The notes under the pieces were generated by a model, which had not been told where the DNA came from, made no database searches, and worked only from the letters and a program-made list of their open reading frames with translations. From Candidatus Altimarinota bacterium (GTDB taxonomy: Bacteria; Patescibacteriota; Gracilibacteria; UBA1369), in contig JBGSVP010000001.1 of NCBI GenBank assembly GCA_041752875.1, forward strand, positions 62,872-126,871: a stretch of DNA of 64,000 bases. Reading direction: 5' to 3'. Both the position numbers and the translations under genes were made by a program. How positions within the stretch are numbered: position 1 is the stretch's first letter; every line of letters begins with the position of its first letter. Of this stretch, positions 1 to 64,000 are shown one piece after another.

Positions 1-881
1 ATACTCAAAGCTAGAGGTTGCCTTGAAACAAAAGAAAAATCTGTCATGTAGACACCTCCGTCCATAACGTAATAAACAATTTTATCAAAGCCCAAAACAT
101 AATTATCAACGCCGGAAAAAACCTTATAAAATGACATATCCGGTTTAGTTTCTTGACCCGTCAAATTATCAAACGGAAATGCATACAAATCCGAATCTTT
201 TTTGAAAAAAAGATTCTTTCCACCATCATCCATTCTAAAATCATATCCTTTCGATGGTAAAGAAAAAGCTACAGACTTTCTTTCTGAAGCACTAAATAAA
301 CTTAATTCGTTTCCCCCTGATTCGAGCATAAAACGATTATTTCCCAGTCCGATAACATCAGATATACCTTCTGCGGATATTAACAATTCATCATCGCGAA
401 AAGAACCGTCGTAATACATAGAAAACGACCGGATAAGATTACTTCCTTTTTCATAGGCTAATATAAGGTCACCGCTAATATCAAGATTAGATTTTAAATC
501 AAAATCTTTTATGAACTTCATGTATGATTCGATTCTATCCGGCACTAAAAGTATATCGTTCACAATAGTTACAAGATCCGCCTCAACTTTAATATTTCTC
601 TGCCAGTACCTGAATCCGTTTTTTGCGACACTTAAGAGATAATTACCCGGCTCCACCCCTTTTATCTGATAAGGGAGAAAATTAGATACTATCTTTCCCG
701 AAAGAAAAACCTTCGATTCACTTATACTACCAAGTAAATCGATGATACTGGTTTTTTTCACATCCTGCTTATGGACATCATATTGATAGCCATAAGCATA
801 AAACAGAGCCGACAAAGAAACAGCCGCAAAACATAAAAGCGTCAATAGCTTAAGTATGAAACTGCCCAGCTTTTTGTACAT
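1..881 (-). CDS. hypothetical membrane-anchored protein, C-terminally truncated by the window edge (absent from the supplied ORF track)
   Basis: Checked by hand: plus-strand triplets in register 3-5 through 879-881 contain no tta/cta/tca. The minus frame is therefore open for 293 codons, from ATG (cat at 879-881) to the window edge. N-terminus MYKKLGSFILKLLTLLCFAAVSLSALFYAYGY looks like a signal peptide or anchor helix. The segment GVEPGNYLLSVAKNGFRYWQRNIKVEADLVTIVNDILLVP resembles a PEGA / carboxypeptidase-regulatory-like beta-sandwich motif. The start lies 1 nt after the greA stop codon. Confidence 0.6.
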   Translation of the reverse strand, partial: MYKKLGSFILKLLTLLCFAAVSLSALFYAYGYQYDVHKQDVKKTSIIDLLGSISESKVFLSGKIVSNFLPYQIKGVEPGNYLLSVAKNGFRYWQRNIKVEADLVTIVNDILLVPDRIESYMKFIKDFDLKSNLDISGDLILAYEKGSNLIRSFSMYYDGSFRDDELLISAEGISDVIGLGNNRFMLESGGNELSLFSASERKSVAFSLPSKGYDFRMDDGGKNLFFKKDSDLYAFPFDNLTGQETKPDMSFYKVFSGVDNYVLGFDKIVYYVMDGGVYMTDFSFVSRQPLALS

Positions 882-882
882 C

Positions 883-1386
883 TTACTCTAAATTCAGGAT
901 TTCGTATTCCAACACTTTGCCAGGCACTTCAACCTTGACGATATCTCCTTTTTTTCTTTCCAGAAGAGCCGCGCCTACCGGAGACTCATTAGAAATCTTG
1001 TGAGCCAACGGGTCAGCCTCGGTGGATCCGACAATTACATATTCTTCCTCCTCCGCATCCTTCTCGTTAAGATTTTTAATCAATACGGAAGTTCCCAGCT
1101 GTACCGTTGCCTGATCTCCCTTTTCCTCTATTATACGGGCATATTTTACCTTGTTTTCGAACTCGGCTATGCGTCCTTCCACAAAAGCCTGTTCGTTCTT
1201 TGCCTCTTCGTACTCGGAGTTTTCCGAAAGATCTCCATAAGATATTGCTTCCTTCAGTCTTTCAGCAACTTCCCTTCTTTTGGTATTTCTAAGGAAATCG
1301 AGTTCTTCCTTTAACTTTGCCAAGCCTTCCTTGGTGATAAACGTCATCTTGCTTTCGTCCATTGCCGGAGAAGTTTGATCTGCCAT
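883..1386 (-). CDS. greA: transcription elongation factor GreA
   Basis: 167 aa. The N-terminal coiled-coil signature LKEELDFL...RREVAERLKEAISYGDLSENSEYEEAK and the C-terminal SNESPVGAALLERKKGDIV are typical of the GreA/GreB family. Confidence 0.95.
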   Translation of the reverse strand: MADQTSPAMDESKMTFITKEGLAKLKEELDFLRNTKRREVAERLKEAISYGDLSENSEYEEAKNEQAFVEGRIAEFENKVKYARIIEEKGDQATVQLGTSVLIKNLNEKDAEEEEYVIVGSTEADPLAHKISNESPVGAALLERKKGDIVKVEVPGKVLEYEILNLE

Positions 1387-1434
1387 ATGAATAGTTCTTT
1401 TAAAGATTAGTTGATAGACATTGAAATAGATTCA

Positions 1435-2571
1435 TCATTGAGGACGAATCTTCACGCTTGTAGGATGCTCCTTCATTTTCTGCAACACCTTCGCCTCAAT
1501 CTGACGGATACGTTCCCGTGTAACTCCAAATTGTTGGCCTACTTCTTCGAGAGTATGACCGACTCCGTCGATAAGACCGAATCTCATTTCTATGATTTTT
1601 CTTTCACGCGGATTCAGGTACTGCAACATCTCATGGATATTCTCCTTGATTAACTGCCTGTTCGTAGCCTCCAACGGAGACTGCGCATCATCATCCTCGA
1701 TGAAATCACCTAACTTACTGTCCTCCTCCGTACCGACGGGAGCTTCCAAAGACACTATATCCTGGGAAATCTTCAGTATATGACGAACCTTCTTCTCATC
1801 CATGTCCATTTCGGCAGCCAATTCCTCTACAAGAGGTTCACGTCCTAGTTCCTGTACCAGGCGACGCTGGGCATGTGTCAGTTTATTTATGGTTTCGACC
1901 ATATGTACCGGTATTCGGATTGTCCTTGCCTGATCGGCAATCGCCCGTGTTATAGCCTGCCTTATCCACCAAGTGGCATATGTGGAAAACTTGAATCCCC
2001 TGTCCGCATCGAACTTTTCAACAGCTCTGAAAAGACCAATATTACCCTCCTGAATCAAATCCAAAAAAGAAAGTCCGCGTCCAATATATTTTTTCGCGAT
2101 ACTTACCACCAAGCGGAGGTTAGCTTCAGCCAGTTGTTTTTTTGCCTGCTGATCCCCTTTTTTGATACGGCGGGCCAAATCTATCTCTTCTCTTGCCGTA
2201 AGCAGGGACACTTTACCGATTTCACACAAATAAAGACGAATGGAATCATTCGCAATCTCTCTCAATTCAACCTGGGGAGCTACTTTCTTAATCTTCTCTT
2301 CCAACAAAACCGTTTCCTCTTCAGGTTCATCGGCTTTCCAGGTCAGGCTCTCCTTCGTATCTATCACCTCTATGCCCAAATCAAGGAACAAGCCATATAT
2401 CTCATCCAAAAGAAGAAGGTCGTCCTCTATGTTAGGCAAAGCCTTCAGCAACTCCTGATGAGTTACGAAACCGTGTTCATGCCCCTTTTTGACAAGTTCT
2501 TTTACAGCCGGCGGATACTGATTCAACTTGTCATCGGAAGGCTGGGTAATGAATTTTCTAGTTTGCGCCAT
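1435..2571 (-). CDS. rpoD: RNA polymerase primary sigma factor (sigma-70 family)
   Basis: Region 2 motif [54 protein letters not shown]. Region 4 motif [24 protein letters not shown]. Overlaps the 3' end of dnaG, as in the classical dnaG-rpoD arrangement. Confidence 0.95.
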
Positions 2572-4360
2572 AGTTGGAAAATAAACTGGTTAACTCCTGC
2601 AATAGTTTTTCGCTTAGAGCCTTATCGCCTTCGCGTTCGGCACTTAAGATTTTCTTATGCAATTCCCGTTTTCTCGTATTCAACAGACTTTCCTTTATAG
2701 AGCCTATCAATCCGGACATCTCCTTCTCCACGGATTCCTCCGCGACCTCATTGTATTTCTCTTCTATATACAACGAAAGGAGCTTCACATCTTCCTTTTT
2801 GTCATATGGCAACGATTCAATGGCACTTTTAAAATCGCCCGAGCCGCCGCCATTATAATGATTGACTAATAGGTTGTAAATAGGTTGTAGATTTACAGTA
2901 AACATATCTCCTGTCATTTTTTCGACATACAATCTACCCAATCGCTCAAACTCGATACATAAGCCAAGGAACAACTCTTCCGCCGAAAGTTTTTTGACAC
3001 CGATGCTCTTTTGCGGATTAGCCAACGCTCCATGCTGTCTGGCGGGATGATTAGCCGGAAGCCTGAAATTCCTCACTTCATCATATACCTGGACTTCCGT
3101 CAAACCAAGATCCGTCGACATCCTTCTGATAAACTCATCCTTTTCAACATTACTCTTAAGATTCATAAAAAACGGAAGGAACTCTTCAACAATCTTCTTT
3201 TTCGCACTATATCCGTCCGTGCCATAATCCTTTACTAATTTACCATATAGATATTCACCGTAAGGAAGAGATGACTTTATTACCGAATCAAGTTCACTTG
3301 CCCTGCTCTTTGCAAAATCAGCCGCATCCTTCCCTTCAGGCAAAACAGTAACCTTTATGGTAAAATCATATTCTTTAGCAAGCTCGTAAGCCCTCTTGGC
3401 CGCCTCACGTCCAGCCAGATCCATATCGAAAGCAAGATACAAGGTCTTCGCAAACGGATTAACCAACCTTAACTGCGTAACAGTCAAAGCTGTTCCCGAA
3501 GAAGCCACCACATTCTTCACCCCGGCCTGAACCATAGCTATCAAGTCCATATACCCCTCCACCACGACAACTTCACCCATCTGCTTGATATATTGCCGCG
3601 CATGACTATAACCATACATAATATTACCTTTATGGTAGATAGGTGTTTCCGGAGAATTGAGATACTTGGGTTCCTGGTCTTTCTTTAAAGCCCTTCCGCC
3701 AAAAGCGACCACCCTCCCTAGACTATCGGATATCGGGAACATAAGCCTCCCGCGAAACCTGTCGTAAATCTTTTCTACCGTAGTCTCCTGTGTCAGTGCT
3801 ACCCCTGCGATAATCAAATCTTTTTTGCTATAACCTTTTTTCAAAAGCCAGGTATAGGTCTCATCAAAAGAGTCCGGCGAAAACCCCAACCTGAAAGAAC
3901 GTATGCTTTCATCGCTTATCCCCCTGTTGCGAAGATATTCCAAGACTTTCGCCCCCTCGTCCGTATTCAACAGTTTATCCTCATAAAAAGCGGTTAATTG
4001 TTCATATATATCTATCAACAGCTCCTTCTGGCCTTTGGGAACAGCCTTTTCATGAACATGGCTTTCCAGCTTAACACCAGTTCTATCCGCTAAAATCTTT
4101 AAGGCATCGGCAAAATCGACACCTTCTACTTCCTGAATGAAAGCAAACACATCACCGCCCTTGTTACAGCCAAAACAATAGGCTATTTGCCTATCCGGAC
4201 TCACTATGAAACTGGGTGACTTTTCCTGATGAAAAGGACATAATCCCTTAAAGCTTCTGCCTACCTTCTTTAACTGGACATACTGTCCGACCAACTCTTC
4301 TATTGACAGTTTAGCCTTTATCTCGTCGACGGCACTATTCATTGGAACATTAAAATGCAC
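2558..4360 (-). CDS. dnaG: DNA primase DnaG
   Basis: Zinc-ribbon motif [35 protein letters not shown], followed by a Toprim segment ([13 protein letters not shown] ... [13 protein letters not shown]). 600 aa. Confidence 0.95.
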
Positions 4361-4396
4361 CTCTTTATATACTTAAAAGCCGTAAAAAGGCAATAC

Positions 4397-5458
4397 TCAA
4401 ATCCTTTTCTTCTTTCCCATATACACGGCAACTCCACCTATTATTATCATCACAAAAAACATAACCGCGATAGCATAAACTTTCTGTACAGTATTCAGAA
4501 AGACAGCGGCTATCCCGAATACCGCGCAAAGACTGTATATCATAAAAAGAGTTTCCCTAGTCGTAAATCCGACTTCCAAAAGACGATGGTGAAGATGCTT
4601 CAGGTCGCCTTTCATAGGCGATTGCCTGTGTACTATACGCCGGATTATCACCCAAAAAGCATCCAATATCGGAAAACCCATTACCAACACTGCCGTAGCC
4701 ACCTTCCCGCCTGAAAATATAGCCAGAGTAGCTAAAAGAAAACCCAACAACATACTTCCGGTATCTCCCATCAATATCTTGGCGGGATAAAAATCGAAAA
4801 TCCAAAACGCAAGCGAGCATCCAAAAAGTATTATGCTCATGATAGCCACCGGCATTTGGGCTTCCTCACTGAAATGTATACCCGGCCTTATGCTTAGCAT
4901 AAAAAGAGCAAAAGCTGCTATTACAGCAACCCCGCTTGGCAACCCGTTCAATCCGTCCAAAAAATTCATCGTATTAACCATTGTTACGACCCAGACTACG
5001 GTAAAGATCGTCCCCAAAACAGAAACGACTCCCAATAATCCCAGATTCACTTTCCAATCGTCCAAAGACAGAGCCAACCCGAAAGGATTTGAAATCGACT
5101 GTATTCCCACTCCGAAAAACACCAGAACCAAAGCGGCCATAACCTGCACAACCAATCGCAACCATGGATTCAAGCCATAAAGGTCATCCAGAAAACTGAT
5201 TCCACAAATCATTAAAGCCCCTATCAGTAAGCCAGCCAGATGAAAATTCAGAGTAACGAATATCAACGAAGATATAACAAACGCAATAAAAATAGTCAGT
5301 CCTCCGTAATAAGGAATAGCTTTGCGCTTTAATCCATACTTCAACGGACGGTCCATGAGTCCCCACTTGGGAAAAAACCTTAACGCTCCAATTACAAGAA
5401 TTAGCGTAAAGAAGAACGCGAACACCCCGGGAACTATATAATGATAGATATCTGCCAT
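4397..5458 (-). CDS. glycosyltransferase family 4 polyprenyl-phosphate sugar-1-phosphate transferase (WecA/TagO/MraY family)
   Basis: Polytopic membrane protein with the motifs FLDDLYGL, NTMNFLDGLNGL, MGDTGS and C-terminal DLKHLHHRLL. I recall these from WecA-type UDP-GlcNAc:undecaprenyl-P transferases. Confidence 0.85.
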   Translation of the reverse strand: MADIYHYIVPGVFAFFFTLILVIGALRFFPKWGLMDRPLKYGLKRKAIPYYGGLTIFIAFVISSLIFVTLNFHLAGLLIGALMICGISFLDDLYGLNPWLRLVVQVMAALVLVFFGVGIQSISNPFGLALSLDDWKVNLGLLGVVSVLGTIFTVVWVVTMVNTMNFLDGLNGLPSGVAVIAAFALFMLSIRPGIHFSEEAQMPVAIMSIILFGCSLAFWIFDFYPAKILMGDTGSMLLGFLLATLAIFSGGKVATAVLVMGFPILDAFWVIIRRIVHRQSPMKGDLKHLHHRLLEVGFTTRETLFMIYSLCAVFGIAAVFLNTVQKVYAIAVMFFVMIIIGGVAVYMGKKKRI

Positions 5459-5459
5459 A

Positions 5460-6137
5460 CTATAAAGATTTGATTAGATTATTCCCGACATTATCAAAAT
5501 TAAGGTCATCGAGCCTGATTGCTTCTTCAACCGATAAATTTCCCACCTTTAATCTCCGCAACTCTTTAACATATCCGCCGCATCCCAAAAGCCCACCCAA
5601 ATCATGAGCCAGTGTCCGTACATAGGTACCGCTCCCGCAATGGATACGCAAAACCAATAAAGGCCATGAATATGAAACAACTCCGACTTCATGAAAAATC
5701 ACTTTGCGCGGCTCAAGCTTTACCTCTTTATTCTGCCTGGCAAGAGCATAGGCGCGTTTTCCGCCGACCTTAATAGCACTAAAAGCCGGAGGCACCTGCA
5801 TCTTTTCACCGGTAAAATGAGATTCGATCAACTCTTTTATCCGATGAATGTCTATTTCCTCCACATTTTCGACATTCTTAACATTACCGTCGGCATCATA
5901 CGTATCGGAAACCTTACCAAACTCTATCTCCACTTCATAAACCTTATCCAGTTTGGACAATTGACCGAGTTCCCGTGTGCAAACGCGCCCCACAGCCAAG
6001 ACCATCAGTCCTGTAGCCAATGGGTCCAAAGTCCCCGCAAAACCTATCCTTCGTTCACCGGTAAGCCTGCGTAAAACCGATACACAATGGAATGAAGTCC
6101 TTCCTTTAGGTTTGTCGATTAATAAAAAACCCTGCAT
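5460..6137 (-). CDS. truB: tRNA pseudouridine(55) synthase TruB
   Basis: Catalytic motif GFAGTLDPLATGLMVLAVG plus the TruB-type fold GSGTYVRTLAHDLG. 225 aa. Confidence 0.9.
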   Translation of the reverse strand: MQGFLLIDKPKGRTSFHCVSVLRRLTGERRIGFAGTLDPLATGLMVLAVGRVCTRELGQLSKLDKVYEVEIEFGKVSDTYDADGNVKNVENVEEIDIHRIKELIESHFTGEKMQVPPAFSAIKVGGKRAYALARQNKEVKLEPRKVIFHEVGVVSYSWPLLVLRIHCGSGTYVRTLAHDLGGLLGCGGYVKELRRLKVGNLSVEEAIRLDDLNFDNVGNNLIKSL

Positions 6138-6145
6138 GATGAATA

Positions 6146-7450
6146 TTAGATTTCAACTCTGATTTCTCTGCTAAGAAGTCTCCTTACCTCCTTACGGTCA
6201 TCCCATGGAACGGCTTTGCCACCGATCATCTGTATTTCCTCCGCACCTTTCCCCGCTATCACGACCGTATCTCCTTTTCGGGCCTTACTCAAGGCCAGTT
6301 CTATCGCCGACTCCCTGTCCGGAATTTTCCAGAAATTTTCGCCTTCCTTTCTTTTTATACCTTTACTTATATCTTCTATTATTCCCCACTCGTCCTCCTC
6401 ATAAGGATCGTCGTCCGTCAAAATAAGATAATCGGCATACTTGTCGGCTGCAGCACCCATCTTGGCCCTTTTGCCCTTATCACGGCCACCGCCGGTCGCG
6501 CCAAAAACCGCGATAAGTTTTCCTTTCGTAAGTCCTTTATATAAGGAAAGCAGATTACTCAACGATTCATGTGTATGGGCGTAATCAACTATAATATCGT
6601 AATCCTGCCCGCAATCTATCTTTTCATACCTGCCGGGAATCGACGAAGCGTTTTCCAGTGCTTCCTTGATGACTTTAACATTAATATTGTTGGCCAAAGC
6701 CACGGATGCCGCGGCAAGCGCATTACATACGTTGAATTCGCCGGGAAGATTAAGATTTACTTCAATCTGATTATTGGGAACGCGCAATGTAAAAGTTGAG
6801 CCACCCGGCTTCAAAACAACATCAGCGGCATAACAATCTCCTTTATTTAAGCCGTAAGTAAATTTCCGGTCGGCAAGGAACTGGTCAAAATAATCAAAAT
6901 TTACATCATCTCTATTAAGGATTGAAACCTTGGAAATACGAGGTTTACGCGCAGAACGATTAAGCCTGTCGAACAAAAGCCCCTTCGCTCTCAAATAGTT
7001 ACCCATCCCGCCATGATAATCCAAATGATCTTCTCCTATATTAGTGAACACGGCCGTATCGAAATTTATCCCCCATATACGGTTTTGCAATATGGCATGC
7101 GACGAGACCTCCAATACAGCATACGTACAACCCTCATCGACCATGGAACGCAACATCTTCTGCAAGAAAAAAGGGCTTAATGTCGTCATCTTCGTGGTAT
7201 TTACCCACTTCGCGTTTCCCACCCTGAAATTAATCGTTGAAGTCATCCCAACCTTATAACCGGCCTCCATAAGGACTCCCGCAATCAGATTGGTCGTAGT
7301 GGTCTTACCTTTCGTCCCCGTAACCCCCACCACATGCAGATAGCGCGAAGGAAAACGATAAATGACACAGGCAATTACAGCCTTCATCTTATGATATAGG
7401 AGCCTTAAAGGATGCGTCGGAGAAAACCTTTCCTTTATGAATTTCAGCAT
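6146..7450 (-). CDS. murE: Mur ligase, UDP-N-acetylmuramoyl-tripeptide synthetase (MurE-like)
   Basis: ATP-binding loop VGVTGTKGKTTTT, DYAHTHESL, and C-terminal LTDDDPYEEDE in place of the canonical TSDNPR. Domain order is that of the Mur ligase family. Confidence 0.8.
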   Translation of the reverse strand: MLKFIKERFSPTHPLRLLYHKMKAVIACVIYRFPSRYLHVVGVTGTKGKTTTTNLIAGVLMEAGYKVGMTSTINFRVGNAKWVNTTKMTTLSPFFLQKMLRSMVDEGCTYAVLEVSSHAILQNRIWGINFDTAVFTNIGEDHLDYHGGMGNYLRAKGLLFDRLNRSARKPRISKVSILNRDDVNFDYFDQFLADRKFTYGLNKGDCYAADVVLKPGGSTFTLRVPNNQIEVNLNLPGEFNVCNALAAASVALANNINVKVIKEALENASSIPGRYEKIDCGQDYDIIVDYAHTHESLSNLLSLYKGLTKGKLIAVFGATGGGRDKGKRAKMGAAADKYADYLILTDDDPYEEDEWGIIEDISKGIKRKEGENFWKIPDRESAIELALSKARKGDTVVIAGKGAEEIQMIGGKAVPWDDRKEVRRLLSREIRVEI

Positions 7451-7464
7451 ATTCTATTGGTAAT

Positions 7465-8946
7465 CTATTTTTTAGGCTTGATTTTGGTTTCATGATCCGG
7501 AACAAGAATTATAACCGCGACCATCCAAAACAACAAAGAAAGGTCTGCCTTGAAATAAGGAGTATCGAACAAACCGTGTATCAGTATCACCATCAAAAGA
7601 GCAAAACCAATCATTCTAACCTTTCCCTCCTCATGACACTTTTGGGTAGAAAAACACTTAATCCAGACAAAACATTCCCTAAGACAATAATAAAGTATCC
7701 ACAAAAAAGACACAAAACCTACAACACCAAGATTAAGCCAGACTGCGAGATACAGATTATGGGGATGTAACATGTTCAATTCATAAGGAACATGGCCAAT
7801 AACGCCCATCGCCCCCAGCTGATAACTTACGGGAAACTGCCCCAGGCCAATTCCCCAAAACCAATTTTTCACCCATAACGAAAAGGCCACAGTATATACC
7901 TCGACACGCACACTGGAAGAATTACGCGAATTAAAATCGAACATCTTCTGCCACTTAACCGGATCCAGAAGATAGACGAACAGAATTGCAACGGCAATAA
8001 TAGCGGCCACAATGAATATACGTCTCCAAAAATCACCATGCCTATACTTCTCCTTTATACATCTCCTATATTCAATCCCCAGATAAAACAAAGAAGAAAG
8101 CGATACCGCCAACATCGCCGCATAAGATTTCGTAAACAGTAAAGCCACCGAAAGGACTGCGAAGCCGATGAAATATAAAAAAGTAACACACTTACCTTCA
8201 ATCAAATTATCTTTATCGAAACGAAAAAGACAAAAGAATGAATTTACGATGGTATTACCCATGCAAGACAAAGATTCCTTTAACCTTAAAAAGGAATAGA
8301 CAACGGACGGAGCTATATACAAAGCCAGATAATTGGCAGACTCAAAAGGGCCTGAAACACGCTGATCGGGAGTAAGATATTTCCCCGTAATCGCCTGATA
8401 AAGAGCAAAAAAGGACAAAATTACTGCCGATACGGTATATATATCCAATATTTTCAGTATATCCTTGCCGTTTTTCAACACATGCAAATAAAGGATGAAC
8501 ATAATCATGGGAGCTATAATCCATCCCTTAAATATTCCTAGCGCCAGTCTGCGACCATAAAACAAATTGACCCCGTCAATCATATAGGTCTTATCCGGTG
8601 CGATAAATACGGAAATCAACGCGCACACAACAATCAACAGAATCGGAATCATGTATTTCCAGGGAAAAACTTGTTTAACATGCTTGTCCAATAAAACAGT
8701 CAGCTTATCTACAAGAACCTTCTTCCTGCTCTTTATGACATTCGAATAGAGCTCAATAACCACAAAAGCCATCAAACAAACATAAATAAGACATTCCACC
8801 AGAGTAAAAGGCACCCCAATGAATTCGGCTTTCCAAAGATAAAGGGGGAAAAACAAAGGCAGAAACATAACCGCCCGCCTAAGACAGAACAAGGCAAAAA
8901 CAAAATACGCCAGTACTACACCGCAAAACATGATGGTAAGAAACAT
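7465..8946 (-). CDS. O-antigen ligase / Wzy_C-family polytopic membrane protein
   Basis: More than 10 predicted TM helices and the segment LNMLHPHNLYLAVWLNLGVVGF, typical of O-antigen ligase-like (Wzy_C) proteins. Sits next to murE and the WecA-like gene. Confidence 0.7.
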   Translation of the reverse strand: MFLTIMFCGVVLAYFVFALFCLRRAVMFLPLFFPLYLWKAEFIGVPFTLVECLIYVCLMAFVVIELYSNVIKSRKKVLVDKLTVLLDKHVKQVFPWKYMIPILLIVVCALISVFIAPDKTYMIDGVNLFYGRRLALGIFKGWIIAPMIMFILYLHVLKNGKDILKILDIYTVSAVILSFFALYQAITGKYLTPDQRVSGPFESANYLALYIAPSVVYSFLRLKESLSCMGNTIVNSFFCLFRFDKDNLIEGKCVTFLYFIGFAVLSVALLFTKSYAAMLAVSLSSLFYLGIEYRRCIKEKYRHGDFWRRIFIVAAIIAVAILFVYLLDPVKWQKMFDFNSRNSSSVRVEVYTVAFSLWVKNWFWGIGLGQFPVSYQLGAMGVIGHVPYELNMLHPHNLYLAVWLNLGVVGFVSFLWILYYCLRECFVWIKCFSTQKCHEEGKVRMIGFALLMVILIHGLFDTPYFKADLSLLFWMVAVIILVPDHETKIKPKK

Positions 8947-8977
8947 AGCAAAATCAGGTTATATGTGAACCTGGACT

Positions 8978-9544
8978 TCAGGCAGTAAGGTTAAGCAGTC
9001 CGAAAGTGCCGTCTTCACGCCTGTAGACCACGTTAAAATTATTGTTATCCGAATTCACGAAAGCGTAAAACCCGTGACCAAGCAGTTCAAGCTGTTCTAT
9101 CGCCTCTTCTTCGTGCATCAGAGACGCTTTAAATGTCTTTCTCTTTACGATAGGCGAAGTCTCCACTCCGACGTCCTGGGTTGAAGAGATTTCCTCCAGT
9201 GTAGAGGCCGGGATCCATTTTCCACCCATATCACGGCGGTTTCTTTTCGATTTGTATCTTTCCAACTGTTTTTTCAGCTTATCGACAGCCAAATCCATAC
9301 CTTCCTCCACAGTAGTCGCATAAACTTCCGCGCGGACCACCGCATGAGGCACGAACATGGTTACTTCCACGGTTATATTCTTATTGGAAGTCTTATTGGA
9401 ATTTACCTCTACATCTACCCTGACCTGCGTAGACTCATCATCAACCCGTTCCCCAAGAGTCCCCAGATTTTCAATCTTTCCGTTTATATAATCCTTCTGA
9501 AAATCGTTTAGGCTCAAATTCTTTTCCACAATCGTGACTTGCAT
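8978..9544 (-). CDS. hpf: ribosome hibernation promoting factor (long HPF/RaiA type)
   Basis: 188 aa. The N-terminal sigma-54-modulation/S30EA fold pattern is present (MQVTIVEKNLSL...DYINGKIENL...VRVDVEV...VTMFVPHAVVRAEV). The C-terminal dimerisation extension is also present (LMHEEEAIEQLELLGHGFYAFVN). Confidence 0.9.
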   Translation of the reverse strand: MQVTIVEKNLSLNDFQKDYINGKIENLGTLGERVDDESTQVRVDVEVNSNKTSNKNITVEVTMFVPHAVVRAEVYATTVEEGMDLAVDKLKKQLERYKSKRNRRDMGGKWIPASTLEEISSTQDVGVETSPIVKRKTFKASLMHEEEAIEQLELLGHGFYAFVNSDNNNFNVVYRREDGTFGLLNLTA

Positions 9545-9576
9545 ATGAAAAACTTAAAGAAATTAAATGCGAAAGC

Positions 9577-9604
9577 ATTATAACAGTTTGGATTTTATAT
9601 TCAA
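9577..9604 (-). promoter_or_regulatory. predicted sigma-70 promoter of hpf and the downstream minus-strand gene string
   Basis: Minus strand reads TTGAAT, a 16-nt spacer, then TGtTATAAT (extended -10). The -10 ends about 33 nt upstream of the hpf ATG at 9544. Confidence 0.5.
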
Positions 9605-9649
9605 CTTGGTAGAGATGGCTTATATAAAAGATAGCCTATTGCACCTCGT

Positions 9650-9678
9650 TTGACGATTACCGCGATTTTTGCTATAAT
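9650..9678 (+). promoter_or_regulatory. predicted consensus sigma-70 promoter of the giant-protein module
   Basis: TTGACG (9650-9655), 17-nt spacer, TGcTATAAT (TG at 9670-9671, TATAAT at 9673-9678). This is 31 nt upstream of the ATG at 9710. Confidence 0.6.
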
Positions 9679-9709
9679 TTATCGATAAAAAATATAACCT
9701 AAAAAGACA

Positions 9710-10177
9710 ATGCCATTGGAAACGAAAAACAAACCGGAAGAAAACGCCAAAGCGATACCTTTGCCGAAAGACACAGAAATAGAGTTCAGCGGCGATTTGG
9801 ATAAAGATTTGGATAAAATCACAAGACTTTCATTCAAAAAAGAAGCCTATGAAGAGATACACGAAGATTTCATAAATAGCCTCAAAAAATCGATTGGCAT
9901 AATGGCCGGAGACAAAACTCCAAAAGAAATATGGGAATACCTGCAAAAAGCGGGATGCCAAAAAATTAAATTGGAAAAAGGCGCAATGAGCTACTACGAC
10001 GAAAAAGGGAAAGAGATGAAAACAAATTACAGGGAAAACAGAGAAGAAGTAAAAAGAGACAACACAAAAGCCCGCATGGACCTGATAGCGCAATTCAATT
10101 TCCCGAAGCCGAACTTTCCGAGGGCCCAGGCGGGAGATGAGGCATCAAGTAAGGAAACCGTAAACAAAGAGGCCTAA
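9710..10177 (+). CDS. hypothetical 155-aa protein, stand-alone copy of the N-terminal module of the downstream giant protein
   Basis: Long ORF directly downstream of the consensus promoter. It shares the motif IWEYLQKAGCQKIKLEKGAMSYY with the next two genes. Lys/Glu-rich, with no signal peptide. Confidence 0.7.
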   Translation: MPLETKNKPEENAKAIPLPKDTEIEFSGDLDKDLDKITRLSFKKEAYEEIHEDFINSLKKSIGIMAGDKTPKEIWEYLQKAGCQKIKLEKGAMSYYDEKGKEMKTNYRENREEVKRDNTKARMDLIAQFNFPKPNFPRAQAGDEASSKETVNKEA

Positions 10178-10207
10178 CAACAAACAAAAAATTTAATTTA
10201 AAACGAT

Positions 10208-10690
10208 ATGGCGACAAAAAACAAAAAAACGACAATGTCCGATAGGGCCCAAACAAGAGTTAAAAAAGAAAACCGATGGCAGATATTTGAAGCGGAGGCA
10301 AAGTTTATTAGCGGGGATATGGCCAAATGCCTAAAGACCCTTGCGGACGCAATATTCCCTAACAACGAATATAACAGCCAGATATATCAGGAAGCCATAG
10401 CCGGTTCACTAATAGAGACCATAAGTCCGGATTTGGGAATCTACGATTTCTGGAAAGCTTTAAAAAAAGACGATTGCGAAACGGTTAAGATTGAAAACGG
10501 TCATATGAATTTCTATACAAAAAAATCCACAAAAATCGACATAACAAAATATACCCAGCCGATAATCTTCCCTGCGACATCTTCTTTGGATGAACAAAGA
10601 AAAATGGAACGAACAAAAAAGATAGCGGAGGCAAAAAAACAATTGGAAGAACTGATAAAAGAAATCAAAAACAAAAAAATAACAAAATAA
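10208..10690 (+). CDS. hypothetical 160-aa protein, second stand-alone paralogue of the giant-protein N-terminal module
   Basis: Shares AKF...L, QIYQEAI and FWKALKKDDCETVKIENGHMNFY with residues about 60-140 of the 2,022-aa protein. Only a 10-nt gap separates it from the next gene. Confidence 0.7.
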   Translation: MATKNKKTTMSDRAQTRVKKENRWQIFEAEAKFISGDMAKCLKTLADAIFPNNEYNSQIYQEAIAGSLIETISPDLGIYDFWKALKKDDCETVKIENGHMNFYTKKSTKIDITKYTQPIIFPATSSLDEQRKMERTKKIAEAKKQLEELIKEIKNKKITK

Positions 10691-10700
10691 CAAAAAAAAT

Positions 10701-13700
10701 ATGTACTCTCCCAAAAGCAATATAAAAAAAGAATGGGACAACATTACCGTCCAAGGCACTATCTTCCACAATGGAAGAATCATCATGAATACACCTGAAA
10801 AACAACCCTGTGTCGAAAGCCAAGAGACCGGATCGGAAAAAGGGAAAGTAATGGATTTGATGACATTAAAAAGCAGCGCCAAATTCGAAAAAGACGCGGA
10901 AAAGACACTTGATAAACTATCCAAAGGCAATGAGACCAATAAAAATCAAATCAGGGAAGCCATTCAGGAAAATCTGTATAACCAGGACTATAAGGAATAC
11001 CAATCAAAAAACAGAAAAGAAACAAGCAGCCTGAACGAACTATTTGAAGATTTTTGGAAAGAGCTGGAAAAAAACGGATGCAATACGGTAAAAATCGAAG
11101 AAGGAAGGATCAAATTTCTGAAAGACAATGTAGATGTAGCTCCAAAGCAGAACCGCGTCGCAATCAAAGTGGATTTAAGCCGCTTCATTACGGATGCGCC
11201 TGAAAGCACCATTTACAACAGCGAAACCGGAGTCATCTCCTTTAAAGACAGCAAAGAAGAGAAAGAAAAAAGGATAGACGACATAATCGTCAATCCCGTA
11301 GAAGGAACCCGAATAAAGATATCGAAAAACACAAAAGACGCAGCTGCCGGCAAATTCAGGATTGCGATGTTTACCGAAGGAGAAGATGGCTTTACCGCGT
11401 ATTATTGCGACAAAGAAGGAAAACCGATCATCAACGAAAGAGTAAAGATATATAAGGATAATGTCGTAAAACTGGAATCACAACCGACAAAGAAAGAAAA
11501 ACAGACCGGCTCGGATATATATATAAACGGAGAGCCGTACACTCGCATAGGAAGCGTAAAGAAGAGTCAAAACTTCACTTACGAACAGATAGCGAAAGAA
11601 ATCCTTTCGAATCCAAACCAATCGCTAATCTCTTCCGGTGTAGCAAAAATGGTCAAAGATAGCGCAATAACCCTAGACGAATACGCCGAACTTTTGAGCG
11701 AAGCCCATATAGCCGCTGGAAACGGCGATTTGATGCTGATAGTCATGCCGCATGAAAACAGAGCCAGGAAGACGGCAACAAAAAAAGCCGCAGACACTAA
11801 GAAAGAAACCGAACAGACAGAAGCGATTGACCGAGGACAAAGACAAGATGCCGAAAAAGCACTTACCGCAAGATATGACCGCACATTAGGTATGATACGA
11901 GCTCAAAAAAGAGGTGAATCCTTCGAGGATGAAGGAGTCGAAAGAAAAATAGACAGAACAATGGAAAAACTTATCGCCAACAAAGATGCCTGGGACAAGG
12001 CATGGAAAGAAGACGAAATTCAGGGACTCGAAGAAATCAGGAACATCGTCAAGATGTACCCCAAACTGTTCGGCAAAATAAGCCAGAACCCAGATTTGTT
12101 GAGAGACAAAATCTACGACGCTGTGAAAGAAGGAAAAAAAGACAACATATATCCCCAGGATATAATCAAAAAATTGGATATAAAACTACCTAATGGAAAA
12201 GACTACGGAGAACTGCTTGCCCAATCGACAATCTACCCGAATGGCAATGCGGAACAGGAAAAACTGCTTAAAGAAGCAACAGACATAACCATACCTATCG
12301 AACAACTGACCGACGCCATCGGTGCATTAAGTTACGGGACAAAACCCCGCACGGAAAAAGTCAGGACAGCAGAAACGGGCAAAGAACACGCACTGAAAGT
12401 TAAAGTCGATATGGCCAGATTCGGAAACGAATTCACAAGCATATCCAAACTGGAATCGCTTTCCGGGGCAGAGGAAGTCCCGGGAATCCCGATAGATCAC
12501 CTGGAAACGAAAGGCAACGACTATATACCAAGAATGAGACAGATGGCTACTGCTCTTGGAATTCCGGCAAGCCAATTCAAGATACCTCAAGATGAAGGCA
12601 AGAATCTTATAAAAAACGATGCAGTAAGAGCAAATATCATATATAAAGGACAAAGATTGAGCATCAAATTGGATAGAAGCTCGGGATGGGCACGAACCTA
12701 CATCGCCGCCGGCTTCGACAATAAGAACTTCGGAGACGATTATATATCATCCGACTGGAGCAATCCCACATCGGAAAATTTCACACGAAAATTCGACGAC
12801 AAGCTTAAAGGACTGAAATCAGAACTTAGCAACATGCGCGCTACCCCGGACGAAAGAGGAATCATCCCTAACGCAGGAGCTTTAGATGAGTTCAACGCAA
12901 ACTATCTGGAATCGAAAAATTACGACAAGATGTATGCCCTTTCACGCGACCAATTAACAGAACTTGTCTTTACTTTATATACCTTCGAACAGCTGGTAAA
13001 AGAAAATTGCATTGCCCAAGTGGAAGGTGAACCGAACCGGTTCGTCCTAATAAGGTTACCGGCAAAAATGAAGCAGAAACCTCTTCCTGAAGAAATCAAA
13101 CAGGCTGCCATCGCGGTCAAATTAAGAGAGTCCGCCGGAAAAGAGAAAGTCAAAAAAGCCCAGGAAACACTAAATCCAAATCTGTCATATCTAAGAAGAC
13201 TAAAGAAACTGTTCCCCGGAATCGCCCGTTTCGACGACAAAGGGAACAAAATAAACATGGCTGAAATGAGAGCAAAAGCAGACAAAGGAGGACAAAAAAG
13301 CGCCGAGGCGGACGATATCTTCTTCAAAAACTACGATGGAAACGCCGCGATGGTCATCTTCCTTGACCAGGTACTCGACAAAAAAGCCGACGGAAACGAA
13401 TCGATAGATGTAGCCAAAGCAAATAGCTTACTTACCGAATATTACAGAAAAGGAGCAGAAAAGATAAGAAACATGCCTGAACCTGTCACTGAAAGATACA
13501 AAGCTACACAGAAAGAGCTCAAAAATGACTTCAGACAAGATTTAAGAAATAGACCTATCGACATCAACAAAGACCTTGCCGAATGGGACATACACATCAT
13601 ACAAGTCGGATTCGTTGAAGATGAAGCCGCAAAAGAAGTAAAACAAGACGAAAAGCTCAACGAAATGATAGAAAAGATGGCAAAAGAAGTAGGCAACAAT

Positions 13701-16700
13701 CCTGAACTTTTACGCAAGCTGCAAGCGATGTACAGCAGGATCACCGGACCGAAACTGGAAAAAGCGCTAAAACAGTTACCGATAGGTATATTATTAAGTT
13801 ATCAGCGCACAGCCGAAAAGAACAATATTGTAGGACTACATACTCCGATTATGCTTCCATTTCCAGATGAAAACATTAATCTGGTATTAATCCCCGGCAT
13901 AAGCACCGATGACCGCGCAAGTATCGCCATCGGAATTTCCGACAGAGCTAAGGCTACCGACAGGATAACACTAGTGGGTGGATTTAGCATGGGAGTGAGT
14001 GGAGGAAAAGGAGGACTGGGAACTCCCCTCGCCCTAAGCGGAGGAATCGAAACACGCATCTACACCGCAGACAAAGACGGTAACTACAACCACTTCCTGG
14101 GCATCCGGGCGGGCGCGGGAGTCGACCTTTCAAAGGGTACATTGGGCATAAACTTCGGTCCATACCACAAATGGGACGTGGATGCTCAGAAAAAATACGA
14201 CAACGGACTGAACGAAAAGATGCAGGAAAAAGGAATCAAAGAGTTCAAAGACCGGCTCGAAAAAATATATGAGAAAGGAGTAAACAAGAAGGAAATGGAC
14301 CAGCTGGCAAACGACATCAAAGCTTCCCCTATCGCAACTGAACTCAAACTGGAACCCAATGCCACAACCGAACAGACAATAGCCTCATTCAAAAATTATG
14401 TAGCCTTGTTTATAGGCAAATTCACAAAAGATTTCTCCCTTGGATTAATCAGCGGAGGAGAAATAGGATTATCAATAAGCGAAGGACTATTGATAGTAAG
14501 CGGGGCCGTAACCGGAAACGTCCCCGTAGTAATCGGAACAACAAGCAAATGGGCGATAGGACTATTAGCCTCGCTAAAAATCAATATCGATTCCCGAATC
14601 ACGATGGGCACGACACAAACTACTTCCGACGAAAAGATGAGCGCGCACGCAGAATCTAAAATTCTGGACTACTTCAACGAAGAGTTCAATAAAGACTTCG
14701 ACAGAAGCACTGCAGAAAAAGGATTGGAAATATCCGGGAAAAACAAGAATAAAGAATCAGGCAAAATCAGGACAACAGAATCGGTCAACGGTAAACTTAC
14801 GGAACTGGATGCCGGAACCAACATAGAAAAATACAACGAAGGACTTAAAGAAATAGGATTAAAACTCACTGTGACTCCATCAAAACTGGTGGAAATCGAA
14901 TTTCTGAAATCGATGACGGACGGCAACATCAAAGTCATCATAGGCCCAGAAGTGGCGGTGTTACAAGACGGGCGTCTATTCATGAAAGACCCGAACAGTC
15001 TGCGCAATCTGTATTTCAGCAGACAAAACAAGCCTTATCCGTTCGAAGACAGACACGGAGCATACAAAGACTCGGTAATATTACTTTCCACCAACAAATT
15101 CCTTACCGAAAACGGACAATTCCGATTACCACAAGATATAGTTCTAATGAAAAACAAAGGAGAATCTGAATACTCTATAATTAAAGAAGGGAAAAAAGAA
15201 AAACCGCAAGCCGTAATCGAAAGCAAAATCCCGAAAATGACAACGGCGGGAATCAGAAACGCGAATGACGCGTCTGACAGAGCTCTTTATGGAGGAGAAG
15301 AAAGCAAAGAAGAAGTCCGTGAAAACATCAAAGAACTGGCGGCAAAACTTTACCGTTTCAAAAACAGCAGAGGTGAAACATTCCTTTCCATAACCAACCA
15401 GGATGGGAAAGATGTAAAAGACCGCCCCTCATATACAAAAGAAGACCTGTTCAAATTCTTCGATGAATTTACACAGAAAGAAGGAATCAATAACCTTAAC
15501 GGTACAGAAAAAGAACAGCTGATGGTCGAATGCTCCACGCTCCGCTACACCGAACTTAAAGGAATGGGCCGCGGCCCCGAAGCACTCAAGAAAAGACTGG
15601 AATGGGCACGCGATTTCGTACTCAAACCGTTCTTCGAAAAAAGAATCGAAGACCTGGGCAAACAAGGAATAAAGATAGCCAATTCAGCAGACAGACTTGC
15701 TCAAAAGGCCATCGACGACATTTCAGGTATCAGCATCAACCAGAATCCGTCCAAACTCGAACTCGGAACATCGACGGCAGTGGCCATCGGCCGATACGGA
15801 AAAGGCAAAGAAGGCGGATTGAACCAACTTCTGAACGGAGGAACGGACAATAATCCGTACGGCTACATAATAGGAAAAGACTACACCGAAGCTCTTAACA
15901 CGAAACAACCGGCAGAAGACTACGAATTGGCTCTTTTGCTAAAAGAACAAGTCGCACCTTTAGGCAGACTGGATACATCAAGAGAAATGGCTCCGAAAGA
16001 CATAGAAGCATTCATGGAAAACCCTTTCACCCGAAAAGTGGCATCCTTACACCACCTTATATTTATCCTTGGAGAAAAGAAATACAAAGGATTGACCGAT
16101 TACTACAGCAAAGGAGAGACAAAGAATAACCAGGAAGCTATCAAAGCCTTTGCCGACCTGGTTAAATGGATCAGAGCCGAAACAGACGCCGGCCACGAAA
16201 GCGCAATCCATGAAGACAAAGAAACCGGACTAAAATACCTGTTCACATTCCGCCACAAGATTCAGACCGGAGTATTCAACAAATGCGGAAACTTCGCTAT
16301 CACAAACAACGACGAGATAGGAGTAAAGCTTATTCAGCCGGAAGAAGGCGGCCCGTCGATCTACAGCGCAAAGGGCGAAGCCATGACATCGGTAACGACG
16401 AAACTCTACAAAGAATTCCTCGCTTTATGGGGAGGAGTATCGGCGAGCATCGCTATACCGGAAAAGGTAAAAGTAAAAGAAACCCCACCGGAAAAAAAGG
16501 GTGAAGGAGAACCACCGAAGGAGGAAACACCACCGCCTAAAACAGATGAACCGAAACTGGGATTACCAGGGAGTGGAGATAGGATTAAAGCAGCAGAACC
16601 GAAACTGGGATTACCGGGGAGTGGAGATAGGATTAAAGCAGCAGAACCAACTCCCGGACAAGGAGGAGAAGTAGTAGTCGGCCCGGGAAGCGAAAAACCC

Positions 16701-16769
16701 GATTCCGGATCATCGACCCCCGCACCTGCTGAACCACCAAAAGATGGAGAACAAGCTGCCGATCAATGA
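10701..16769 (+). CDS. giant (2,022 aa) highly charged protein of unknown family, with central Gly-rich hydrophobic segments and a Pro-rich repeat tail
   Basis: Uninterrupted 6-kb ORF. No signal peptide and no repeat family I recognise (no YD, RTX or HEAT-like periodicity seen). The start is ambiguous: in-frame ATGs at 10785 and 10851 are also possible. Confidence 0.85.
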   Translation: MYSPKSNIKKEWDNITVQGTIFHNGRIIMNTPEKQPCVESQETGSEKGKVMDLMTLKSSAKFEKDAEKTLDKLSKGNETNKNQIREAIQENLYNQDYKEYQSKNRKETSSLNELFEDFWKELEKNGCNTVKIEEGRIKFLKDNVDVAPKQNRVAIKVDLSRFITDAPESTIYNSETGVISFKDSKEEKEKRIDDIIVNPVEGTRIKISKNTKDAAAGKFRIAMFTEGEDGFTAYYCDKEGKPIINERVKIYKDNVVKLESQPTKKEKQTGSDIYINGEPYTRIGSVKKSQNFTYEQIAKEILSNPNQSLISSGVAKMVKDSAITLDEYAELLSEAHIAAGNGDLMLIVMPHENRARKTATKKAADTKKETEQTEAIDRGQRQDAEKALTARYDRTLGMIRAQKRGESFEDEGVERKIDRTMEKLIANKDAWDKAWKEDEIQGLEEIRNIVKMYPKLFGKISQNPDLLRDKIYDAVKEGKKDNIYPQDIIKKLDIKLPNGKDYGELLAQSTIYPNGNAEQEKLLKEATDITIPIEQLTDAIGALSYGTKPRTEKVRTAETGKEHALKVKVDMARFGNEFTSISKLESLSGAEEVPGIPIDHLETKGNDYIPRMRQMATALGIPASQFKIPQDEGKNLIKNDAVRANIIYKGQRLSIKLDRSSGWARTYIAAGFDNKNFGDDYISSDWSNPTSENFTRKFDDKLKGLKSELSNMRATPDERGIIPNAGALDEFNANYLESKNYDKMYALSRDQLTELVFTLYTFEQLVKENCIAQVEGEPNRFVLIRLPAKMKQKPLPEEIKQAAIAVKLRESAGKEKVKKAQETLNPNLSYLRRLKKLFPGIARFDDKGNKINMAEMRAKADKGGQKSAEADDIFFKNYDGNAAMVIFLDQVLDKKADGNESIDVAKANSLLTEYYRKGAEKIRNMPEPVTERYKATQKELKNDFRQDLRNRPIDINKDLAEWDIHIIQVGFVEDEAAKEVKQDEKLNEMIEKMAKEVGNNPELLRKLQAMYSRITGPKLEKALKQLPIGILLSYQRTAEKNNIVGLHTPIMLPFPDENINLVLIPGISTDDRASIAIGISDRAKATDRITLVGGFSMGVSGGKGGLGTPLALSGGIETRIYTADKDGNYNHFLGIRAGAGVDLSKGTLGINFGPYHKWDVDAQKKYDNGLNEKMQEKGIKEFKDRLEKIYEKGVNKKEMDQLANDIKASPIATELKLEPNATTEQTIASFKNYVALFIGKFTKDFSLGLISGGEIGLSISEGLLIVSGAVTGNVPVVIGTTSKWAIGLLASLKINIDSRITMGTTQTTSDEKMSAHAESKILDYFNEEFNKDFDRSTAEKGLEISGKNKNKESGKIRTTESVNGKLTELDAGTNIEKYNEGLKEIGLKLTVTPSKLVEIEFLKSMTDGNIKVIIGPEVAVLQDGRLFMKDPNSLRNLYFSRQNKPYPFEDRHGAYKDSVILLSTNKFLTENGQFRLPQDIVLMKNKGESEYSIIKEGKKEKPQAVIESKIPKMTTAGIRNANDASDRALYGGEESKEEVRENIKELAAKLYRFKNSRGETFLSITNQDGKDVKDRPSYTKEDLFKFFDEFTQKEGINNLNGTEKEQLMVECSTLRYTELKGMGRGPEALKKRLEWARDFVLKPFFEKRIEDLGKQGIKIANSADRLAQKAIDDISGISINQNPSKLELGTSTAVAIGRYGKGKEGGLNQLLNGGTDNNPYGYIIGKDYTEALNTKQPAEDYELALLLKEQVAPLGRLDTSREMAPKDIEAFMENPFTRKVASLHHLIFILGEKKYKGLTDYYSKGETKNNQEAIKAFADLVKWIRAETDAGHESAIHEDKETGLKYLFTFRHKIQTGVFNKCGNFAITNNDEIGVKLIQPEEGGPSIYSAKGEAMTSVTTKLYKEFLALWGGVSASIAIPEKVKVKETPPEKKGEGEPPKEETPPPKTDEPKLGLPGSGDRIKAAEPKLGLPGSGDRIKAAEPTPGQGGEVVVGPGSEKPDSGSSTPAPAEPPKDGEQAADQ
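16548..16643 (+). repeat. perfectly in-frame 48-nt tandem duplication (2 units plus a 5-nt partial third) encoding EPKLGLPGSGDRIKAA
   Basis: Units at 16548-16595 and 16596-16643 differ at a single synonymous position (cca versus ccg). The next bases (gaacc) begin a third unit. Confidence 0.9.
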
Positions 16770-16804
16770 TTTTGAAATCATAATTAATTTTTGAATTAAT
16801 CAAA

Positions 16805-17023
16805 ATGCATAAACATAAAATTAAAACCCATAAAAAATATAATCTATATCTAATAATAGCGATAATCATCGCAAGTTTCTTGTTTGCACTATGGATAATA
16901 AAGTTCGATACCAATAAACAGACAAATAACATTCAAGCTGGAAGCATAAACCCAAATCCAGGAAATCCGACGAGCACCCCCGCTGTTGAAATACCTAAAC
17001 AAGGAGAACAAATACCTGACTAA
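16805..17023 (+). CDS. small (72 aa) single-pass membrane protein
   Basis: Basic N-terminus MHKHKIKTHKK, one hydrophobic helix LYLIIAIIIASFLFALWII, then a polar Pro/Asn-rich tail. Positioned between the two giant genes on the same strand. Confidence 0.5.
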   Translation: MHKHKIKTHKKYNLYLIIAIIIASFLFALWIIKFDTNKQTNNIQAGSINPNPGNPTSTPAVEIPKQGEQIPD

Positions 17024-17099
17024 ACAACATCAGTTAAAAACTCGTATATCCCATTATTGCCGACTATAAAAATCAATTGAAATATAATAAAAAACAAAA

Positions 17100-20000
17100 A
17101 TGAAAATACAAAAACATAAAAATCTAGTACTAAAAATACTATTTACGGCAATATCGCTAACGTTTTTCGTAAACACAGCAAATGCGGCCAAGCTAAATAT
17201 CACACGTCAACTATGTGATCTGGCTGTTTTTCCATGGAATATTACAGTAAGTGCCAATTACGATGAAGCGCTAAGACCATGGATTAACAAAGTCAGTGAA
17301 AGCGTATGTAAAAATCATTTAACTATACCTACTTCCTCTCCATACACGGCGCAACCATACACTCCTAATTCAAACAACTATTCAAGCATAACCGACACTT
17401 CAGATATTCCTTTAATAACAGGTGCAGAAGAAAAACACGGGCCAAAAGCAGAACATACACATGATTACTTCAATGACTCACTACAGGATGATTTTTACTA
17501 CGAATCTATGGTAGCAAAATTTGCCATAGATTTCGCCCCTGATACTAAAGTGAATATCAATAAAATCGAATGCGTAACTACATATCCTAAAAACCTGGAA
17601 AACAAATACACAATTGATCAAATAAATTCAATACTTAGTCCTTTACTTGACTGCGATGGAGAAATACAAAATGAAGATTTCTACGGTGGCATACGAGTAG
17701 AAAAAAACGAAAAAGGAGTAATATGGACATTCGGAACCCAAAAAGGATACAAATATCAACCGACAATATTGGGAAAGAACCCTGATTTAGATTCTGTAAT
17801 AAGAGAAAACATCGAAAAAAACAATCCTAAAAATAAAAACATTTCACCTTCCGATCCTAACTATCAAAAATCTAATTTCAACTCCTCGGACGAAAACTTC
17901 AGAAAATTCGGACAGAAAGTACAGCTTACCACATTCGACAACAACAATCATCCAACCAACGCTTGGAGCGCAACAACTACATCAAGAATACTGATCCGTA
18001 ATTTTGCTATAGGGAAAACCTACGCCGCTCAAAACAATAACAAATTTGGGAGCCTCAATTCCCAAGGCAAATGCGATTTTAACACAGGATGGTGCGCCCT
18101 ATTACCTTCACCTTCTGAATTTAAAGAAATAGAAAAAATAGAAGGAAAATATAATTATTTCTGGTTCCCGATTGGCACAACCTCAACCGTCTGGAAAAAA
18201 ACTCCACCCCCTCCCACTCCCCCCACCTGCTCCTCCCTCTCCCTCAACCTCACCCAAAATGGAAAAACGGTAAATACAAAGGCCGTACAACCAAATATCC
18301 CAGTCAATATATCCGTCTCCCCAAGTTTCATTCCGGCCGAAAAGTCGGTCGCACTCAACTACAAATGGTCTGCCGGAAGCGGGACCTTTGACAACGGCAA
18401 TCCTTCCAACGGGAATTACCAGACAAGCTCCTCGACAGCAACTTATGACGGAGGCTCTGACGTAGAGGTGAGAGTACAGGCATATTACGCAGATACCAAT
18501 AAAATAGCCGAACCTTGCAATGCCAAATTCAACATTCCAAAACAAACCACATCCCTAAAGTGTAATGACCTCAAAATATTGGACCAAAACAATGCGCCAA
18601 TGCCGAACATCATAGATCTGAATTCGCCTAATCCTCCCACCCGGCTCAACATGCACCTTAATGTAGATAAAGACGATAAATTAACCAATTTGAGCTATCA
18701 GTATACGTCCGAACCTTCCACAGGCACATTCACCGCGGGCGGTACGCCATCAACTTCGATTACAGCAACAAGTCCGGACCAGAATGTCATCTACACTATC
18801 CCCGCCTCACCGACTTCAGACATTACACTCATCGTAAAAGCAGTCGGAGGAACACCTTCCGGCTCAAATCTGACAGATTGCGAAGAAAAGATAATCATCA
18901 AACACAAATCCACGCCTCCGCCTTACTGTACATCGTTCTCCGTCACAGCCGAGCCCAGTCCCATATATGAAGGATCAGCACTGACAATTCTGAAAGCAAG
19001 CGGTACTTATTCTGACGGAAAACCTGTTGACCGAATAAACTGGTCAACAACAAACGGAACATTAAGCATAGGAGGAATTTGCGCCACACAACCACCCATT
19101 TTTTCTCTATCCAATCTGCCCCAGGGATGTTCCGTAAACTTCAGCAACGGCACCGTTGGAACAATTATTTCAGCCTCTGCAAACCCACCGGCGACAAATT
19201 GCGAAAAATCCGTCACCGTTGTTAAAAAACCAAACAACAATCCCCCCAAATGTACAAGACTGGAACTCACCCCAAATAGAATCAACCTCAACGAACAAAC
19301 AAACTTCACGGCAAAAGCCCATTTCATCGATTCCAATGGGAATTCTGCTAATTACGATATCACTTTAGGCTGGACCGGAAGTCCGGGAACGTTAGAGAAA
19401 ACTTCAGAAACCAAGTCAAGCGCAGAACCTTTTCTCAACAAATTTTATTCCACATCACCTGCATCAGCTAAAGTAACAGCCAAAGTCCTAAGTGTCTCCT
19501 CTGTTAATAACCCGGACTTGAGCGCATGCTACCAAGAGGTAAAGGAAACCTATGGCGGTGGCGGCGGGGGCAACAGATGCAGTAACTTCGAACTAACCAG
19601 AAAAGGTAACCAGGTCTGCATAAGCGTCAACAACTATACGGGTGAATTTACATGGATTGTAAACAACGGACCACCTTATAAGACTTCATATAGCGATAAG
19701 TGCCAAATCATCGCCACCAATTTACCTGTCCGAGCCTATGCAACCGGCTCACCCAGTGATTGTAACGACTCACTCACCCCGCCCCCTCCCCCCTCCTCCG
19801 ACAAACCTACCCTCGAAAAATACGTCAAAGGAAACCGCGGCGGATTCAACTTTAACAAACCGTCAATAGTAACGGTCCAATCCAATTACCAGGATGGCTC
19901 TAACATCTTAACCTACCAGCTCAAATTCACACCCAAAGGGATTACCTCCGCCACCATCACCGACCCGATAGCAGGAGGCATAGATGGAGAAGTATTACCT

Positions 20001-21338
20001 GCAGGCACAAAATACACAAAAGGCGGAAAGATATCATATAACGGCAATATGTCACTGCAACCGGATTTATCTATCTGCCCTTCAACCAAATACGAAACCT
20101 ATACCGAAGGAGGGAAAATAAAAACAAGATCAATCACCATGCCTGATAAAGAAAAGGTAAACTGCTACGAAGGCGACATCGGCAGTTCTCTAAAACTGTT
20201 CAAAGTATCAACACCAATCAAAATCGAATACTCGGCAAAACTTGATAGTTTAATTAAAGACAGCGTGTGCGAAGAAGGCATCGTCTGCGAAGAAAAATAC
20301 ATTAATAAAGCCACCGCCAAAGACACCAGAGTCTATGAAAACAATGAAGCAAATTTACCGGAAAAAACATATGGCACCATCACCAGCAACGAAGCCATCG
20401 TCCAGGTCTTCTGCCAATACATCCTGACCCGCGCCGCCGGCGACATCTTCCTGGAAAGCGACCTGAACTCCGGAATAGATATCAATCAATGTTCCAAATA
20501 TAAGAGCAGTACCGGAATAATCGTTGTTCCGGGAAATCCTCCTCCCCCGAATACTCCAAGCACCGGACTTCCCGCCAACAAGATATTCAGTATAAGCCAC
20601 GAAATCTGTTCCATGGGACAAGCAGGAACACTAAATTCCGATTTGCAAGAATTCTACGGCCAATCCGTTTCCAATAAACTTTCCAGCCAAATCTGCGAAG
20701 TAAAACTGCGCCCGGGCGAAGCCTGGCAGAAAACTTCCATTGCTAACAACATCGAAGAAAACAAGACCAGAATAGCAAGATGGGAAACCCTCAACGCCGA
20801 GGATTTATCATCACTGCTATTAAGGTATCCTGACAATAAGGTATACCGAATTACCGATGGCGACCTTACCGTAAACAGCGAAGTAACAATCCCTTCCGGA
20901 GCAAGAACATTCATCATCGAAAACCACGACCTGATAATCGGACAAGACATCAAATACGACAACACCACTTCCATAAACTCCATCCAGGAAACACCTTCAG
21001 TCGCATTCATAGTCCTGAACGGAAACATATATATAGATAAGAACGTAAAAGAACTGGCAGGAGTTTACTTCGTTCAAAAAGGTGACAGGACTGACTCCGG
21101 AAAACTATACTCCGGAACCGGCCCGACTAACAAAGATGTCACTTCGACCAGTCTCCTAACCATCTACGGCTCCGTTTACGGTGACATCCAGCCTCTCTTC
21201 ATGAAGAGGACTTTCGCCGGCGATCCGTCCGAAAACAATGCCGCCATCACCATCCGATTCGACCAGCGCATCATACTCAACACACCCCCGGGACTGCGGG
21301 AAATGCTTAATCTTACGGAAAGCGACGTAGCCCGATAA
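17100..21338 (+). CDS. secreted / cell-surface 1,412-aa protein with five Cys-bracketed modules and a DUF11-like C-terminal region
   Basis: Sec-type signal peptide MKIQKHKNLVLKILFTAISLTFFVNTANA. Five modules each begin and end with a Cys and are separated by Pro- or Gly-rich linkers. A TLEKYVKGN...ILTYQLKF...ATITDPIAGG segment resembles the DUF11 / conserved-repeat-domain pattern. Confidence 0.85.
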   Translation: MKIQKHKNLVLKILFTAISLTFFVNTANAAKLNITRQLCDLAVFPWNITVSANYDEALRPWINKVSESVCKNHLTIPTSSPYTAQPYTPNSNNYSSITDTSDIPLITGAEEKHGPKAEHTHDYFNDSLQDDFYYESMVAKFAIDFAPDTKVNINKIECVTTYPKNLENKYTIDQINSILSPLLDCDGEIQNEDFYGGIRVEKNEKGVIWTFGTQKGYKYQPTILGKNPDLDSVIRENIEKNNPKNKNISPSDPNYQKSNFNSSDENFRKFGQKVQLTTFDNNNHPTNAWSATTTSRILIRNFAIGKTYAAQNNNKFGSLNSQGKCDFNTGWCALLPSPSEFKEIEKIEGKYNYFWFPIGTTSTVWKKTPPPPTPPTCSSLSLNLTQNGKTVNTKAVQPNIPVNISVSPSFIPAEKSVALNYKWSAGSGTFDNGNPSNGNYQTSSSTATYDGGSDVEVRVQAYYADTNKIAEPCNAKFNIPKQTTSLKCNDLKILDQNNAPMPNIIDLNSPNPPTRLNMHLNVDKDDKLTNLSYQYTSEPSTGTFTAGGTPSTSITATSPDQNVIYTIPASPTSDITLIVKAVGGTPSGSNLTDCEEKIIIKHKSTPPPYCTSFSVTAEPSPIYEGSALTILKASGTYSDGKPVDRINWSTTNGTLSIGGICATQPPIFSLSNLPQGCSVNFSNGTVGTIISASANPPATNCEKSVTVVKKPNNNPPKCTRLELTPNRINLNEQTNFTAKAHFIDSNGNSANYDITLGWTGSPGTLEKTSETKSSAEPFLNKFYSTSPASAKVTAKVLSVSSVNNPDLSACYQEVKETYGGGGGGNRCSNFELTRKGNQVCISVNNYTGEFTWIVNNGPPYKTSYSDKCQIIATNLPVRAYATGSPSDCNDSLTPPPPPSSDKPTLEKYVKGNRGGFNFNKPSIVTVQSNYQDGSNILTYQLKFTPKGITSATITDPIAGGIDGEVLPAGTKYTKGGKISYNGNMSLQPDLSICPSTKYETYTEGGKIKTRSITMPDKEKVNCYEGDIGSSLKLFKVSTPIKIEYSAKLDSLIKDSVCEEGIVCEEKYINKATAKDTRVYENNEANLPEKTYGTITSNEAIVQVFCQYILTRAAGDIFLESDLNSGIDINQCSKYKSSTGIIVVPGNPPPPNTPSTGLPANKIFSISHEICSMGQAGTLNSDLQEFYGQSVSNKLSSQICEVKLRPGEAWQKTSIANNIEENKTRIARWETLNAEDLSSLLLRYPDNKVYRITDGDLTVNSEVTIPSGARTFIIENHDLIIGQDIKYDNTTSINSIQETPSVAFIVLNGNIYIDKNVKELAGVYFVQKGDRTDSGKLYSGTGPTNKDVTSTSLLTIYGSVYGDIQPLFMKRTFAGDPSENNAAITIRFDQRIILNTPPGLREMLNLTESDVAR

Positions 21339-21364
21339 CCTGATGTAGAAAATTCAGACAACAC

Positions 21365-21407
21365 AAAAGCCCTCTGCGACAACACTTACACCGGAGGGCT
21401 TTTTATT
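21365..21407 (+). terminator. intrinsic terminator closing the giant-protein module
   Basis: Stem aaaagccctc (21365-21374) pairs with gagggctttt (21394-21403), followed by a T-rich run. It lies 27 nt after the stop codon at 21336-21338. Confidence 0.6.
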
Positions 21408-21493
21408 AGCAAACAAATACAGGGTCCGCGCAATTCAAATCCTTAACCGGAAATGCTAATCTTCCCCCGCATTACTTTTCGACAGAAAAACCG

Positions 21494-22480
21494 ATGTCCC
21501 AACCCAACCTATTCCTGTTCACCGGCGAAGACACATACACCGCGCAACAACGGCTGAAACTCTGGCGCAAAGAATTCGAAAAAAAATACGGAGAATTCAA
21601 TGTCCAGTTTTTCCAGGTCAACAAAAAGGATGACCTTACCCCAGGCGAATTCAGAAACGCCATCAACACACTACCCTTCCTTAGCGAAAAGAAACTCATA
21701 ATCATAAGCGACTATCTGGCTACAGGGAGCACGGAAGAACAGCAGGAGATAGCGGAACAACTCGACACACTGCCCGAACACTGCCTTCTTGTTTTCATAG
21801 AATCGAAAAAGCCGGATGCCCGCACGACCCTTTATAAAAGACTAACAAAAAATGGCCAGATAAAAGGATTCCCACATCTTGAACCCGGAGAGTTAAGCAC
21901 ATGGATAAGACAGGAGATGCAAAAGAAAAACGCATCCATAGGTCACCGCGAAGCCGATCTGCTCGCGGAAATGGTCGGCCCGGATCTCTGGCAGATGGCA
22001 CAGGAACTGGAAAAACTCACTATCTACTCCAACGGTTCACCAATAACCGCAAAAACCATCGAAAAGATAGTTGATCCCAATATAACCGCGTCTATCTTCA
22101 AACTTACCGACGCCATCGCCGCGAAAAACACGAAACAGGCGATAGCAATACTAAAAGCAATGGTTCGCGGCGGCGAAGACCTTTTCCAGATTTTCTACAT
22201 GATTGCCCGGCAATTTCGCATACTCCTTCAGGTAAAATCCTGCATGGATAAAAAAATGACCTCCCAGAAGATAATAGTGCAACTGAAAGAAAAACCTTTT
22301 ACCGTCACGAACAGCATGAATCAGTGCAAAAACTTCGATCTGAACAAACTAAAGACCGCTTACCGCAAAGTCCTAAATATAGATATTTCCATTAAAAGCG
22401 GAGGAATAAAGACAACAACCGATGACCAAAGCGAATTCCGCCTCGCGCTGGAAAAACTGATTATCGAACTTGCCCACTAG
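21494..22480 (+). CDS. holA: DNA polymerase III delta subunit (HolA)
   Basis: 328 aa. The N-terminus LFLFTGEDTYTAQQRL and the overall pattern (LEKLTIY...IT...IEKIV..., FKLTDAIAAKNTKQAI) are typical of HolA. Confidence 0.8.
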   Translation: MSQPNLFLFTGEDTYTAQQRLKLWRKEFEKKYGEFNVQFFQVNKKDDLTPGEFRNAINTLPFLSEKKLIIISDYLATGSTEEQQEIAEQLDTLPEHCLLVFIESKKPDARTTLYKRLTKNGQIKGFPHLEPGELSTWIRQEMQKKNASIGHREADLLAEMVGPDLWQMAQELEKLTIYSNGSPITAKTIEKIVDPNITASIFKLTDAIAAKNTKQAIAILKAMVRGGEDLFQIFYMIARQFRILLQVKSCMDKKMTSQKIIVQLKEKPFTVTNSMNQCKNFDLNKLKTAYRKVLNIDISIKSGGIKTTTDDQSEFRLALEKLIIELAH

Positions 22481-22518
22481 ACCAAACATATCAAATCCAT
22501 AATAACCATTAAATCCAC

Positions 22519-23475
22519 ATGCTAATCAAGACACTCCAAAACCTCGGCCTGACCGACAAGGAAGCAAAGATTTACCTTGCTAACCTGGAAATAGGCACCA
22601 ATCCCGTATCCGAGATAGGCAAAAAAGCCAAGATAAACCGTGTAACCACCTATGACATCCTGGAAAAGCTGGTCAAAAAGGGCATGGTTAATTACATCAT
22701 CAAACGGGACATAAAATATTTTAGCGCCATTGACCCCGAATTGGTCGCAAACGAATTCAAACGCCGCGCCGGAGAACTTTACGATGTCCTTCCTGAACTG
22801 AAAAGACTGCATGGAGAGACCTCTCAACCGAAAGTACAACATTTTGAAGGGTTGGAAGGGGTAAAAAACATCTATATCCAATTATTGGCGGAAATGAAAA
22901 GAAACATCGATGCCGCCGAAGACAATCCCTCAACAAGAAAGCTTGAAGACATGCAGATCCTTAACTTCAGCAATTACGGAATAATCAAAAGACTTTGGCC
23001 CGCTTATGACGAAGAAGTTATTCATAAAAGAACAAACATAAGCATCATAACAAAATGCATAAACCCCGACGACGAACAGGGCAACACGCTGAAATCCAAA
23101 GACAAACAATATCTAAGGGAAACCAGACTCGTATCAATCGAAAAATATGATTTCAATAACGAAATCCTAATCTATGGGAACAAGGTCGCCATAATATCTT
23201 TCAAGGAAAACGCAACCGGAGTAATGATCGAAGACGCGGAAATCGCCGAAACACAAAGAACCATCTTCAACATGGTCTGGGAATTCGCCGAAATAACCAA
23301 CTCGACGATAATACTACCCAAAGGCGCCCCGGGGATGATGAACATTCCCACAGAAAACTCGGCACAAACAACGAACTCGCCACAAATCAATCCGGAAATG
23401 ACAATCAGGAAAGTGGGCTCAATCAAAACCAGGGAAGAAGCAATCCTCCTGGAAAACCAATCCAGCCTGTTCTAA
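22519..23475 (+). CDS. TrmB-family transcriptional regulator
   Basis: N-terminal winged HTH LGLTDKEAKIYLANLEIGTNPVSEIGKKAKINRVTTYDILEKLVKKGMV matches the TrmB (PF01978-type) pattern. It carries a C-terminal extension of unknown function. Confidence 0.8.
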   Translation: MLIKTLQNLGLTDKEAKIYLANLEIGTNPVSEIGKKAKINRVTTYDILEKLVKKGMVNYIIKRDIKYFSAIDPELVANEFKRRAGELYDVLPELKRLHGETSQPKVQHFEGLEGVKNIYIQLLAEMKRNIDAAEDNPSTRKLEDMQILNFSNYGIIKRLWPAYDEEVIHKRTNISIITKCINPDDEQGNTLKSKDKQYLRETRLVSIEKYDFNNEILIYGNKVAIISFKENATGVMIEDAEIAETQRTIFNMVWEFAEITNSTIILPKGAPGMMNIPTENSAQTTNSPQINPEMTIRKVGSIKTREEAILLENQSSLF

Positions 23476-24938
23476 AGATTGGGTTTCTTCTTATGCCACT
23501 GCGTAGAATGCTCATAGGCATGGCCGACACGGAGCAACAGATTCTCACTAAACTGCGGCCCGATTATCTGCATACCCACAGGCAAATTGCCCGACTCCCC
23601 TACAAACCCGCACGGAACACTCAACCCGGGGACTCCGGCACAACTGACAGGAATCGTCAAAGCATCCGCAAGATACATTTTCAAAGGGTCGTCAATCTTC
23701 TCCCCAACCTTCCAGGCGGGAAAAGGTGATACCGGTGTTATAAGAACATCGACATTTTTGAAAGCTTCATCAAAATCCCTTCTAATCAAAGTCCTTACCT
23801 TCTGCGCTTTCTTATAATACGCATCATAATAACCCGCACTCAAAACATAGGTACCGATCATTATGCGCCTCTTAATCTCATCTCCAAAACCTTCACTCCT
23901 GGCCTGATAATAATAGTCGACCAGATCCTTAACTTGCCCCGACGGCTTGGAACCGAAACGAATCCCGTCAAAACGCGCAAGATTAGCACTCAATTCCGCC
24001 GGCATCGAAATATAATAGACCGCGACGGCATATTTCGTATAAGGCAGACTGACTTCACTGACCACTGCGCCCATCTTCTCATATTCCTTTATGGCCGAAC
24101 GAACGACCTTTTCCACTTCAGGATCTATTCCTTCACCGAAATACTCCTTCGGTACACCTATTCTCAACCCGTTAAGAGGCTTACCTAATCCAGCCACATA
24201 ATCCGGCACAGCGACATTCGGCGTAGTGGAATCGCGGACATCCGTGCCCGCCATATGACCCAACACCATTGCCGCATCTGCGACAGTCTTGGTAAAAGGC
24301 CCCACAGTATCCCATGAAGAAGCCATCGCCGTAACACCGCTGCGGGAAACACGCCCGTAAGTTACCTTCAGCCCCACACATCCGCAAAAAGAAGCGGGCT
24401 GCCTGATAGATCCCCCGGTATCCGTCCCTAAAGAATAAAAAGACATATCAGCCGCGACCGCCGCCGCGCCTCCACCCGAAGAACCACCGGAAATCCTATC
24501 CAAATCCCATGGATTCCTGGTGGGACCGAAACACGAATGTTCGGTAGAACCACCACAAGCGAACTCATCCATATTCATCTTGCCGACCAGCACCATTCCG
24601 GCTTTATAGAGCCGATCAACTACAGTCGCATCATACGGGGGGACAAAGTTGCGCAAAATTTTTGAACAGCAGGTCGTTTTTACGCCTCTGGTATTGAAAA
24701 TATCCTTCAATCCAACCGGAATTCCATCAAGCACGGACAACATCTCCCCTTTCGACTGACGGGCATCAGCATTTTTTGCCTGCTCTAAAGCCAAATCCTC
24801 ACACATCCCCACATAAGCGTTCAGCTTCGGATTAACATCTTTTATTCTTCCAAGCAGCGCATTCGTCAGCTCCGTTGAAGAAAACTTCTTTTCCCTAAGC
24901 CCTTGCGAAGCCTCCGTTAAAGTCAGCTCATGTAACAT
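23472..24938 (-). CDS. gatA: Glu/Asp-tRNA amidotransferase subunit A
   Basis: Amidase signature GGSSGGGAAAVAA, with GTDTGGSIRQPASFCG. 488 aa, immediately downstream of gatC. Confidence 0.95.
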   Translation of the reverse strand: MLHELTLTEASQGLREKKFSSTELTNALLGRIKDVNPKLNAYVGMCEDLALEQAKNADARQSKGEMLSVLDGIPVGLKDIFNTRGVKTTCCSKILRNFVPPYDATVVDRLYKAGMVLVGKMNMDEFACGGSTEHSCFGPTRNPWDLDRISGGSSGGGAAAVAADMSFYSLGTDTGGSIRQPASFCGCVGLKVTYGRVSRSGVTAMASSWDTVGPFTKTVADAAMVLGHMAGTDVRDSTTPNVAVPDYVAGLGKPLNGLRIGVPKEYFGEGIDPEVEKVVRSAIKEYEKMGAVVSEVSLPYTKYAVAVYYISMPAELSANLARFDGIRFGSKPSGQVKDLVDYYYQARSEGFGDEIKRRIMIGTYVLSAGYYDAYYKKAQKVRTLIRRDFDEAFKNVDVLITPVSPFPAWKVGEKIDDPLKMYLADALTIPVSCAGVPGLSVPCGFVGESGNLPVGMQIIGPQFSENLLLRVGHAYEHSTQWHKKKPNL

Positions 24939-24977
24939 AATGGATTTTGTATAAATATTTTATTCAGCAATACGATT

Positions 24978-25268
24978 TTAATTCTTTATAACCTGCATAA
25001 CCTGAATCTGATTCTTCACAACAGGAAGTTCCGTGCATGCCAACAGTTCCTCACCTGTGCAGAATCTTGTGACTTCATCCGCCCGGGTGACATTCTTAAG
25101 TCCGGTTACCTGCGAAGTAAGTTCCACGCCTTCCGTATTTACTTCGTTCAACAGACTCATATAATCCAAAATTCCGCTTAACTGTTTTGAAAAGCGTTCG
25201 GCGGCGGCATCATCGATACCAATACGCGCCAATTTAGCGATATGTTTTACCTGCTCCAAAGAAAGCAT
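24978..25268 (-). CDS. gatC: Glu/Asp-tRNA amidotransferase subunit C
   Basis: 96 aa. MLSLEQVKHIAKLARIGIDD...FSKQLSGILDYMSLLNEV is the typical GatC pattern. Located upstream of gatA. Confidence 0.9.
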   Translation of the reverse strand: MLSLEQVKHIAKLARIGIDDAAAERFSKQLSGILDYMSLLNEVNTEGVELTSQVTGLKNVTRADEVTRFCTGEELLACTELPVVKNQIQVMQVIKN

Positions 25269-25332
25269 AATCTATGACTTAAAGTTGTACCCATACTATA
25301 CGAAATAACGTTTGGAATCAAAGCCAAGTGCC

Positions 25333-25361
25333 TTGCCTCCAAAACAAAACGGCTTTATACT
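25333..25361 (+). promoter_or_regulatory. predicted promoter producing a leaderless or near-leaderless transcript
   Basis: TTGCCT (25333-25338), 17-nt spacer, TATACT (25356-25361). The ATG at 25367 lies only 5 nt beyond the -10, where transcription should start. Confidence 0.4.
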
Positions 25362-25366
25362 AACCG

Positions 25367-25708
25367 ATGAAAAAAAGCAATAAACCACAAACAAAATTGA
25401 AAACGATAGAAAACATAAAAAAAATTTCCCTGGCCTTCTTTATAGTCACAGGCTCGATACACATAATATCCGGACTTATGACCGCAAACGACTATATGAT
25501 GCCGACAAGCCTTGTGATAAACCGGATACTGGACATCCCCTTCGCAATGACCGCCCTGATATACGGGATGACCAGTCTCCACGAAACCATTCCTACGGAA
25601 AAGAAAAAAATAGCCAATATAGTATTCATAGCACTTTCCGTTTTGATTCTTGGCATTCTGCTGTATATTAACCTCTTCGTCCCCGACAGGACCGCGCTAA
25701 TAAAATGA
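25367..25708 (+). CDS. small integral membrane protein (3 predicted TM helices), unknown function
   Basis: 113 aa with three hydrophobic stretches. Its stop overlaps the downstream start by 4 nt (25705-25708), suggesting translational coupling. Confidence 0.55.
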   Translation: MKKSNKPQTKLKTIENIKKISLAFFIVTGSIHIISGLMTANDYMMPTSLVINRILDIPFAMTALIYGMTSLHETIPTEKKKIANIVFIALSVLILGILLYINLFVPDRTALIK

Positions 25709-26199
25709 CAATGATGTTCAGGAAAGAACAACAAGGCAAAAAAACCGTCATGGCATTCGGAACATTCGATATTCTGCATGCGGGACACGAATACTACCTT
25801 AAGCAGGCAAAACAGCTGGGCGACAATCTGATAGTGGTAGTGGCGCGAGACCGCACCGTAAGACAGGTAAAAGGAGAAAATCCGTTAAACAACGAACGGA
25901 AGAGATTAAACGCTCTTAAGAAGAGCGGCATCGCCGACAAAGTAATCCTGGGAGATTTGACAGACAAATACAAGGTCGTACGCAAATACAGACCGGGAGC
26001 CATAGCACTCGGCTACGACCAGCTAGTCTTTACACAAAAGCTGAACAAAACTTTCATCGATTTGAACATGGATACCAGAATCGTCCGCATGGACGCCTAT
26101 TTCCCGCAAGTCTACAAATCTTCGCTTCTCAAAAAGAGAATTACATCTGACGAAAAAATCGAAACCGAAGAAATCAGCCACTCTTTAATTCATAATTAG
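25705..26199 (+). CDS. cytidylyltransferase-fold nucleotidyltransferase, archaeal RibL-like FMN adenylyltransferase (FAD synthetase)
   Basis: FGTFDILHAGHEYYLKQAKQLGDNLIVVVARDRTVRQVKGENPLNNERKRL closely follows the RibL / cytidylyltransferase pattern (GTFD.LH.GH ... VARD). Confidence 0.75.
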   Translation: MTMMFRKEQQGKKTVMAFGTFDILHAGHEYYLKQAKQLGDNLIVVVARDRTVRQVKGENPLNNERKRLNALKKSGIADKVILGDLTDKYKVVRKYRPGAIALGYDQLVFTQKLNKTFIDLNMDTRIVRMDAYFPQVYKSSLLKKRITSDEKIETEEISHSLIHN

Positions 26200-26205
26200 A
26201 CAAAA

Positions 26206-27177
26206 GTGTCCGTACAAAAAAAAGCACCGAAAATAAAAGACTACAACGGCAACATATTTATAGCATTCTTCAGATCTCTGAATTTGGGACTGGCAAACTT
26301 CTGGCGCAACAAATTCCTTTCTTTTGCGACAATACTGGTCATAGCTGTAATAATATTCATCTTCAACATTATTCTTGCCGTCCAGTTCATAGGCAACAAG
26401 GCTTTACAGTCGCTTAGCGAAAGAGTGGACATAGTCATATATCTGCGTGACGACATCGAAAACTATGACGCCAACAACCTTACGGAAACAATCCGCGGCA
26501 TCGCCGGCGTAAAAGATGTCAAATATACGTCAAAAGAAGACGCACTGGATATAGTTTCCAAGACTCACCCCAAGACCGCTGAATTTCTTCAGAAATTCAA
26601 CATCCGTAATCCCCTACCCCCAAGCATCAGCATAACCACAGCCAGCCCTGAAGACCACGCTAAGATACAACAGTTCCTGGAACAGGGAGATTACAAAAAC
26701 ATGATGCAAAACTATGTGACAGAAGAAGCGAGCGGCCAAAGCGGCATAATTTCGACTGTAGCAAAAAATCTGGCTAATATCAGCCAATTTGTCAGACAGC
26801 TGATTTTCTGGATGATCCTTGTGTTCATACTTGGAGGGACACTGGTGATAGTCAATGCCATACAGCTAACCATTTACACCCGCCGGCATGAAATCTATAT
26901 CATGCGTCTGGTCGGAGCGACCCCGAATTTCATCAGGACACCATTCATCTTTGAAGGTATACTTTATGGAACAGCCGCCGTAATTTTGAGTTTCTGCATA
27001 TTATCTGTACTCGGAAACAACATCATGATCGAAGACAGTAATCTTTGGACCTATTACGAAAGCCTTAACCTGTACAACATTTTCATCTACGAACTGGGCA
27101 TAACGCTTGTACTTTCGATTATCTGCAGTTATTCCGCGGCCCAGCAATATATCAAAGGCAAGCTCTCCGTGAACTGA
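26206..27177 (+). CDS. ftsX: cell-division ABC-transporter permease-like protein FtsX
   Basis: GTG start. N-terminal NFWRNKFLSFATILVIAVIIF, a periplasmic loop (VDIVIYLRDD...VKDVKYTSKEDAL), then three C-terminal TM helices. This is the FtsX topology. Confidence 0.85.
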   Translation: MSVQKKAPKIKDYNGNIFIAFFRSLNLGLANFWRNKFLSFATILVIAVIIFIFNIILAVQFIGNKALQSLSERVDIVIYLRDDIENYDANNLTETIRGIAGVKDVKYTSKEDALDIVSKTHPKTAEFLQKFNIRNPLPPSISITTASPEDHAKIQQFLEQGDYKNMMQNYVTEEASGQSGIISTVAKNLANISQFVRQLIFWMILVFILGGTLVIVNAIQLTIYTRRHEIYIMRLVGATPNFIRTPFIFEGILYGTAAVILSFCILSVLGNNIMIEDSNLWTYYESLNLYNIFIYELGITLVLSIICSYSAAQQYIKGKLSVN

Positions 27178-27198
27178 CCTAACCTGGCCTAAACAAGA

Positions 27199-27948
27199 AT
27201 GCGAAACTTAAGCACCGAAGGCATAATATTGAAGAAGAACGATTTCGGCGAACACGACAGGTTCGTCACGTTCTATTCACCGACTCTGGGAAAAACCGAA
27301 GCGATAGCGAAACACTCCCGCAAGCTGGAAAGCCCCATGATGGGACACCTTGAGATGTTCAACATTTGCAGATTTCAGCTGTATAAAGGGAACAACAGCT
27401 ACATGATTACACAATGTCAGACTGTACAAACATTCAGACCGCTTAGAGACGACTTCACAAAAACACTGACAGCAATTCTGATGACAGAGATTTTCCACAA
27501 AACCACTTGCGGAGAAGAGCAGTCGGAAACACTCTACAGGCTTGTCAAAAAAAGTCTTGAACATCTTTGCCTGACAGGAAACGATTTTCTTTGCCTCGAA
27601 AGCTTCAAAATCAAATTACTAAAAACCTTGGGAGTATTGCCGGAAATATCCAGATGCTCATCCTGTTCGCACAGATGGCAGGAAAAGGACGACATACTTA
27701 TCGACGAAGACAGTCACATCACCTGCAAAGACTGCCGGCGCGAAAAAACATGCTACCGGATAATCCCTTACAACATCATGAAGCTCATCAACCACCTTGC
27801 CACCACCGAGCTTCATCAATTGGCAGGCTTAAAACTCAACAACGACGAAGCCAAAACATTAAAGCGGTTTAGTGATCTTTTCCTTGGACACTTCACGGGG
27901 AAAGAAATGGTTTCCGAAAAAATCATGTTTGAATGCGCTGTTTTTTGA
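27199..27948 (+). CDS. recO: DNA repair protein RecO
   Basis: N-terminal OB-fold pattern TEGIILKKNDFGEHDRFVTFYSPTLGKTEAIAKHSRK and a C-terminal Cys cluster (CSSCSH ... CKDC). 249 aa. Confidence 0.85.
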   Translation: MRNLSTEGIILKKNDFGEHDRFVTFYSPTLGKTEAIAKHSRKLESPMMGHLEMFNICRFQLYKGNNSYMITQCQTVQTFRPLRDDFTKTLTAILMTEIFHKTTCGEEQSETLYRLVKKSLEHLCLTGNDFLCLESFKIKLLKTLGVLPEISRCSSCSHRWQEKDDILIDEDSHITCKDCRREKTCYRIIPYNIMKLINHLATTELHQLAGLKLNNDEAKTLKRFSDLFLGHFTGKEMVSEKIMFECAVF

Positions 27949-30004
27949 AATCGCAGCCCCAATACGCTTCCACCAAACGTTGTTCGGGCGCATTTTTTAA
28001 GAGTTTACACTTATCCTGATGAATACTCACCGCCTTACCTCTGGTAAGATAGCCGACAATAGATTGGCCCATCTTCGGCTTACAACATGCAGATAACTTA
28101 AACGGAAGGCCTCTAACTCCTGAAATAAAAATCTCTTCCTTACCGGTATTAACCAATCCGCCCGTAGGAACTATTTTTTTGTTCACCTTAGCCGCCAAAG
28201 CCACTTCTTTTTTGAGAGGCCGCCTCTCCCTATATAGGTTTTTCAGTACTGTGGAGGCGACAATCGCTTTCCTCCCTATATCTTCGACCAAAGTCACCCT
28301 TTCCTTATAGCTAAGCTGTCTTCCTCTGTACGTATGCAAAAACGAAAGATCCTCATCCAACAAAGGCTTGCCCTCTTTTTCCAACAGACGGTTAACCGTC
28401 TCCTTCCCTTCCCTGAAATTACTGCTCTGCTCCGGACCCTTCAGATAAGCGCGTATCCTGGATTTTGCCAGTGAAGTCTTAACAAAAGATAGCCAATGCG
28501 CCTTTGGTTCCGACCTACTGTTGGTAATTATTTCGACTATCTCTCCATTATGAAGTTCATGATCCATAGGCACAACCGAGCCGTTAACCTTGGCTACCTG
28601 ACAATGCTGACCAAGATCCGAATGGATAGAATAGGCAAAATCTATCGGCGTAGCCCCCTTCGGCAAATCCCTCACATCCCCGCCGGGAGTAAATACATAG
28701 ATCCTATCGTTAAAAAAATCGAACTTCAACGCCTTAACCACTGCACTGCCGCTCTTCAATTCCTTTTGAAGATTACTCAACTCTTCCACCCAGACATGGT
28801 AACTCTTCGAATTCCCGGTATCTGCCACGGACTGCTTAACCTTATCCGTATTTTTTATTTTCTTGGTATCGTCATAAAGCCAATGCGAAGCGATTCCGAA
28901 CTCCGACTGATAATGCATGGATTCATTTCTGATCTGTATTTCAGTCGCATGAAAACCACCGCGGGATAACCCCACCACAGCCGTATGCAGACTTTGATAA
29001 CCATTAGGCTTCGGTACCGCAACATAATCCTTAAAGCGATTAGTCAAAGGAGTCCATTTCGAATGTATAAGACCAAGGACAGCATATAACTGGTCGTTAA
29101 CGAGCTGCCCCTTGGTATATCTGTTAGCCAAAATAACCCTCATCGCAAAAATATCGTACAAATCGTTTATGGAAGCATGGCTCTTTAGTTTCAGCTTACG
29201 GTAGATACTGTATAGATTTTTTATACGACCTTCGACTCTGGCATCAATACCATTTTTCTTCAATAAAGACTCCAGCTCATCCCTGACATCTATTATATCT
29301 TTTCCCATCTTCTCCATATACTCATCCAACTGCGACTTAACGTTTTCGTAATATTGCGGATAGAGATACTTGAAAGCTATGTCTTCCAACTGAACCTTCA
29401 ACTTATAGATACCAAGCCTTGAAGCGACAGCGGCATATATATCCATAGTTTCCCGCGCCAAAAGTTTCCGTTCTTCCACATCCGTCTTATCCGCAACCAT
29501 AAGATTATGAAGACGATCCGACATCTTTATAAGGACAACCCTGACATCCTTAGCCATTGCCAGAAACATCTTCCTGAAACTCTCCAGCTCCGATTTCTGA
29601 TCGGAAGATTTGATACGCCTTAGCAAATTCACCGATTCCACCATCGAACAAACATCATCGCCAAAAAGAGCCCTTACCTCATCCGGTTTATAGTCCGGAC
29701 TTTTCGGAGCATCATGCAATAACGCGGCGATTATCGTCTTATCGTCAGGATGTAAAGGAATCAATATCTTCAAAACCCCCAATACATGGTCCATAACGGT
29801 ATCTCCGGTCTTTCTGATTCTTCCGCCACAGACCTTCTCCATATATTCATAAGCCAAACTAACCATGGCTTCATCCAAATCGGGCCTGGAATCAATTGCT
29901 TCCTGTAATATGGTCTTAAAGTCAGCCATCTCGACTTGATTTTCCAAAAATCCGCCACAAAGAATAACATCATTAAGCCAATAATGCAAAGCCGAAGCCT
30001 TCAT
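27923..30004 (-). CDS. RelA/SpoT homologue (long RSH; synthetase domain intact, hydrolase ED diad absent)
   Basis: HD domain (LLHDAPKS, DRLHNL). Synthetase motifs (RIKNLYSIYRKL, FKDYVAVPKPNGYQSLHTAV, EIQIRN, ASHWLY). TGS (FTPGGDVRDLPKGATPIDFAYSIHSDLG) and an ACT-like C-terminus. A more likely start is the ATG at 29929 (MADFKTIL). Confidence 0.9.
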   Translation of the reverse strand: MKASALHYWLNDVILCGGFLENQVEMADFKTILQEAIDSRPDLDEAMVSLAYEYMEKVCGGRIRKTGDTVMDHVLGVLKILIPLHPDDKTIIAALLHDAPKSPDYKPDEVRALFGDDVCSMVESVNLLRRIKSSDQKSELESFRKMFLAMAKDVRVVLIKMSDRLHNLMVADKTDVEERKLLARETMDIYAAVASRLGIYKLKVQLEDIAFKYLYPQYYENVKSQLDEYMEKMGKDIIDVRDELESLLKKNGIDARVEGRIKNLYSIYRKLKLKSHASINDLYDIFAMRVILANRYTKGQLVNDQLYAVLGLIHSKWTPLTNRFKDYVAVPKPNGYQSLHTAVVGLSRGGFHATEIQIRNESMHYQSEFGIASHWLYDDTKKIKNTDKVKQSVADTGNSKSYHVWVEELSNLQKELKSGSAVVKALKFDFFNDRIYVFTPGGDVRDLPKGATPIDFAYSIHSDLGQHCQVAKVNGSVVPMDHELHNGEIVEIITNSRSEPKAHWLSFVKTSLAKSRIRAYLKGPEQSSNFREGKETVNRLLEKEGKPLLDEDLSFLHTYRGRQLSYKERVTLVEDIGRKAIVASTVLKNLYRERRPLKKEVALAAKVNKKIVPTGGLVNTGKEEIFISGVRGLPFKLSACCKPKMGQSIVGYLTRGKAVSIHQDKCKLLKNAPEQRLVEAYWGCDFKKQRIQT

Positions 30005-30009
30005 GTCAG

Positions 30010-31617
30010 CTAGTTCTTTACTGCCTGCGGCTGGATAATTACATCGACACCGCTCCCCGGAACATCGACAACCCTTATTCCGTTTATCAAAGCCTCCTGA
30101 TTCTGTTCAACAGCAGATATTCTCTTATCCAATTTGGACAACGCGTTCTCGTAATATGCGGCAAGCTGGTCCAAAGCTCCCAACCTTGCCTTTAAGGCAG
30201 CCTGCTTTTGCACCACATCAACGAAACCCTTCAGAAGAACATCACTCTTTTCCGGCTGAAGCTCACTCATCGCCGTGAAAAAATCACCCTCATATTTGGT
30301 TTTGTCAGGAGTCAGACTGTCATAGGATAATTTGATATCGTCGATGTTTACCTTAATACTTCTGTACATCTCCAGGCTCTTTTCACGCGCCGCCTTAAGG
30401 TCAGCAAGGTAAGCGAGCAATGCCGAATCCCTTTTTAAAGTCATATCGAGCATAGCATATACATCCACCTTATAACGGTTCTGCAAAGCGGCCAGATTTT
30501 CCATATACTTCACGAATTCATTGATATCTTTGGCCTGATCCATCAATTCACCGAAATATGAAGCCGCAGTTATGCCGGTTTCCCCTTTGACTTGTGGCTC
30601 CATCAACCTCCCAAAGTAATCCGCGACTATAATCTGATTGGGGGTGTAATCTTTAACCGAACCAAAATTAGCCGCAAACAGATTTGCCGTGTTAATACCG
30701 AACATCCGCTGGTCGTTCTCACTGACATGGACCTCAATGATTTCTTCTTTCTTAGGCACAAACAAAGCCATGACCCCGTTATATGTATTATTCATCAATC
30801 CCGAATACACAAAAAAGTAACCGCCACCTACAACTAATCCTACAAAGATAAGCATAAACAGATACCTTAACCTGAACCCTCTAAAAACTCTCACCAAAAA
30901 TCCACCCATAAAAACCGCCGCCCCGGGAATACCGGACAGCAAAGACTTAACGAAAAAGAGCAATCTATCCCCAAAATCCGCCACATTCAATCCGTTTTTT
31001 ACTTTTTCCGGCTCATCACTTTTAACTTCCTCCGCCTCTATAACCTCCGGTTCATCGGGCTTAGATACCTGAACTTCTTCCACAATCGATTCATCATCAC
31101 TATTCTTATCTGTATTTTCTTCCTCCACCGGAATATTTTCTGGTTCTAAAGCCAATTTTTCATCATCACCATCCATCGCATCCTCCTCTTCGTGCAAAGA
31201 TGAAACACCCGAATTTTTAGCCGACAAATCGGCAGGGTCGAGTATAGACACCGACTGATTATCGGTTTTCTGATAAATAACGGTGTTTTGCGTATCCAAA
31301 GATTCGATATTCGATTCTTCAACAGCAAAATCAGGTTGTGAAGACGCATCTTCCGGCTTAACTTTAGAGGTATTCTCTTGAGAAATAACGTTTTCCATCG
31401 GGATTATCGGAACTTTACTTTCCGCAGACAAACCAACCTCACCTGCAGATATATTCGGCTGTCCGATTTTCCCGGCGATAACAGCATTATTTTTCCTTCG
31501 TCTTCTTCGAGGTCTCCTCCTTTTTACCGGAATACCCGCCTGCGCCGAAGAAACCTGCCCCGTCTGGCCTTGATTTTGGACTACCGAGCTGTTTTTTCCG
31601 ACATCCTGTTCAGGCAT
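30010..31617 (-). CDS. hypothetical membrane protein with an Arg-rich/acidic disordered N-terminus
   Basis: 535 aa. RRRPRRRRRK is followed by a long Asp/Glu-rich stretch, then a hydrophobic region (AAVFMGGFLV...LFMLIFVGLVVGGGYFFVY), then a roughly 270-aa C-terminal domain. It ends 5 nt upstream of the RSH gene. Confidence 0.7.
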   Translation of the reverse strand: MPEQDVGKNSSVVQNQGQTGQVSSAQAGIPVKRRRPRRRRRKNNAVIAGKIGQPNISAGEVGLSAESKVPIIPMENVISQENTSKVKPEDASSQPDFAVEESNIESLDTQNTVIYQKTDNQSVSILDPADLSAKNSGVSSLHEEEDAMDGDDEKLALEPENIPVEEENTDKNSDDESIVEEVQVSKPDEPEVIEAEEVKSDEPEKVKNGLNVADFGDRLLFFVKSLLSGIPGAAVFMGGFLVRVFRGFRLRYLFMLIFVGLVVGGGYFFVYSGLMNNTYNGVMALFVPKKEEIIEVHVSENDQRMFGINTANLFAANFGSVKDYTPNQIIVADYFGRLMEPQVKGETGITAASYFGELMDQAKDINEFVKYMENLAALQNRYKVDVYAMLDMTLKRDSALLAYLADLKAAREKSLEMYRSIKVNIDDIKLSYDSLTPDKTKYEGDFFTAMSELQPEKSDVLLKGFVDVVQKQAALKARLGALDQLAAYYENALSKLDKRISAVEQNQEALINGIRVVDVPGSGVDVIIQPQAVKN

Positions 31618-31647
31618 AATTCTCCTTTATAAATCCATATATTATAG

Positions 31648-31684
31648 CAAAAAAAAGGCTGTCTGGGAACTACCGGACAACCTT
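31648..31684 (-). terminator. intrinsic terminator after the His-rich Yip1-like gene
   Basis: Minus strand: aggttgtc, a 12-nt loop, gacagcct (one G-U pair), then T8. It lies about 25 nt after the stop at 31708. Confidence 0.55.
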
Positions 31685-31707
31685 TCCTCAATTATTGACA
31701 AGTCAGA

Positions 31708-32541
31708 TTATTTTGTCAAAGACACACCTCCCGCACCAAGTCCCATCTGATTAGCCGAAATTGCCGTACCAAGACCAAATCCTGCCAAAGCAAAGCCAAG
31801 AACCACGATGGCTACTATGGTAACGATGATAGTCAAAACCGCATTAGTCGAATCCAGGCCAAAAACGGTTTTGAGCGTCAGATATTCGACAACCAGCACC
31901 CATACTCCGACAATCAATCCTATCAATGGAGCAAAAGGAGGAAGTAATACACCGACGACAGATAACACATATACAAGATAAGCCAACCCCATTACTCTAA
32001 AAAATTCGGAAAAAGTTCCCTTTCCGTTAAATACCTTTGTAGCAACCAGTGTTGTTATATATAAAGCAACTGCCGCTACTACTACCCCCACAATCATACT
32101 CGTTATAGTTCCGCCAATAGACGGCCAGATTCTCATGTTCAAAAACTGCATTCCAAATATCTGATAAGCCAGCGGACTAGCAACTACACCAAAGACCAGA
32201 TATAAAAGAGCAAGCATATTGAACTTCTCTGATTTTGCGGCAACCTCTATTGCCGGCTGTTTCAACTGCAATATATCAAAAGTAACATTTAATCCTGCTT
32301 TATAATCGAGATCTTTCGGATCAAACTTTGGCAATTCCATTTCTTTTCCCAGATTCAGATTAAACCCGTTACCCGCAGAATGGGCGGCATGATGGACAGT
32401 GTGATGTTCGGCAGTTGTACCCTCTTTATGGGCATGATGTTCAGTATGAGCAGCTTCATGTGCATGAGCAGCTTCATGTGGATGAGTATGCGGATGCGGA
32501 TGAGTATGACTAGCTTGATGTTCAGGCCGTTCTTCTATCAT
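31708..32541 (-). CDS. His-rich N-terminal tail fused to a Yip1-like five-TM membrane domain
   Basis: The N-terminus HQASHTHPHPHTHPHEAAHAHEAAHTEHHAHKEGTTAEHHTVHHAAH has 20 His in about 50 aa. The C-terminal half has about 5 TM helices in a Yip1-domain-like layout. Confidence 0.65.
   Translation of the reverse strand: MIEERPEHQASHTHPHPHTHPHEAAHAHEAAHTEHHAHKEGTTAEHHTVHHAAHSAGNGFNLNLGKEMELPKFDPKDLDYKAGLNVTFDILQLKQPAIEVAAKSEKFNMLALLYLVFGVVASPLAYQIFGMQFLNMRIWPSIGGTITSMIVGVVVAAVALYITTLVATKVFNGKGTFSEFFRVMGLAYLVYVLSVVGVLLPPFAPLIGLIVGVWVLVVEYLTLKTVFGLDSTNAVLTIIVTIVAIVVLGFALAGFGLGTAISANQMGLGAGGVSLTK
32446..32517. repeat. four 18-nt periodic units (atgag...) encoding the His-rich hexapeptide repeats
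   Basis: Units are atgagcagcttcatgtgc, atgagcagcttcatgtgg, atgagtatgcggatgcgg and atgagtatgactagcttg. Units 1 and 2 differ at one base. Confidence 0.7.
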
Positions 32542-32765
32542 TTTTAAGGTTAAGTTAAAAAATAATTTCGTTCGATTTAAACCCCTGATTTTTTACATTA
32601 TATGGAACATATAACACTAAAATCAACTTTTAGAAACAAACGACATTATGAAACAACAAATAGCAATAAAATCAAACGGAACTATGTAAAATATATTCAA
32701 AAAAAATGGCTTTTGTCTATAATAAAACCCAAGTCGAAACACATTATTTCTTAATAAAAAACACA

Positions 32766-34838
32766 ATGAATGTACCGCTTATTGCGATAGGCGTAAGTCT
32801 TATAGCCTTGATGTACGCAGTATATCTGACTATCTCAATCCTGAAGATGAAGACAGGATCAGACAAGATGGTCGAAATCGCGAAAGCCATCCAGGAAGGC
32901 GCGACCGCATATCTGAACAGACAATCGATGACAATCGGATTTTTCACCGTAGTATTGTTTTTGATATTGGCGTTTGCCCTGCCCAAAGGCTTATATAACA
33001 ATGGCCTGCTAACGGCAATCGGCTTCTTTGTAGGTGCAGGATTTTCAGTCCTCGCCGGATACATAGGAATGAACGTATCCGTAAGGGCAAATGTCCGAAC
33101 CGCCGAAGCCGCAAAACACAGCCTTCAGTCAGCACTGTCCGTAGCCTTCAAGGGAGGATCTGTTACCGGCCTTGCCGTAGTCGGTCTGGCCCTTTTCGGA
33201 GTCAGCGCATTCTACCTTATATTTACAGGCGCGCTAAACATCCCGTCAGATGAAGCACCTAAGTTGCTCATCGGTTTCGGTTTCGGCGCATCGCTTGTTT
33301 CTTTGTTTGCACGTGTAGGCGGCGGAATATTCACAAAAGCCGCTGACGTGGGAGCCGACCTTGTGGGTAAAATAGAGCAGAACATTCCGGAAGACGACCC
33401 GAGAAACCCGGCTGTAATAGCAGACAATGTTGGTGACAACGTAGGCGACTGCGCAGGCATGGGAGCCGACTTGTTCGAGACATATGCTGTGACTCTTATC
33501 GCAGCCATGATTCTGGCCGCATCGACACTTACCGGGATGATTGGAAAATTGGGTATCGAATATCCTCTGATATTAGGTTCCATATCGATAATTTCGACTA
33601 TCATAGGAACTTTCTTCGTTAAACTGGATAAATCCAAAAAGATAATGAGGGCCCTATATAAAGGAATGGTAATCACCGGTCTTTTATCCGCCCTAGGATT
33701 TTATTTCGCAAACAGATATTTCATCGGAGACGTTTACATCTATTTCGCGGCACTTGTCGGTTTGGGTGTAACCGTATTCATCACATTGATTACCGAATAT
33801 TACACGGCCAAAGAATATGCTCCGGTCCAAAAAATAGCCAAGGCTTCCCAGACAGGCGCAGGAACAAACATAATCACCGGACTTGCTGTAGGGTTGGAAA
33901 GCACTTTCCTTCCTGTAGTACTTATAGTTGTAAGCATATTTCTTGCTTACTATTTTGGAGAAACATCTACTCTTAATAACGGTATTTTCGGCATCGCCAT
34001 AGCTGCCGTAGCCATGCTTTCCACAACAGGTATGGTTATCGCCACCGACTCTTACGGGCCTATAACCGACAATGCTGGAGGAATCGCCGAAATGGCTCAA
34101 CTGCCGGAAGATGTCCGCCAAAACACCGATGCTCTCGATTCGGTGGGCAACACGACAAAAGCTGTCACAAAAGGTTATGCCATAAGCTCCGCAGCACTGG
34201 CGTCCCTGGTACTCTTTCAGGCATATACGGAAGAGCTTTCTGTTGGAGCAAAAGGCCAGAATTTCATATTTGACCTTACGGATTATCGTGTCCTAATCGG
34301 TCTATTCATCGGAGGACTCCTACCTTTCCTGTTTGCCTCATCATGCATGGAATCGGTAGGAAAAACAGCCTTTAAAGTAGTTGAAGAAGTAAGACATCAG
34401 TTTAAGACCAAGAAAGGCATCATGTCCGGCAAAGACAAGCCAGATTACGCAAAATGCGTGGACATAGTAACAAAATCGGCACTTAAAGAAATGGTGTTCC
34501 CCGGACTTCTTGCGGTACTTGCTCCAATCATCGTGGGTTTCCTTCTTGGACCTTTAAGCCTTGGAGGTTTACTTGTAGGTGTAATCGTGACAGGATTCCT
34601 CTTGGCATTACAGATGTGCACCGGCGGCGGAGCATGGGATAACGCGAAAAAATATATCGAAGACGGAAAATTCGGAGGAAAAGGATCTGATGCCCACAAG
34701 GCCGCCATTGTCGGAGACACCGTAGGTGACCCCTTCAAAGACACAGCCGGACCGGCCATCAACAGTCTCATCAAGGTAATAAACACAGTATCTCTCATCA
34801 TCGCAGGCGTATTGGCCTCACTAACAGTCATTAACTAA
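32766..34838 (+). CDS. hppA: membrane-bound ion-translocating pyrophosphatase (V-PPase)
   Basis: Signature [45 protein letters not shown], plus DNAGGIAEM and [22 protein letters not shown]. The track ORF starts at 32706. A TATAAT at 32718-32723 lies inside that extension, and canonical V-PPases begin near MNVPLIAIG, so I favour 32766. Confidence 0.93.
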
Positions 34839-34847
34839 AGAACAGAT

Positions 34848-34880
34848 AAAAGGCCTCCGGACAAAAAACGGAGGCCTTTT
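34848..34880 (+). terminator. intrinsic terminator after hppA
   Basis: Perfect 12-bp stem aaaaggcctccg / cggaggcctttt with a 9-nt loop, ending in T4. It starts 10 nt after the hppA stop. Confidence 0.7.
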
Positions 34881-34915
34881 AAGTTAATAAAATCAATTAA
34901 TACAAAATCTAAGAC

Positions 34916-35194
34916 ATGAATAAAATCCCCTCCTCTGAAAAATCAGAAATGAACGTAAAGGTAATCGCAATTGAAAACGACCGCTTAATCCTTGAGTCTA
35001 TGGATGACGGACAAAGGATATATTGGCCGATGTCGAAAATTATGGGAAAGATTGTGATAGGATCAAAAATAACCTTAAACCTTAAAACCACCGAAGACAC
35101 AGAAAATAACATTACACAAATAACAGATAAGATGGAATCCGGTGAGACTAAATATAATGACATGCACAAAATACTGGAACAACTTATAAACTAG
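34916..35194 (+). CDS. small hypothetical protein (possibly DUF3006-like)
   Basis: 92 aa, flanked by terminators on both sides. VIAIENDRLILESMDDGQRIYWPMSKI...GSKITLNL loosely resembles the DUF3006 pattern. The start may be the internal Met (MNVKV). Confidence 0.5.
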   Translation: MNKIPSSEKSEMNVKVIAIENDRLILESMDDGQRIYWPMSKIMGKIVIGSKITLNLKTTEDTENNITQITDKMESGETKYNDMHKILEQLIN

Positions 35195-35230
35195 AAAAGC
35201 TGAACCTAAAGTATCCCTCCTCGCTTTAAA

Positions 35231-35261
35231 AAAAAACCCCGTTATCATAAACGGGGTTTTT
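35231..35261. terminator. bidirectional intrinsic terminator between convergent genes
   Basis: A6-ccccgtt-atcata-aacgggg-T5, so there is a U-run on both strands. It lies between the 92-aa ORF (+) and the L25 gene (-). Confidence 0.65.
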
Positions 35262-35286
35262 AAAATTCAAATTAACATTTCCCGAA

Positions 35287-35940
35287 CTAAGCTTTCTTAC
35301 CCTCCTTAACTTCAGCGGCAGGAGCAGCGGCAACTTCACCGGCAACAGGAACAGCAACAGCCTCTTCGACTTTCGGAGCCTCTTCTTCTACCTTCTGTGC
35401 GGAAACTGTGAATACTACATCATCAGGATCGTCCAAAACAGTTACTCCCTTAGGTATGGATATATCCTTAACATGTATCGGATGGGCGAAATCAACTATA
35501 GAAGTCAAATCCGCTTCAATAATATGAGGCAAATCCATAGGAAGACACTTCAACTTCAACTCATGCTTTACCGTAGTAAGTATACCTCCAAAATCCTTTA
35601 CGGCAGGAGCGATACCCACACCTTCCACAGGAACATGTGTAATAATTTCTTCTTTAAGATTAATATTCTTAAAATCAACATGCCTTATAAGACCGGTCAT
35701 GGGTTCAAACTGAACTTCCTGTACCAGTACCTTATATTTCTTACCGTCAACATTAAGATCCATAAGCTGACTGTATCCGCCCTTTATAAAAGCTTTTCTG
35801 AAAGGCTGATATTCCATCTGCAAAGACATAGGCTCTTTACCCTTACCATAATAAACCGCCGGGATTATTTTCTGCGCGCGCAAATTCTTGGCTAAAACAT
35901 TTGTGTCACGCAATTTTGCATCGATTTGAAGCGTTTCCAT
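35287..35940 (-). CDS. rplY: 50S ribosomal protein L25 / general stress protein Ctc (long form)
   Basis: LQIDAKLRD...LRAQKIIPAVYYGKGKEPMSLQMEY...QEVQFEPMTGLIRHVDF is the typical L25/Ctc pattern. Ala/Glu/Val-rich C-terminal tail. Confidence 0.9.
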   Translation of the reverse strand: METLQIDAKLRDTNVLAKNLRAQKIIPAVYYGKGKEPMSLQMEYQPFRKAFIKGGYSQLMDLNVDGKKYKVLVQEVQFEPMTGLIRHVDFKNINLKEEIITHVPVEGVGIAPAVKDFGGILTTVKHELKLKCLPMDLPHIIEADLTSIVDFAHPIHVKDISIPKGVTVLDDPDDVVFTVSAQKVEEEAPKVEEAVAVPVAGEVAAAPAAEVKEGKKA

Positions 35941-36014
35941 AATATATAAAAAGAAAAATTGCAGTGAAAGTTTACATAAAAGCCAAGTTTAGCGCAATAT
36001 CATTTTTTATTGGA

Positions 36015-36043
36015 TTGACTCTAATCATCGTCACCCCTAAAAT
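36015..36043 (+). promoter_or_regulatory. predicted sigma-70 promoter of ybaB-mltG
   Basis: TTGACT (36015-36020), 17-nt spacer, TAAAAT (36038-36043). The -10 ends 27 nt before the ATG at 36071. Confidence 0.5.
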
Positions 36044-36070
36044 CTTTACTACCATAACAAAAAAATCACC

Positions 36071-36364
36071 ATGTTCGACAAGATAAAGGATATGTATGCC
36101 TTTCAAAAACAGGCTAAACAGATTAAGAAAGAACTAAACAACATCCACATCGAAGCTGAAGTGGAAGGAATAACTGTAATTATAAACGGAGAACAAGAAG
36201 TAATTAATGTCAACATCCCCGCTGAAGAACATTCTAACCCCAAAAAACTCGAAGAAAACCTAGTGAAGGCTTTCAACAAGGCAGTAAAGAAATCTCAACA
36301 GATAGCCGCCGAAAAAATGAAGGGGGTTATGGGAGACATGGGACTACCAAACATGGGTAAATAA
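36071..36364 (+). CDS. ybaB: nucleoid-associated protein YbaB/EbfC
   Basis: 97 aa. MFDKIKDMYAFQKQAKQIKKELNNIHIEAEVEGITVIINGEQEVINVNI is the typical YbaB/EbfC pattern. Confidence 0.9.
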   Translation: MFDKIKDMYAFQKQAKQIKKELNNIHIEAEVEGITVIINGEQEVINVNIPAEEHSNPKKLEENLVKAFNKAVKKSQQIAAEKMKGVMGDMGLPNMGK

Positions 36365-36376
36365 CATTCCGCACAA

Positions 36377-37429
36377 ATGGTATTCCATCGTCATCGCATC
36401 TTAAAGGCAAAACGGCAAAAAAAAGGTATCCTTATAGTTATTGGGATAATTATCCTGTCTTTTATCTGGTATCTATATGAAAACCAACGCTACGAACACC
36501 TTATAACTACAGCTGTCGACCCCAATGACACAACCAAGACATCTTTTGTCATAAACAAAGGTGAAACTGTAGCTGAAATAAGCAAAAGATTGATACAAAA
36601 AGGACTTATCATCGATAGCGGAACATTCAATCGATACCTGAAATCAGAAAATCTGGACAGAAAGATAGTAGCCGGTCGCTTCCTGCTTCAGAAATCACAA
36701 ACAATTACCGAAATCGCGTCATCTCTTACCGAAAAGGAAAATTCACAAACGGTATTAACCATTACCGAAGGATCCAAAATAGACGATATCGATAAAAAAA
36801 TCACAGCACTTGGACTTACTGAATCCGGAACATTCATCAAGGCAGTAGAAAACTTCGACAAGTACGAAAAATATCCTTTTTTAGATAAAGAAAAGCAAAA
36901 AGACCTTTATAGGCCACTCGAAGGATTCCTTTTCCCTGACACATATTATGTGGACCCATTAAATTTCCGTTGCGAAGACCTAATCCAAATGATGCTAAAT
37001 AATTTCGGAAAAAAAATAGACTCATTAAAGTTCGATAACGACAAATATAGCCTCTTCGAATACATAGTAATGGCTTCCATTGTAGAAAAAGAGGTTCGTA
37101 CCGCGAAAGATCTCCCTATTGTCGCAGGGATACTATGGAAAAGGCTTGAAAACAATTGGCAAATTGGAGCCGATGCCACTCTTCTGTACAAAAAGAGCGA
37201 CAACAAGATATATTACGCAGATTTGCAAAAAGATTCGCCGTACAACACAAGAAAAAGGACAGGACTTCCCCCCGGCCCCATCTGCAATCCCGGATTGAAC
37301 ACCATTTCCGCCACCACCAACCCTCAAAAAAGCCCTTACTTCTTCTACCTGACAAAACCTGAAAATGGAGAAGTGGTCTATGCGATAACAAACGAAGAAC
37401 ACAACATAAACAAGACAAAATACCTTTAA
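36377..37429 (+). CDS. mltG: endolytic murein transglycosylase MltG (YceG family)
   Basis: N-terminal TM anchor, a LysM-like segment, LEGFLFPDTYYV, ASIVEKE, and YNTRKRTGLPPGPICNPG. Confidence 0.9.
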   Translation: MVFHRHRILKAKRQKKGILIVIGIIILSFIWYLYENQRYEHLITTAVDPNDTTKTSFVINKGETVAEISKRLIQKGLIIDSGTFNRYLKSENLDRKIVAGRFLLQKSQTITEIASSLTEKENSQTVLTITEGSKIDDIDKKITALGLTESGTFIKAVENFDKYEKYPFLDKEKQKDLYRPLEGFLFPDTYYVDPLNFRCEDLIQMMLNNFGKKIDSLKFDNDKYSLFEYIVMASIVEKEVRTAKDLPIVAGILWKRLENNWQIGADATLLYKKSDNKIYYADLQKDSPYNTRKRTGLPPGPICNPGLNTISATTNPQKSPYFFYLTKPENGEVVYAITNEEHNINKTKYL

Positions 37430-37467
37430 GGAATCTTTCAGAACAATTTTTGTTGTGTGGACTGCTG

Positions 37468-39024
37468 CTAAAACCCACTCACATCTTTCGGCTGTATGAC
37501 AGGTTTATCATAATTGACAGTAAATCTGGAAACATCGGATTTTGTCCCGTCCGGAGCCAAAGCGTATGCTTCAAACTCATTTATGCCCGCATTAAAATTG
37601 CCATATGATTCATTGGCCGTATATATCCATTTTGTATCACCGGGAATAAATTTACTTAAAGTATATCCGTTAACCACAACCTTTTCTGCCCCTTTAACAA
37701 TGCCCTCTATCTTCACTATCCCGACCTTCACGTCTGAAGAAGTACTACCATTGAAAGTCAAAGGTTTTGGAGCTTCTAAATCATCTTTGATTTCCGGTGC
37801 AACTTTGTCGTAATTGATAATCAGTTGGGTAGTTCCACTTTTATTACCTTTTTCATCCACCGCATAAAAATCATATATATTTTCTCCCGGTTTAAGATTA
37901 CCCAATAATTCTGAAACATTGTAACTCCAGCCTTTCGTCCCCTTCACATATTTACTCAAGACATATACGTCCTTTACTCCATCACTAGTCTGCTCGACAA
38001 CAACTTTAGCTGTATTAAGCCCCACACTTCCGCTGATAGTAAGCTTACCTCCGGTCTTTACAGTTCTTTCTGACGGTAAAGGCTTATCTATAACCGGAGC
38101 AATAAAAGATTCTTCAACCATAGAATTATCTTCAGAGGTCTGAACCGTTTGTGGTTTTCTTTCCTCATGCAATACCATGATCCCGACATTGGCCCCTATC
38201 TCCTGTGAAACATCACCACTATCAACTGCAATCGTCTTTATCTTCTGATTTTCGGATATCGCGGAATCAAGATTATCAAAATCTGTAGGTGAATTGTCTT
38301 CCTTCATATTCCACACATACCAATCTGTCGCCTTAAACTGATCACTTATAGCCTTCAACAATGAGGGACGATTATTAGACTTGAAAGCCTTTAATGCCGC
38401 TTCATCCAAAACCAATTCCTGACCTACCCCCACAGTAATGGTATCCGCCACTCTTTCTTTCCCACTTTCATTAACCAGGATATCTACATCCACCTGCTTA
38501 TCGAAAACCCTAACCGTTTCAGCATCCGCATCCTCAAGCTCAAAAGTAGCACCTGAAGATTTAACCTTCAAATGACTCATCCTAACTTCATATTGTGATT
38601 CCCTAACATCCTGACTCCGTCCCGCTTTCACCCAGATAACACCGTTATTTAGATTTAAGACTATTTTTTCACTATCAAATTGCTTTACCAAATCCGTCAA
38701 TGTAACAGCGGAATCAGAATTAAGCCGAACTATAGAATCATTATAGAATGACATCACCAATTTCCCTTGAGCAGAAGTCTTTACAGAATCTCCTAATAGA
38801 AGCTTTGTTCCGCTATAGGCATTTTCCCATTCGGATTTTCCGTAAGGAAGCAGTTTAGCCTTTCCTTCGACAATATAAAAATAGACGTTCGCCTTCCCCT
38901 GAACAGTATAATTTTGCCAAAGCTGATAACCCAAAACACCTATTACACCTATACTAACCAGAATCAAAAAAGGAAGAATAAAATCTAAAGGACTTTTTCT
39001 ATTGATTTTGCGCATAAGAGACAA
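37468..39024 (-). CDS. membrane-anchored protein with a FecR-like domain and two C-terminal Ig-like repeats
   Basis: N-terminal TM helix (ILPFLILVSIGVIGVLGY). FecR-like beta-rich segment (GDSVKTSAQGKLVMSFYNDSIVRLNSDSAVTL). Two homologous C-terminal modules each end in (I/V)NYDK. Confidence 0.7.
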   Translation of the reverse strand: MSLMRKINRKSPLDFILPFLILVSIGVIGVLGYQLWQNYTVQGKANVYFYIVEGKAKLLPYGKSEWENAYSGTKLLLGDSVKTSAQGKLVMSFYNDSIVRLNSDSAVTLTDLVKQFDSEKIVLNLNNGVIWVKAGRSQDVRESQYEVRMSHLKVKSSGATFELEDADAETVRVFDKQVDVDILVNESGKERVADTITVGVGQELVLDEAALKAFKSNNRPSLLKAISDQFKATDWYVWNMKEDNSPTDFDNLDSAISENQKIKTIAVDSGDVSQEIGANVGIMVLHEERKPQTVQTSEDNSMVEESFIAPVIDKPLPSERTVKTGGKLTISGSVGLNTAKVVVEQTSDGVKDVYVLSKYVKGTKGWSYNVSELLGNLKPGENIYDFYAVDEKGNKSGTTQLIINYDKVAPEIKDDLEAPKPLTFNGSTSSDVKVGIVKIEGIVKGAEKVVVNGYTLSKFIPGDTKWIYTANESYGNFNAGINEFEAYALAPDGTKSDVSRFTVNYDKPVIQPKDVSGF

Positions 39025-39132
39025 GATTATTTCAATTTCACAAAAAATATAACATCACCATATTTGATGTAAAGCAAAAAACGAACTTTACGTATGTTAA
39101 AGTATTCAAAAACTATATTTGTTGAAAGCGTT

Positions 39133-40557
39133 CTAAATGCCTATTTCTTTCTTTAAAGCATTAATATCACGACTTACACGAGTATCGTCCTTCAGCTCTT
39201 TCTCTATCTTACCACAAGAATGCATCACCGTAGTATGATTCCTTCCGCTAAAACTCTCGCCGATTGTGGCATAAGACTGATTCAAAATCTCTCTTATCAG
39301 ATACATACAGACCTGCCGTGGTAACATCAGTTCCTTGCGGCGGTCGTCACTAATCATATCGCTCTTGGTAATCTTATAGTATTGGGCAACCAAATCTATG
39401 ACATCTTCATTTGTTCTGACAATGAGTTTCCTTGAATCATCCTCCTGCTTATATCCTTTTATATCTATATTCCGATTCAGCCTGCGTATGGTGTCGGATA
39501 CGGATTTTATCGTGGGAGTCGTTTTAGTAAGCTCCCATTCTGCAATAGCCTTTACAAGGACACCAACCATTTCACGTACACTATTGTTTACATTGAAGGC
39601 TATAAACTCAAGAACCTCACGGTCTATCATAACTTCATGTTCGCTACACTTGGTATTCAGAATAGCCAGCCGCGTCTCAAAATCAGGAAGCAGAAGTTCA
39701 ACTATCATTCCCATACCAAAACGACTGGTAAGCCTTTCTTCAAGACCGTCCAAATCATTAGGCGGACGATCGGAACTCAATATTATCTGTTTTTTGTTAT
39801 CATAAAGTTCATTGAAAGTATGAAAAAACTCCTGTTGTGAAGAAGACTTGTTTCCGAAAAACTGGATATCGTCGATAATCAGACAATCCAAATTTCTGTA
39901 ACGATCCTTGAAAGATTTGGTATGTCGACTGCCTATGGCTTCCACTATTTCATTTATAAAACGTTCCGAAGTCATATATACGACCGTCTTATCGCGAAAA
40001 TTCTTAAGGATCTGATTCCCTGTAGCCTGTAAAAGATGGGTTTTCCCCAATCCCACCCCACCAAACAGGAACAATGGGTTATATATATTTCCGGGACGTG
40101 CCGCCACAGCCATACAAGCGGCATGAGCAAGTTTATTTTCGTTACCAGGGATAAAAGTATCAAGAGTGTATTGCGTATTAAACATCTTGCTTCTTATCCC
40201 ATCCGGCATCAATACTTCCTGCCTGTTCGGCACTTTTCTGACACTCTTCTTCCCTTCCATCTCACTAATCATCCTGGAATCGAGTTTATCTACGTTTTCC
40301 TCATCCAACAAAGAACTCTTTACCTCATATCTTATTTCCTTAACATCAGGAAGAGCCTCACTGATTAATTCATAAAGACGCTTTTCGAACCTGTCTTTAA
40401 TGAACTGCAAACCCATTATAGTGGGTATGCCGACAGTTAGTATTCCATCTTTATTATCCAGAATAGCCGAATCCTTAAAAAAAGATAATATATGCGACTT
40501 CCCAACAGTTTGCGAAAGACGAGCAACCACACCTTCCCAAACAGCTTTCTTATCCAT
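39133..40557 (-). CDS. dnaA: chromosomal replication initiator protein DnaA
   Basis: Walker A GGVGLGKTHLLQA, Walker B LIIDDIQF, sensor motifs, and the C-terminal DNA-binding helix GRNHTTVMHSCGKI. Confidence 0.95.
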   Translation of the reverse strand: MDKKAVWEGVVARLSQTVGKSHILSFFKDSAILDNKDGILTVGIPTIMGLQFIKDRFEKRLYELISEALPDVKEIRYEVKSSLLDEENVDKLDSRMISEMEGKKSVRKVPNRQEVLMPDGIRSKMFNTQYTLDTFIPGNENKLAHAACMAVAARPGNIYNPLFLFGGVGLGKTHLLQATGNQILKNFRDKTVVYMTSERFINEIVEAIGSRHTKSFKDRYRNLDCLIIDDIQFFGNKSSSQQEFFHTFNELYDNKKQIILSSDRPPNDLDGLEERLTSRFGMGMIVELLLPDFETRLAILNTKCSEHEVMIDREVLEFIAFNVNNSVREMVGVLVKAIAEWELTKTTPTIKSVSDTIRRLNRNIDIKGYKQEDDSRKLIVRTNEDVIDLVAQYYKITKSDMISDDRRKELMLPRQVCMYLIREILNQSYATIGESFSGRNHTTVMHSCGKIEKELKDDTRVSRDINALKKEIGI

Positions 40558-40776
40558 ATAAATCTTTTAGATTATCCTAAATTCCTGTGACGTTAATGGT
40601 ATTCTTTTTTTCGGTGACGCTCAAGTTAACCAAATACGATCGACCACATACAACTACCTGTATGAATAAATCGCAAACATACAATCAGTAGATTTTTTCT
40701 TATACAAAAAAATATACTGACAAGAAATCAAATGATACCAAAATTCACATTACCTACAATCGCAACCAAAAATCAC

Positions 40777-42396
40777 TTAAAACAAACGAATTACATCCTT
40801 ATATGTAACGGCAAAAATTAGCAACATCAAAAACACAAATCCTACAGCATGCACAATAGACTCAAACCTTGCGCCTATTTTTTTACCCACCAGAACTTCA
40901 GCTACAATAAAGAGTAACCTACCCCCATCCAAAGCAGGAAAAGGAAAGATATTTATTATCGCCAGACTCATAGAGAGCAAAGCCATAAACCTAATAAGAG
41001 ACATAAAACCTTCCTGGACAAAGACACTTGTAAGCTGGGCTATTCCGACAGGACCCGATACTCCCTCAGGTACCGCAAACTTGGTAAAAAGAGATTGAAT
41101 GAAACCTAAAAACATAGATACAGTCAAAGACGACAATCTTCCCGACTCCTCGATTGCTTTAATTGGAGCAGTCCAGAAAGGGTATCTTACATCATCTATC
41201 CTTACCACCGAAGTTGGATAATCTACACTGTAGAAACTAAAATCGGTATTCAAAAAAGAAACAACCGGAGAAAGCCCTACACCTATCAACCCGTCCGCGC
41301 CGATTTTGATATCCCTATATATGATTTGCCCTTCTCTTCTTATTCCATAAGTATTGGTATTCACGTTAGCGGCTTTGGTTATATCGATAACATTCTGTGG
41401 ATTCTTTACGGCTACTCCGTTAACAGAGACTATCGAATCTCCATCCAGTATTCCTGCTTTTTCCGCAGGAGAACCGGATATCACACTACTCACAACCACG
41501 CTGTCGTTCTGAAAAGATTTCAGTACAACATCCACAACTGTATTTCCTCTGGCCAACTTATAATTCATGGAATCCACTCCGGATAAAGCCACAAGAAGAT
41601 CTTCAGGAAAATATACCTGCTTTCCATTGATGCTCAAAACCACATCACCATTTCTGATACCTGCTTTTTCCGAAACACCACTCTTTAAAACTTCCCTTAT
41701 AGCCACTCTCGGCATCGGCAACAAGTCGTATATACCAAACCCCAAAACATTTCCGGGTATTATCTGTAAAACCAAAACTTTAAGTTCATCGCCTCGCATA
41801 ATATCAACAACAGAACTGGTTCCTCTAACTTCCTTAAATACATTATGAAACTGATCGTTATTTTTAATCTCTTTCCCGTCTATCTTTAGAATTCGGTCAC
41901 CTATCTTGAGCCCTGCCTTGTCAGCGGGGCTACCTGAATCTACGGTCTTAACGATAACACCGGTTTCGATTCCCACTCCACCCCGTTCGATAGCCATGAA
42001 CACATCATCTCCCGTAATTATCAATGGTTTTATGCCTACAATAAAACCTGTCGTCAACAATAACACCGCCAAAAGAAAATTCATCACCACGCCGGCGATT
42101 ATGACCATCATTCTGACCCTGGGTGACTTCGATGAAAAACTTTTTTTATTTTTCAATAACTTCGTATCTGCATCATCTTCTCCCAGCAACCTTACAAATC
42201 CTCCAAACGGAATTAGATTTATCGAATATAAGGTATCTCCTTTCTTTACACCCCAAATACGGGGAGGAAGACCGAATCCAAATTCTTCAACGGTAATACC
42301 GGATTTTCTCGCCACTATAAAATGTCCGAATTCATGCACCAGCACCAATACGGAAAATATGACTATGAAAACAAATGTTGTAAGTAAGATACTCAT
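40777..42396 (-). CDS. rseP: site-2 (RIP) zinc metalloprotease RseP/RasP with three PDZ-like segments
   Basis: HEFGHFIVA (HExxH) in the first TM, and NIFPFPALDGG near the C-terminus. Three PDZ carboxylate-loop-like segments are present: GSPADKAGLKIGDRIL, GVSEKAGIRNGDVVL and GSPAEKAGILDGDSIV. Confidence 0.9.
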   Translation of the reverse strand: MSILLTTFVFIVIFSVLVLVHEFGHFIVARKSGITVEEFGFGLPPRIWGVKKGDTLYSINLIPFGGFVRLLGEDDADTKLLKNKKSFSSKSPRVRMMVIIAGVVMNFLLAVLLLTTGFIVGIKPLIITGDDVFMAIERGGVGIETGVIVKTVDSGSPADKAGLKIGDRILKIDGKEIKNNDQFHNVFKEVRGTSSVVDIMRGDELKVLVLQIIPGNVLGFGIYDLLPMPRVAIREVLKSGVSEKAGIRNGDVVLSINGKQVYFPEDLLVALSGVDSMNYKLARGNTVVDVVLKSFQNDSVVVSSVISGSPAEKAGILDGDSIVSVNGVAVKNPQNVIDITKAANVNTNTYGIRREGQIIYRDIKIGADGLIGVGLSPVVSFLNTDFSFYSVDYPTSVVRIDDVRYPFWTAPIKAIEESGRLSSLTVSMFLGFIQSLFTKFAVPEGVSGPVGIAQLTSVFVQEGFMSLIRFMALLSMSLAIINIFPFPALDGGRLLFIVAEVLVGKKIGARFESIVHAVGFVFLMLLIFAVTYKDVIRLF

Positions 42397-42404
42397 GGGA
42401 AAAA

Positions 42405-42962
42405 TTATACTGTCATTATATCTCTCTCCTTGTTCTTCGACATCGTTTCGATTTCCAGATTAACCTTATCCACACGCTCCTGTAATCTCTTTTCAAACGA
42501 ATGAAGCTGATCTTCGGTAACTTTGCCTTCTTTTTCCAGCTTCTTCATCTCATCGTTCATCTCCTGACGGGCATGCCTTATGCTTATCCTGGCTTCTTCA
42601 GCCAACTTACCGACAACTTTAGCCAGGTCCCTGCGGCGTTCCTCGGTCAATGGAGGAAGATTAAGACGAATAACCACTCCATCATTCATGGGGGCAAGAT
42701 TCAAATCGGAATTTCTGATGGCCTTTTCTATTTCCACAAGCAGACCTCTGTCCCATGGCTGTATCTGTACCGTCTTCGGATCGGGTACGGAAATACTTCC
42801 TATTCCCTTCAATGGCTGTTTCGAACCATAAGCATCTACCATAAGATGTTCAACAAGCGCCGCAGATGCACGACCTATCTGAAGATGCGAATATTCCCCT
42901 TTCAAATGGTCTATAACCTTGACAAACTGTCCCTCTGTTTTCTGCAACACGCTGTCCAACAT
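42405..42962 (-). CDS. frr: ribosome recycling factor
   Basis: 185 aa. LQIGRASAALVEHLMVDAYGS...QPWDRGLL..IEKAIRNSDLNLAPMNDG..IRLNLPPLTEERRRDL is canonical RRF. Confidence 0.95.
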   Translation of the reverse strand: MLDSVLQKTEGQFVKVIDHLKGEYSHLQIGRASAALVEHLMVDAYGSKQPLKGIGSISVPDPKTVQIQPWDRGLLVEIEKAIRNSDLNLAPMNDGVVIRLNLPPLTEERRRDLAKVVGKLAEEARISIRHARQEMNDEMKKLEKEGKVTEDQLHSFEKRLQERVDKVNLEIETMSKNKERDIMTV

Positions 42963-43032
42963 ATAGAAACTTTATTAAATATTATATACTATGAAATTTT
43001 ACTCCAAAATTCTGATTACGTTAAACTAAAAA

Positions 43033-43755
43033 CTAAGAAATTAATGTTCCAATCGGTTCACCTTTCACTACCTTCGCAATATTTCCCTTTTTACGCTGAT
43101 TAAAAACGACTATCGGCATCTTCGAATCGCTACACAAGGAAACCGCACTTAAATCCATAACCTCCAGGCCCTTGTCAAGAACAGCCCTGTAACTCAACTT
43201 CTTAAAAGCTTTCGCATCGGCATATTTCGCAGGATCCTTATCGAAGACATAATTTTCCTTTGTGGCTTTCATCAGCACATCACATTTAAGTTCCAACGCC
43301 CTTAATGCCGCCGCGGAATCTGTCGTAAAAAAAGGACTTCCTGTCCCCCCGGCACAAATCACTATATCTCCGTCATCCAATTCTTCCCTAACCTTATCCA
43401 CATAATATACCGGTAAAACAGTAGGCATCGATATCGCCGAAAACGCCTTCGCTTCCACACCAAGACGCACGAAAGCATTCGCCATGGCCATGGAATTCAT
43501 TACCGTAGCAAGCATCCCCATATAGTCGGAATGTACACGATCCAGTCCGGAATCCTTAAAATCCCTATAGCGCCAAAAATTTCCTCCTCCAATGACAATC
43601 GCGATTTTTACACCGAATTTCCTGACTTCGACAATCTCCCTGCAAAGCGATTCAAGATATCCAAAATCTATACCCGAACCTTTCTCCCCCTGAAGGACTT
43701 CTCCGGACAACTTCAGCATTATCCGCCGATACTTCAATTTGGATTTAGTTGCCAT
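43033..43755 (-). CDS. pyrH: UMP kinase
   Basis: YRRIMLKLSGEVL...IVIGGGNFWRY...MGMLATVMNS..., CAGGTGSPFFTTDSAAALRA. 240 aa. Confidence 0.95.
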   Translation of the reverse strand: MATKSKLKYRRIMLKLSGEVLQGEKGSGIDFGYLESLCREIVEVRKFGVKIAIVIGGGNFWRYRDFKDSGLDRVHSDYMGMLATVMNSMAMANAFVRLGVEAKAFSAISMPTVLPVYYVDKVREELDDGDIVICAGGTGSPFFTTDSAAALRALELKCDVLMKATKENYVFDKDPAKYADAKAFKKLSYRAVLDKGLEVMDLSAVSLCSDSKMPIVVFNQRKKGNIAKVVKGEPIGTLIS

Positions 43756-43756
43756 T

Positions 43757-44578
43757 TTAGGTTGAAAAAAAGATATAAGTCAGTACCACACCTATAGCAA
43801 TACCTACAAGAAAGACCAACGGAACCTTTTTTTCTTCCCTCTTATCCTGGGCTCCCGCCAGTTCAGTCAAAAGATTCGAACTGATTATTATGTCCTGATC
43901 CACATTCGCAGTAATCACTTCACCAAAATCACGACTCGAAACCAGATTCACGAACTTGCCGAATTTTATTTTGACTGTCTCCTTAGGAATCATCTCCTGC
44001 AATATTCTTTCCGCTGCGGCATCGATGACCGACTCATCGGCTGCCCCCTGTTTAGACTGTGATGAAGCAGGTGGAACCTGTGACTTAGAAACTTCATCCA
44101 CATGGCCTATATGAAATGAAACCGGCTCCGCAGACTGCGTATTCAAAGGTTCGACTTGGGACATATCTTCAGATGTTAATTGATGGATTTTAAAAGATTC
44201 ACCGGTAGATTTCTGCTCCACGACAACGGGTTCTATATCCCTCATATTATATTGTCTGTTCAGCGGAGTCCGCCTTATCTGCACAGGTTTATTCATGACA
44301 TTTTCAAGCCGGGTTCTCTTGTTGACGACCACAGGGCTTTTTACCGAAACACCCTTTTTTCCGGGAGCCTTAACTTTCGCATCCGGCTTTTTCCCCACGA
44401 CCAAAGACTTCTCCGGATTTCGCATCGGACGTATTACCTGCACGAGACCGGAACTATCCTCTACAACCTTAACAGAATCGTTTTTCTTTTCATTTATCCG
44501 AACCGTTTTTGTATTTGCCATAATTTTTTTTGTATCTGCAGAACTGAAATCAAATATAACACACGGCCCTGAAAACAA
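43757..44578 (-). CDS. hypothetical protein with a C-terminal membrane anchor
   Basis: Polar and Ser/Val/Lys-rich, with no recognisable domain. C-terminal helix VPLVFLVGIAIGVVLTYIFF. It ends 1 nt before the pyrH start. The likely true start is the internal ATG at 44521 (MANTKTV). Confidence 0.55.
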   Translation of the reverse strand: MFSGPCVIFDFSSADTKKIMANTKTVRINEKKNDSVKVVEDSSGLVQVIRPMRNPEKSLVVGKKPDAKVKAPGKKGVSVKSPVVVNKRTRLENVMNKPVQIRRTPLNRQYNMRDIEPVVVEQKSTGESFKIHQLTSEDMSQVEPLNTQSAEPVSFHIGHVDEVSKSQVPPASSQSKQGAADESVIDAAAERILQEMIPKETVKIKFGKFVNLVSSRDFGEVITANVDQDIIISSNLLTELAGAQDKREEKKVPLVFLVGIAIGVVLTYIFFST

Positions 44579-44626
44579 AAACAGATTTATTGCATTTGAC
44601 CATAATAAATATGGCCTATATCATAC

Positions 44627-46120
44627 ATGATTGGGGCTTTCCCCGATCTAACCTTAACAAATCGGATCATGCAAAAAGGACGCGCTGACACGGTTTTCGG
44701 CTCCGATTACGGAGACGAAGGAAAAGGACGAATAGTCGATGTCCTGCTCGAAAATGGAGACTATACGATAGCCTGTCGTTTTAACGGTGGGCCAAATGCG
44801 GGACATACACTCTTCAAAGACGGGGAAAAACTTATCCTAAATTCAATTCCGTCGGGAATCCTTTATAAAAACATCATCAATTACATCGGATCGGGTTGCG
44901 TAGTCGACCCTGTGCACATTTTTGATACAGAAATACCACGAATAAAGGCTTTCATACCTATCGACGGAAGAATAAAAATCTCCGCCCTTGCTACAGCAAT
45001 CACTCCCACCCAAATATTCTGGGACAAGGCAACCGGCAAAATGGTAGGCACTACGGGACGCGGGATAGGCCCGGCATACGCGGACAAAGCACGACGGGCG
45101 GAAGGCAAGAGCATAAGATACCTTAGACTTTGCGACATATTGGCCGCACCCGAAAAAGCCGGAGAAATTATCAAAAAGAACTACGAAGAATCAATTAAGA
45201 TAGCTTCCGCGCTGGGAATGGACATTGAAGAAGCGGACGACATAAACGAACGTATCGACAGATTTATTGGAGCTACGCTTGAACTGGATCGCAACGGGTT
45301 GATAGAAAAAGACCCATTGTGGATGACAAAAATGGTCGAAGACGGAAAGAACGTATTGATGGAAGGAGCTCAAGCTTTCGGACTGGATATAACTTACGGA
45401 GCAGCACCTTTCACCACATCCAGCAACACTGTAGCCGGCAATGCTTATGTAGGGGGAGACCTTGCGGCTAAATATCACGGAAAAACATATGGTGTCGCCA
45501 AGGCCATAGCTTCACGCGTGGGATCGGGCCCTTTTGTGGGTGAATTCGGAGGAAGAAAATCAGAAAGATACTGTGACGAAAAAGACACTGAAGGAAAACC
45601 GAAATACCTGCAGGAAAAAGAAAGCGAACTCTACGATACAAATAGTCTGCTCAAATCCGACGACACTTTGAAATTCGGCATAGGCCTACGCATGAAAACC
45701 GGCGAATATGGCGCAACGACAAAAAGACCCCGCCGAGTCGGAATGCCGGACCTCTTCAGACTTGCCTTCGCCGTAAGAAGGAGCGGCGCCGACAAACTAT
45801 ACGTCACAAAGATGGACTGTCTTAAAGAATACGCAAACAACACTTTATATGAAGGAAAAATTCCAGTCATAACCGGTTACAGACTTAACGGCAAAACTAT
45901 AGATTATGTCCCCGCCTCCGCGGAAGAACAATATGATATCGAGCCGGTTATCACACTGATGCCGGCCATTCCTGATATATCCGATATCAGGATGGAAAAA
46001 GACTTACCACCCCAGGCCATAGAGATGATTGAGCTGATCAAAAAAATTACCCGTTGTCCTATCGGCGGAATAGGGGTTGGTCCGGAAAGAAATCAGATGG
46101 TTTTTTTGGAAAAAGAATAG
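44627..46120 (+). CDS. purA: adenylosuccinate synthetase (with an internal insertion)
   Basis: GDEGKGRIVD P-loop, GGPNAGHT, TTGRGIGPAYADK, and GATTKRPRRVG. The likely start is the ATG at 44669 (MQKGRADTVFGSDYGDEGKG). Confidence 0.9.
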   Translation: MIGAFPDLTLTNRIMQKGRADTVFGSDYGDEGKGRIVDVLLENGDYTIACRFNGGPNAGHTLFKDGEKLILNSIPSGILYKNIINYIGSGCVVDPVHIFDTEIPRIKAFIPIDGRIKISALATAITPTQIFWDKATGKMVGTTGRGIGPAYADKARRAEGKSIRYLRLCDILAAPEKAGEIIKKNYEESIKIASALGMDIEEADDINERIDRFIGATLELDRNGLIEKDPLWMTKMVEDGKNVLMEGAQAFGLDITYGAAPFTTSSNTVAGNAYVGGDLAAKYHGKTYGVAKAIASRVGSGPFVGEFGGRKSERYCDEKDTEGKPKYLQEKESELYDTNSLLKSDDTLKFGIGLRMKTGEYGATTKRPRRVGMPDLFRLAFAVRRSGADKLYVTKMDCLKEYANNTLYEGKIPVITGYRLNGKTIDYVPASAEEQYDIEPVITLMPAIPDISDIRMEKDLPPQAIEMIELIKKITRCPIGGIGVGPERNQMVFLEKE

Positions 46121-46154
46121 ACTTTCTCAATAAAACATTGTTTAGCTACAATCA

Positions 46155-46187
46155 AAAAGGCCGGCTTCCTATAAGAACCGGCCTTTT
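46155..46187. terminator. bidirectional intrinsic terminator between purA and groEL
   Basis: aaaaggccgg (46155-46164), 13-nt loop, ccggcctttt (46178-46187). There are A/T runs on both sides, and it lies between convergent stop codons. Confidence 0.65.
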
Positions 46188-46202
46188 ATCTTCAATCGGT
46201 AA

Positions 46203-47840
46203 TTACATATCCATTCCCATTCCGCCCATACCGCCATGACCATGACCTGCGGCAGATTCTTTTGCTTCCGGAATTTCGACAATCGCCGCTTCCATCGTCA
46301 GAAAAATTCCTGCAATAGAAACCGCATTTTCAAGTTCACAACGGACAACCATCTTGGGATCGATTATTCCCGCCTTAACCATATCCACATATTCATCCTT
46401 TGCGGCATCGTAACCATGTCCATCCTTCATCTCAAGAACCTTATGTTCGATTACTGCGCCATCTTTGCCGGCATTCTCCGCAATCTGTCTAATCGGATAG
46501 CTAAGGGCTCTCTTTACTATATTGATACCTGTCTTTTCATCGGCATCACCATCCATCTTATCCAAAACCTTGGCGGCATGGAGTAAAGCCACTCCACCTC
46601 CAGGAACAATCCCTTCAGCCACAGCGGCCTTTGTAGCGGCAACAGCATCTTCAATCCGGTGCTTCTTCTCCTTAAGTTCGGTTTCGGTAGCCGCACCGAC
46701 TTTAATCACACCAACTCCGCCTGCCAGCTTCGCCATCCTTTCGGCGAGCTTTTCCTTATCGAACTCGGAGGTCGTCTTTTCCATCAACACCTTAATTTCC
46801 GCCAGACGAGATTCCACATCCTTCTTCTTTCCTTTCCCCTCTACGATAATCGTCTTCTCCTTATCGGATATGACCTTTCTGGCTTCACCAAGATCGCTCA
46901 ATTCAGCCGTTTCCACCTTAAGACCCAGTTCATCTGTTATAACCCTGCCCCCAGTCAACGCCGCGATATCTTTCAACATTTCCTTGCGGCGATCGCCATA
47001 AGCCGGAGCCTTGATGGCCAACACGCTAAATATGCCGCGAAGCTTATTCAAGACAAAAGTGGCAAGTGCTTCACCTTCGACCTCTTCAGCAATAATAACC
47101 AGTTCTTTTTTTCCGCTTTGGGCAAGTTTCTCAATCAAAGGAATCAATTCCTGAATCGAACCAAGCTTCTTGTCGGTAATCAAAATTTTGACATCATCAT
47201 AAGAGGCTTCCATTCTTGCCGGATCGGTTACCATATAAGGAGAGATGTATCCGTTATCGAAATTCATACCTTTAACGACTTCCTTTTCCATCCCCATAGT
47301 TTGTGATTCTTCGACTGTTATCACTCCATCGTTACCTACCATCTCAAGCACATCGGCAATCATTTGCCCGACTTCGGAATCCTGAGCGGAAATAGTAGCA
47401 ACCTGTGCAATCATATCCTTGGAATCGCCGACATCCACTTTAATCTTATCCAGTTCTTCAACAATTTTCCTTACAGCCCTGTCCATCCCTCTTTTAAGAT
47501 GCATAGGATTGGCACCGGCCGTCACATTCCTGTTTCCTTCGTTAATCATAGCCGCCGCAAGTACGGTAGCAGTAGTGGTACCGTCACCGGCAACATCGTT
47601 TGTCTTCGTAGCGACCTCTTTCACCAACTGTGCACCCATATTTTCATAGGAATCCTTCAGTTCTATCTCCTTTGCCACAGTAACACCATCCTTGGTTATC
47701 ATCGGAGCGCCGTATTTTTTCTCTATCAGAACATTCCTTCCTTTAGGACCAAGCGTAGTCGCGACAGTCCTGGAAAGCTGATTTACACCGGAAATAATCT
47801 GCTGACGAGCCGTATCGCCAAATTGTATCTGTTTTGCCAT
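46203..47840 (-). CDS. groL: chaperonin GroEL
   Basis: 545 aa with [12 protein letters not shown], and a C-terminal [10 protein letters not shown] tail. Confidence 0.97.
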
Positions 47841-47883
47841 AGTATATTATAAGTTATTATGTGTATAAAAAAATTATTCAAGA

Positions 47884-48192
47884 TTACTCCAGAATAGCCA
47901 TTACATCTGACTGATTTAGCACCATCAGTTCCTTTCCGTCGACCTTGATTTCTGTAGGACCGTACTTAGAAAACAATACGACATCACCTACTTTGACTTC
48001 CATATCAATACGGTTACCGTTGTTATCTATTCTGCCGGGACCGACATAAAGAACTTTACCCTTCTGTGGTTTCTCTTTGGAAACGGTTTCCGGAATAATA
48101 AGACCGGAAGCTGAAGTCTCCTTTTCATCAACAGGCTCGACAATCAAACGATCCTCCAGAGGACGAAGCGTGGTATTTTTGTGATCTGACAT
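47884..48192 (-). CDS. groS: co-chaperonin GroES
   Basis: 102 aa. LRPLEDRLIVEPV...ASGLIIPETVSKEKPQKGKVLYVGPGR. Located 43 nt upstream of groEL. Confidence 0.95.
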   Translation of the reverse strand: MSDHKNTTLRPLEDRLIVEPVDEKETSASGLIIPETVSKEKPQKGKVLYVGPGRIDNNGNRIDMEVKVGDVVLFSKYGPTEIKVDGKELMVLNQSDVMAILE

Positions 48193-48250
48193 ATTTATTA
48201 TTGGGTTAAATAATAGGTTTTAATTGTATATATCTTTTCGTTATTTACAT

Positions 48251-48277
48251 TTGGCACTCCCAACAAAAGACTGCTAA
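48251..48277. promoter_or_regulatory. CIRCE-like inverted repeat (HrcA operator) upstream of groES
   Basis: TTGGCACTC-N9-GACTGCTAA against the consensus TTAGCACTC-N9-GAGTGCTAA, with one mismatch per arm. It lies 58 nt upstream of the groES ATG. Confidence 0.65.
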
Positions 48278-48300
48278 GCAATTCTATGATTAGCAGTCTT
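48267..48300 (-). terminator. intrinsic terminator of rny, overlapping the groES promoter and CIRCE
   Basis: Perfect 11-bp stem aagactgctaa / ttagcagtctt with a 12-nt loop. On the minus strand it is followed by ttgtt, giving the U-rich run ucuuuuguu. It begins 28 nt after the rny stop. Confidence 0.55.
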
Positions 48301-48309
48301 TAAAGTCAA
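48281..48309 (-). promoter_or_regulatory. predicted sigma-70 promoter of groES-groEL
   Basis: Minus strand: TTGACT (plus coordinates 48304-48309), 17-nt spacer, TAGAAT (48281-48286). The CIRCE arm follows 3 nt later, which is the classical Gram-positive-type layout. Confidence 0.55.
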
Positions 48310-48327
48310 GCAACAGATTAAGAATCA

Positions 48328-49845
48328 TCAGGTTGCGAACTGTTCCGCTCTTGTTTCACGTATAACATTGACCTTTATCTGACCTGGATATTGTAAATCA
48401 CGTTCAATCTTACGTGCAATATCATGGGACAACTTAATCGCAGACATATCGTCTACGTCTTCGGGAGTAACAAAGATACGCACCTCACTCCCAGACTGTA
48501 CGGCATATGACTTTTTAACTCCAGCGAACGAATTGGCTGCACTTTCGAGGTCCTCCAGGCGTTTAATGAAAACATCAAGATTATCTCGTGTAGCTCCGGG
48601 TCTGGCATTGGATATTCCATTTGCCGCATGAACTATCATAGCCTCCAGCGAACGAGGCTCCGGATCGCCATGGTGTGCCTCTATAGCATGGACTACCGCT
48701 TCGGGGAGACCAAACTTCTTTGCTATATCCCGACCTATCAATGCGTGATGCCCCTGAATCTCATGATCGACAGCCTTACCTACATCATGAAGCAGACCGG
48801 CCTTACGGCAGACATTAACATCAGCCCCAAGTTCGGAAGCAAGATTAGCGGCAAGATAAGACACTTCCATCGAATGCTTAAGCACATTCTGACCATAACT
48901 GGTCCTGAACTTAAGTCGGCCCAGCAACTTTATAAGATTAGGATGCAAACCGGTTACACTTGTTTCAAAAGCAGCTTTTTCCCCAAGATCCTTTATCATC
49001 ACATTTACTTCTTCTTTGACCTTCTCTACGGTTTCTTCTATACGCGCGGGATGAATACGTCCGTCCGCAATCAGGCGTTCCAAAGCTATCTTTGCGATAT
49101 AACGGCGAACCAAATCGAAGCCGGAAATGAGTATCGACCCCGGGGTATCATCAACTATCACATCTATTCCGGTAGCCTGTTCAAACGTATTTATGTTCCT
49201 ACCTTCACGCCCGATAATTCTACCTTTAAGATCGTCACTTGGCAGATTGACTATCGTGGCTGTGGACTCCGTGGCCGTTTCCGCGGCATATCTCTGTATG
49301 GCATCGGCGATAATGAACTTCGCTTTTTCTCTGGACTTCAATTTAAGCTCATCTTCCGACTTCTGTATTTCCCTTACTATGTCTTCCCTATATTCCTGTT
49401 CGACCTGCTTGATTATAAGAGTCTTCGCATCTTCCTTGGATAAACCTGATATCTTCTGCAATTCCTGTGACTGCATATCGTGTATCTTCTGGACATCCTC
49501 ACGCAACTGACGAATCGCGGTGACTTTGTTTTCGAATTCGGATTTAAGATTGTCCAAATCACGGTTTTTTTTGTCCAGCTGTTCCTCTTTTCCGACCATA
49601 CGGTCTTCGGTCTGCCTCAACTGTTCACGTTTCTTTTCCTCACCCGCCTTGGCTTCCTCCATAACTTTGAAAGCCTCGTTTTTGGCCTTAAATATGATTT
49701 CCTGTGACTTTGTATTGGCCTGTTGAAGAATGAGTTGGCCTTTGTCATGAAGGTCCCTGTTCCTCTCCTCTACTTGCTTTTTCCTGTACATATAGCCGCC
49801 GCCCACACCTATAGCAAGCGCCACCAAAGCTAAAAAATACGTCAT
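48328..49845 (-). CDS. rny: ribonuclease Y
   Basis: N-terminal TM helix, a coiled-coil, a KH domain (GRIIGREGRNI) and an HD domain (LLHDVGKA ... HH). 505 aa. Confidence 0.93.
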   Translation of the reverse strand: MTYFLALVALAIGVGGGYMYRKKQVEERNRDLHDKGQLILQQANTKSQEIIFKAKNEAFKVMEEAKAGEEKKREQLRQTEDRMVGKEEQLDKKNRDLDNLKSEFENKVTAIRQLREDVQKIHDMQSQELQKISGLSKEDAKTLIIKQVEQEYREDIVREIQKSEDELKLKSREKAKFIIADAIQRYAAETATESTATIVNLPSDDLKGRIIGREGRNINTFEQATGIDVIVDDTPGSILISGFDLVRRYIAKIALERLIADGRIHPARIEETVEKVKEEVNVMIKDLGEKAAFETSVTGLHPNLIKLLGRLKFRTSYGQNVLKHSMEVSYLAANLASELGADVNVCRKAGLLHDVGKAVDHEIQGHHALIGRDIAKKFGLPEAVVHAIEAHHGDPEPRSLEAMIVHAANGISNARPGATRDNLDVFIKRLEDLESAANSFAGVKKSYAVQSGSEVRIFVTPEDVDDMSAIKLSHDIARKIERDLQYPGQIKVNVIRETRAEQFAT

Positions 49846-49949
49846 GATTAATATAGTTATTTATATAACTTCCTCCGCCCGGAACCGTCTAAACACGTTT
49901 ACGACACCTTGCAAAGAAAACCGTAATATTTATTGATTATTACATCAAA

Positions 49950-49978
49950 AGTGTAATGAATCGACTCCGAATAGTCAA
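49950..49978 (-). promoter_or_regulatory. possible sigma-70 promoter of rny
   Basis: Minus strand: TTGACT (plus 49973-49978), 17-nt spacer, TACACT (plus 49950-49955). This implies a 5' UTR of about 100 nt. Confidence 0.35.
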
Positions 49979-50146
49979 CGAAGCACAAGAAAAATGCCGT
50001 GATAGCCGCGAGCCAAAAACTCTACTATAGGGAAAAACAACTGGACAAAATTATAAAAAGTTATAAAGAACGAAGATTTAACCTTCCGGTTAGAACTGCT
50101 TAACCAATTTCTGGAATTATGAACGGGAAACATAACTTTCTCTCCA

Positions 50147-51775
50147 ATGCACAAAAAAAATCACCACATAAGATTTCTTAAATTGTTTGTCATTCTTACA
50201 ATTATGATATGCCGTATTGCCCAAGATTCGGCTCTGGCACAAGTGATAAAAGAACTGGATGCCACTCCATCCGTAACAGAAGAAGGTTCAAGCCTTCTCA
50301 TAACCGAAGTAAACTTTAAAAATAACCTGGCCGATTGGGCCGAAATATATTACGAATCGCCAACTGCAACCCCTATCAATATAAAAGGATTCACATTCAA
50401 CGACGACTCCGACTTTAAGAAGATTGATGCTGACTACTTTATTTATTCAGGACAATACACATTACTCACTTTTGACAGCAGACTTCCTGACGAACCGGGA
50501 AAAACATACACAAGCCGCAAAGGCCTTACCGGCACGACCGAACAGTTAGTCATCTATGATAATAACCACAACATAAGAGACGCTGTCTGCTGGGTTTCCG
50601 CGACCCCGGCCGAAAGTGAACTATCAGACCACACACGTCTTTACGATAAAGGTCAATGGACCGACAGCAACATACAAAGCTGTATCCCCAGTAAAGATGT
50701 ATCCACAAATCAGTCGATTTCCAGATTAAACATTCAGGATACGAACAATCGACAAGATTGGATAATCACCTCAACTGCCACTCCCGGAACTACCGAAAAC
50801 ATTGAAGAAATAACAGATATTCAAGCACCAGCATCAGAAAAAGATGATGAGACAGAATTAGTTGCCAAGACAAATTCCCCTATCACAAAAATTTCAACAA
50901 AAAACACGGACAGTAATCCCCTCTCAAATAAAACCGTATCAAAAACCGAAGCATGCCCCAAGGTCACAACAACAAAAAGTTCGACCAAAACAACCACAAA
51001 GAAATACGCGGACGGCGACCTAAGCGACGACATAGTAATATCGGAAATATATCCTAACCCCGGGAAAAAAGAGGAAAACGAATGGATCAAACTAACAAAC
51101 TTTGGGAATAGGGACATTAATCTTGGCAACTGGACACTCGATGACGCAGAAGGAGGAAGCAAACCATATGTCATTCCCGAAACCGAAGTGATAAAAGCCG
51201 GTAACTCGCTACTGTTTGACGGAAAGACGACCAAATTATCACTAAACAATACCGGAGACGAAGTCAGATTGTTCGATTTCAAAGGAGACCCGAAAAATGA
51301 AATAAAATATGAAGATTCACCAAAAGGACAATCCTACGCATACATGGAAATAGTTGGTTCCGACGAAAACCCCCGCCATGAATGGCAGTGGACAAAAGAA
51401 CCTTATATATCAAAACCTAATCCTGTACTTCAGGAGATATCGGGGACTATCGAAAAAAGAGTGTCCACTCCTGAACCTCTTCTTGTAATCAAAAGTTATG
51501 ACGGAAACATCCACGAACTACGCTACAATCAACAGACTATTGAAGCTCCCCTGGCGGAAATCACCTTTACAGAAGGATCTAACGGCAAATTTATAAGCAA
51601 AGACGACGAACTGGTCGGATATGAAATAACATCCCCTGCGACTACACAAAAAGACAAAGACAATAATATCATTACCATTTTGCCTTTTGCCTTAATTTTC
51701 ACCATCATAAGCGCAATAGCCATATACAGGCATTACACCTCATCACATTTACAAAAGAAGACAAATGATATATAG
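50147..51775 (+). CDS. cell-surface protein with two lamin-tail (LTD) domains and a C-terminal membrane anchor
   Basis: Signal-like N-terminus. LLITEVNFKNNLADWAEIYY and IVISEIYPNPGKKEENEWIKLTNFGNRDINLGNWTL...LNNTGDEVRLFD match the LTD pattern. There is a Ser/Thr-rich linker and a C-terminal helix ILPFALIFTIISAIAIY. Confidence 0.75.
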   Translation: MHKKNHHIRFLKLFVILTIMICRIAQDSALAQVIKELDATPSVTEEGSSLLITEVNFKNNLADWAEIYYESPTATPINIKGFTFNDDSDFKKIDADYFIYSGQYTLLTFDSRLPDEPGKTYTSRKGLTGTTEQLVIYDNNHNIRDAVCWVSATPAESELSDHTRLYDKGQWTDSNIQSCIPSKDVSTNQSISRLNIQDTNNRQDWIITSTATPGTTENIEEITDIQAPASEKDDETELVAKTNSPITKISTKNTDSNPLSNKTVSKTEACPKVTTTKSSTKTTTKKYADGDLSDDIVISEIYPNPGKKEENEWIKLTNFGNRDINLGNWTLDDAEGGSKPYVIPETEVIKAGNSLLFDGKTTKLSLNNTGDEVRLFDFKGDPKNEIKYEDSPKGQSYAYMEIVGSDENPRHEWQWTKEPYISKPNPVLQEISGTIEKRVSTPEPLLVIKSYDGNIHELRYNQQTIEAPLAEITFTEGSNGKFISKDDELVGYEITSPATTQKDKDNNIITILPFALIFTIISAIAIYRHYTSSHLQKKTNDI

Positions 51776-51800
51776 TATATAGATACTTTACAACTAAGAC

Positions 51801-52643
51801 ATGACGAAAAAAAATAAAAATCCGAACACGAAAATCTTATGGCTAACCGTATTTCTATTTATGACAGGTATAATATTGGGATTTTCCATAGGTATTTTCG
51901 GAATAGGATTACAAAACACAAAAACAACAAAAACTACAACTACAAACACAACCACACCAACAACGACTATCTCGACGAACGACACTCCTGTCTTAATCAC
52001 TGAACCTCAATCTACGGCAAAATCGGAAAAAGAAGCCGAAATCACGACCAGTCAGATTCTGGAAGATTCAGGAGCCATCTCCAAAGGAGCCGGCCCAACG
52101 GATGGTTCGGAAACCGCAACAATCAGTATCGTGGAATTTGGCGACTATCAATGCACTTACTGCAAAAGATACTTTGAAGAAGATTATACCAAAATCATGG
52201 AAAATTATGTAAAGACCGGCAAGGTCGCCTATACTTTCCGTGATTTCCCCCTTACAAGCCATCCACAATCTTTACCGGCCGCCCTTACTGCGAACTGCGC
52301 CAATGAACAGGGAAAGTTTTGGGAAATGCACGACATGCTTTATGAAAAACAGAATCTTTGGAGCTACAAAGATAACTTCAAAGACACATTTATCAGCTTC
52401 GCAAAAGACCTTAAGCTTGATGAAAAACAATTCAAAGACTGCCTGGAACAGGAAAAATATATATACAAAATCCAAAAAGATATCAAAGATGGTGTATCTT
52501 ACAAGATTATAGGCACACCTACTATATTCATCGAAAAGAGTAAGATAGTAGGAGCTCAACCTTATACGACATTCAAGGCAATAATCGATCAGGAGCTTAA
52601 AAAAGCCGAACTGGAAAAAATAACATCCCAGGAGCTACCGTAA
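51801..52643 (+). CDS. membrane-anchored DsbA-family thiol:disulfide oxidoreductase
   Basis: N-terminal TM helix, Thr-rich linker, thioredoxin-fold CxxC (FGDYQCTYCKRYF) and the DsbA-like C-terminus (IGTPTIFI). Confidence 0.85.
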   Translation: MTKKNKNPNTKILWLTVFLFMTGIILGFSIGIFGIGLQNTKTTKTTTTNTTTPTTTISTNDTPVLITEPQSTAKSEKEAEITTSQILEDSGAISKGAGPTDGSETATISIVEFGDYQCTYCKRYFEEDYTKIMENYVKTGKVAYTFRDFPLTSHPQSLPAALTANCANEQGKFWEMHDMLYEKQNLWSYKDNFKDTFISFAKDLKLDEKQFKDCLEQEKYIYKIQKDIKDGVSYKIIGTPTIFIEKSKIVGAQPYTTFKAIIDQELKKAELEKITSQELP

Positions 52644-53435
52644 AGCAAATCCGCTCAACACCACTTTATAAAGAAGATCTGACGCTTCCGACCTTAACAT
52701 ATTTTTATGTATTTCTTTTTGATCAAATCCGCTCCATAACCAACTTCTCTTATTTAACTCCGAGACATACGGAACAAACCATTCTACATCGGACGGTAAA
52801 CCCGATTGTTGTGGCGATATATTGAACGCAGACAAAACCATTTTGATACCTTCCGCTTTCGAAACCAAAGACTCCGGGCGAAAAAGATTACCTTCATAAC
52901 CATTGACCCATCCCCTGTTCTTTGCCGAACAGACGAATGGAGCAAACCACTGTGTGTTCACGTCCTTAAAACAATAACTGTTTGTATACGCATGAGGCTT
53001 TGCCGCCATGACCTTACTTATGAATACGACAAGGTCTGAACGCGTAACCGGTTCCCCGGGTCTGAAAGTTCCGTCGTCATACCCGCTCACTATTCCCCTT
53101 TCCTTGAGATAATATACGGCTTCAGCCTCCTTTGCCGACAAAGGAAGATCCTTAAAGAGCGACACTTCCGCGGCCGAACTTTTCATGACATCCGACTTAT
53201 CAAACAACAATGCCACCTTATGATAAGAAGAACGGACATCGGGAAAGACTATTCCCAACAGAGAAAGACTCGAAAAAGTAATTACAAATACCAGGAAAAA
53301 ATATCCTATCCTCTTAGGCCAGCGCCTTGAAGTGACAACAGCTCTGGATTTATGATTACCTATCTTTGACTCAGATTTTTTCGCCAAGGTCGTTTTTGAT
53401 AAAAAACTTTTTATGACAACAGGGAACCGGAACAT
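52635..53435 (-). CDS. membrane-anchored protein with two SLH-like (S-layer homology) repeats
   Basis: AVYYLKERGIVSGYDDGTFRPGEPVTRSDLVVFISKV and GWVNGYEGNLFRPESLVSKAEGIKMV resemble SLH motifs. N-terminal TM helix. The start overlaps the upstream stop by 1 nt. Confidence 0.65.
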   Translation of the reverse strand: MFRFPVVIKSFLSKTTLAKKSESKIGNHKSRAVVTSRRWPKRIGYFFLVFVITFSSLSLLGIVFPDVRSSYHKVALLFDKSDVMKSSAAEVSLFKDLPLSAKEAEAVYYLKERGIVSGYDDGTFRPGEPVTRSDLVVFISKVMAAKPHAYTNSYCFKDVNTQWFAPFVCSAKNRGWVNGYEGNLFRPESLVSKAEGIKMVLSAFNISPQQSGLPSDVEWFVPYVSELNKRSWLWSGFDQKEIHKNMLRSEASDLLYKVVLSGFALR

Positions 53436-54562
53436 CAGCCTTTCCTGTGCAACACACCTGAATATTCGATCTCATAGATGTGTAACAAAGTCAAAAACAG
53501 ATTTAATATCAAAGGACCGATTATCACCCCCGGCAGACCAAACATCAACAAGCCTCCGAATACAGCCAAAAAAGTCAGTAGCTGATTGGTGTTTGTCCTT
53601 CCACCGATAAGATAAGCTCTCAAGAAATTATCGACCGTACTCACAATCAACATTCCCCAAAAGAAAATAAATACACCATTCCAGATATGACCGGAAGCCA
53701 ATAATATAATCGCGGCCGGCAACCAGATTATTGATGTCCCGATCATCGGGACCAGAGAAAAGATAGCGACAGCTGTACCCCAAAAGACGGCATTTGGTAC
53801 CCCCGCAATCACAAAACCTACACCTGCCACAATTCCCTGCACGATAGCAGTAAAAAAAATACCGTATAGAGTTGCAAGACTTATCTCTTTGAACTTTTCC
53901 ACCAGGTGTTTTTCATGCTCATTAGGCAAAGGACTTAATACCATCATCTTCTTCACAATCGCCTCATGGTCTTTAAAGAAATAGTAGAGAGCAAAAAGAA
54001 AAATGAAAAAACCCAAAAGAAGACTCCCGAAACCTTTCAATATCGAAGCACTCTGTGAAGCCAGAAATGAAGTGACCGGACGCACCGCATCCAGAAGATT
54101 TTGTTTTATATCCATACTGTCGATAACGATGAATCCCTTAAACTGATCACGCAATTCCCCCAGAGAATCATATATCCATCCGCCCGGCTCCCACTTAATA
54201 ACCCAATCCATCGCTCCACTATTTATCTGCTGTTGGGTATAATGCACTATATCATAAGCCTGCTTACCCAAAAGAAGGAGGAAGACCAAAACAGGAACGA
54301 CTATAAGAAAGAGAACCAGCAATACGCTAATAAAAGAAGCTGTTTTTTGCTTCTTCTTAAAGACAAATAAGACCTTTTCATAAATCGGATAGAAAGCTAT
54401 CGCTAAAATAGCCGCCAGAGTCAAAATCGTCAAAAAAGGCAGAAACAACTTATATAGATATATAAAACTTATGACCAGCGCGGCCAGGAGGAAATAACCG
54501 GGAAAATGCTCCAAAATGATACCGCTATGTGAGAATATGATTTTTTTATTTTCTTTTGGCAT
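53435..54562 (-). CDS. AI-2E family transporter (PerM/YhhT-like permease)
   Basis: 375 aa with about 8 TM helices. The layout and C-terminal motifs (VPNAVFWGTAVAIFSLVPMIGT ... GLPGVIIGPLIL) are typical of the AI-2E family. Confidence 0.8.
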   Translation of the reverse strand: MPKENKKIIFSHSGIILEHFPGYFLLAALVISFIYLYKLFLPFLTILTLAAILAIAFYPIYEKVLFVFKKKQKTASFISVLLVLFLIVVPVLVFLLLLGKQAYDIVHYTQQQINSGAMDWVIKWEPGGWIYDSLGELRDQFKGFIVIDSMDIKQNLLDAVRPVTSFLASQSASILKGFGSLLLGFFIFLFALYYFFKDHEAIVKKMMVLSPLPNEHEKHLVEKFKEISLATLYGIFFTAIVQGIVAGVGFVIAGVPNAVFWGTAVAIFSLVPMIGTSIIWLPAAIILLASGHIWNGVFIFFWGMLIVSTVDNFLRAYLIGGRTNTNQLLTFLAVFGGLLMFGLPGVIIGPLILNLFLTLLHIYEIEYSGVLHRKG

Positions 54563-54602
54563 AATATTTGTTTATTAGATTCTAAATATAATTTTTATAC
54601 TA

Positions 54603-55319
54603 TCAGACGGCAGAAGGAGCCTGAAACAGGAAACCTATGGCATAACCGGCCAAAGCCGCGACAGTTCCTATTATCATCATTTCGAGTCCGCTCCTTCCCC
54701 AATTTCCTATGGTCATCCTTGCCTTAACCGCTCCTATCACAAACAACGTCAAAGCCGAAATAACGATTGCTATATAAATAGCCGGCCCGATCGGAGTGAA
54801 AAAGAAAGGCACAAGCGGAATCAGTGAACCTATTATAGCCGAGACACCTACTACTGCCGCCGCCCTTAAAGGCTGACCTTTTCCCACAGGAGACAGATTC
54901 AGCTCATCACTCATCATCGTACTTAGCCAGATTTTTTCATTCGAAACGATTACCTGCACGATTTTTTCCAGTAACTTACCCTCAAAACCTTTTTGTCTGA
55001 ATATTTCGCGAATTTCTTCCTCCTCCGTTTTCGGCATTTTCTTTATCTCCATCTTTTCCCTTGCCATTTCGCTCATATAATAATCTCTCTCGGCAACAGT
55101 CGAAGTATAAGCAACCGCGGCCATCGAAATAGACTCGGCAAAAGTTGCCGCCAGCCCCGCCGCAATAACGATGCGGGTATCCTGTGAAGCCGCAGCCACA
55201 CCCAACAACACACCCAGCACATTCACCAGTCCGTCCTGCCCCCCCAGAATAACATCACTAAGACGATTATTCTTATGTTCTTCCTTGACCGCGACACTCT
55301 TGACCACACGCTTGGACAT
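54603..55319 (-). CDS. VIT1/CCC1-family Fe/Mn transporter
   Basis: ILGGQDGLVNVLGVLLGVAAAS, a cytoplasmic Glu-rich helix bundle (MEIKKMPKTEEEEIREIF), and C-terminal TM helices. This is the VIT-family layout. Confidence 0.85.
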   Translation of the reverse strand: MSKRVVKSVAVKEEHKNNRLSDVILGGQDGLVNVLGVLLGVAAASQDTRIVIAAGLAATFAESISMAAVAYTSTVAERDYYMSEMAREKMEIKKMPKTEEEEIREIFRQKGFEGKLLEKIVQVIVSNEKIWLSTMMSDELNLSPVGKGQPLRAAAVVGVSAIIGSLIPLVPFFFTPIGPAIYIAIVISALTLFVIGAVKARMTIGNWGRSGLEMMIIGTVAALAGYAIGFLFQAPSAV

Positions 55320-55385
55320 ACTATCCGGCTAATAATAAAACGGGTCAATTATACCTTCTTATCGTTCATTTAAAAAGATATTCGT

Positions 55386-55414
55386 TTTACATATAAGAAC
55401 GGAGATGATAATAT
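55386..55414 (+). promoter_or_regulatory. predicted promoter of the copper operon
   Basis: TTTACA (55386-55391), 17-nt spacer, TGaTAATAT (TG at 55406-55407, -10 at 55409-55414). Confidence 0.4.
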
Positions 55415-55426
55415 ATAGACACACCT

Positions 55427-55445
55427 ATACCACAGGTACAGGTAT
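55427..55445. promoter_or_regulatory. candidate CsoR operator (inverted repeat ATACC-N9-GGTAT)
   Basis: The inverted repeat sits just downstream of the predicted -10 and about 20 nt upstream of the ATG at 55465. Known CsoR operators are pseudo-palindromes containing TACC...GGTA cores. Confidence 0.35.
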
Positions 55446-55464
55446 TACCAATAAACGCCGCACT

Positions 55465-55737
55465 ATGGAAGACAACAGAAAAAACATATTGATCAGCTAC
55501 AAGAAAGCCGGAAGTCTTATCGATAAGATAACCGAGATGGTCGAAAACAAGGAATATTGCATCGATATAATGCAGCAGAACCTGGCGGTCATGGGACTCC
55601 TGAAATCCGCGCATAATTCCCTGATGCAGGATCACCTGAATTCATGTTTCAAAAAAGCCATGTCTACAACCAACGAACGACGCAAACAGGAAATGATCGA
55701 CGAAATAATCAAAGTCAGCAGACTTTCCGACAAATAA
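55465..55737 (+). CDS. csoR: copper-sensing transcriptional repressor CsoR (DUF156 family)
   Basis: C-H-C fingerprint: Cys in EYCIDIMQQ, and His-x3-Cys in DHLNSCF. The track ORF starts at 55405, but the promoter and operator lie inside that extension, so I favour the ATG at 55465 (MEDNRKNIL). Confidence 0.85.
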   Translation: MEDNRKNILISYKKAGSLIDKITEMVENKEYCIDIMQQNLAVMGLLKSAHNSLMQDHLNSCFKKAMSTTNERRKQEMIDEIIKVSRLSDK

Positions 55738-55762
55738 CACAATTTGTATAACCCCAATAATA

Positions 55763-57115
55763 TTGAAAAAGCTATCCATACCGATAAAAGGAATGCACTG
55801 CCGGTCATGCGAAATGATGATAGAAGAAGAGATAAATAAGATACCGGGCATAAAAAAGATCGACGTAGACCACAAGAAAGGAATCGCCGAAATACTTTAC
55901 GATGACGTTCCCCCACCGGAAGAACTAATCAAACAAGCCATCAAAGACGCTGGTTATGAGACCGGAACAGAAAAAAGACATATCTTCTCCCGCAATACAA
56001 AAGATTATACGGATCTGATAACTTCCATAAGTATAGTTATCATCATTTACCTAATCCTTTCGGCTGCAGGAATCCACGGAGTGGGCTTTTCCACGACCGA
56101 CGACCTAAGTAACATATGGGTCATATTCCTTATCGGCATCACCGCCGGCATGTCGTCGTGCATGGCACTGGTTGGAGGACTTGTACTTGGAATGGCGGCA
56201 CGTTTTGCCGAAAAAAATCCACAAGCCAGCCCGCTACAGAAATTCAAACCGCACATTTTCTTCAATGCCGGAAGAATAATTTCATATTTTTTCCTGGGCG
56301 GACTGATAGGAACGATTGGATCTACGATTAAATTTTCTCCGGGAATACTGGGTTACCTTGTAATAACTGCCGGAATAGTGATGCTTTTTCTGGGACTGCA
56401 ACTGATAAAGATTTTTCCCGTAATAAGCCGTTTCCAGCTAACATTACCGAAAGTCATCAGCAAGACATTCGGCATCGTCCGGCATGCCCCGAAAGAATAC
56501 AGCAACAAAAATGCCATGACACTGGGCGCACTGACATTCTTTCTTCCATGCGGTTTTACCCAGGCCATGCAGGTTTACGCCATAAGTACCGGATCGTTCA
56601 CAACAGGAGCCGTAGTCATGGGAATTTTCGCGCTCGGCACTACTCCGGGAATGCTTGGCATCGGAGGACTTACGTCTATATTTAAAGGTAAAAAAGCGGA
56701 TAAATTTTTCACTTTCATAGGCGTGACAGTAATAGCTTTAGCCTTTTTCAACATCAGTAACGGACTGAACCTAGCCGGAATATCCCTACTCCCATCAACA
56801 ACTTCGACAGAACAGGGAAAAAACATCGTTCCGCCGAAAGACGAAGACGGCAAACAAATAATCAATATGACACAATCATACCGGGGATATTCGCCTAATG
56901 AGTTTACAGTAAAAAAAGGTATTCCCGTAAAATGGGTTATAGAATCAGAAGACAATTATTCATGTGCCAGCAGTCTTATCCTTCCTAAATATGAAATCTC
57001 AAAAAACCTGACCCAGGGAGAAAACATTATCGAGTTCACTCCTTCAGAGACGGGAAGAGTAAGTTTCACATGCTCAATGGGCATGTACAAAGGATGGATT
57101 AACGTTATTGAATAA
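55763..57115 (+). CDS. HMA-domain / TauE-SafE-like permease / C-terminal cupredoxin-like fusion protein
   Basis: TTG start. N-terminal heavy-metal-associated motif GMHCRSCEMMIE, a polytopic membrane core, and a C-terminal beta domain ending in FTCSMGMYKGWINV (cupredoxin-like). Confidence 0.8.
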   Translation: MKKLSIPIKGMHCRSCEMMIEEEINKIPGIKKIDVDHKKGIAEILYDDVPPPEELIKQAIKDAGYETGTEKRHIFSRNTKDYTDLITSISIVIIIYLILSAAGIHGVGFSTTDDLSNIWVIFLIGITAGMSSCMALVGGLVLGMAARFAEKNPQASPLQKFKPHIFFNAGRIISYFFLGGLIGTIGSTIKFSPGILGYLVITAGIVMLFLGLQLIKIFPVISRFQLTLPKVISKTFGIVRHAPKEYSNKNAMTLGALTFFLPCGFTQAMQVYAISTGSFTTGAVVMGIFALGTTPGMLGIGGLTSIFKGKKADKFFTFIGVTVIALAFFNISNGLNLAGISLLPSTTSTEQGKNIVPPKDEDGKQIINMTQSYRGYSPNEFTVKKGIPVKWVIESEDNYSCASSLILPKYEISKNLTQGENIIEFTPSETGRVSFTCSMGMYKGWINVIE

Positions 57116-57130
57116 CTTTTTATACACAAT

Positions 57131-59485
57131 ATGGAAAAACCTGATATCAAAAAGGTAAATCTCACCATAACCGGCATGCACTGTACCTCGTGCTCAAGAA
57201 TAATCGAAAAAAATCTGGCTAAAGAAAAGGGGGTAACTGAAGCGAAAGTAAATTTCACCGCCGAAAAAGCGGCAATATTATTCGACCCCAATACCACGAC
57301 ACCCGAAAAACTTATGGAAATAGTCAAAAAAAGCGGATACTCGGCAGTCATATACGAAGAGAAAAATGAAGAAGAAAACAAACAAAGAAAACGGCAGGAA
57401 CTAAAATCACTCCGCGACAAATTCATAATAAGCCTGGTGCTTAGCCTGCCTATGGCATATTTCATGATCACGGACTTCTTTGAGGCATTACCGGGAACTT
57501 CCACGATAATGCCATATATGGGAATCATATCTTTGATACTGACCACGCCTATACAGTTCGGAATCGGAATTGGCTTTTACAAAGGATCATGGGCGGCATT
57601 AAGGATGAAGACATTCAACATGGACAGCCTTATAGCCATAGGTACTTCTGTCGCATTCCTGTACAGCCTTTTTAATTTCGTAAGTTATACCATAGCGAAA
57701 AACTCAATCATCGGAGCGGGAGGAGAAAAGATCCCTGAACTATACTTTGAAACCGCAGCTTTCCTGATAACATTCGTCACGCTTGGAAAACTACTTGAAT
57801 CCAAAGCAAAAAGCAGGACATCCGAAGCCATAAAGAAACTCATGGGACTCCAACCGAAAACGGCACACATAGTCACAGGAGACAAGATAGAAGACATTCC
57901 TATAGAATCGGTTAAAGCAGGAGACATCTTATTGGTAAAACCGGGAGAAAGAATCCCCGTGGACGGAATCGTGACAAATGGACACTCTTCTGTAGATGAA
58001 TCCATGATTACAGGGGAGAGCATACCTGTAGAAAAAATATCCAACAGTAAGATTATAGGTGGAACCATAAACAAAAACGGAAGTCTTGAATTTGAAGCCA
58101 CAAGAGTCGGAGAGGAAACCATCCTGTCACAGATAATTAGGCTGGTCGAAGATGCCCAAAACTCAAAAGCACCTATACAGAATTTTGCTGACCGGATATC
58201 CGCTTTTTTCGTACCCGCAATTATCGCGGCGGCTGTCCTGACCTTTTTGGTATGGTTCGTACTGCTACATTCCACGCTATCTTTCGCACTAATGGCTTTT
58301 ACCTCCGTAATAGTAATCGCCTGCCCCTGCACCCTTGGACTTGCAACGCCCACAGCGCTTATGGTCGGAACGGGAAAGGGGGCCGAATACGGCATTCTTA
58401 TCAAGGGTGGAGAACCTCTGGAAATGGCCTGCAAGATAAATGCCATCGTTTTCGACAAGACCGGAACCATCACCGAAGGCAAACCCAAAATAACAGACAT
58501 CAAATCTATTGACGGGGCAGACGAACAAAAGATAGTACAATTGACTTACAGCCTTGAGCAACATTCGGAACATCCGCTAGCTGAAGCAGTCACAAATTAC
58601 GCAAAAGAAAAGGATATCACGCCATTAAAGATATCAGACTTTTCTGCCACTCCGGGACTTGGCATACGCGCGAAGATAGACGGGACCTACTATTTCGTAG
58701 GCAAACCCGGATTCGACGAAAACGCGGCAAAAGATACGCAAACCGGAAAAGAAATCCAAAAACTGGAAGAAGAGGGTAAAACCGTAATAATCCTTTCGGA
58801 CGGCACCAAAATTATCGGCATAATCGGCATCGCGGACACAGCAAAGCCCAATGCCGCGGAGACAATAGAAAGACTGAAAAGGAAAGGACTTTCCGTTTAC
58901 ATGATGACAGGAGACACACAACGCACAGCCGAAGCCATCGGAAAAAACGCTGGAATAGACAATATAATCGCGGAGGTCATGCCAAAAGACAAGAGCGAAG
59001 AAATCCGAAAACTACAGGCGCAAGGATTAAAAGTCGCAATGGTGGGTGACGGAATCAATGACGCTCCCGCTCTCGCCCAGGCAGAATTGGGCATAGCCAT
59101 GGGAAGCGGAACCGACGTCGCCATAGAGACCGGAGGCATAGTACTTATCAAAAACGACCTGCGCGATGTCATAAATGCCATAGAACTTTCCGAACAGACT
59201 ATCGGCAAGATAAAACAGAACATGTTCTTTGCCCTTTTCTATAATGTAATCGGCATTCCGATCGCGGCCAGGGCTCTAGCTGGCTTCGGGCTTATCCTTA
59301 AACCGGAACTAGCCGGACTGGCTATGGCTTTAAGCTCAGTTTCCGTAGTATCCAATTCTCTTCTTCTTAAAAACTTCCGACCGGGCAAAAAGAATTATAT
59401 TTCGATAGTCGCACCCATAATGATGATTATACTGTTTTCTTTCATATTTATAGAATTCGCCCGATTCAGCTCATCAATCAGGTAA
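57131..59485 (+). CDS. copA: copper-translocating P1B-type ATPase
   Basis: HMA motif GMHCTSCSRIIE, the CPC motif (IACPCTLGLATP), DKTGTIT, GDGINDAPAL and TGES. Confidence 0.95.
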   Translation: MEKPDIKKVNLTITGMHCTSCSRIIEKNLAKEKGVTEAKVNFTAEKAAILFDPNTTTPEKLMEIVKKSGYSAVIYEEKNEEENKQRKRQELKSLRDKFIISLVLSLPMAYFMITDFFEALPGTSTIMPYMGIISLILTTPIQFGIGIGFYKGSWAALRMKTFNMDSLIAIGTSVAFLYSLFNFVSYTIAKNSIIGAGGEKIPELYFETAAFLITFVTLGKLLESKAKSRTSEAIKKLMGLQPKTAHIVTGDKIEDIPIESVKAGDILLVKPGERIPVDGIVTNGHSSVDESMITGESIPVEKISNSKIIGGTINKNGSLEFEATRVGEETILSQIIRLVEDAQNSKAPIQNFADRISAFFVPAIIAAAVLTFLVWFVLLHSTLSFALMAFTSVIVIACPCTLGLATPTALMVGTGKGAEYGILIKGGEPLEMACKINAIVFDKTGTITEGKPKITDIKSIDGADEQKIVQLTYSLEQHSEHPLAEAVTNYAKEKDITPLKISDFSATPGLGIRAKIDGTYYFVGKPGFDENAAKDTQTGKEIQKLEEEGKTVIILSDGTKIIGIIGIADTAKPNAAETIERLKRKGLSVYMMTGDTQRTAEAIGKNAGIDNIIAEVMPKDKSEEIRKLQAQGLKVAMVGDGINDAPALAQAELGIAMGSGTDVAIETGGIVLIKNDLRDVINAIELSEQTIGKIKQNMFFALFYNVIGIPIAARALAGFGLILKPELAGLAMALSSVSVVSNSLLLKNFRPGKKNYISIVAPIMMIILFSFIFIEFARFSSSIR

Positions 59486-59506
59486 ACGTTCGCGACATCA
59501 TGCCAC

Positions 59507-60088
59507 TCACACCTTATAACTATCGAAATCTATCTCGGCATGCGCCATCTTCTCGCTAAAATCAAGATCACGCTTATCGGACTGGGACGTATAGAAAATC
59601 TTATCCAGACCATACCAGGTGGAAAACCACCCTGCGGGTTCAAACACAACCCTTAATACATGGGAAATTATCTGTCCTTCATCATTTATCGATGATACTG
59701 TAGCCATAAACATCATAACCATGCCTGCAAAAGCCAATAATATACCCACTTTTACACCTTTTTTATATTCTTTTTCCAGCCGCAACATTTCTTTTCTGAA
59801 ATGAGAATGTAGTCTTTCCTTAATAACTTTTTCCTGCGCTCTATCTCTTAATCCATAAGGAATCAATAAGGTCAAATCCATAACTCCATGTTTGATTTCA
59901 CGTATAACTTTCTTAGATTCGCGCAAAAAATCGTCAGACAACGCACGCGAAGCAAAAGAGCGGGGATCGAAGTCCGAAAATATATTTTCATAACTATCGA
60001 GCCACAAACTAACCGCAACTTTACGCGAATAATTATTTATCTGCACTCCTTTGTTTTCCACATCATGAACAATTTCACTCTTAGACAT
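59507..60088 (-). CDS. hypothetical protein with a central hydrophobic region
   Basis: 193-aa ORF. Hydrophobic stretch VGILLAFAGMVMMFMATV and a second amphipathic stretch. I recognise no family. Confidence 0.55.
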   Translation of the reverse strand: MSKSEIVHDVENKGVQINNYSRKVAVSLWLDSYENIFSDFDPRSFASRALSDDFLRESKKVIREIKHGVMDLTLLIPYGLRDRAQEKVIKERLHSHFRKEMLRLEKEYKKGVKVGILLAFAGMVMMFMATVSSINDEGQIISHVLRVVFEPAGWFSTWYGLDKIFYTSQSDKRDLDFSEKMAHAEIDFDSYKV

Positions 60089-60094
60089 AAACGC

Positions 60095-60325
60095 TTACCT
60101 TAAGAATAACCACTCATAAACATGATACCACAAAACAACAGCCATAAAAAGTAAATGCACCAGAATATAACCGCCACACCCCGCAAGTTCCCGCACACAG
60201 ATAGTTATGATACCACACCCATATAGCCTTTGACTCCTATCAACCACACTCATATACTTAATAAGGAAACTTAAATAGAAACGATTCAATTGTTTCTTAT
60301 ATATGTTATCACAACAAGATGACAA
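60095..60325 (-). CDS. questionable small Cys-rich hydrophobic ORF (76 aa)
   Basis: Its stop lies 6 nt upstream of the 59507-60088 start, which could indicate coupling. The composition is atypical and nothing else supports it. Confidence 0.25.
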   Translation of the reverse strand: MSSCCDNIYKKQLNRFYLSFLIKYMSVVDRSQRLYGCGIITICVRELAGCGGYILVHLLFMAVVLWYHVYEWLFLR

Positions 60326-60430
60326 GCCTCCCCTGGCGAATCATCTGAATCCATAAAATCATTAACCAACGCGCCACCGAAAGGTCGCGCACCTGTTTAA
60401 GCTGTATAATTTTATACGCATATTGTTTTT

Positions 60431-61783
60431 ATGACACCTATAGATTGTCTTATAAAGGAAGGAAAAAGGCACTCAATCACAATCGATCCGGTAGACCATT
60501 GCATCAAGACAGACTCAAGTCTTAAGGCTCATATCGGCGACGAACAGAAACATGAAAAATATGATCGCGTACTGGCGGATATGGGCATGGATATAACATT
60601 CTTCAAGAAACTTAGGGAAAAACCCAACTTCATCTTCAGCACACAGCCGGGGCCATGGCTTACGGCAAACTTCAAGGCAATCGTCGCGCTACTTAACAAC
60701 CTCATAGAAAACTATGACTGCAATCGCGGACTTTCAGGCACATACGCACTGATGAATGACCGTTTTACCTTTACCGGACTAAAAAAGGCTTTCAATGAAT
60801 TTACATTGGCGAACGGACTAAAGACTCTACACCTTACCGAAAAAAGGTTCATCGAACACCATGAAGGACTTGCGTATTCAAACACCATCATGGAAGAAAA
60901 GACCACACAAAGGATACTTTCAATCTTCAATCTTGGAGCGGAACTGACTAAGGCATCTCAAAAAAGTCTGCACGAATTCGAAGATTTCATCCACCACTGC
61001 CCTCACGATAAAAAAGAAAACGCCATCCGCATCGATGACCTGATTCCCCATGAAATAAACGTCTCAAAACTGTACGAATCGCTAAGGCAAATATTCACCG
61101 AAAAAGCCGTTGTCGACCTCGAATCCATATGTAAAAACTCAAATCCACAGGAAGATTGGGGGAAATTCTGGACAACGGTCAACAGCAAGATATTGAAAAC
61201 AGAAATAGGGAAAGCCGATGACCTTTTGAACGATTTCGTCCTTGCCGTGGAAGACGTGGAAAAACTGGCGGACCGGCTCGCCTCATATACGAATCACGAC
61301 AGGACAAAACCCATATCTCTGGTAAACATCATAGATTCGGAAAGCGGACAACACGCATGCGTCCAATACAGCTTTGACAAGACATCCTCCGCTCAAGAAT
61401 CAGGACTTTCCTATAACATCAGAAACCATCAGACACACAGCTACGAGAACAAACCCATCACATGGGAAAAGGTCCGCGAAATGGCAAAGAAAAGACTTAC
61501 TGCCGGCCCCTCATATACTCTGAAATATTTCCTGCGGGCGGCCGCCAATACCTATTTTCTGGTAGATTCCACATTGTCGGTAAAAGAAACCAAACACGAC
61601 GCCGAAATCAGCATCCTCCACGAAAAACTTATAGGAATCCCCTACCCATGGGTATCGCTTAGACAAAACCCAAATAAATCACCCAGCGATGAAGTTCCGC
61701 CGATAGACACATTCATTTCCCTATACAGCCCTCATCATCATATAGAACAAAACAAAGCAATCGCCGAGTTCTTCGCCGGATGA
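60431..61783 (+). CDS. hypothetical 450-aa soluble protein, no recognisable family
   Basis: Long uninterrupted ORF with typical local composition. No signal peptide or TM helix, and I recognise no motifs. Confidence 0.65.
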   Translation: MTPIDCLIKEGKRHSITIDPVDHCIKTDSSLKAHIGDEQKHEKYDRVLADMGMDITFFKKLREKPNFIFSTQPGPWLTANFKAIVALLNNLIENYDCNRGLSGTYALMNDRFTFTGLKKAFNEFTLANGLKTLHLTEKRFIEHHEGLAYSNTIMEEKTTQRILSIFNLGAELTKASQKSLHEFEDFIHHCPHDKKENAIRIDDLIPHEINVSKLYESLRQIFTEKAVVDLESICKNSNPQEDWGKFWTTVNSKILKTEIGKADDLLNDFVLAVEDVEKLADRLASYTNHDRTKPISLVNIIDSESGQHACVQYSFDKTSSAQESGLSYNIRNHQTHSYENKPITWEKVREMAKKRLTAGPSYTLKYFLRAAANTYFLVDSTLSVKETKHDAEISILHEKLIGIPYPWVSLRQNPNKSPSDEVPPIDTFISLYSPHHHIEQNKAIAEFFAG

Positions 61784-61805
61784 ACAATAAATATATACAG
61801 CCGAC

Positions 61806-62483
61806 TTATTCGAACACATATTCTTTACTATCTTCGTCGAAGACCAGCTTTTCATAATCCGATCCGATAAGCTCCATCAACTTTCCTGCGATAAGTTCCG
61901 GACTTACCACTGTTTTCTTTTTGGCTTCCACATCTTCTTCTTTCACTTGAGTCCAGGTCAGCGGAGTATCAACGGAACCGGGATATGCCACTTTCACCTT
62001 TAACAGCGGAGCAGTCTTCTTAAGTATTTCGGCCAATCCCCAAACCGCATGTTTACTTAAGGAATATATGGCAGGATCAGCTTTAACGGTCATCCCGTGA
62101 CGCGAAGACATAAGAAAGACCACAGCATCTTCCGACAGATAAGGCTTCGCGTACTTAATCGTCAGCCACATCCCCTTAAGGTTTATATCCATCACAAGGT
62201 CATAATCCGTCTCGCTGGTATCAAAGATATCTCCGCGTCGCATGATTCCGGCATTGTTTATCAATATGTCTATTTTGCGGTTAACCTTCTTAAAAGATTC
62301 CTCCATGGCAGCGGGAACTGTAATATCGACCTGATGATATTCGATTCCGGCAATCGGGCTGACTGCAGGCATCTTATCGAAAACGATTACCGATGCTCCT
62401 TTTTCCACCATCTTCTTTGCCAATTCACTACCGATTCCGCCGGTTCCACCCGTAATAATCACTGTTTTATCGATGAATTCCAT
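61806..62483 (-). CDS. short-chain dehydrogenase/reductase (SDR) family oxidoreductase
   Basis: Rossmann motif ITGGTGGIGSELA, NNAG, and the catalytic Y-x3-K (YSLSKHAV). Confidence 0.9.
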   Translation of the reverse strand: MEFIDKTVIITGGTGGIGSELAKKMVEKGASVIVFDKMPAVSPIAGIEYHQVDITVPAAMEESFKKVNRKIDILINNAGIMRRGDIFDTSETDYDLVMDINLKGMWLTIKYAKPYLSEDAVVFLMSSRHGMTVKADPAIYSLSKHAVWGLAEILKKTAPLLKVKVAYPGSVDTPLTWTQVKEEDVEAKKKTVVSPELIAGKLMELIGSDYEKLVFDEDSKEYVFE

Positions 62484-62548
62484 GAATATCGGAGATTAAA
62501 TGATTTATGACCCGATAATATTAGATAATAAAAAGCTTTTCAATAAGT

Positions 62549-62576
62549 TTGACACATTCGCGAGTTCCATTATAAG
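62549..62576 (+). promoter_or_regulatory. predicted sigma-70 promoter of the 62617 gene
   Basis: TTGACA (62549-62554), 16-nt spacer, TATAAG (62571-62576). The -10 ends 40 nt before the ATG. Confidence 0.45.
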
Positions 62577-62616
62577 CTCGAGTCTCAATTAGGAAACAAT
62601 CACTTAACAATACAAT

Positions 62617-63387
62617 ATGTCTCGCAAAAATGCAGACGCAATAATCTCCGACAACGAAATAACAGGTGAGCTGATTTCGGGTGAACAGATAAACGAAGAA
62701 AAAGCACAGGATGAGCAGATAGAGAAAACTCTGGATTCCGTAAAAAAAGAAACAGAAGAAGCCCTGGAACTTCAAGAAAACGAAGAACCTGAAAATAATG
62801 GCGAATTCCAAAAATACATAAACAACATGCTAGGTATGATATCCGGAAGACAAAAACAGATAATGGCTATTTTATTGGCGATGGCAACCGACAAAGGCGT
62901 CGCTTTCCCGTTGAAAAACCTATGTAATAACCTTGAGGTCAACAAGATGACCGGAGGGAAACTTCTTGAAGAACTGGCAGTGGAACTAAACGAAATCGGA
63001 ATAGACATCATCGCATACGAAATGCGTGACAACAATAACAAGAAGATAACGGGATACAATATAGAGTGGAGCCAAACGGAGGAAGAAGAATCAGAATCTA
63101 CAGAACCATCTAAACATGAAGTGATAGTAAAAAACGCCGTTGAATACAAAACCTATACACTGAAGAGTGATGCACAAAAAAATAATACAGACATCGGAAA
63201 CGAGATTCTGGAATTAGCATCACTTAATGACCCTAACATAGCAGGAATAAGCGGAATCTTCGAACTACAACAGGGGGAGGTCTTCGTAAGGATAATAAAC
63301 AGACCGGGACAAAACAACTACACCATAGTAAAACGTTCCGAACTCGAAGAAACCAATCCCAAAAGAATCACAAAGTCTACCTTGTGA
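62617..63387 (+). CDS. hypothetical acidic protein with a possible winged-helix segment
   Basis: 256 aa. Glu-rich N-terminus, then GRQKQIMAILLAMATDKGVAFPLKNLCNNLEVNKMTGGKLLEEL, which has a wHTH-like pattern. No family recognised. Confidence 0.6.
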   Translation: MSRKNADAIISDNEITGELISGEQINEEKAQDEQIEKTLDSVKKETEEALELQENEEPENNGEFQKYINNMLGMISGRQKQIMAILLAMATDKGVAFPLKNLCNNLEVNKMTGGKLLEELAVELNEIGIDIIAYEMRDNNNKKITGYNIEWSQTEEEESESTEPSKHEVIVKNAVEYKTYTLKSDAQKNNTDIGNEILELASLNDPNIAGISGIFELQQGEVFVRIINRPGQNNYTIVKRSELEETNPKRITKSTL

Positions 63388-64000
63388 CTTTCGGATTTAA
63401 CCGTTCCTGAAGATTCTGCTCCAAGGCATGTTGCTTTATCACCGACAAGAAAGATTCCCCGTATTCCGACAACTTATAGGCACCGACCCCCGTTATCCCG
63501 GAAAAGCTATTCAGGCTCTGTGGCAGATAATAAGCCATTTCACACAAGGCTACATCCCCAAAAATCATGAAAGGCGGAACATTTTTGCCGTCCGCGATAG
63601 ACTTACGCAGGACACGTAACTTTTCGAACAAAGCCTGATCGAAATCCGGAATAGCGAGTTTCCCCTGCTTTGCCTTTCTTTTGATTCCGGCAGGAATCCT
63701 TTTTGCAGACCCGGCAGAATCCGGCACGAATGCAACATCGGCGTTTTCCTCTTCATGAAGCTTTTGCGGACGTGTCAGGGTAATCTTTTGTCCCTCCTTA
63801 ATGAAAGCCATTCCCTGCGGCGTCACCTTAAGCACAGGATATTCGCCTTCACTTTTGTACAACAGGTTTTTACTTATCAACAGCCTAATCACATATTGAA
63901 TCTCCGACATATCCAACTCTTTCTCTATTCCGAAGACAGGCAACCGGTCGTGCCTTCTTTCCAGGATTTTCTTAAGCCGCTGGCCGCGCAATATACTCGC
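63377..64000 (-). CDS. recQ: ATP-dependent DNA helicase RecQ, C-terminal part only (RQC winged helix plus HRDC); N-terminus lies beyond the window
   Basis: The frame stays open to the window edge (ASILRGQR...). RQC-like segment VIRLLISKNLLYK and HRDC motif FEKLRVLRKSIADGKNVPPFMIFGDVALCEMAYYLPQSL..FSGITGVG. Confidence 0.85.
   Translation of the reverse strand, partial: ASILRGQRLKKILERRHDRLPVFGIEKELDMSEIQYVIRLLISKNLLYKSEGEYPVLKVTPQGMAFIKEGQKITLTRPQKLHEEENADVAFVPDSAGSAKRIPAGIKRKAKQGKLAIPDFDQALFEKLRVLRKSIADGKNVPPFMIFGDVALCEMAYYLPQSLNSFSGITGVGAYKLSEYGESFLSVIKQHALEQNLQERLNPKVTR

Follow-up and report, generated by a model that had tools for sequence, protein, structure and literature searches.

A conserved five-gene unit with two giant proteins in Peribacteria is a candidate envelope and attachment complex

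[quoted passage not shown] The molecules that build such contacts are known in Saccharibacteria alone among these lineages, and the route by which lipids and other building blocks are acquired is also at issue. Several described systems offer points of comparison for the locus reported here. Mycoplasmas are minimal-genome bacteria that live attached to other cells, and their terminal organelle combines the cytoplasmic giants HMW1, HMW2, and P200 (acidic, Pro-rich) with the P1 adhesin and the small membrane protein P30. In two-partner secretion a barrel protein (TpsB) accompanies a giant Sec exoprotein (TpsA), and in the case of T7SS LXG toxins small upstream genes encode partners that bind the N-terminal domain of a large non-Sec protein. 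Closer to the present lineage, Peribacteria have large, often Cys-rich extracellular proteins that are thought to mediate attachment, lack fatty-acid synthesis, and rely on the uptake of lipids and amino acids (PMC4736985). Vampirococcus, a related CPR predator, has giant membrane proteins linked to host attachment (PMC8080830).

The locus lies in a 64,000-nt stretch of the genome of a Candidatus Altimarinota bacterium, referred to below as the window. It encodes two small proteins (A1 and A2), a giant protein without a signal peptide (G1), a small membrane protein, and a secreted giant protein (G2), with the following features.

9650-9678, plus strand: promoter-like site (TTGACG, 17-nt spacer, TG-extended TATAAT), recognized by consensus match alone
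9710-10177, plus strand: A1, small soluble protein, 155 aa, with an "A domain" (W..L.K.GC..IK.E.G...Y)
10208-10690, plus strand: A2, small soluble protein, 160 aa, with the motif KKENRWQIF at the N-terminus, an A domain, and a C-terminal helix
10701-16769, plus strand: G1, 2,022 aa, no signal peptide, orphan family confined to the lineage
10758-11135, plus strand: G1 N-terminal module, a short motif (residues ~20-35) and an A-like domain (residues ~55-145)
13782-14621, plus strand: predicted porin-like amphipathic antiparallel beta-sheet or barrel of G1 (residues 1028-1307), modeled with ~12 long strands and short turns
14184-14432, plus strand: helical insert that separates strands 8 and 9 of that domain (residues 1162-1244); model helices H183-265
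14823-16460, plus strand: G1 C-terminal conserved region (residues ~1375-1920), in which a mixed beta domain and an all-alpha domain are accompanied by three long strands
16461-16766, plus strand: Pro/Glu/Gly-rich tail of G1, predicted disordered from low terminal pLDDT in the model
16805-17023, plus strand: small single-pass membrane protein, 72 aa, with a basic N-terminus, a transmembrane segment at residues 14-32, and a Pro/Thr/Asn-rich tail of ~40 aa
17100-21338, plus strand: G2, secreted giant, 1,412 aa, with signal, head, Cys modules, and C-terminal domain
21365-21407, plus strand: intrinsic-terminator-like hairpin and U-run, recognized by folding energy relative to shuffles

The five open reading frames, all on the plus strand, span 9710-21338 with intergenic gaps of 30, 10, 35, and 76 nt, in exact agreement with the positions, strand, and gaps of the original prediction. 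The promoter-to-terminator bounds that it had proposed also held. The promoter-like site at the 5' end has 11 of 12 matches and is the top-scoring site within 9400-21700, a region in which promoter-like sites in total show no excess over shuffled controls. At the 3' end, the hairpin at 21365-21403 has a folding energy of -16.8 kcal/mol (z = -4.96; none of 200 shuffles was equally stable) and is followed by UUUUUAUU. This hairpin is absent from the output of the automatic terminator scan because its loop is long. No plus-strand terminator was found inside the five-gene unit, and the pattern overall, one good promoter and one terminator, suggests joint rather than separate transcription. Chance open reading frames are impossible because of their length and their conservation in relatives. 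Judged from sequence features, the five genes are one genuine operon.

Genes flanking the unit have housekeeping functions, both upstream (HPF, Wzy-like, Mur ligase, and TruB) and downstream (holA, TrmB, and GatA). The view that the unit interrupts housekeeping content was right about the flanks but wrong in implying an insertion, because the module is old and vertically inherited at this site. The unit amounts to ~0.8% of a 1.3- to 1.5-Mb genome, and its GC content matches that found elsewhere in the window. The same gene order (a small protein, giant 1, at most loci a small membrane protein, then giant 2) recurs in ~20 genomes, all of them from uncultured Peribacteria/Peregrinibacteria, and because the site beside holA is the same in every one, the unit must be inherited rather than mobile. 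When the module is defined as two co-directional giants at the HPF/Wzy...holA locus, the first from the G1 family and the second, immediately downstream, carrying the G2 C-terminal domain, it is found in the window, in L001 to L025, and in L034, with one match in each complete chromosome (L012, OZ246407; L015, OY970195). The synteny expected of a coherent module is therefore present, the order of the unit being kept in ~20 independent genomes.

The statement that the products belong to no recognizable family was borne out in all of the searches. None of the five products had a match in Pfam, NCBIfam, PHROGs, or PADLOC or among the sequences of the PDB, in searches with single sequences and with profiles. 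This included A1 (Pfam, NCBIfam, PHROGs, and PADLOC), 18 members of the G1 family (Pfam), G1 against the PDB, G1 and G2 against PHROGs, and the whole unit against PADLOC. RHS/YD, RTX, cadherin, FG-GAP, and haemagglutinin repeats, which the original prediction had not recognized either, were not found in G1 or G2 by Pfam and NCBIfam profiles at E <= 1, nor were GGxGxD or YD motifs, and no profile assigned either giant to an adhesin or toxin family. There was no LPXTG sortase motif (the C-terminus of G2 reads ...LNLTESDVAR). It is scarcely credible that divergence has disguised a toxin or adhesin family already described, a mobile island, the remnant of a prophage, or a defense system. Giant, fast-evolving genes amid housekeeping genes might invite such an interpretation, and there is a single family hint, a Big_1 match in G2 that is below the cut-off (13.2 versus 34.9 bits, E = 0.1). 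However, the lack of database matches and of RTX-, YD-, and LPXTG-type motifs, the constant chromosomal site in ~20 genomes, and the unremarkable GC content all argue against it, as does the finding that relatives of the G2 C-terminal domain are absent from the IMG/VR viral contigs searched.

G2 resembles proteins described in related bacteria. Its organization is that originally predicted, a Sec signal and disulfide-type modules: a classical signal occupies residues 1-30 (...TANA/AK), and in the middle of the protein (residues 370-895) five modules of ~100 aa are framed by the 28 Cys of G2. Similarity between the modules is low (23-29%), and it is this Cys framing that defines them; in fold they may be Ig-like. 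They lie between a conserved N-terminal head domain (residues ~31-370; motifs HxHxYxN, DCDG, and WSATTTSR) and a conserved C-terminal domain (residues 937-1412). Orthologues range from 1,140 to 2,055 aa, with conserved ends and a number of middle modules that varies between species, and the composition of G2 is of the extracellular type. The AlphaFold2 model of the C-terminal domain has a pLDDT of 37, with a solenoid-like stretch alone reaching 65-83; the beta-helix matches obtained were not significant. G2 fits the class formed by the Peribacteria Cys-rich proteins and the Vampirococcus giants, known from genome-level descriptions (PMC4736985, PMC8080830): it comes from the same lineage and is large, Sec-exported, Cys-paired, variable between relatives, and presumed to function in attachment. 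The reported Cys-rich proteins average 7% Cys and some are annotated with FG-GAP or similar domains (PMC4736985), whereas the Cys content of G2 is 2% and none of its domains is annotated. Taken by itself, G2 would be a new addition to a known class, the giant CPR surface proteins. However, the same reports describe no G1-type partner, A proteins, or holA-adjacent operon.

The 72-aa product between the giants had been predicted to be a single-pass membrane protein, and it does have one strong hydrophobic segment (residues 14-32; Kyte-Doolittle [KD] 2.88). Of 20 relatives, 16 have a membrane-anchored or lipoprotein-type small open reading frame at this point, mostly with 48-68 aa, or with 165-178 aa and an extra domain in a second clade; L001, L010, L021, and L034 are the four loci without it.

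G1 has only 26 relatives among 1.84 billion (1.84e9) representative proteins, all in the same family, and its orthologues are merely 16-27% identical. Its high Lys and Glu content (K, 11.3%; E, 9.2%) and its Gly-rich hydrophobic segments are as had been claimed, and neither G1 nor its orthologues have a signal peptide or a hydrophobic N-terminus. On either side of the beta domain its composition is cytoplasm-like. The AlphaFold2 model has a pLDDT of 74 overall and a pTM of 0.44, so the arrangement of the domains is not fixed by the model. The best-conserved part of the family is the C-terminal region, in which Cys1862-Gly-Asn1864 (nt 16284-16292) lies at a turn; sets of 19 and of 29 sequences show no variation at C1862 or N1864.

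The N-terminal module links G1 to the small proteins. Its short motif, [KN]-R-h-x-[FYW] (here NGRIIM), is present in nearly all G1 orthologues and also in the A proteins of relatives. A1 and A2 are paralogues, as proposed (BLASTP E = 1e-7), and A1 is also paralogous to the G1 N-terminus (E = 3e-5); A1 has no transmembrane segment. A2 is the copy with orthologues in relatives, where they are directly upstream of G1 in L001, L003, L006, L008, L009, L012, L013, and L034. The small proteins of L003, L008, and L012 match G1 profile positions 20-146, and some loci, such as that of L018, have no A protein. By the similarity of their sequences, A1 and A2 are free-standing copies of the G1 N-terminal module, motif and domain included. 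Small genes upstream of a large non-Sec protein are also a feature of LXG toxin loci. However, the A proteins are paralogues of the N-terminal region rather than helical partners, and no WXG100 or LXG domain (Pfam) or neighboring T7SS gene was found.

The hairpin-like Gly-rich segments noted in the original prediction are modeled as a porin-like sheet of ~12 strands with a pLDDT of 80-93. Across 10 homologues, one face of the strands has a mean KD of +2.06 with 58% V/L/I/F, and the other has a mean KD of -0.55 with 27% Gly and 11% Ser. The amphipathic pattern is kept in 19 of 19 aligned orthologues, and the helical insert is conserved in the ortholog alignment. No Foldseek match was significant (all E >= 0.005). 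The best superpositions were with KdgM (TM-score normalized to target [TMt], 0.57) and NanC (TMt, 0.52), at probabilities of 0.98-1.0 and E >= 0.03, and further matches (E >= 0.03) were the EspP beta-domain, TamA, OccK, and phage "porin/OMP barrel" proteins. Residues 1028-1307 are predicted to form a sheet or barrel resembling 12-stranded outer-membrane barrels.

Ranked by E-value, the top Foldseek matches are instead to the large "taco-shell" sheet of the FMO protein. These matches, the strongly hydrophobic face of the sheet, and the lack of fatty-acid synthesis in Peribacteria (PMC4736985) would fit a role in lipid handling, in which the beta domain is an open hydrophobic groove or lipid-binding barrel, comparable to bridge-type lipid transfer proteins, that acquires host lipids while G2 does the tethering. 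This is highly improbable, because the FMO superpositions are poor (TMt, 0.18; rmsd, 26-28 A) compared with those on closed 12-stranded barrels (TMt, 0.52-0.57), and the second face is Gly/Ser-rich rather than charged and is ill-suited to a solvent-exposed outer surface. In addition, AsmA, TamB, and Chorein_N profiles in Pfam gave no match, and TamB, Vps13, and Atg2 were not among the Foldseek matches listed for the domain.

The barrel-like prediction places G1 beside known outer-membrane proteins in form only. As in KdgM, NanC, and the EspP beta-domain, the model has ~12 antiparallel strands with a hydrophobic face and a small-residue face, but G1 has no sequence similarity to these proteins and no signal peptide, and its putative barrel is mid-way in a 2,022-aa cytoplasm-like protein and carries an 85-aa helical insert. 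By its sequence, G1 does not belong to an outer-membrane porin family, as it has no Sec signal and no Pfam or PDB sequence match. Type V secretion was rejected: G1 has its putative barrel in an internal position and starts without a signal peptide, and profiles for Autotransporter, Bac_surface_Ag, POTRA, and Haemagg_act gave no match. Two-partner secretion also pairs a barrel protein with a giant Sec exoprotein, and G2 is possibly part beta-helical. However, the unit has no Omp85/POTRA or TPS matches, its gene order and sizes differ, and G1, besides lacking a signal peptide, is ten times larger than its own barrel.

G1 and G2 evolve rapidly. In the same genomes, mean p-distances are 0.80 for G1, 0.64 for the G2 C-terminus, 0.57 for holA, and 0.37 for GatA; such rates are typical of exposed or interaction proteins. 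The housekeeping genes around the unit are equally syntenic across these genomes, and since the whole region is syntenic in the lineage, a frozen gene order could partly explain why G1 and G2 are adjacent. In that case, G1 with the A proteins could be a cytoplasmic scaffold or cytoskeletal system with a soluble beta domain, and G2 with the small membrane protein an unrelated adhesin. The cytoplasm-like composition of G1 and A and their lack of signal peptides are consistent with this, as is a mirror-tree test that detected no specific G1-G2 co-evolution beyond shared phylogeny. Furthermore, code-25 Gracilibacteria and Altimarinota have the G2 C-terminal domain in the absence of G1. Nevertheless, two separate functions are rather unlikely. 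G1 and G2 remain co-directional neighbors, with 27-600 nt between them, even in lineages whose flanking genes have moved or inverted (the upstream block is relocated in L001 and holA is inverted in L034), and the A-G1-(TM)-G2 order persists despite low G1 identity and rearranged neighbors. One promoter-like site and one terminator bracket all five genes, and a face of 58% V/L/I/F opposite one of 27% Gly would be unusual in a soluble domain.

The interpretation that we prefer, with about an even chance of being correct, is that the products of the unit form an envelope and attachment complex specific to this lineage. How it works and where in the cell G1 resides are what we infer. G2 would be the exposed fibre, acting as an adhesin or as part of a surface layer, and the small anchor protein would hold it at the membrane. 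G1 would be its cell-side partner, with the amphipathic beta domain embedded in or lying on the membrane and the long helical regions and Pro-rich tail serving as scaffold and spacer. The A proteins may pair with the G1 N-terminal module, or compete for its partner, as an adaptor, chaperone, or assembly regulator. As a whole, in organisms unable to synthesize fatty acids or most amino acids, the unit would likely build the surface structure used for attachment to another cell. The terminal organelle of mycoplasmas offers a partial analogy, in that a signal-less Pro-rich giant, a Sec adhesin, and a small membrane protein may share part of the same logic, but no EAGR box or P1/HMW family matched the unit in Pfam at E <= 1, and the mycoplasma scaffold has no porin-like domain. 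The envelope-spanning arrangement originally proposed for the unit stands in part. The predicted porin-like sheet and the recurring membrane protein are consistent with it, but the cytoplasm-like composition of G1 and the lack of an exporter gene within the unit are not. Host or prey contact, the other role that it had suggested, is a conjecture. The loci that lack the small membrane protein or an A protein and the negative mirror-tree result also count against the interpretation that we prefer, as does the want, to our knowledge, of any precedent for a membrane barrel reached from the cytoplasm.

The same two obstacles bear on the possibility of a contact-dependent channel or effector. In that case G1 would be exported by a non-Sec route, with the motif as signal and the A proteins as adaptors, and its barrel would enter the outer membrane of a partner, or the outer layer of the symbiont, as a conduit while G2 adheres. 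The modeled beta domain resembles a porin, one face being hydrophobic as for contact with lipid and the other Gly/Ser-rich as in a lumen; a conserved N-terminal motif is common to G1 and the A proteins; and the low Cys content of G1 (0.3%) is like that of substrates threaded unfolded through narrow secretion channels. The Pro-rich tail could serve as a spacer, and Peribacteria depend on imported lipids and amino acids (PMC4736985). However, G1 is cytoplasm-like throughout, known self-inserting barrels are much smaller proteins or oligomeric toxins, and, as the original prediction had noted of secretion ATPases, neither such an ATPase nor a channel gene is found in or beside the unit, where the neighbors are housekeeping genes. 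We consider a channel or effector unlikely. Distinctly doubtful, too, is the specific proposal that G1 is a new self-contained envelope-crosser, exported without Sec by means of the N-terminal motif and A adaptors, with its barrel inserted in a membrane that the producer itself would lack, the outer membrane of a partner or host cell, and a conduit completed by the G2 fibre. If true, it would provide Peribacteria, which are unable to make lipids and most amino acids, with a conduit to tap another cell.

Novelty lies in the A, G1, and G2 families and their architecture. Even as a mere surface-fibre operon, the unit would contribute three new protein families and a synteny marker for Peribacteria. 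A single-copy unit at a fixed site, with an order conserved throughout a whole class and fast sequence divergence, is what would be expected of a core yet host-facing structure. The group to which the organism belongs is generally regarded as lacking an outer membrane, and we know of no precedent for a membrane-embedded beta-barrel reached from the cytoplasm. A porin-like domain, as modeled here, in a signal-less, cytoplasm-like giant of such a lineage would match no described system.

The Pro-rich tail of G1, also present in its orthologues, contains a 48-nt tandem duplication (16548-16648; 2.1 copies, 98% identical). LPGSG occurs twice within this repeat, and the sequence that follows is hydrophilic.

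The five-gene plus-strand unit consists of A1 and A2, two small paralogous proteins of 155 and 160 amino acids; G1, a giant of 2,022 amino acids without a signal peptide; a small membrane protein of 72 amino acids; and G2, a Sec-signal giant of 1,412 amino acids. There is about an even chance that the A proteins, G1, the small membrane protein, and G2 form one envelope complex for attachment to another cell. The six-frame ORF list reproduced to the base the genes, positions, and gaps of the original prediction, and the promoter-to-terminator bounds proposed there were recovered as a sigma-70-like site 5' of A1 and a stable hairpin 3' of G2.

Features of the unit (window coordinates; genes from the six-frame ORF list)
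9650-9678, +, sigma-70-like promoter site (TTGACG, 17-nt spacer, TG-extended TATAAT; 11/12)
9710-10177, +, A1
10208-10690, +, A2
10701-16769, +, G1
16805-17023, +, small membrane protein
17100-21338, +, G2
30 nt 3' of the G2 stop codon, terminator-like hairpin (12 bp, GC-rich, then UUUUUAUU)
9680-9709, 10178-10207, 10691-10700, 16770-16804, and 17024-17099, leaders inspected for Shine-Dalgarno sequences

The gaps between successive genes are 30, 10, 35, and 76 nt. The promoter-like site, 32 nt 5' of A1, has the best sigma-70-like score of the region, and because promoter-like sites across the region are not more numerous than in shuffled sequence, it is treated as a consensus match only. The hairpin downstream of G2 (-16.8 kcal/mol, z = -4.96, no shuffle equally stable) was overlooked by the automatic terminator scan because of its long loop; inside the five-gene unit, nothing of note resembling a plus-strand terminator came up. 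Shine-Dalgarno sequences are absent before all five genes, as they are before holA and trmB, and all five genes, unlike holA and trmB, have A-rich leaders. A-rich leaders of this kind suggest that the source organism may initiate translation independently of Shine-Dalgarno sequences. The GC content of the module (0.39-0.46) is in line with the remaining window. Its neighbors are housekeeping genes. The upstream ones, all on the minus strand, encode TruB, a Mur ligase, a Wzy-type protein, and HPF; downstream are holA, a TrmB-type regulator, and GatA, and RelA, H+-PPase, YceG, DnaA, RseP, PurA, GroEL, and RNase Y lie farther along. Inclusion of holA in the unit was rejected on two grounds: the terminator intervenes, and the closest relative (locus L034) has holA in inverted orientation. 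Written out, the unit reads A-G1-(small membrane protein)-G2, with holA as a neighbor and not a member.

As had been claimed from the sequence, the five products belong to no recognizable family: none had a significant match in Pfam, NCBIfam, PHROGs, or PADLOC, and profiles of G1 and G2, compared with PDB sequences up to E = 10, produced two matches only, both at chance level. None of 18 G1 family members has a Pfam domain, and literature searches found no description of the module. Word-indexed homology searches with G1 alone and with a 4-sequence G1 alignment each retrieved only the query; the corresponding G2 search retrieved five relatives, one labelled Candidatus Peregrinibacteria. It took a full HMMER search of 1.84 billion representative proteins, with G1 residues 730-1929 as the query, to bring up relatives; it returned 26 proteins, all of them full-length family members (~2,000-2,200 amino acids) or fragments thereof. 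Judged from sequence distances, the G1 family is very fast-evolving (mean pairwise distance in the same genomes of 0.80 for the best-conserved 1,000 residues of G1, 0.57 for holA, and 0.37 for GatA). The chance that the module is a toxin, phage, or defence element diverged from a known family is very slight; the searches essentially exclude it.

The gene order recurs in relatives. On the contigs of the five proteins retrieved with G2, a giant ORF of 1,612-2,064 amino acids precedes each G2 relative, usually with a small ORF before the giant, and holA follows the G2 relative within a common HPF/Wzy/TIM neighborhood. A scan with the conserved G2 C-terminal domain as the query, with one genome per GTDB species, yielded 28 loci, all from Peribacteria, Peregrinibacteria, Gracilibacteria, or unclassified Patescibacteria. 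In the standard-code clade, all loci with sufficient upstream sequence have a co-directional G1-family giant directly 5' of G2 (L001-L013 and L017-L025 were counted; L001/L002, L003/L015, and L004/L005 are each duplicate samples of one genome), and holA follows G2 in every locus that reaches beyond the end of G2 (L001-L027). A search with the G2 C-terminal domain found the module absent from viral contigs, and the complete chromosomes OZ246407 (L012) and OY970195 (L015) each gave one match. Because the module is kept at the same site, is absent from viral contigs, and gave one match in each of these two chromosomes, it is an old, vertically inherited occupant of the holA site rather than an insertion, and the earlier description of it as interrupting housekeeping content was misleading. 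It is a real, conserved operon confined to one lineage.

It is also conceivable, and in our estimation rather unlikely, that G1/A and G2 serve separate functions and owe their adjacency to the frozen gene order of the lineage. A mirror-tree comparison of G1 and G2 gave a partial r of 0.23 given holA, a value reached by 101 of 2,000 permutations and equalled or exceeded by control pairs, with G1 distances saturated. The G1-G2 pair withstands local rearrangement: it is intact in L001, where the HPF-Wzy-Mur ligase block has moved downstream on the same strand, and in L034, the closest relative (G1 38% identical), where holA runs on the other strand. Farther out in the phylogeny, code-25 Gracilibacteria and Altimarinota have the G2 C-terminal domain alone, and the large proteins upstream of it there did not match the G1 profile. 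The proteins that carry this domain in L029 (2344-13433; Altimarinota) and in L030-L033 (code-25 Gracilibacteria) are flanked by non-G1 ORFs of ~800-1,340 amino acids. The loci of these two groups may represent analogous modules with different partners.

A1, A2, and residues ~55-145 of G1 have a domain in common (W..L.K.GC..VKIE.G...F; pairwise E = 1e-7, 6e-9, and 3e-5), and in relatives the small proteins encoded ahead of G1 correspond to positions 20-146 of the G1 profile. The operon has small paralogues of the G1 N terminus, and these similarities indicate that the A proteins are copies of the G1 N-terminal module. Relatives have a single A gene, or none, as in L018 among others; thus, A1 and A2 stem from a duplication confined to the window's lineage. 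Nearly every G1 orthologue, the A proteins of L001, L003, L008, and L012, and A2 of the window carry a [KN]-R-hydrophobic-x-[FYW] motif at residues ~20-35, followed by a Pro/Glu-rich stretch. The possibility that this N-terminal [KN]-R-x-x-F motif is a Tat (twin-arginine) signal was rejected because no hydrophobic h-region follows it.

No G1 orthologue has a signal peptide or an N-terminal hydrophobic segment. Charged residues make up ~31% of G1 on either side of its beta domain (residues 1028-1307) and Cys content is 0.3%, so that outside the beta domain the protein looks cytoplasmic in composition; the equal charge content of the flanks led to rejection of an N-in/C-out topology. Cys1862 and Asn1864, in the motif K-C-G-N, are the only residues that never vary in the 19- and 29-sequence alignments alike; Gly970 is constant in the smaller alignment only. 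Residues 980-1930 were modelled with AlphaFold2 from a shallow 18-sequence alignment, with a mean pLDDT of 73.6 and a pTM of 0.44. In this model, residues 1028-1307 (pLDDT 80-93) form a meander of ~12 antiparallel strands, each 10-17 residues long, with turns of 2-7 residues between them; an 85-residue helical insert breaks the meander. A helix, a disordered linker, a small mixed beta domain, an all-alpha domain, and three very long strands, with the invariant C-G-N at a turn, follow in the model, and G1 ends in a Pro/Glu/Gly-rich tail. The tail contains a 48-nt tandem duplication (window 16548-16648, 2.1 copies, 98% identical) that encodes EPKLGLPGSGDRIKAA twice; each copy includes LPGSG, which resembles a sortase motif and is not accompanied by a hydrophobic and basic C-terminal signal.

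The strands of the beta domain have two distinct faces in 19 of 19 aligned orthologues. Across ten homologues, one face has a mean Kyte-Doolittle hydropathy of +2.06 and is 58% V/L/I/F, and the opposite face has a mean of -0.55, with 27% Gly, 11% Ser, and few charges. In G1, a giant that lacks a signal peptide, the amphipathic and porin-like beta domain is modelled with confidence. Foldseek searches with the model gave nothing significant (best E = 0.005). The best geometric superpositions were the 12-stranded outer-membrane barrels KdgM and NanC (TM-score normalised to target, 0.57 and 0.52), followed by the EspP beta-domain, TamA, and OccK, and the best matches in a viral library were phage proteins named porin or OMP beta-barrel. 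Closure of the strands into a barrel, and the direction in which the hydrophobic face points, are putative. Export of G1 by an unknown route and insertion of the putative barrel into the membrane of a partner cell, where it would act as a channel, is a distinctly unlikely alternative. Less likely still, and in our view quite improbable, is that the beta domain forms a groove for binding lipids; FMO 'taco' matches top the Foldseek list by E-value yet superpose badly (rmsd 26-28 Å).

G2 is clearly exported and has an adhesin-like modular architecture. Its canonical Sec signal is kept in relatives, and its composition (19% charged, 38% S/T/N/Q/G) is of a type typical of extracellular proteins. 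A conserved N-terminal domain of ~340 residues is followed by five modules of ~100 residues, each with an opening Cys just past a Pro-rich linker and a closing Cys, and then by a conserved C-terminal domain of ~475 residues that is 45-54% identical in the nearest clade. Module number is highly variable among orthologues, with lengths of 1,140-2,055 amino acids. A motif check of G2 found no sortase signal or C-terminal anchor. An AlphaFold2 model of the C-terminal domain from three-sequence input had a pLDDT of 37; its one moderately confident part looks solenoid-like, which is weak evidence. Foldseek matched the model to beta-helices of pectate and alginate lyases (E >= 0.6), and these matches were discarded as evidence.

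A small membrane protein recurs between G1 and G2. In 16 of 20 relatives this place is taken by a small protein that has either a membrane anchor at its N terminus or a signal of the lipoprotein type (the latter in L004, L009, and L024); the sequences are unrelated, and position and topology are constant. In a second clade the intervening protein has 165-178 amino acids and a conserved beta-rich extracytoplasmic domain without a Pfam match.

Second-clade intervening proteins (locus coordinates)
L017 7030-7560
L018 7139-7636
L020 4209-4733
L022 7047-7577
L023 7040-7576
L025 2677-3213

In the proposed envelope complex, G2 would be a surface fibre that the small membrane protein anchors or helps to assemble, with G1 as a membrane-associated partner and the A proteins as an adaptor; the whole would attach the cell to another one. 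The original prediction is correct as a description, and none of the refuting results that it named was obtained; its functional reading, a surface or contact-dependent system, is plausible and unproven. Mycoplasma-type attachment organelles combine signal-less giant scaffolds that have Pro-rich regions with an adhesin, itself a giant exported through Sec, and with a small membrane protein. These organelles, and two-partner secretion with its barrel-plus-exoprotein pair, appear closest to the module in the logic of their parts lists, a likeness of architecture and not of homology; profile searches found the defining domains of neither system, and G1 lacks the signal peptide that all families of outer-membrane barrels need. 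[quoted passage not shown] Nothing described matches G1, the A proteins, or the whole module, whose function is putative. The envelope and attachment reading fits genome-level accounts of Peribacteria, which have large, often Cys-rich extracellular proteins thought to function in attachment and surface proteins that vary by strain, and which lack fatty-acid synthesis and most amino-acid pathways (PMC4736985), as well as that of a related CPR predator with giant membrane proteins (PMC8080830). Giant orphan surface proteins would not surprise a CPR specialist, but a porin-like barrel within a signal-less, cytoplasm-like giant that is operon-linked to a secreted fibre would. The module offers a concrete way into the question of how CPR cells connect to and feed from others.

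In several loci G2, G1, or holA is broken into two to four ORFs (L003/L015, OY970195, 10001-14535; L013 355-6545; L007 5701-10483). These splits are probably frameshifts from long-read assembly and may also be pseudogenisation. A reverse transcriptase in two ORFs and a bAvd gene at L004 18679-20034, ~4 kb downstream of the G2 orthologue, look like a diversity-generating retroelement cassette. In the window, dnaA (39133-40557, -) is ~18 kb downstream of the module, which places the module near the presumed replication origin; the cumulative GC skew declines steadily over the entire window without a turning point. A 535-amino-acid ORF adjoining relA (30010-31617, -) has no Pfam match at E <= 1e-5, and a 518-amino-acid protein between yceG and dnaA (37468-39024, -) has a FecR-type domain (E = 6e-9) as its sole domain.

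What the first reader, a model, noticed from the sequence alone, without database searches (positions are those of the whole stretch)
9920..11120. Three consecutive genes share one N-terminal module (consensus FW-x2-L-x-K-x-[GD]-C-x2-[VI]-K-[IL]-E-x-G-x-[MI]-x-[FY])
Aligned by eye, the three copies are as follows. P1 (9920-9997): PKEIWEYLQKAGCQKIKLEKGAMSYY. P2 (10439-10516): IYDFWKALKKDDCETVKIENGHMNFY. Giant protein (11043-11120): FEDFWKELEKNGCNTVKIEEGRIKFL. P2 and the giant also match further upstream (AKF..A.K.L..L, and QIYQEAI versus QIREAI), and all three match downstream (D[LI]...[FY]....P). The two small proteins are therefore free-standing copies of roughly the first 130 aa of the giant. 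If the giant starts at its third ATG (10851), the module sits at the same distance from all three N-termini. Shared N-terminal prefixes on otherwise different proteins are how trafficking or adaptor domains appear in polymorphic effector loci. Alternatively the small copies could be chaperones, assembly caps or competitive regulators of a docking site.
Basis: seen in the sequence. Interest (0 to 1): 0.7.

Follow-up and report, generated by a model that had tools for sequence, protein, structure and literature searches.

The report
Small paralogues of a giant protein's N-terminus
Two small genes in an uncultured Peribacteria (candidate phyla radiation) bacterium are ancient stand-alone copies of the first domain of the 2,022-residue protein encoded next to them, and this pairing recurs in relatives, which suggests the small proteins work together with the giant's N-terminus in an uncharacterised cell-envelope operon.

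Summary
P1 (9710-10177), P2 (10208-10690) and the giant (10701-16769) share a domain of about 110 residues. Smith-Waterman scores are 8-10 sd above shuffles, with 0 of 2000 shuffles reaching them.

The domain defines a rare, unannotated family. An exhaustive HMM search of 1.84 billion representatives gave 32 hits at E<=1e-3. After removing two repeat artefacts, every hit is either a 147-212-aa protein or the N-terminus of a giant of about 2,000 aa. There is no Pfam, NCBIfam, PHROG, PADLOC, PDB or BFVD match.

In every informative relative locus the small gene lies directly upstream of a giant, in a conserved operon: small, giant, tiny membrane protein, then a secreted Cys-rich protein of about 1,400 aa. 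Giants without an upstream small gene never carry the module (0 of 13, against 8 of 11 with one). Small and giant modules form separate clades, so the duplication is old and has been retained.

The giant starts at its first ATG, not at 10851. A conserved leader motif lies upstream of 10851.

The "polymorphic effector trafficking domain" reading is not supported, because only one cargo exists. The "partner, chaperone or assembly factor" reading fits best but remains an inference.

In passing, the giant's centre looks like an outer-membrane-type beta-barrel, which is unexpected in a CPR bacterium.

The parts
9650..9678 (+). Best sigma-70-like promoter of the region (TTGACG-17-TATAAT with TG extension). 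It sits 32 nt upstream of the P1 ATG and is the likely operon promoter.
   Evidence: 11 of 12 matches, the best site in 9400-21600. No comparable site and no + strand terminator lies between P1, P2 and the giant.
9710..10177 (+). P1, 155 aa: a divergent stand-alone module protein (module about aa 19-139). It lacks the leader and has a 'NFPKPNFP' tail resembling the P-x-L-P tail of type-b small proteins. It is an extra copy, seen elsewhere only in L053.
   Evidence: (E=6e-38 to the A2 profile, which was built with P1 itself); phmmer of P1 against independent small proteins gives E down to 3e-6.
10208..10690 (+). P2, 160 aa: a typical 'type-a' small module protein (module about aa 24-125, followed by a long C-terminal helix at aa 126-159).
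   Evidence: 34-54% identity to P0006-P0009. AF2 pLDDT 89.2; 14 metagenomic orthologous loci.
10701..16769 (+). Giant protein, 2022 aa, with no Sec signal peptide. It belongs to a fast-evolving Peribacteria giant family found at a conserved chromosomal position.
   Evidence: All homologues are annotated 'hypothetical protein'.
10758..10796 (+). N-terminal leader motif of the giant (aa 20-32, TIFHNGRIIMNTP). It is the counterpart of the family motif h-F-x(n)-(K/N)R-h-V-[FYW]-x(3-5)-P.
   Evidence: The motif is present in giants with and without the module and in many type-b small proteins.
10866..11225 (+). The shared module inside the giant (aa 56-175).
   Evidence: profile positions 3-109 align to aa 56-170, E=3.9e-38.; this is the most conserved block of the giant's N-terminal half.
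13791..14618 (+). Gly-rich amphipathic beta-strand region of the giant (aa 1031-1306), predicted to be an outer-membrane-protein-like beta-barrel with a helical insertion.
   Evidence: AF2, moderate confidence. (Foldseek: OccAB3 E=2.3e-3; KdgM TMt 0.62; NanC 0.53). (strand amphipathicity). (PF13505 OMP_b-brl in 4 of 16 homologous segments, best E=2.5e-4).
16548..16648 (+). 48-nt tandem duplication (2.1 copies, 98% matches) encoding EPKLGLPGSGDRIKAA twice, in the Pro-rich C-terminal tail of the giant.
16805..17023 (+). 72-aa single-pass membrane protein. Its position is conserved in relatives but its sequence is not.
   Evidence: hydrophobic segment aa 10-37. (62-68-aa genes at the same position)..
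17100..21338 (+). 1412-aa secreted protein with a signal-peptide-like N-terminus and 28 Cys. It is the conserved last gene of the operon.
   Evidence: homologues lie downstream of the giant in 10 loci, with E down to 1e-97.

Best explanation
The module is the N-terminal domain of a lineage-specific giant envelope protein of Peribacteria. It is an alpha/beta fold of about 110 aa (strand, three helices, beta-hairpin, strand) with no detectable relatives.

P2, and the extra divergent copy P1, are ancient stand-alone paralogues of that domain. P2 carries an added long C-terminal helix. They are transcribed from the same promoter as the giant, and P2's stop codon lies 10 nt before the giant's start.

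The most likely mechanism is direct pairing of the small protein with the giant's homologous N-terminal domain, forming a paralogous heteromer. The small protein would then act as a dedicated partner (adaptor, chaperone or assembly factor) for folding, targeting or assembly of the giant. The giant would work together with the tiny membrane protein and the secreted Cys-rich protein encoded downstream.

Shown:
- the homology;
- the family-wide gene order;
- co-occurrence of the small gene with a module-bearing giant;
- the old age and retention of the duplication;
- that the fold and family are not previously described.

Inferred:
- physical pairing;
- the partner or chaperone role;
- the envelope location of the giant.
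For: - The homology is significant pairwise and at profile level without window sequences (probability 98.5%, E=3.2e-15).
- An exhaustive search finds the module only on small proteins and on giant N-termini.
- In every informative locus the small gene directly precedes a giant: L002-L004, L044-L048, L050, L051, L053, L054, L056, L057, L059, L061, L062.
- The spacer is 9 nt in L044, L047 and L048, and 10 nt here.
- Co-occurrence: the module is detectable in 8 of 11 giants with an upstream small gene and in 0 of 13 without one (Fisher p=2e-4). Two of the three apparent misses, L054 and L059, still show the W..L..C..I...F.FY core in hmmalign.
- In the NJ tree most giant modules (12 of 16) fall in one group apart from the small-protein clades, so the copies have been kept separately through speciation rather than homogenised.
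- One strong promoter-like site lies upstream of P1, with none between the genes.
- AF2 of P2 with 30 sequences gives pLDDT 89.2, so it is a folded domain and not a linker or low-complexity match.
Against: - No interaction was tested. AlphaFold-Multimer was not available, and the structure tool returns neither PAE nor coordinates.
- Co-occurrence and co-divergence are equally expected if the two proteins merely use the same third partner.
- In type-a loci the small-to-giant spacer varies from 20 to 108 nt, so tight translational coupling is not universal.
- P1 and P2 lack the leader motif that the giant and many type-b small proteins share, so they may not follow the giant to its destination.
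- The function and location of the giant itself are unknown.
Confidence: 0.45

Rival explanations
1. Shared targeting domain. The leader plus module is a recognition element for one export or anchoring route. The small proteins and the giant would be parallel substrates, or co-exported components, that each dock to the same machinery (for example the tiny membrane protein) without binding each other.
For: - A conserved N-terminal leader, (K/N)R-h-V-[FYW]..P, is shared by all giants, including those without a module, and by many type-b small proteins. The hhalign match begins exactly at this motif.
- The giant has no Sec signal peptide, yet it sits in an operon with a membrane protein and a secreted protein, and it has an OMP-like barrel region. 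Some non-classical targeting would therefore be needed.
Against: - P1, P2 and all P2-like small proteins lack the leader.
- Giants without the module keep the leader, so leader and module are separable and the module is not needed for whatever the leader does.
- No known secretion ATPase or translocon gene lies in the operon.
Confidence: 0.25
2. Competitive regulator or cap. The small proteins mimic the giant's N-terminal domain and compete with it for a binding site. That site could be self-association of giants or a docking site, so the small proteins would limit or terminate assembly.
For: - The same homology and co-occurrence data apply.
- Copy number of the small gene varies: one in most loci, two here and in L053. 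This would suit a dosage-type regulator.
Against: - Being first in the operon and closely followed by the giant gene suggests constitutive co-production rather than regulated antagonism.
- Small and giant modules have diverged to only ~25-45% identity, with distinct clade-specific features. That is more typical of complementary partners than of mimics.
- Nothing shows that giants self-associate through the module.
Confidence: 0.15
3. Polymorphic effector or toxin locus. The module is a trafficking prefix on exchangeable cargo, and the small genes are immunity proteins, adaptors or orphan 5' cassettes.
For: - It is superficially similar to LXG/Lap, Rhs or CdiA loci: small genes next to a very large one, and a shared N-terminal prefix.
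- The giant family evolves fast, with 17-35% identity between syntenic orthologues.
Against: - Only one cargo family exists.
- The C-terminal ~1000 aa of the giant is its most widely conserved part, not a variable tip.
- No toxin, immunity, LXG, WXG, Rhs, PAAR or defence hits in Pfam, NCBIfam or PADLOC.
- The locus has a fixed housekeeping chromosomal position between HPF/Wzy/Mur-ligase and HolA across the class. It is not in viral contigs.
Confidence: 0.04
4. Non-functional remnants: P1 and/or P2 are decaying partial duplications of the giant's 5' end with no role.
For: P1 is a singleton with no close orthologue. It sits on a long branch and has lost the conserved 'IDIxxF' strand.
Against: - P2 has orthologues at 34-54% identity in at least 14 metagenomic loci, all intact and all upstream of a giant.
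- Small proteins have their own conserved C-terminal helix and P-x-L-P tail that the giants lack.
- P1 keeps the near-invariant F, L, W, C and G residues and is the first ORF after the promoter.
Confidence: 0.06

Closest known systems
LXG polymorphic toxins with their small Lap/DUF3130-type partner proteins (type VII secretion, Firmicutes)
   Same: One or two small genes lie immediately upstream of a very large protein. In that system the small products act on the large protein's N-terminal domain to make it export-competent. As a working model this is the closest analogue.
   Different: - No LXG or WXG100 Pfam hit.
- The module is an alpha/beta domain, not a helical hairpin.
- Here the partners are true paralogues of the N-terminal domain.
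- There is one conserved cargo rather than variable toxin tips.
- No EssC-type ATPase is in the operon.
Paralogous heterodimer pairs that arose by duplication and are encoded side by side (e.g. EsxA/EsxB, PE/PPE)
   Same: Adjacent, co-transcribed paralogues retained over long evolutionary time. In those systems the paralogues bind each other.
   Different: Here one paralogue is a domain of a 2,000-aa protein. There is no sequence or fold relationship to those families, and binding was not tested.
Outer-membrane beta-barrel proteins (Pfam OMP_b-brl PF13505; KdgM/NanC 12-stranded porins; OprD/Occ channels)
   Same: The giant's central Gly-rich region is predicted as long antiparallel amphipathic strands. 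The best structural matches are these barrels. 4 of 16 homologous segments hit PF13505 weakly.
   Different: - The barrel-like region is embedded in the middle of a 2,022-aa protein without a signal peptide.
- The organism belongs to a group regarded as lacking an outer membrane (my background knowledge; the Peribacter genome paper PMC4736985 never uses the term 'outer membrane').
- Scores are below curated thresholds, and the window's own segment gave no PF13505 hit.
Large extracellular, Cys-rich proteins of 'Ca. Peribacter riflensis' (Anantharaman et al. 2016, PMC4736985)
   Same: Same class of organism. The 1412-aa downstream gene (signal peptide, 28 Cys) fits that description, and large variable surface proteins are a known hallmark of the group.
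   Different: In the passages retrieved, that paper does not describe the giant without a signal peptide, the small paralogues or the shared module.

Membership tests
Any curated protein family for the module (Pfam-A, NCBIfam, PHROGs, PADLOC) | Profile HMM match at or above the curated threshold | tested here: not met
   - P1, P2 and the giant give only sub-threshold noise (best 14-18 bits against cut-offs of 21 bits or more).
- precomputed Pfam is '-' for all family members.
Any solved or predicted known fold for the module | Foldseek match with E<=1e-3 or TM>0.5 to a PDB or BFVD entry | tested here: not met
   A confident model (pLDDT 89.2) has a best PDB E of 0.8 with TM <=0.26 and a best BFVD E of 0.18. 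AlphaFold DB was not available.
T7SS LXG toxin / WXG100-like partner system | LXG (PF04740) or WXG100 helical-hairpin domain at the N-terminus of the large protein and in the small partners | tested here: not met
   There are no such Pfam hits. The predicted fold is mixed alpha/beta with a beta-hairpin.
T7SS LXG toxin / WXG100-like partner system | EssC/FtsK-type secretion ATPase in the genome | not testable with these tools
   There is none in the operon or in the annotated genes of the 64-kb window.
Polymorphic toxin / effector systems (Rhs, CdiA, LXG, MafB and similar) | A conserved N-terminal trafficking region joined to variable C-terminal toxin domains, with a cognate immunity gene downstream | tested here: not met
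   - The module is found on one giant family only.
- The C-terminal ~1000 aa is the conserved core.
- The downstream genes are a tiny TM protein and a conserved 1,400-aa secreted protein.
- There are no toxin or immunity hits.
Outer-membrane beta-barrel proteins (OMP_b-brl, porins) | Antiparallel amphipathic strands closing a barrel, recognisable by profile or by structure | tested here: inconclusive
   - Foldseek top hits are all OM barrels, but E is 2e-3 to 0.2 and the model pLDDT in the region is about 57-73.
- PF13505 hits 4 of 16 segments, best E=2.5e-4, and not the window's own segment.
- The strands are amphipathic.
- A profile search against PDB sequences found no porin.
Outer-membrane beta-barrel proteins (OMP_b-brl, porins) | N-terminal Sec signal peptide for export to the periplasm | tested here: not met
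   There is no hydrophobic N-terminal segment in the giant or its homologues. The only window with KD>=1.5 is aa 1262-1281.
Autotransporters (type V secretion) | Signal peptide, passenger domain and a terminal 12-stranded barrel (PF03797 or the inverse-autotransporter barrel) | tested here: not met
   There is no Pfam hit. The barrel-like region is central, flanked by ~1000 aa and ~700 aa. There is no signal peptide.
Type IV pilin-like proteins (shared N-terminal prefix on different proteins) | Class III signal peptide followed by a ~20-aa hydrophobic helix | tested here: not met
   P1 and P2 have no hydrophobic segment and the module is highly charged.

The most novel reading that the evidence does not exclude
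The operon encodes a previously unrecognised envelope machine of Peribacteria. Its core would be a ~2,000-aa protein carrying an outer-membrane-type beta-barrel, in a lineage thought to have no outer membrane. The barrel might insert into an unrecognised outer layer or into the membrane of a host cell. The giant would be delivered without a Sec signal by a new N-terminal leader-plus-module system, in which the small paralogues serve as dedicated co-factors.
Probability: 0.12. Interest if true: 0.85.

Novelty: new variant of a known kind. Interest (0 to 1): 0.55.

Why it matters
Candidate phyla radiation bacteria are thought to live attached to other cells, and their large surface proteins are prime candidates for that interaction. 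Almost none of these proteins have a known architecture or assembly route.

This work defines:
- a new domain family with no Pfam entry and no fold match;
- a conserved four-gene operon at a fixed chromosomal position across Peribacteria;
- a testable rule, that a small paralogue is present when, and only when, the giant carries the module.

The rule points to a dedicated partner for a giant protein. If the predicted OMP-like barrel in the giant is real, it raises the question of what membrane a beta-barrel inserts into in a supposedly single-membrane bacterium.

The practical gain is modest but concrete. About 30 'hypothetical protein' clusters can now be grouped and named, and the start codon of the giant can be fixed.

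Tried and rejected
- **Word-indexed homologue searches.** Searches with the 3-copy alignment, the whole giant and the 30-sequence alignment returned almost only self hits. The family was found only by the exhaustive HMM search and by synteny.
- **Exact-sequence contig look-up of P2.** Not on record.
- **The search for related loci with the broad alignment A3.** Repeated with the P2-like subfamily A5.
- **Third-ATG start for the giant.** Rejected.
- **Two apparent extra cargos, P0021 (3177 aa) and P0026 (435 aa).** Rejected as repeat-driven partial matches, with per-domain E>=0.04. P0030 (321 aa) is a giant N-terminal fragment.
- **Upstream ORFs in L002, L004, L054, L059 and L062 as candidate P1 orthologues.** Rejected: no similarity and junk-like sequence. 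Only L053:2445-3038 is a genuine second small copy.
- **Structure prediction of the giant core with locus-derived sequences.** Solved by registering the giants through exact cluster look-ups.
- **A fused small-linker-giant construct as a surrogate for multimer prediction.** Considered and dropped, because the tool returns neither PAE nor coordinates, so an interface could not be judged.
- **Profile searches of whole giants against PDB sequences and Pfam.** Nothing found.
- **Phage origin.** No relative in viral contigs and no PHROG hit.
- **RNA elements.** No Rfam family in the window and no tRNA.
- **Tat, YSIRK, pilin or lipobox readings of the leader motif.** Rejected from the sequence: no hydrophobic h-region follows the motif.
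Full report
**1. What is in the window**

The region holds five consecutive + strand genes:
- P1: 9710-10177, 155 aa
- P2: 10208-10690, 160 aa
- a giant ORF: 10701-16769, 2022 aa
- a 72-aa gene: 16805-17023
- a 1412-aa gene: 17100-21338

The flanks are housekeeping genes. On one side, on the minus strand, are TruB, a Mur ligase, a Wzy_C protein and the ribosome hibernation factor. On the other side are HolA, TrmB and GatA. The rest of the window is also housekeeping and includes DnaA.

The best sigma-70-like promoter of the region (TTGACG-17-TATAAT, 11/12, TG-extended) lies at 9650-9678, just upstream of P1. No comparable site or + strand terminator separates P1, P2 and the giant.

Relatives of the Mur ligase identify the organism as a member of the Peribacteria/Peregrinibacteria (CPR/Patescibacteria). 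The best hits are 71-77% identical.

**2.

- BLASTP gives E=1.3e-7 (P1-P2), 3.5e-5 (P1-giant N-terminus) and 6e-9 (P2-giant N-terminus, 46% identity over 50 aa).
- Smith-Waterman scores of 89, 89 and 99 compare with shuffle means of 35-39 (sd 6-7). None of 2000 shuffles reached the observed value.
- The alignment extends from an 'AKF' strand through three helices to the W-x2-L-x-K-x2-C-x3-K-x-E-x-G hairpin and a following K-x-D strand.

**3. It is a family, and a rare one**

Word-indexed searches found only the window's own proteins, which are singleton clusters. An exhaustive profile search of 1.84 billion representatives returned 32 proteins at E<=1e-3.
- Two are repeat artefacts, and one is a fragment of a giant.
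- All the others are either small proteins of 147-212 aa, with the module at about residues 30-130, or giants of 2,160-2,287 aa with the module at the N-terminus.

W82 is invariant (P2 numbering). F33, L45, C90, G98 and F102 are conserved in 90% or more of sequences.

No Pfam, NCBIfam, PHROG or PADLOC family matches. All homologues carry the name 'hypothetical protein'.

With a 30-sequence alignment, AlphaFold2 predicts P2 with mean pLDDT 89.2. The model runs N-terminal helices (aa 10-26), strand, three helices, beta-hairpin, then a 34-residue C-terminal helix. Foldseek finds nothing similar in the PDB (best E=0.8) or in BFVD (best E=0.18).

Profiles built without any window sequence give hhalign probability 98.5% and E=3.2e-15 over 106 columns. 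These were 28 small proteins against 9 giant N-termini. The small-giant homology is therefore a property of the family, not an accident of this genome.

**4. Gene order and co-occurrence**

The locus is syntenic across the class. 24 of 43 relatives recovered through the Mur ligase carry an ORF of 1000 aa or more, mostly at the equivalent position.

Gene calls in three metagenomic contigs show the same operon as here. It runs small (180-185 aa), a 9-nt spacer, giant (1,961-2,150 aa), a tiny membrane protein in two of the three contigs, then a protein of at least 1,400 aa.

Fourteen further loci were recovered with the P2-like subfamily. Wherever the contig continues, they again show small followed by giant followed by a protein of about 1,400 aa.

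The 1412-aa protein is homologous across loci, with E down to 1e-97. The tiny membrane protein is conserved in position only.

A profile of the giants shows that their C-terminal ~1000 residues are shared by all syntenic giants, whereas the N-terminal halves differ.

The decisive pattern concerns the module:
- Among giants preceded by a small module protein, the module is detectable at the N-terminus in 8 of 11.
- Two of the three misses, L054 and L059, still show the W..L..C..I...F.FY core in hmmalign.
- Among 13 giants with no upstream small gene, it is never found (Fisher p=2e-4).

In a neighbour-joining tree most giant modules (12 of 16) fall in one group that excludes all small proteins. 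The small proteins form their own groups: P2-like 'type a', and 'type b' with a P-x-L-P tail. The duplication therefore predates the divergence of these lineages, and both copies have been maintained.

**5. P1**

Relatives normally have one small gene. The window has two. The only other example found is L053, where a divergent 198-aa copy with an 'LPHLPENP' tail precedes a P2-like copy.

P1 has no close orthologue. It still matches independent small proteins (phmmer E down to 3e-6). It keeps the conserved core residues and ends in 'NFPKPNFP', which resembles the type-b tail. P1 is the first ORF behind the promoter. I regard it as a lineage-specific, probably functional, extra paralogue.

**6. 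Start of the giant**

All giants, including those without the module, and many type-b small proteins carry a short N-terminal motif, roughly h-F-x(n)-(K/N)R-h-V-[FYW]-x(3-5)-P, within the first 15-45 residues. The hhalign match between the small and giant profiles begins exactly there.

In this giant the motif is TIFHNGRIIMNTP (aa 20-32), upstream of the ATG at 10851. The first ATG also reproduces the short spacer seen in relatives, and it is the NCBI call. The giant therefore starts at 10701, and the module occupies residues ~56-175.

P1, P2 and all P2-like proteins lack this leader.

**7. What the giant may be (context, lower confidence)**

The giant has no Sec-type signal peptide and no strong transmembrane helix. 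No Pfam or PDB sequence match was found for seven aligned giants.

AlphaFold2 on residues 940-1925 with 24 sequences gave a moderate model (pLDDT 65.5). The Gly-rich region, aa 1031-1306, forms a series of long antiparallel strands interrupted by a helical insertion.
- Nearly all of the higher-probability Foldseek PDB matches are outer-membrane beta-barrels: OccAB3 E=2.3e-3, OprD/Occ family, KdgM with target TM 0.62, NanC 0.53, and designed transmembrane barrels. Lower-probability hits to the Fenna-Matthews-Olson protein are interleaved with them.
- The strands are amphipathic.
- Independently, 4 of 16 homologous segments hit Pfam OMP_b-brl (PF13505, best E=2.5e-4). Single weak hits go to PagP, OMP_b-brl_2, a phage OMP barrel and the TOC159 membrane anchor.
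- A profile search against PDB sequences was uninformative.

This is a lead, not a demonstration. It is odd for a lineage considered to lack an outer membrane. The Peribacter genome paper never uses the term 'outer membrane'; it mentions a sortase, S-layer genes and large Cys-rich exported proteins (PMC4736985).

**8. Mechanism**

The data fit best with the small proteins being dedicated partners of the giant's N-terminal domain, most simply by direct paralogous pairing. They are made from the same transcript, immediately before the giant (confidence 0.45).

The main rival is that leader plus module is a shared targeting element, with small and giant proteins docking independently to the same machinery (0.25). 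The separability of leader and module, and the absence of the leader from P1 and P2, weigh against this.

The other rivals, with the evidence bearing on each:
- Competitive cap or regulator (0.15).
- Decaying duplicate (0.06; conceivable only for P1).
- Polymorphic effector locus (0.04).
  - There is a single cargo family with a conserved C-terminus.
  - The locus has a fixed housekeeping position.
  - No toxin, immunity or defence hits were found.
  - Nothing was found in viral contigs.

**9. Comparison with known systems and novelty**

Functionally, the nearest analogue is the LXG-toxin/Lap-partner arrangement of type VII secretion, or side-by-side paralogous heterodimers such as EsxA/EsxB. 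Every defining feature of those families that I could test was not met (see membership table).

The module is a new domain family. The arrangement, a stand-alone paralogue of the first domain of a giant envelope protein with strict co-occurrence, is a new variant of the general 'small dedicated partner of a large secreted protein' theme.

**10. Verdict**

Interest is moderate (0.55). The finding is a clean, previously unannotated family with a clear testable rule, in a poorly understood lineage. There is an unexpected hint of an OMP-like barrel, but no experimental or interaction evidence yet.

Noticed in passing
window 13791-14618 (giant aa 1031-1306): A Gly-rich amphipathic strand region is predicted as an outer-membrane-protein-like beta-barrel. 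Foldseek's higher-probability matches are OM porins, and there are weak PF13505 hits in 4 of 16 homologues. The protein has no signal peptide, and the phylum is thought to lack an outer membrane.
   Followed up: partly
window 10758-10796; also the first 15-45 residues of all giants in L004-L062 and of many type-b small proteins: A conserved N-terminal leader motif, h-F-x(n)-(K/N)R-h-V-[FYW]-x(3-5)-P, with no hydrophobic region after it. It is present even in giants that lack the module. It does not match Tat, YSIRK, pilin or lipoprotein signals, and its function is unknown.
   Followed up: partly
window 16548-16648: A near-perfect 48-nt tandem duplication (2.1 copies, 98% matches) encodes EPKLGLPGSGDRIKAA twice in the Pro-rich C-terminal tail of the giant. 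It looks like a recent slippage event in a fast-evolving tail.
   Followed up: no
L053:2445-3038 and L053:3074-3544 (Ga0302253_1001595): This is the only other locus found with two small module genes ahead of the giant. The upstream one is highly divergent and carries an LPHLPENP tail, paralleling P1 here. It may be an independent or shared extra duplication.
   Followed up: partly
L005:768-1280, L007:453-992, L010:179-718, L042:619-1161 (minus strand): In Peribacteria lineages whose giant lacks the module and the upstream small gene, the gene after the giant is a ~175-aa membrane-anchored protein with a beta-rich ectodomain, instead of the 45-72-aa tiny membrane protein.
   Followed up: no
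window 10001-18000: There is a strong purine excess on the coding strand of the operon (AT skew 0.32-0.44, against about 0-0.2 in most of the window). This reflects the Lys/Glu-rich composition of P1, P2 and the giant.
   Followed up: no
window 30010-31617 (-) and 43757-44578 (-): A 535-aa ORF and a 273-aa ORF have no Pfam match at E<=1e-4, in an otherwise well-annotated housekeeping region.
   Followed up: no
window 50147-51775 (+): A 542-aa protein carries a Lamin Tail Domain (PF00932, E=6e-20). This domain is often found in bacterial surface or extracellular proteins.
   Followed up: no
window 39133-40557 (-): DnaA is encoded here, so the window probably lies near the chromosomal replication origin. 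Cumulative GC skew falls monotonically across the window, with no turning point.
   Followed up: no
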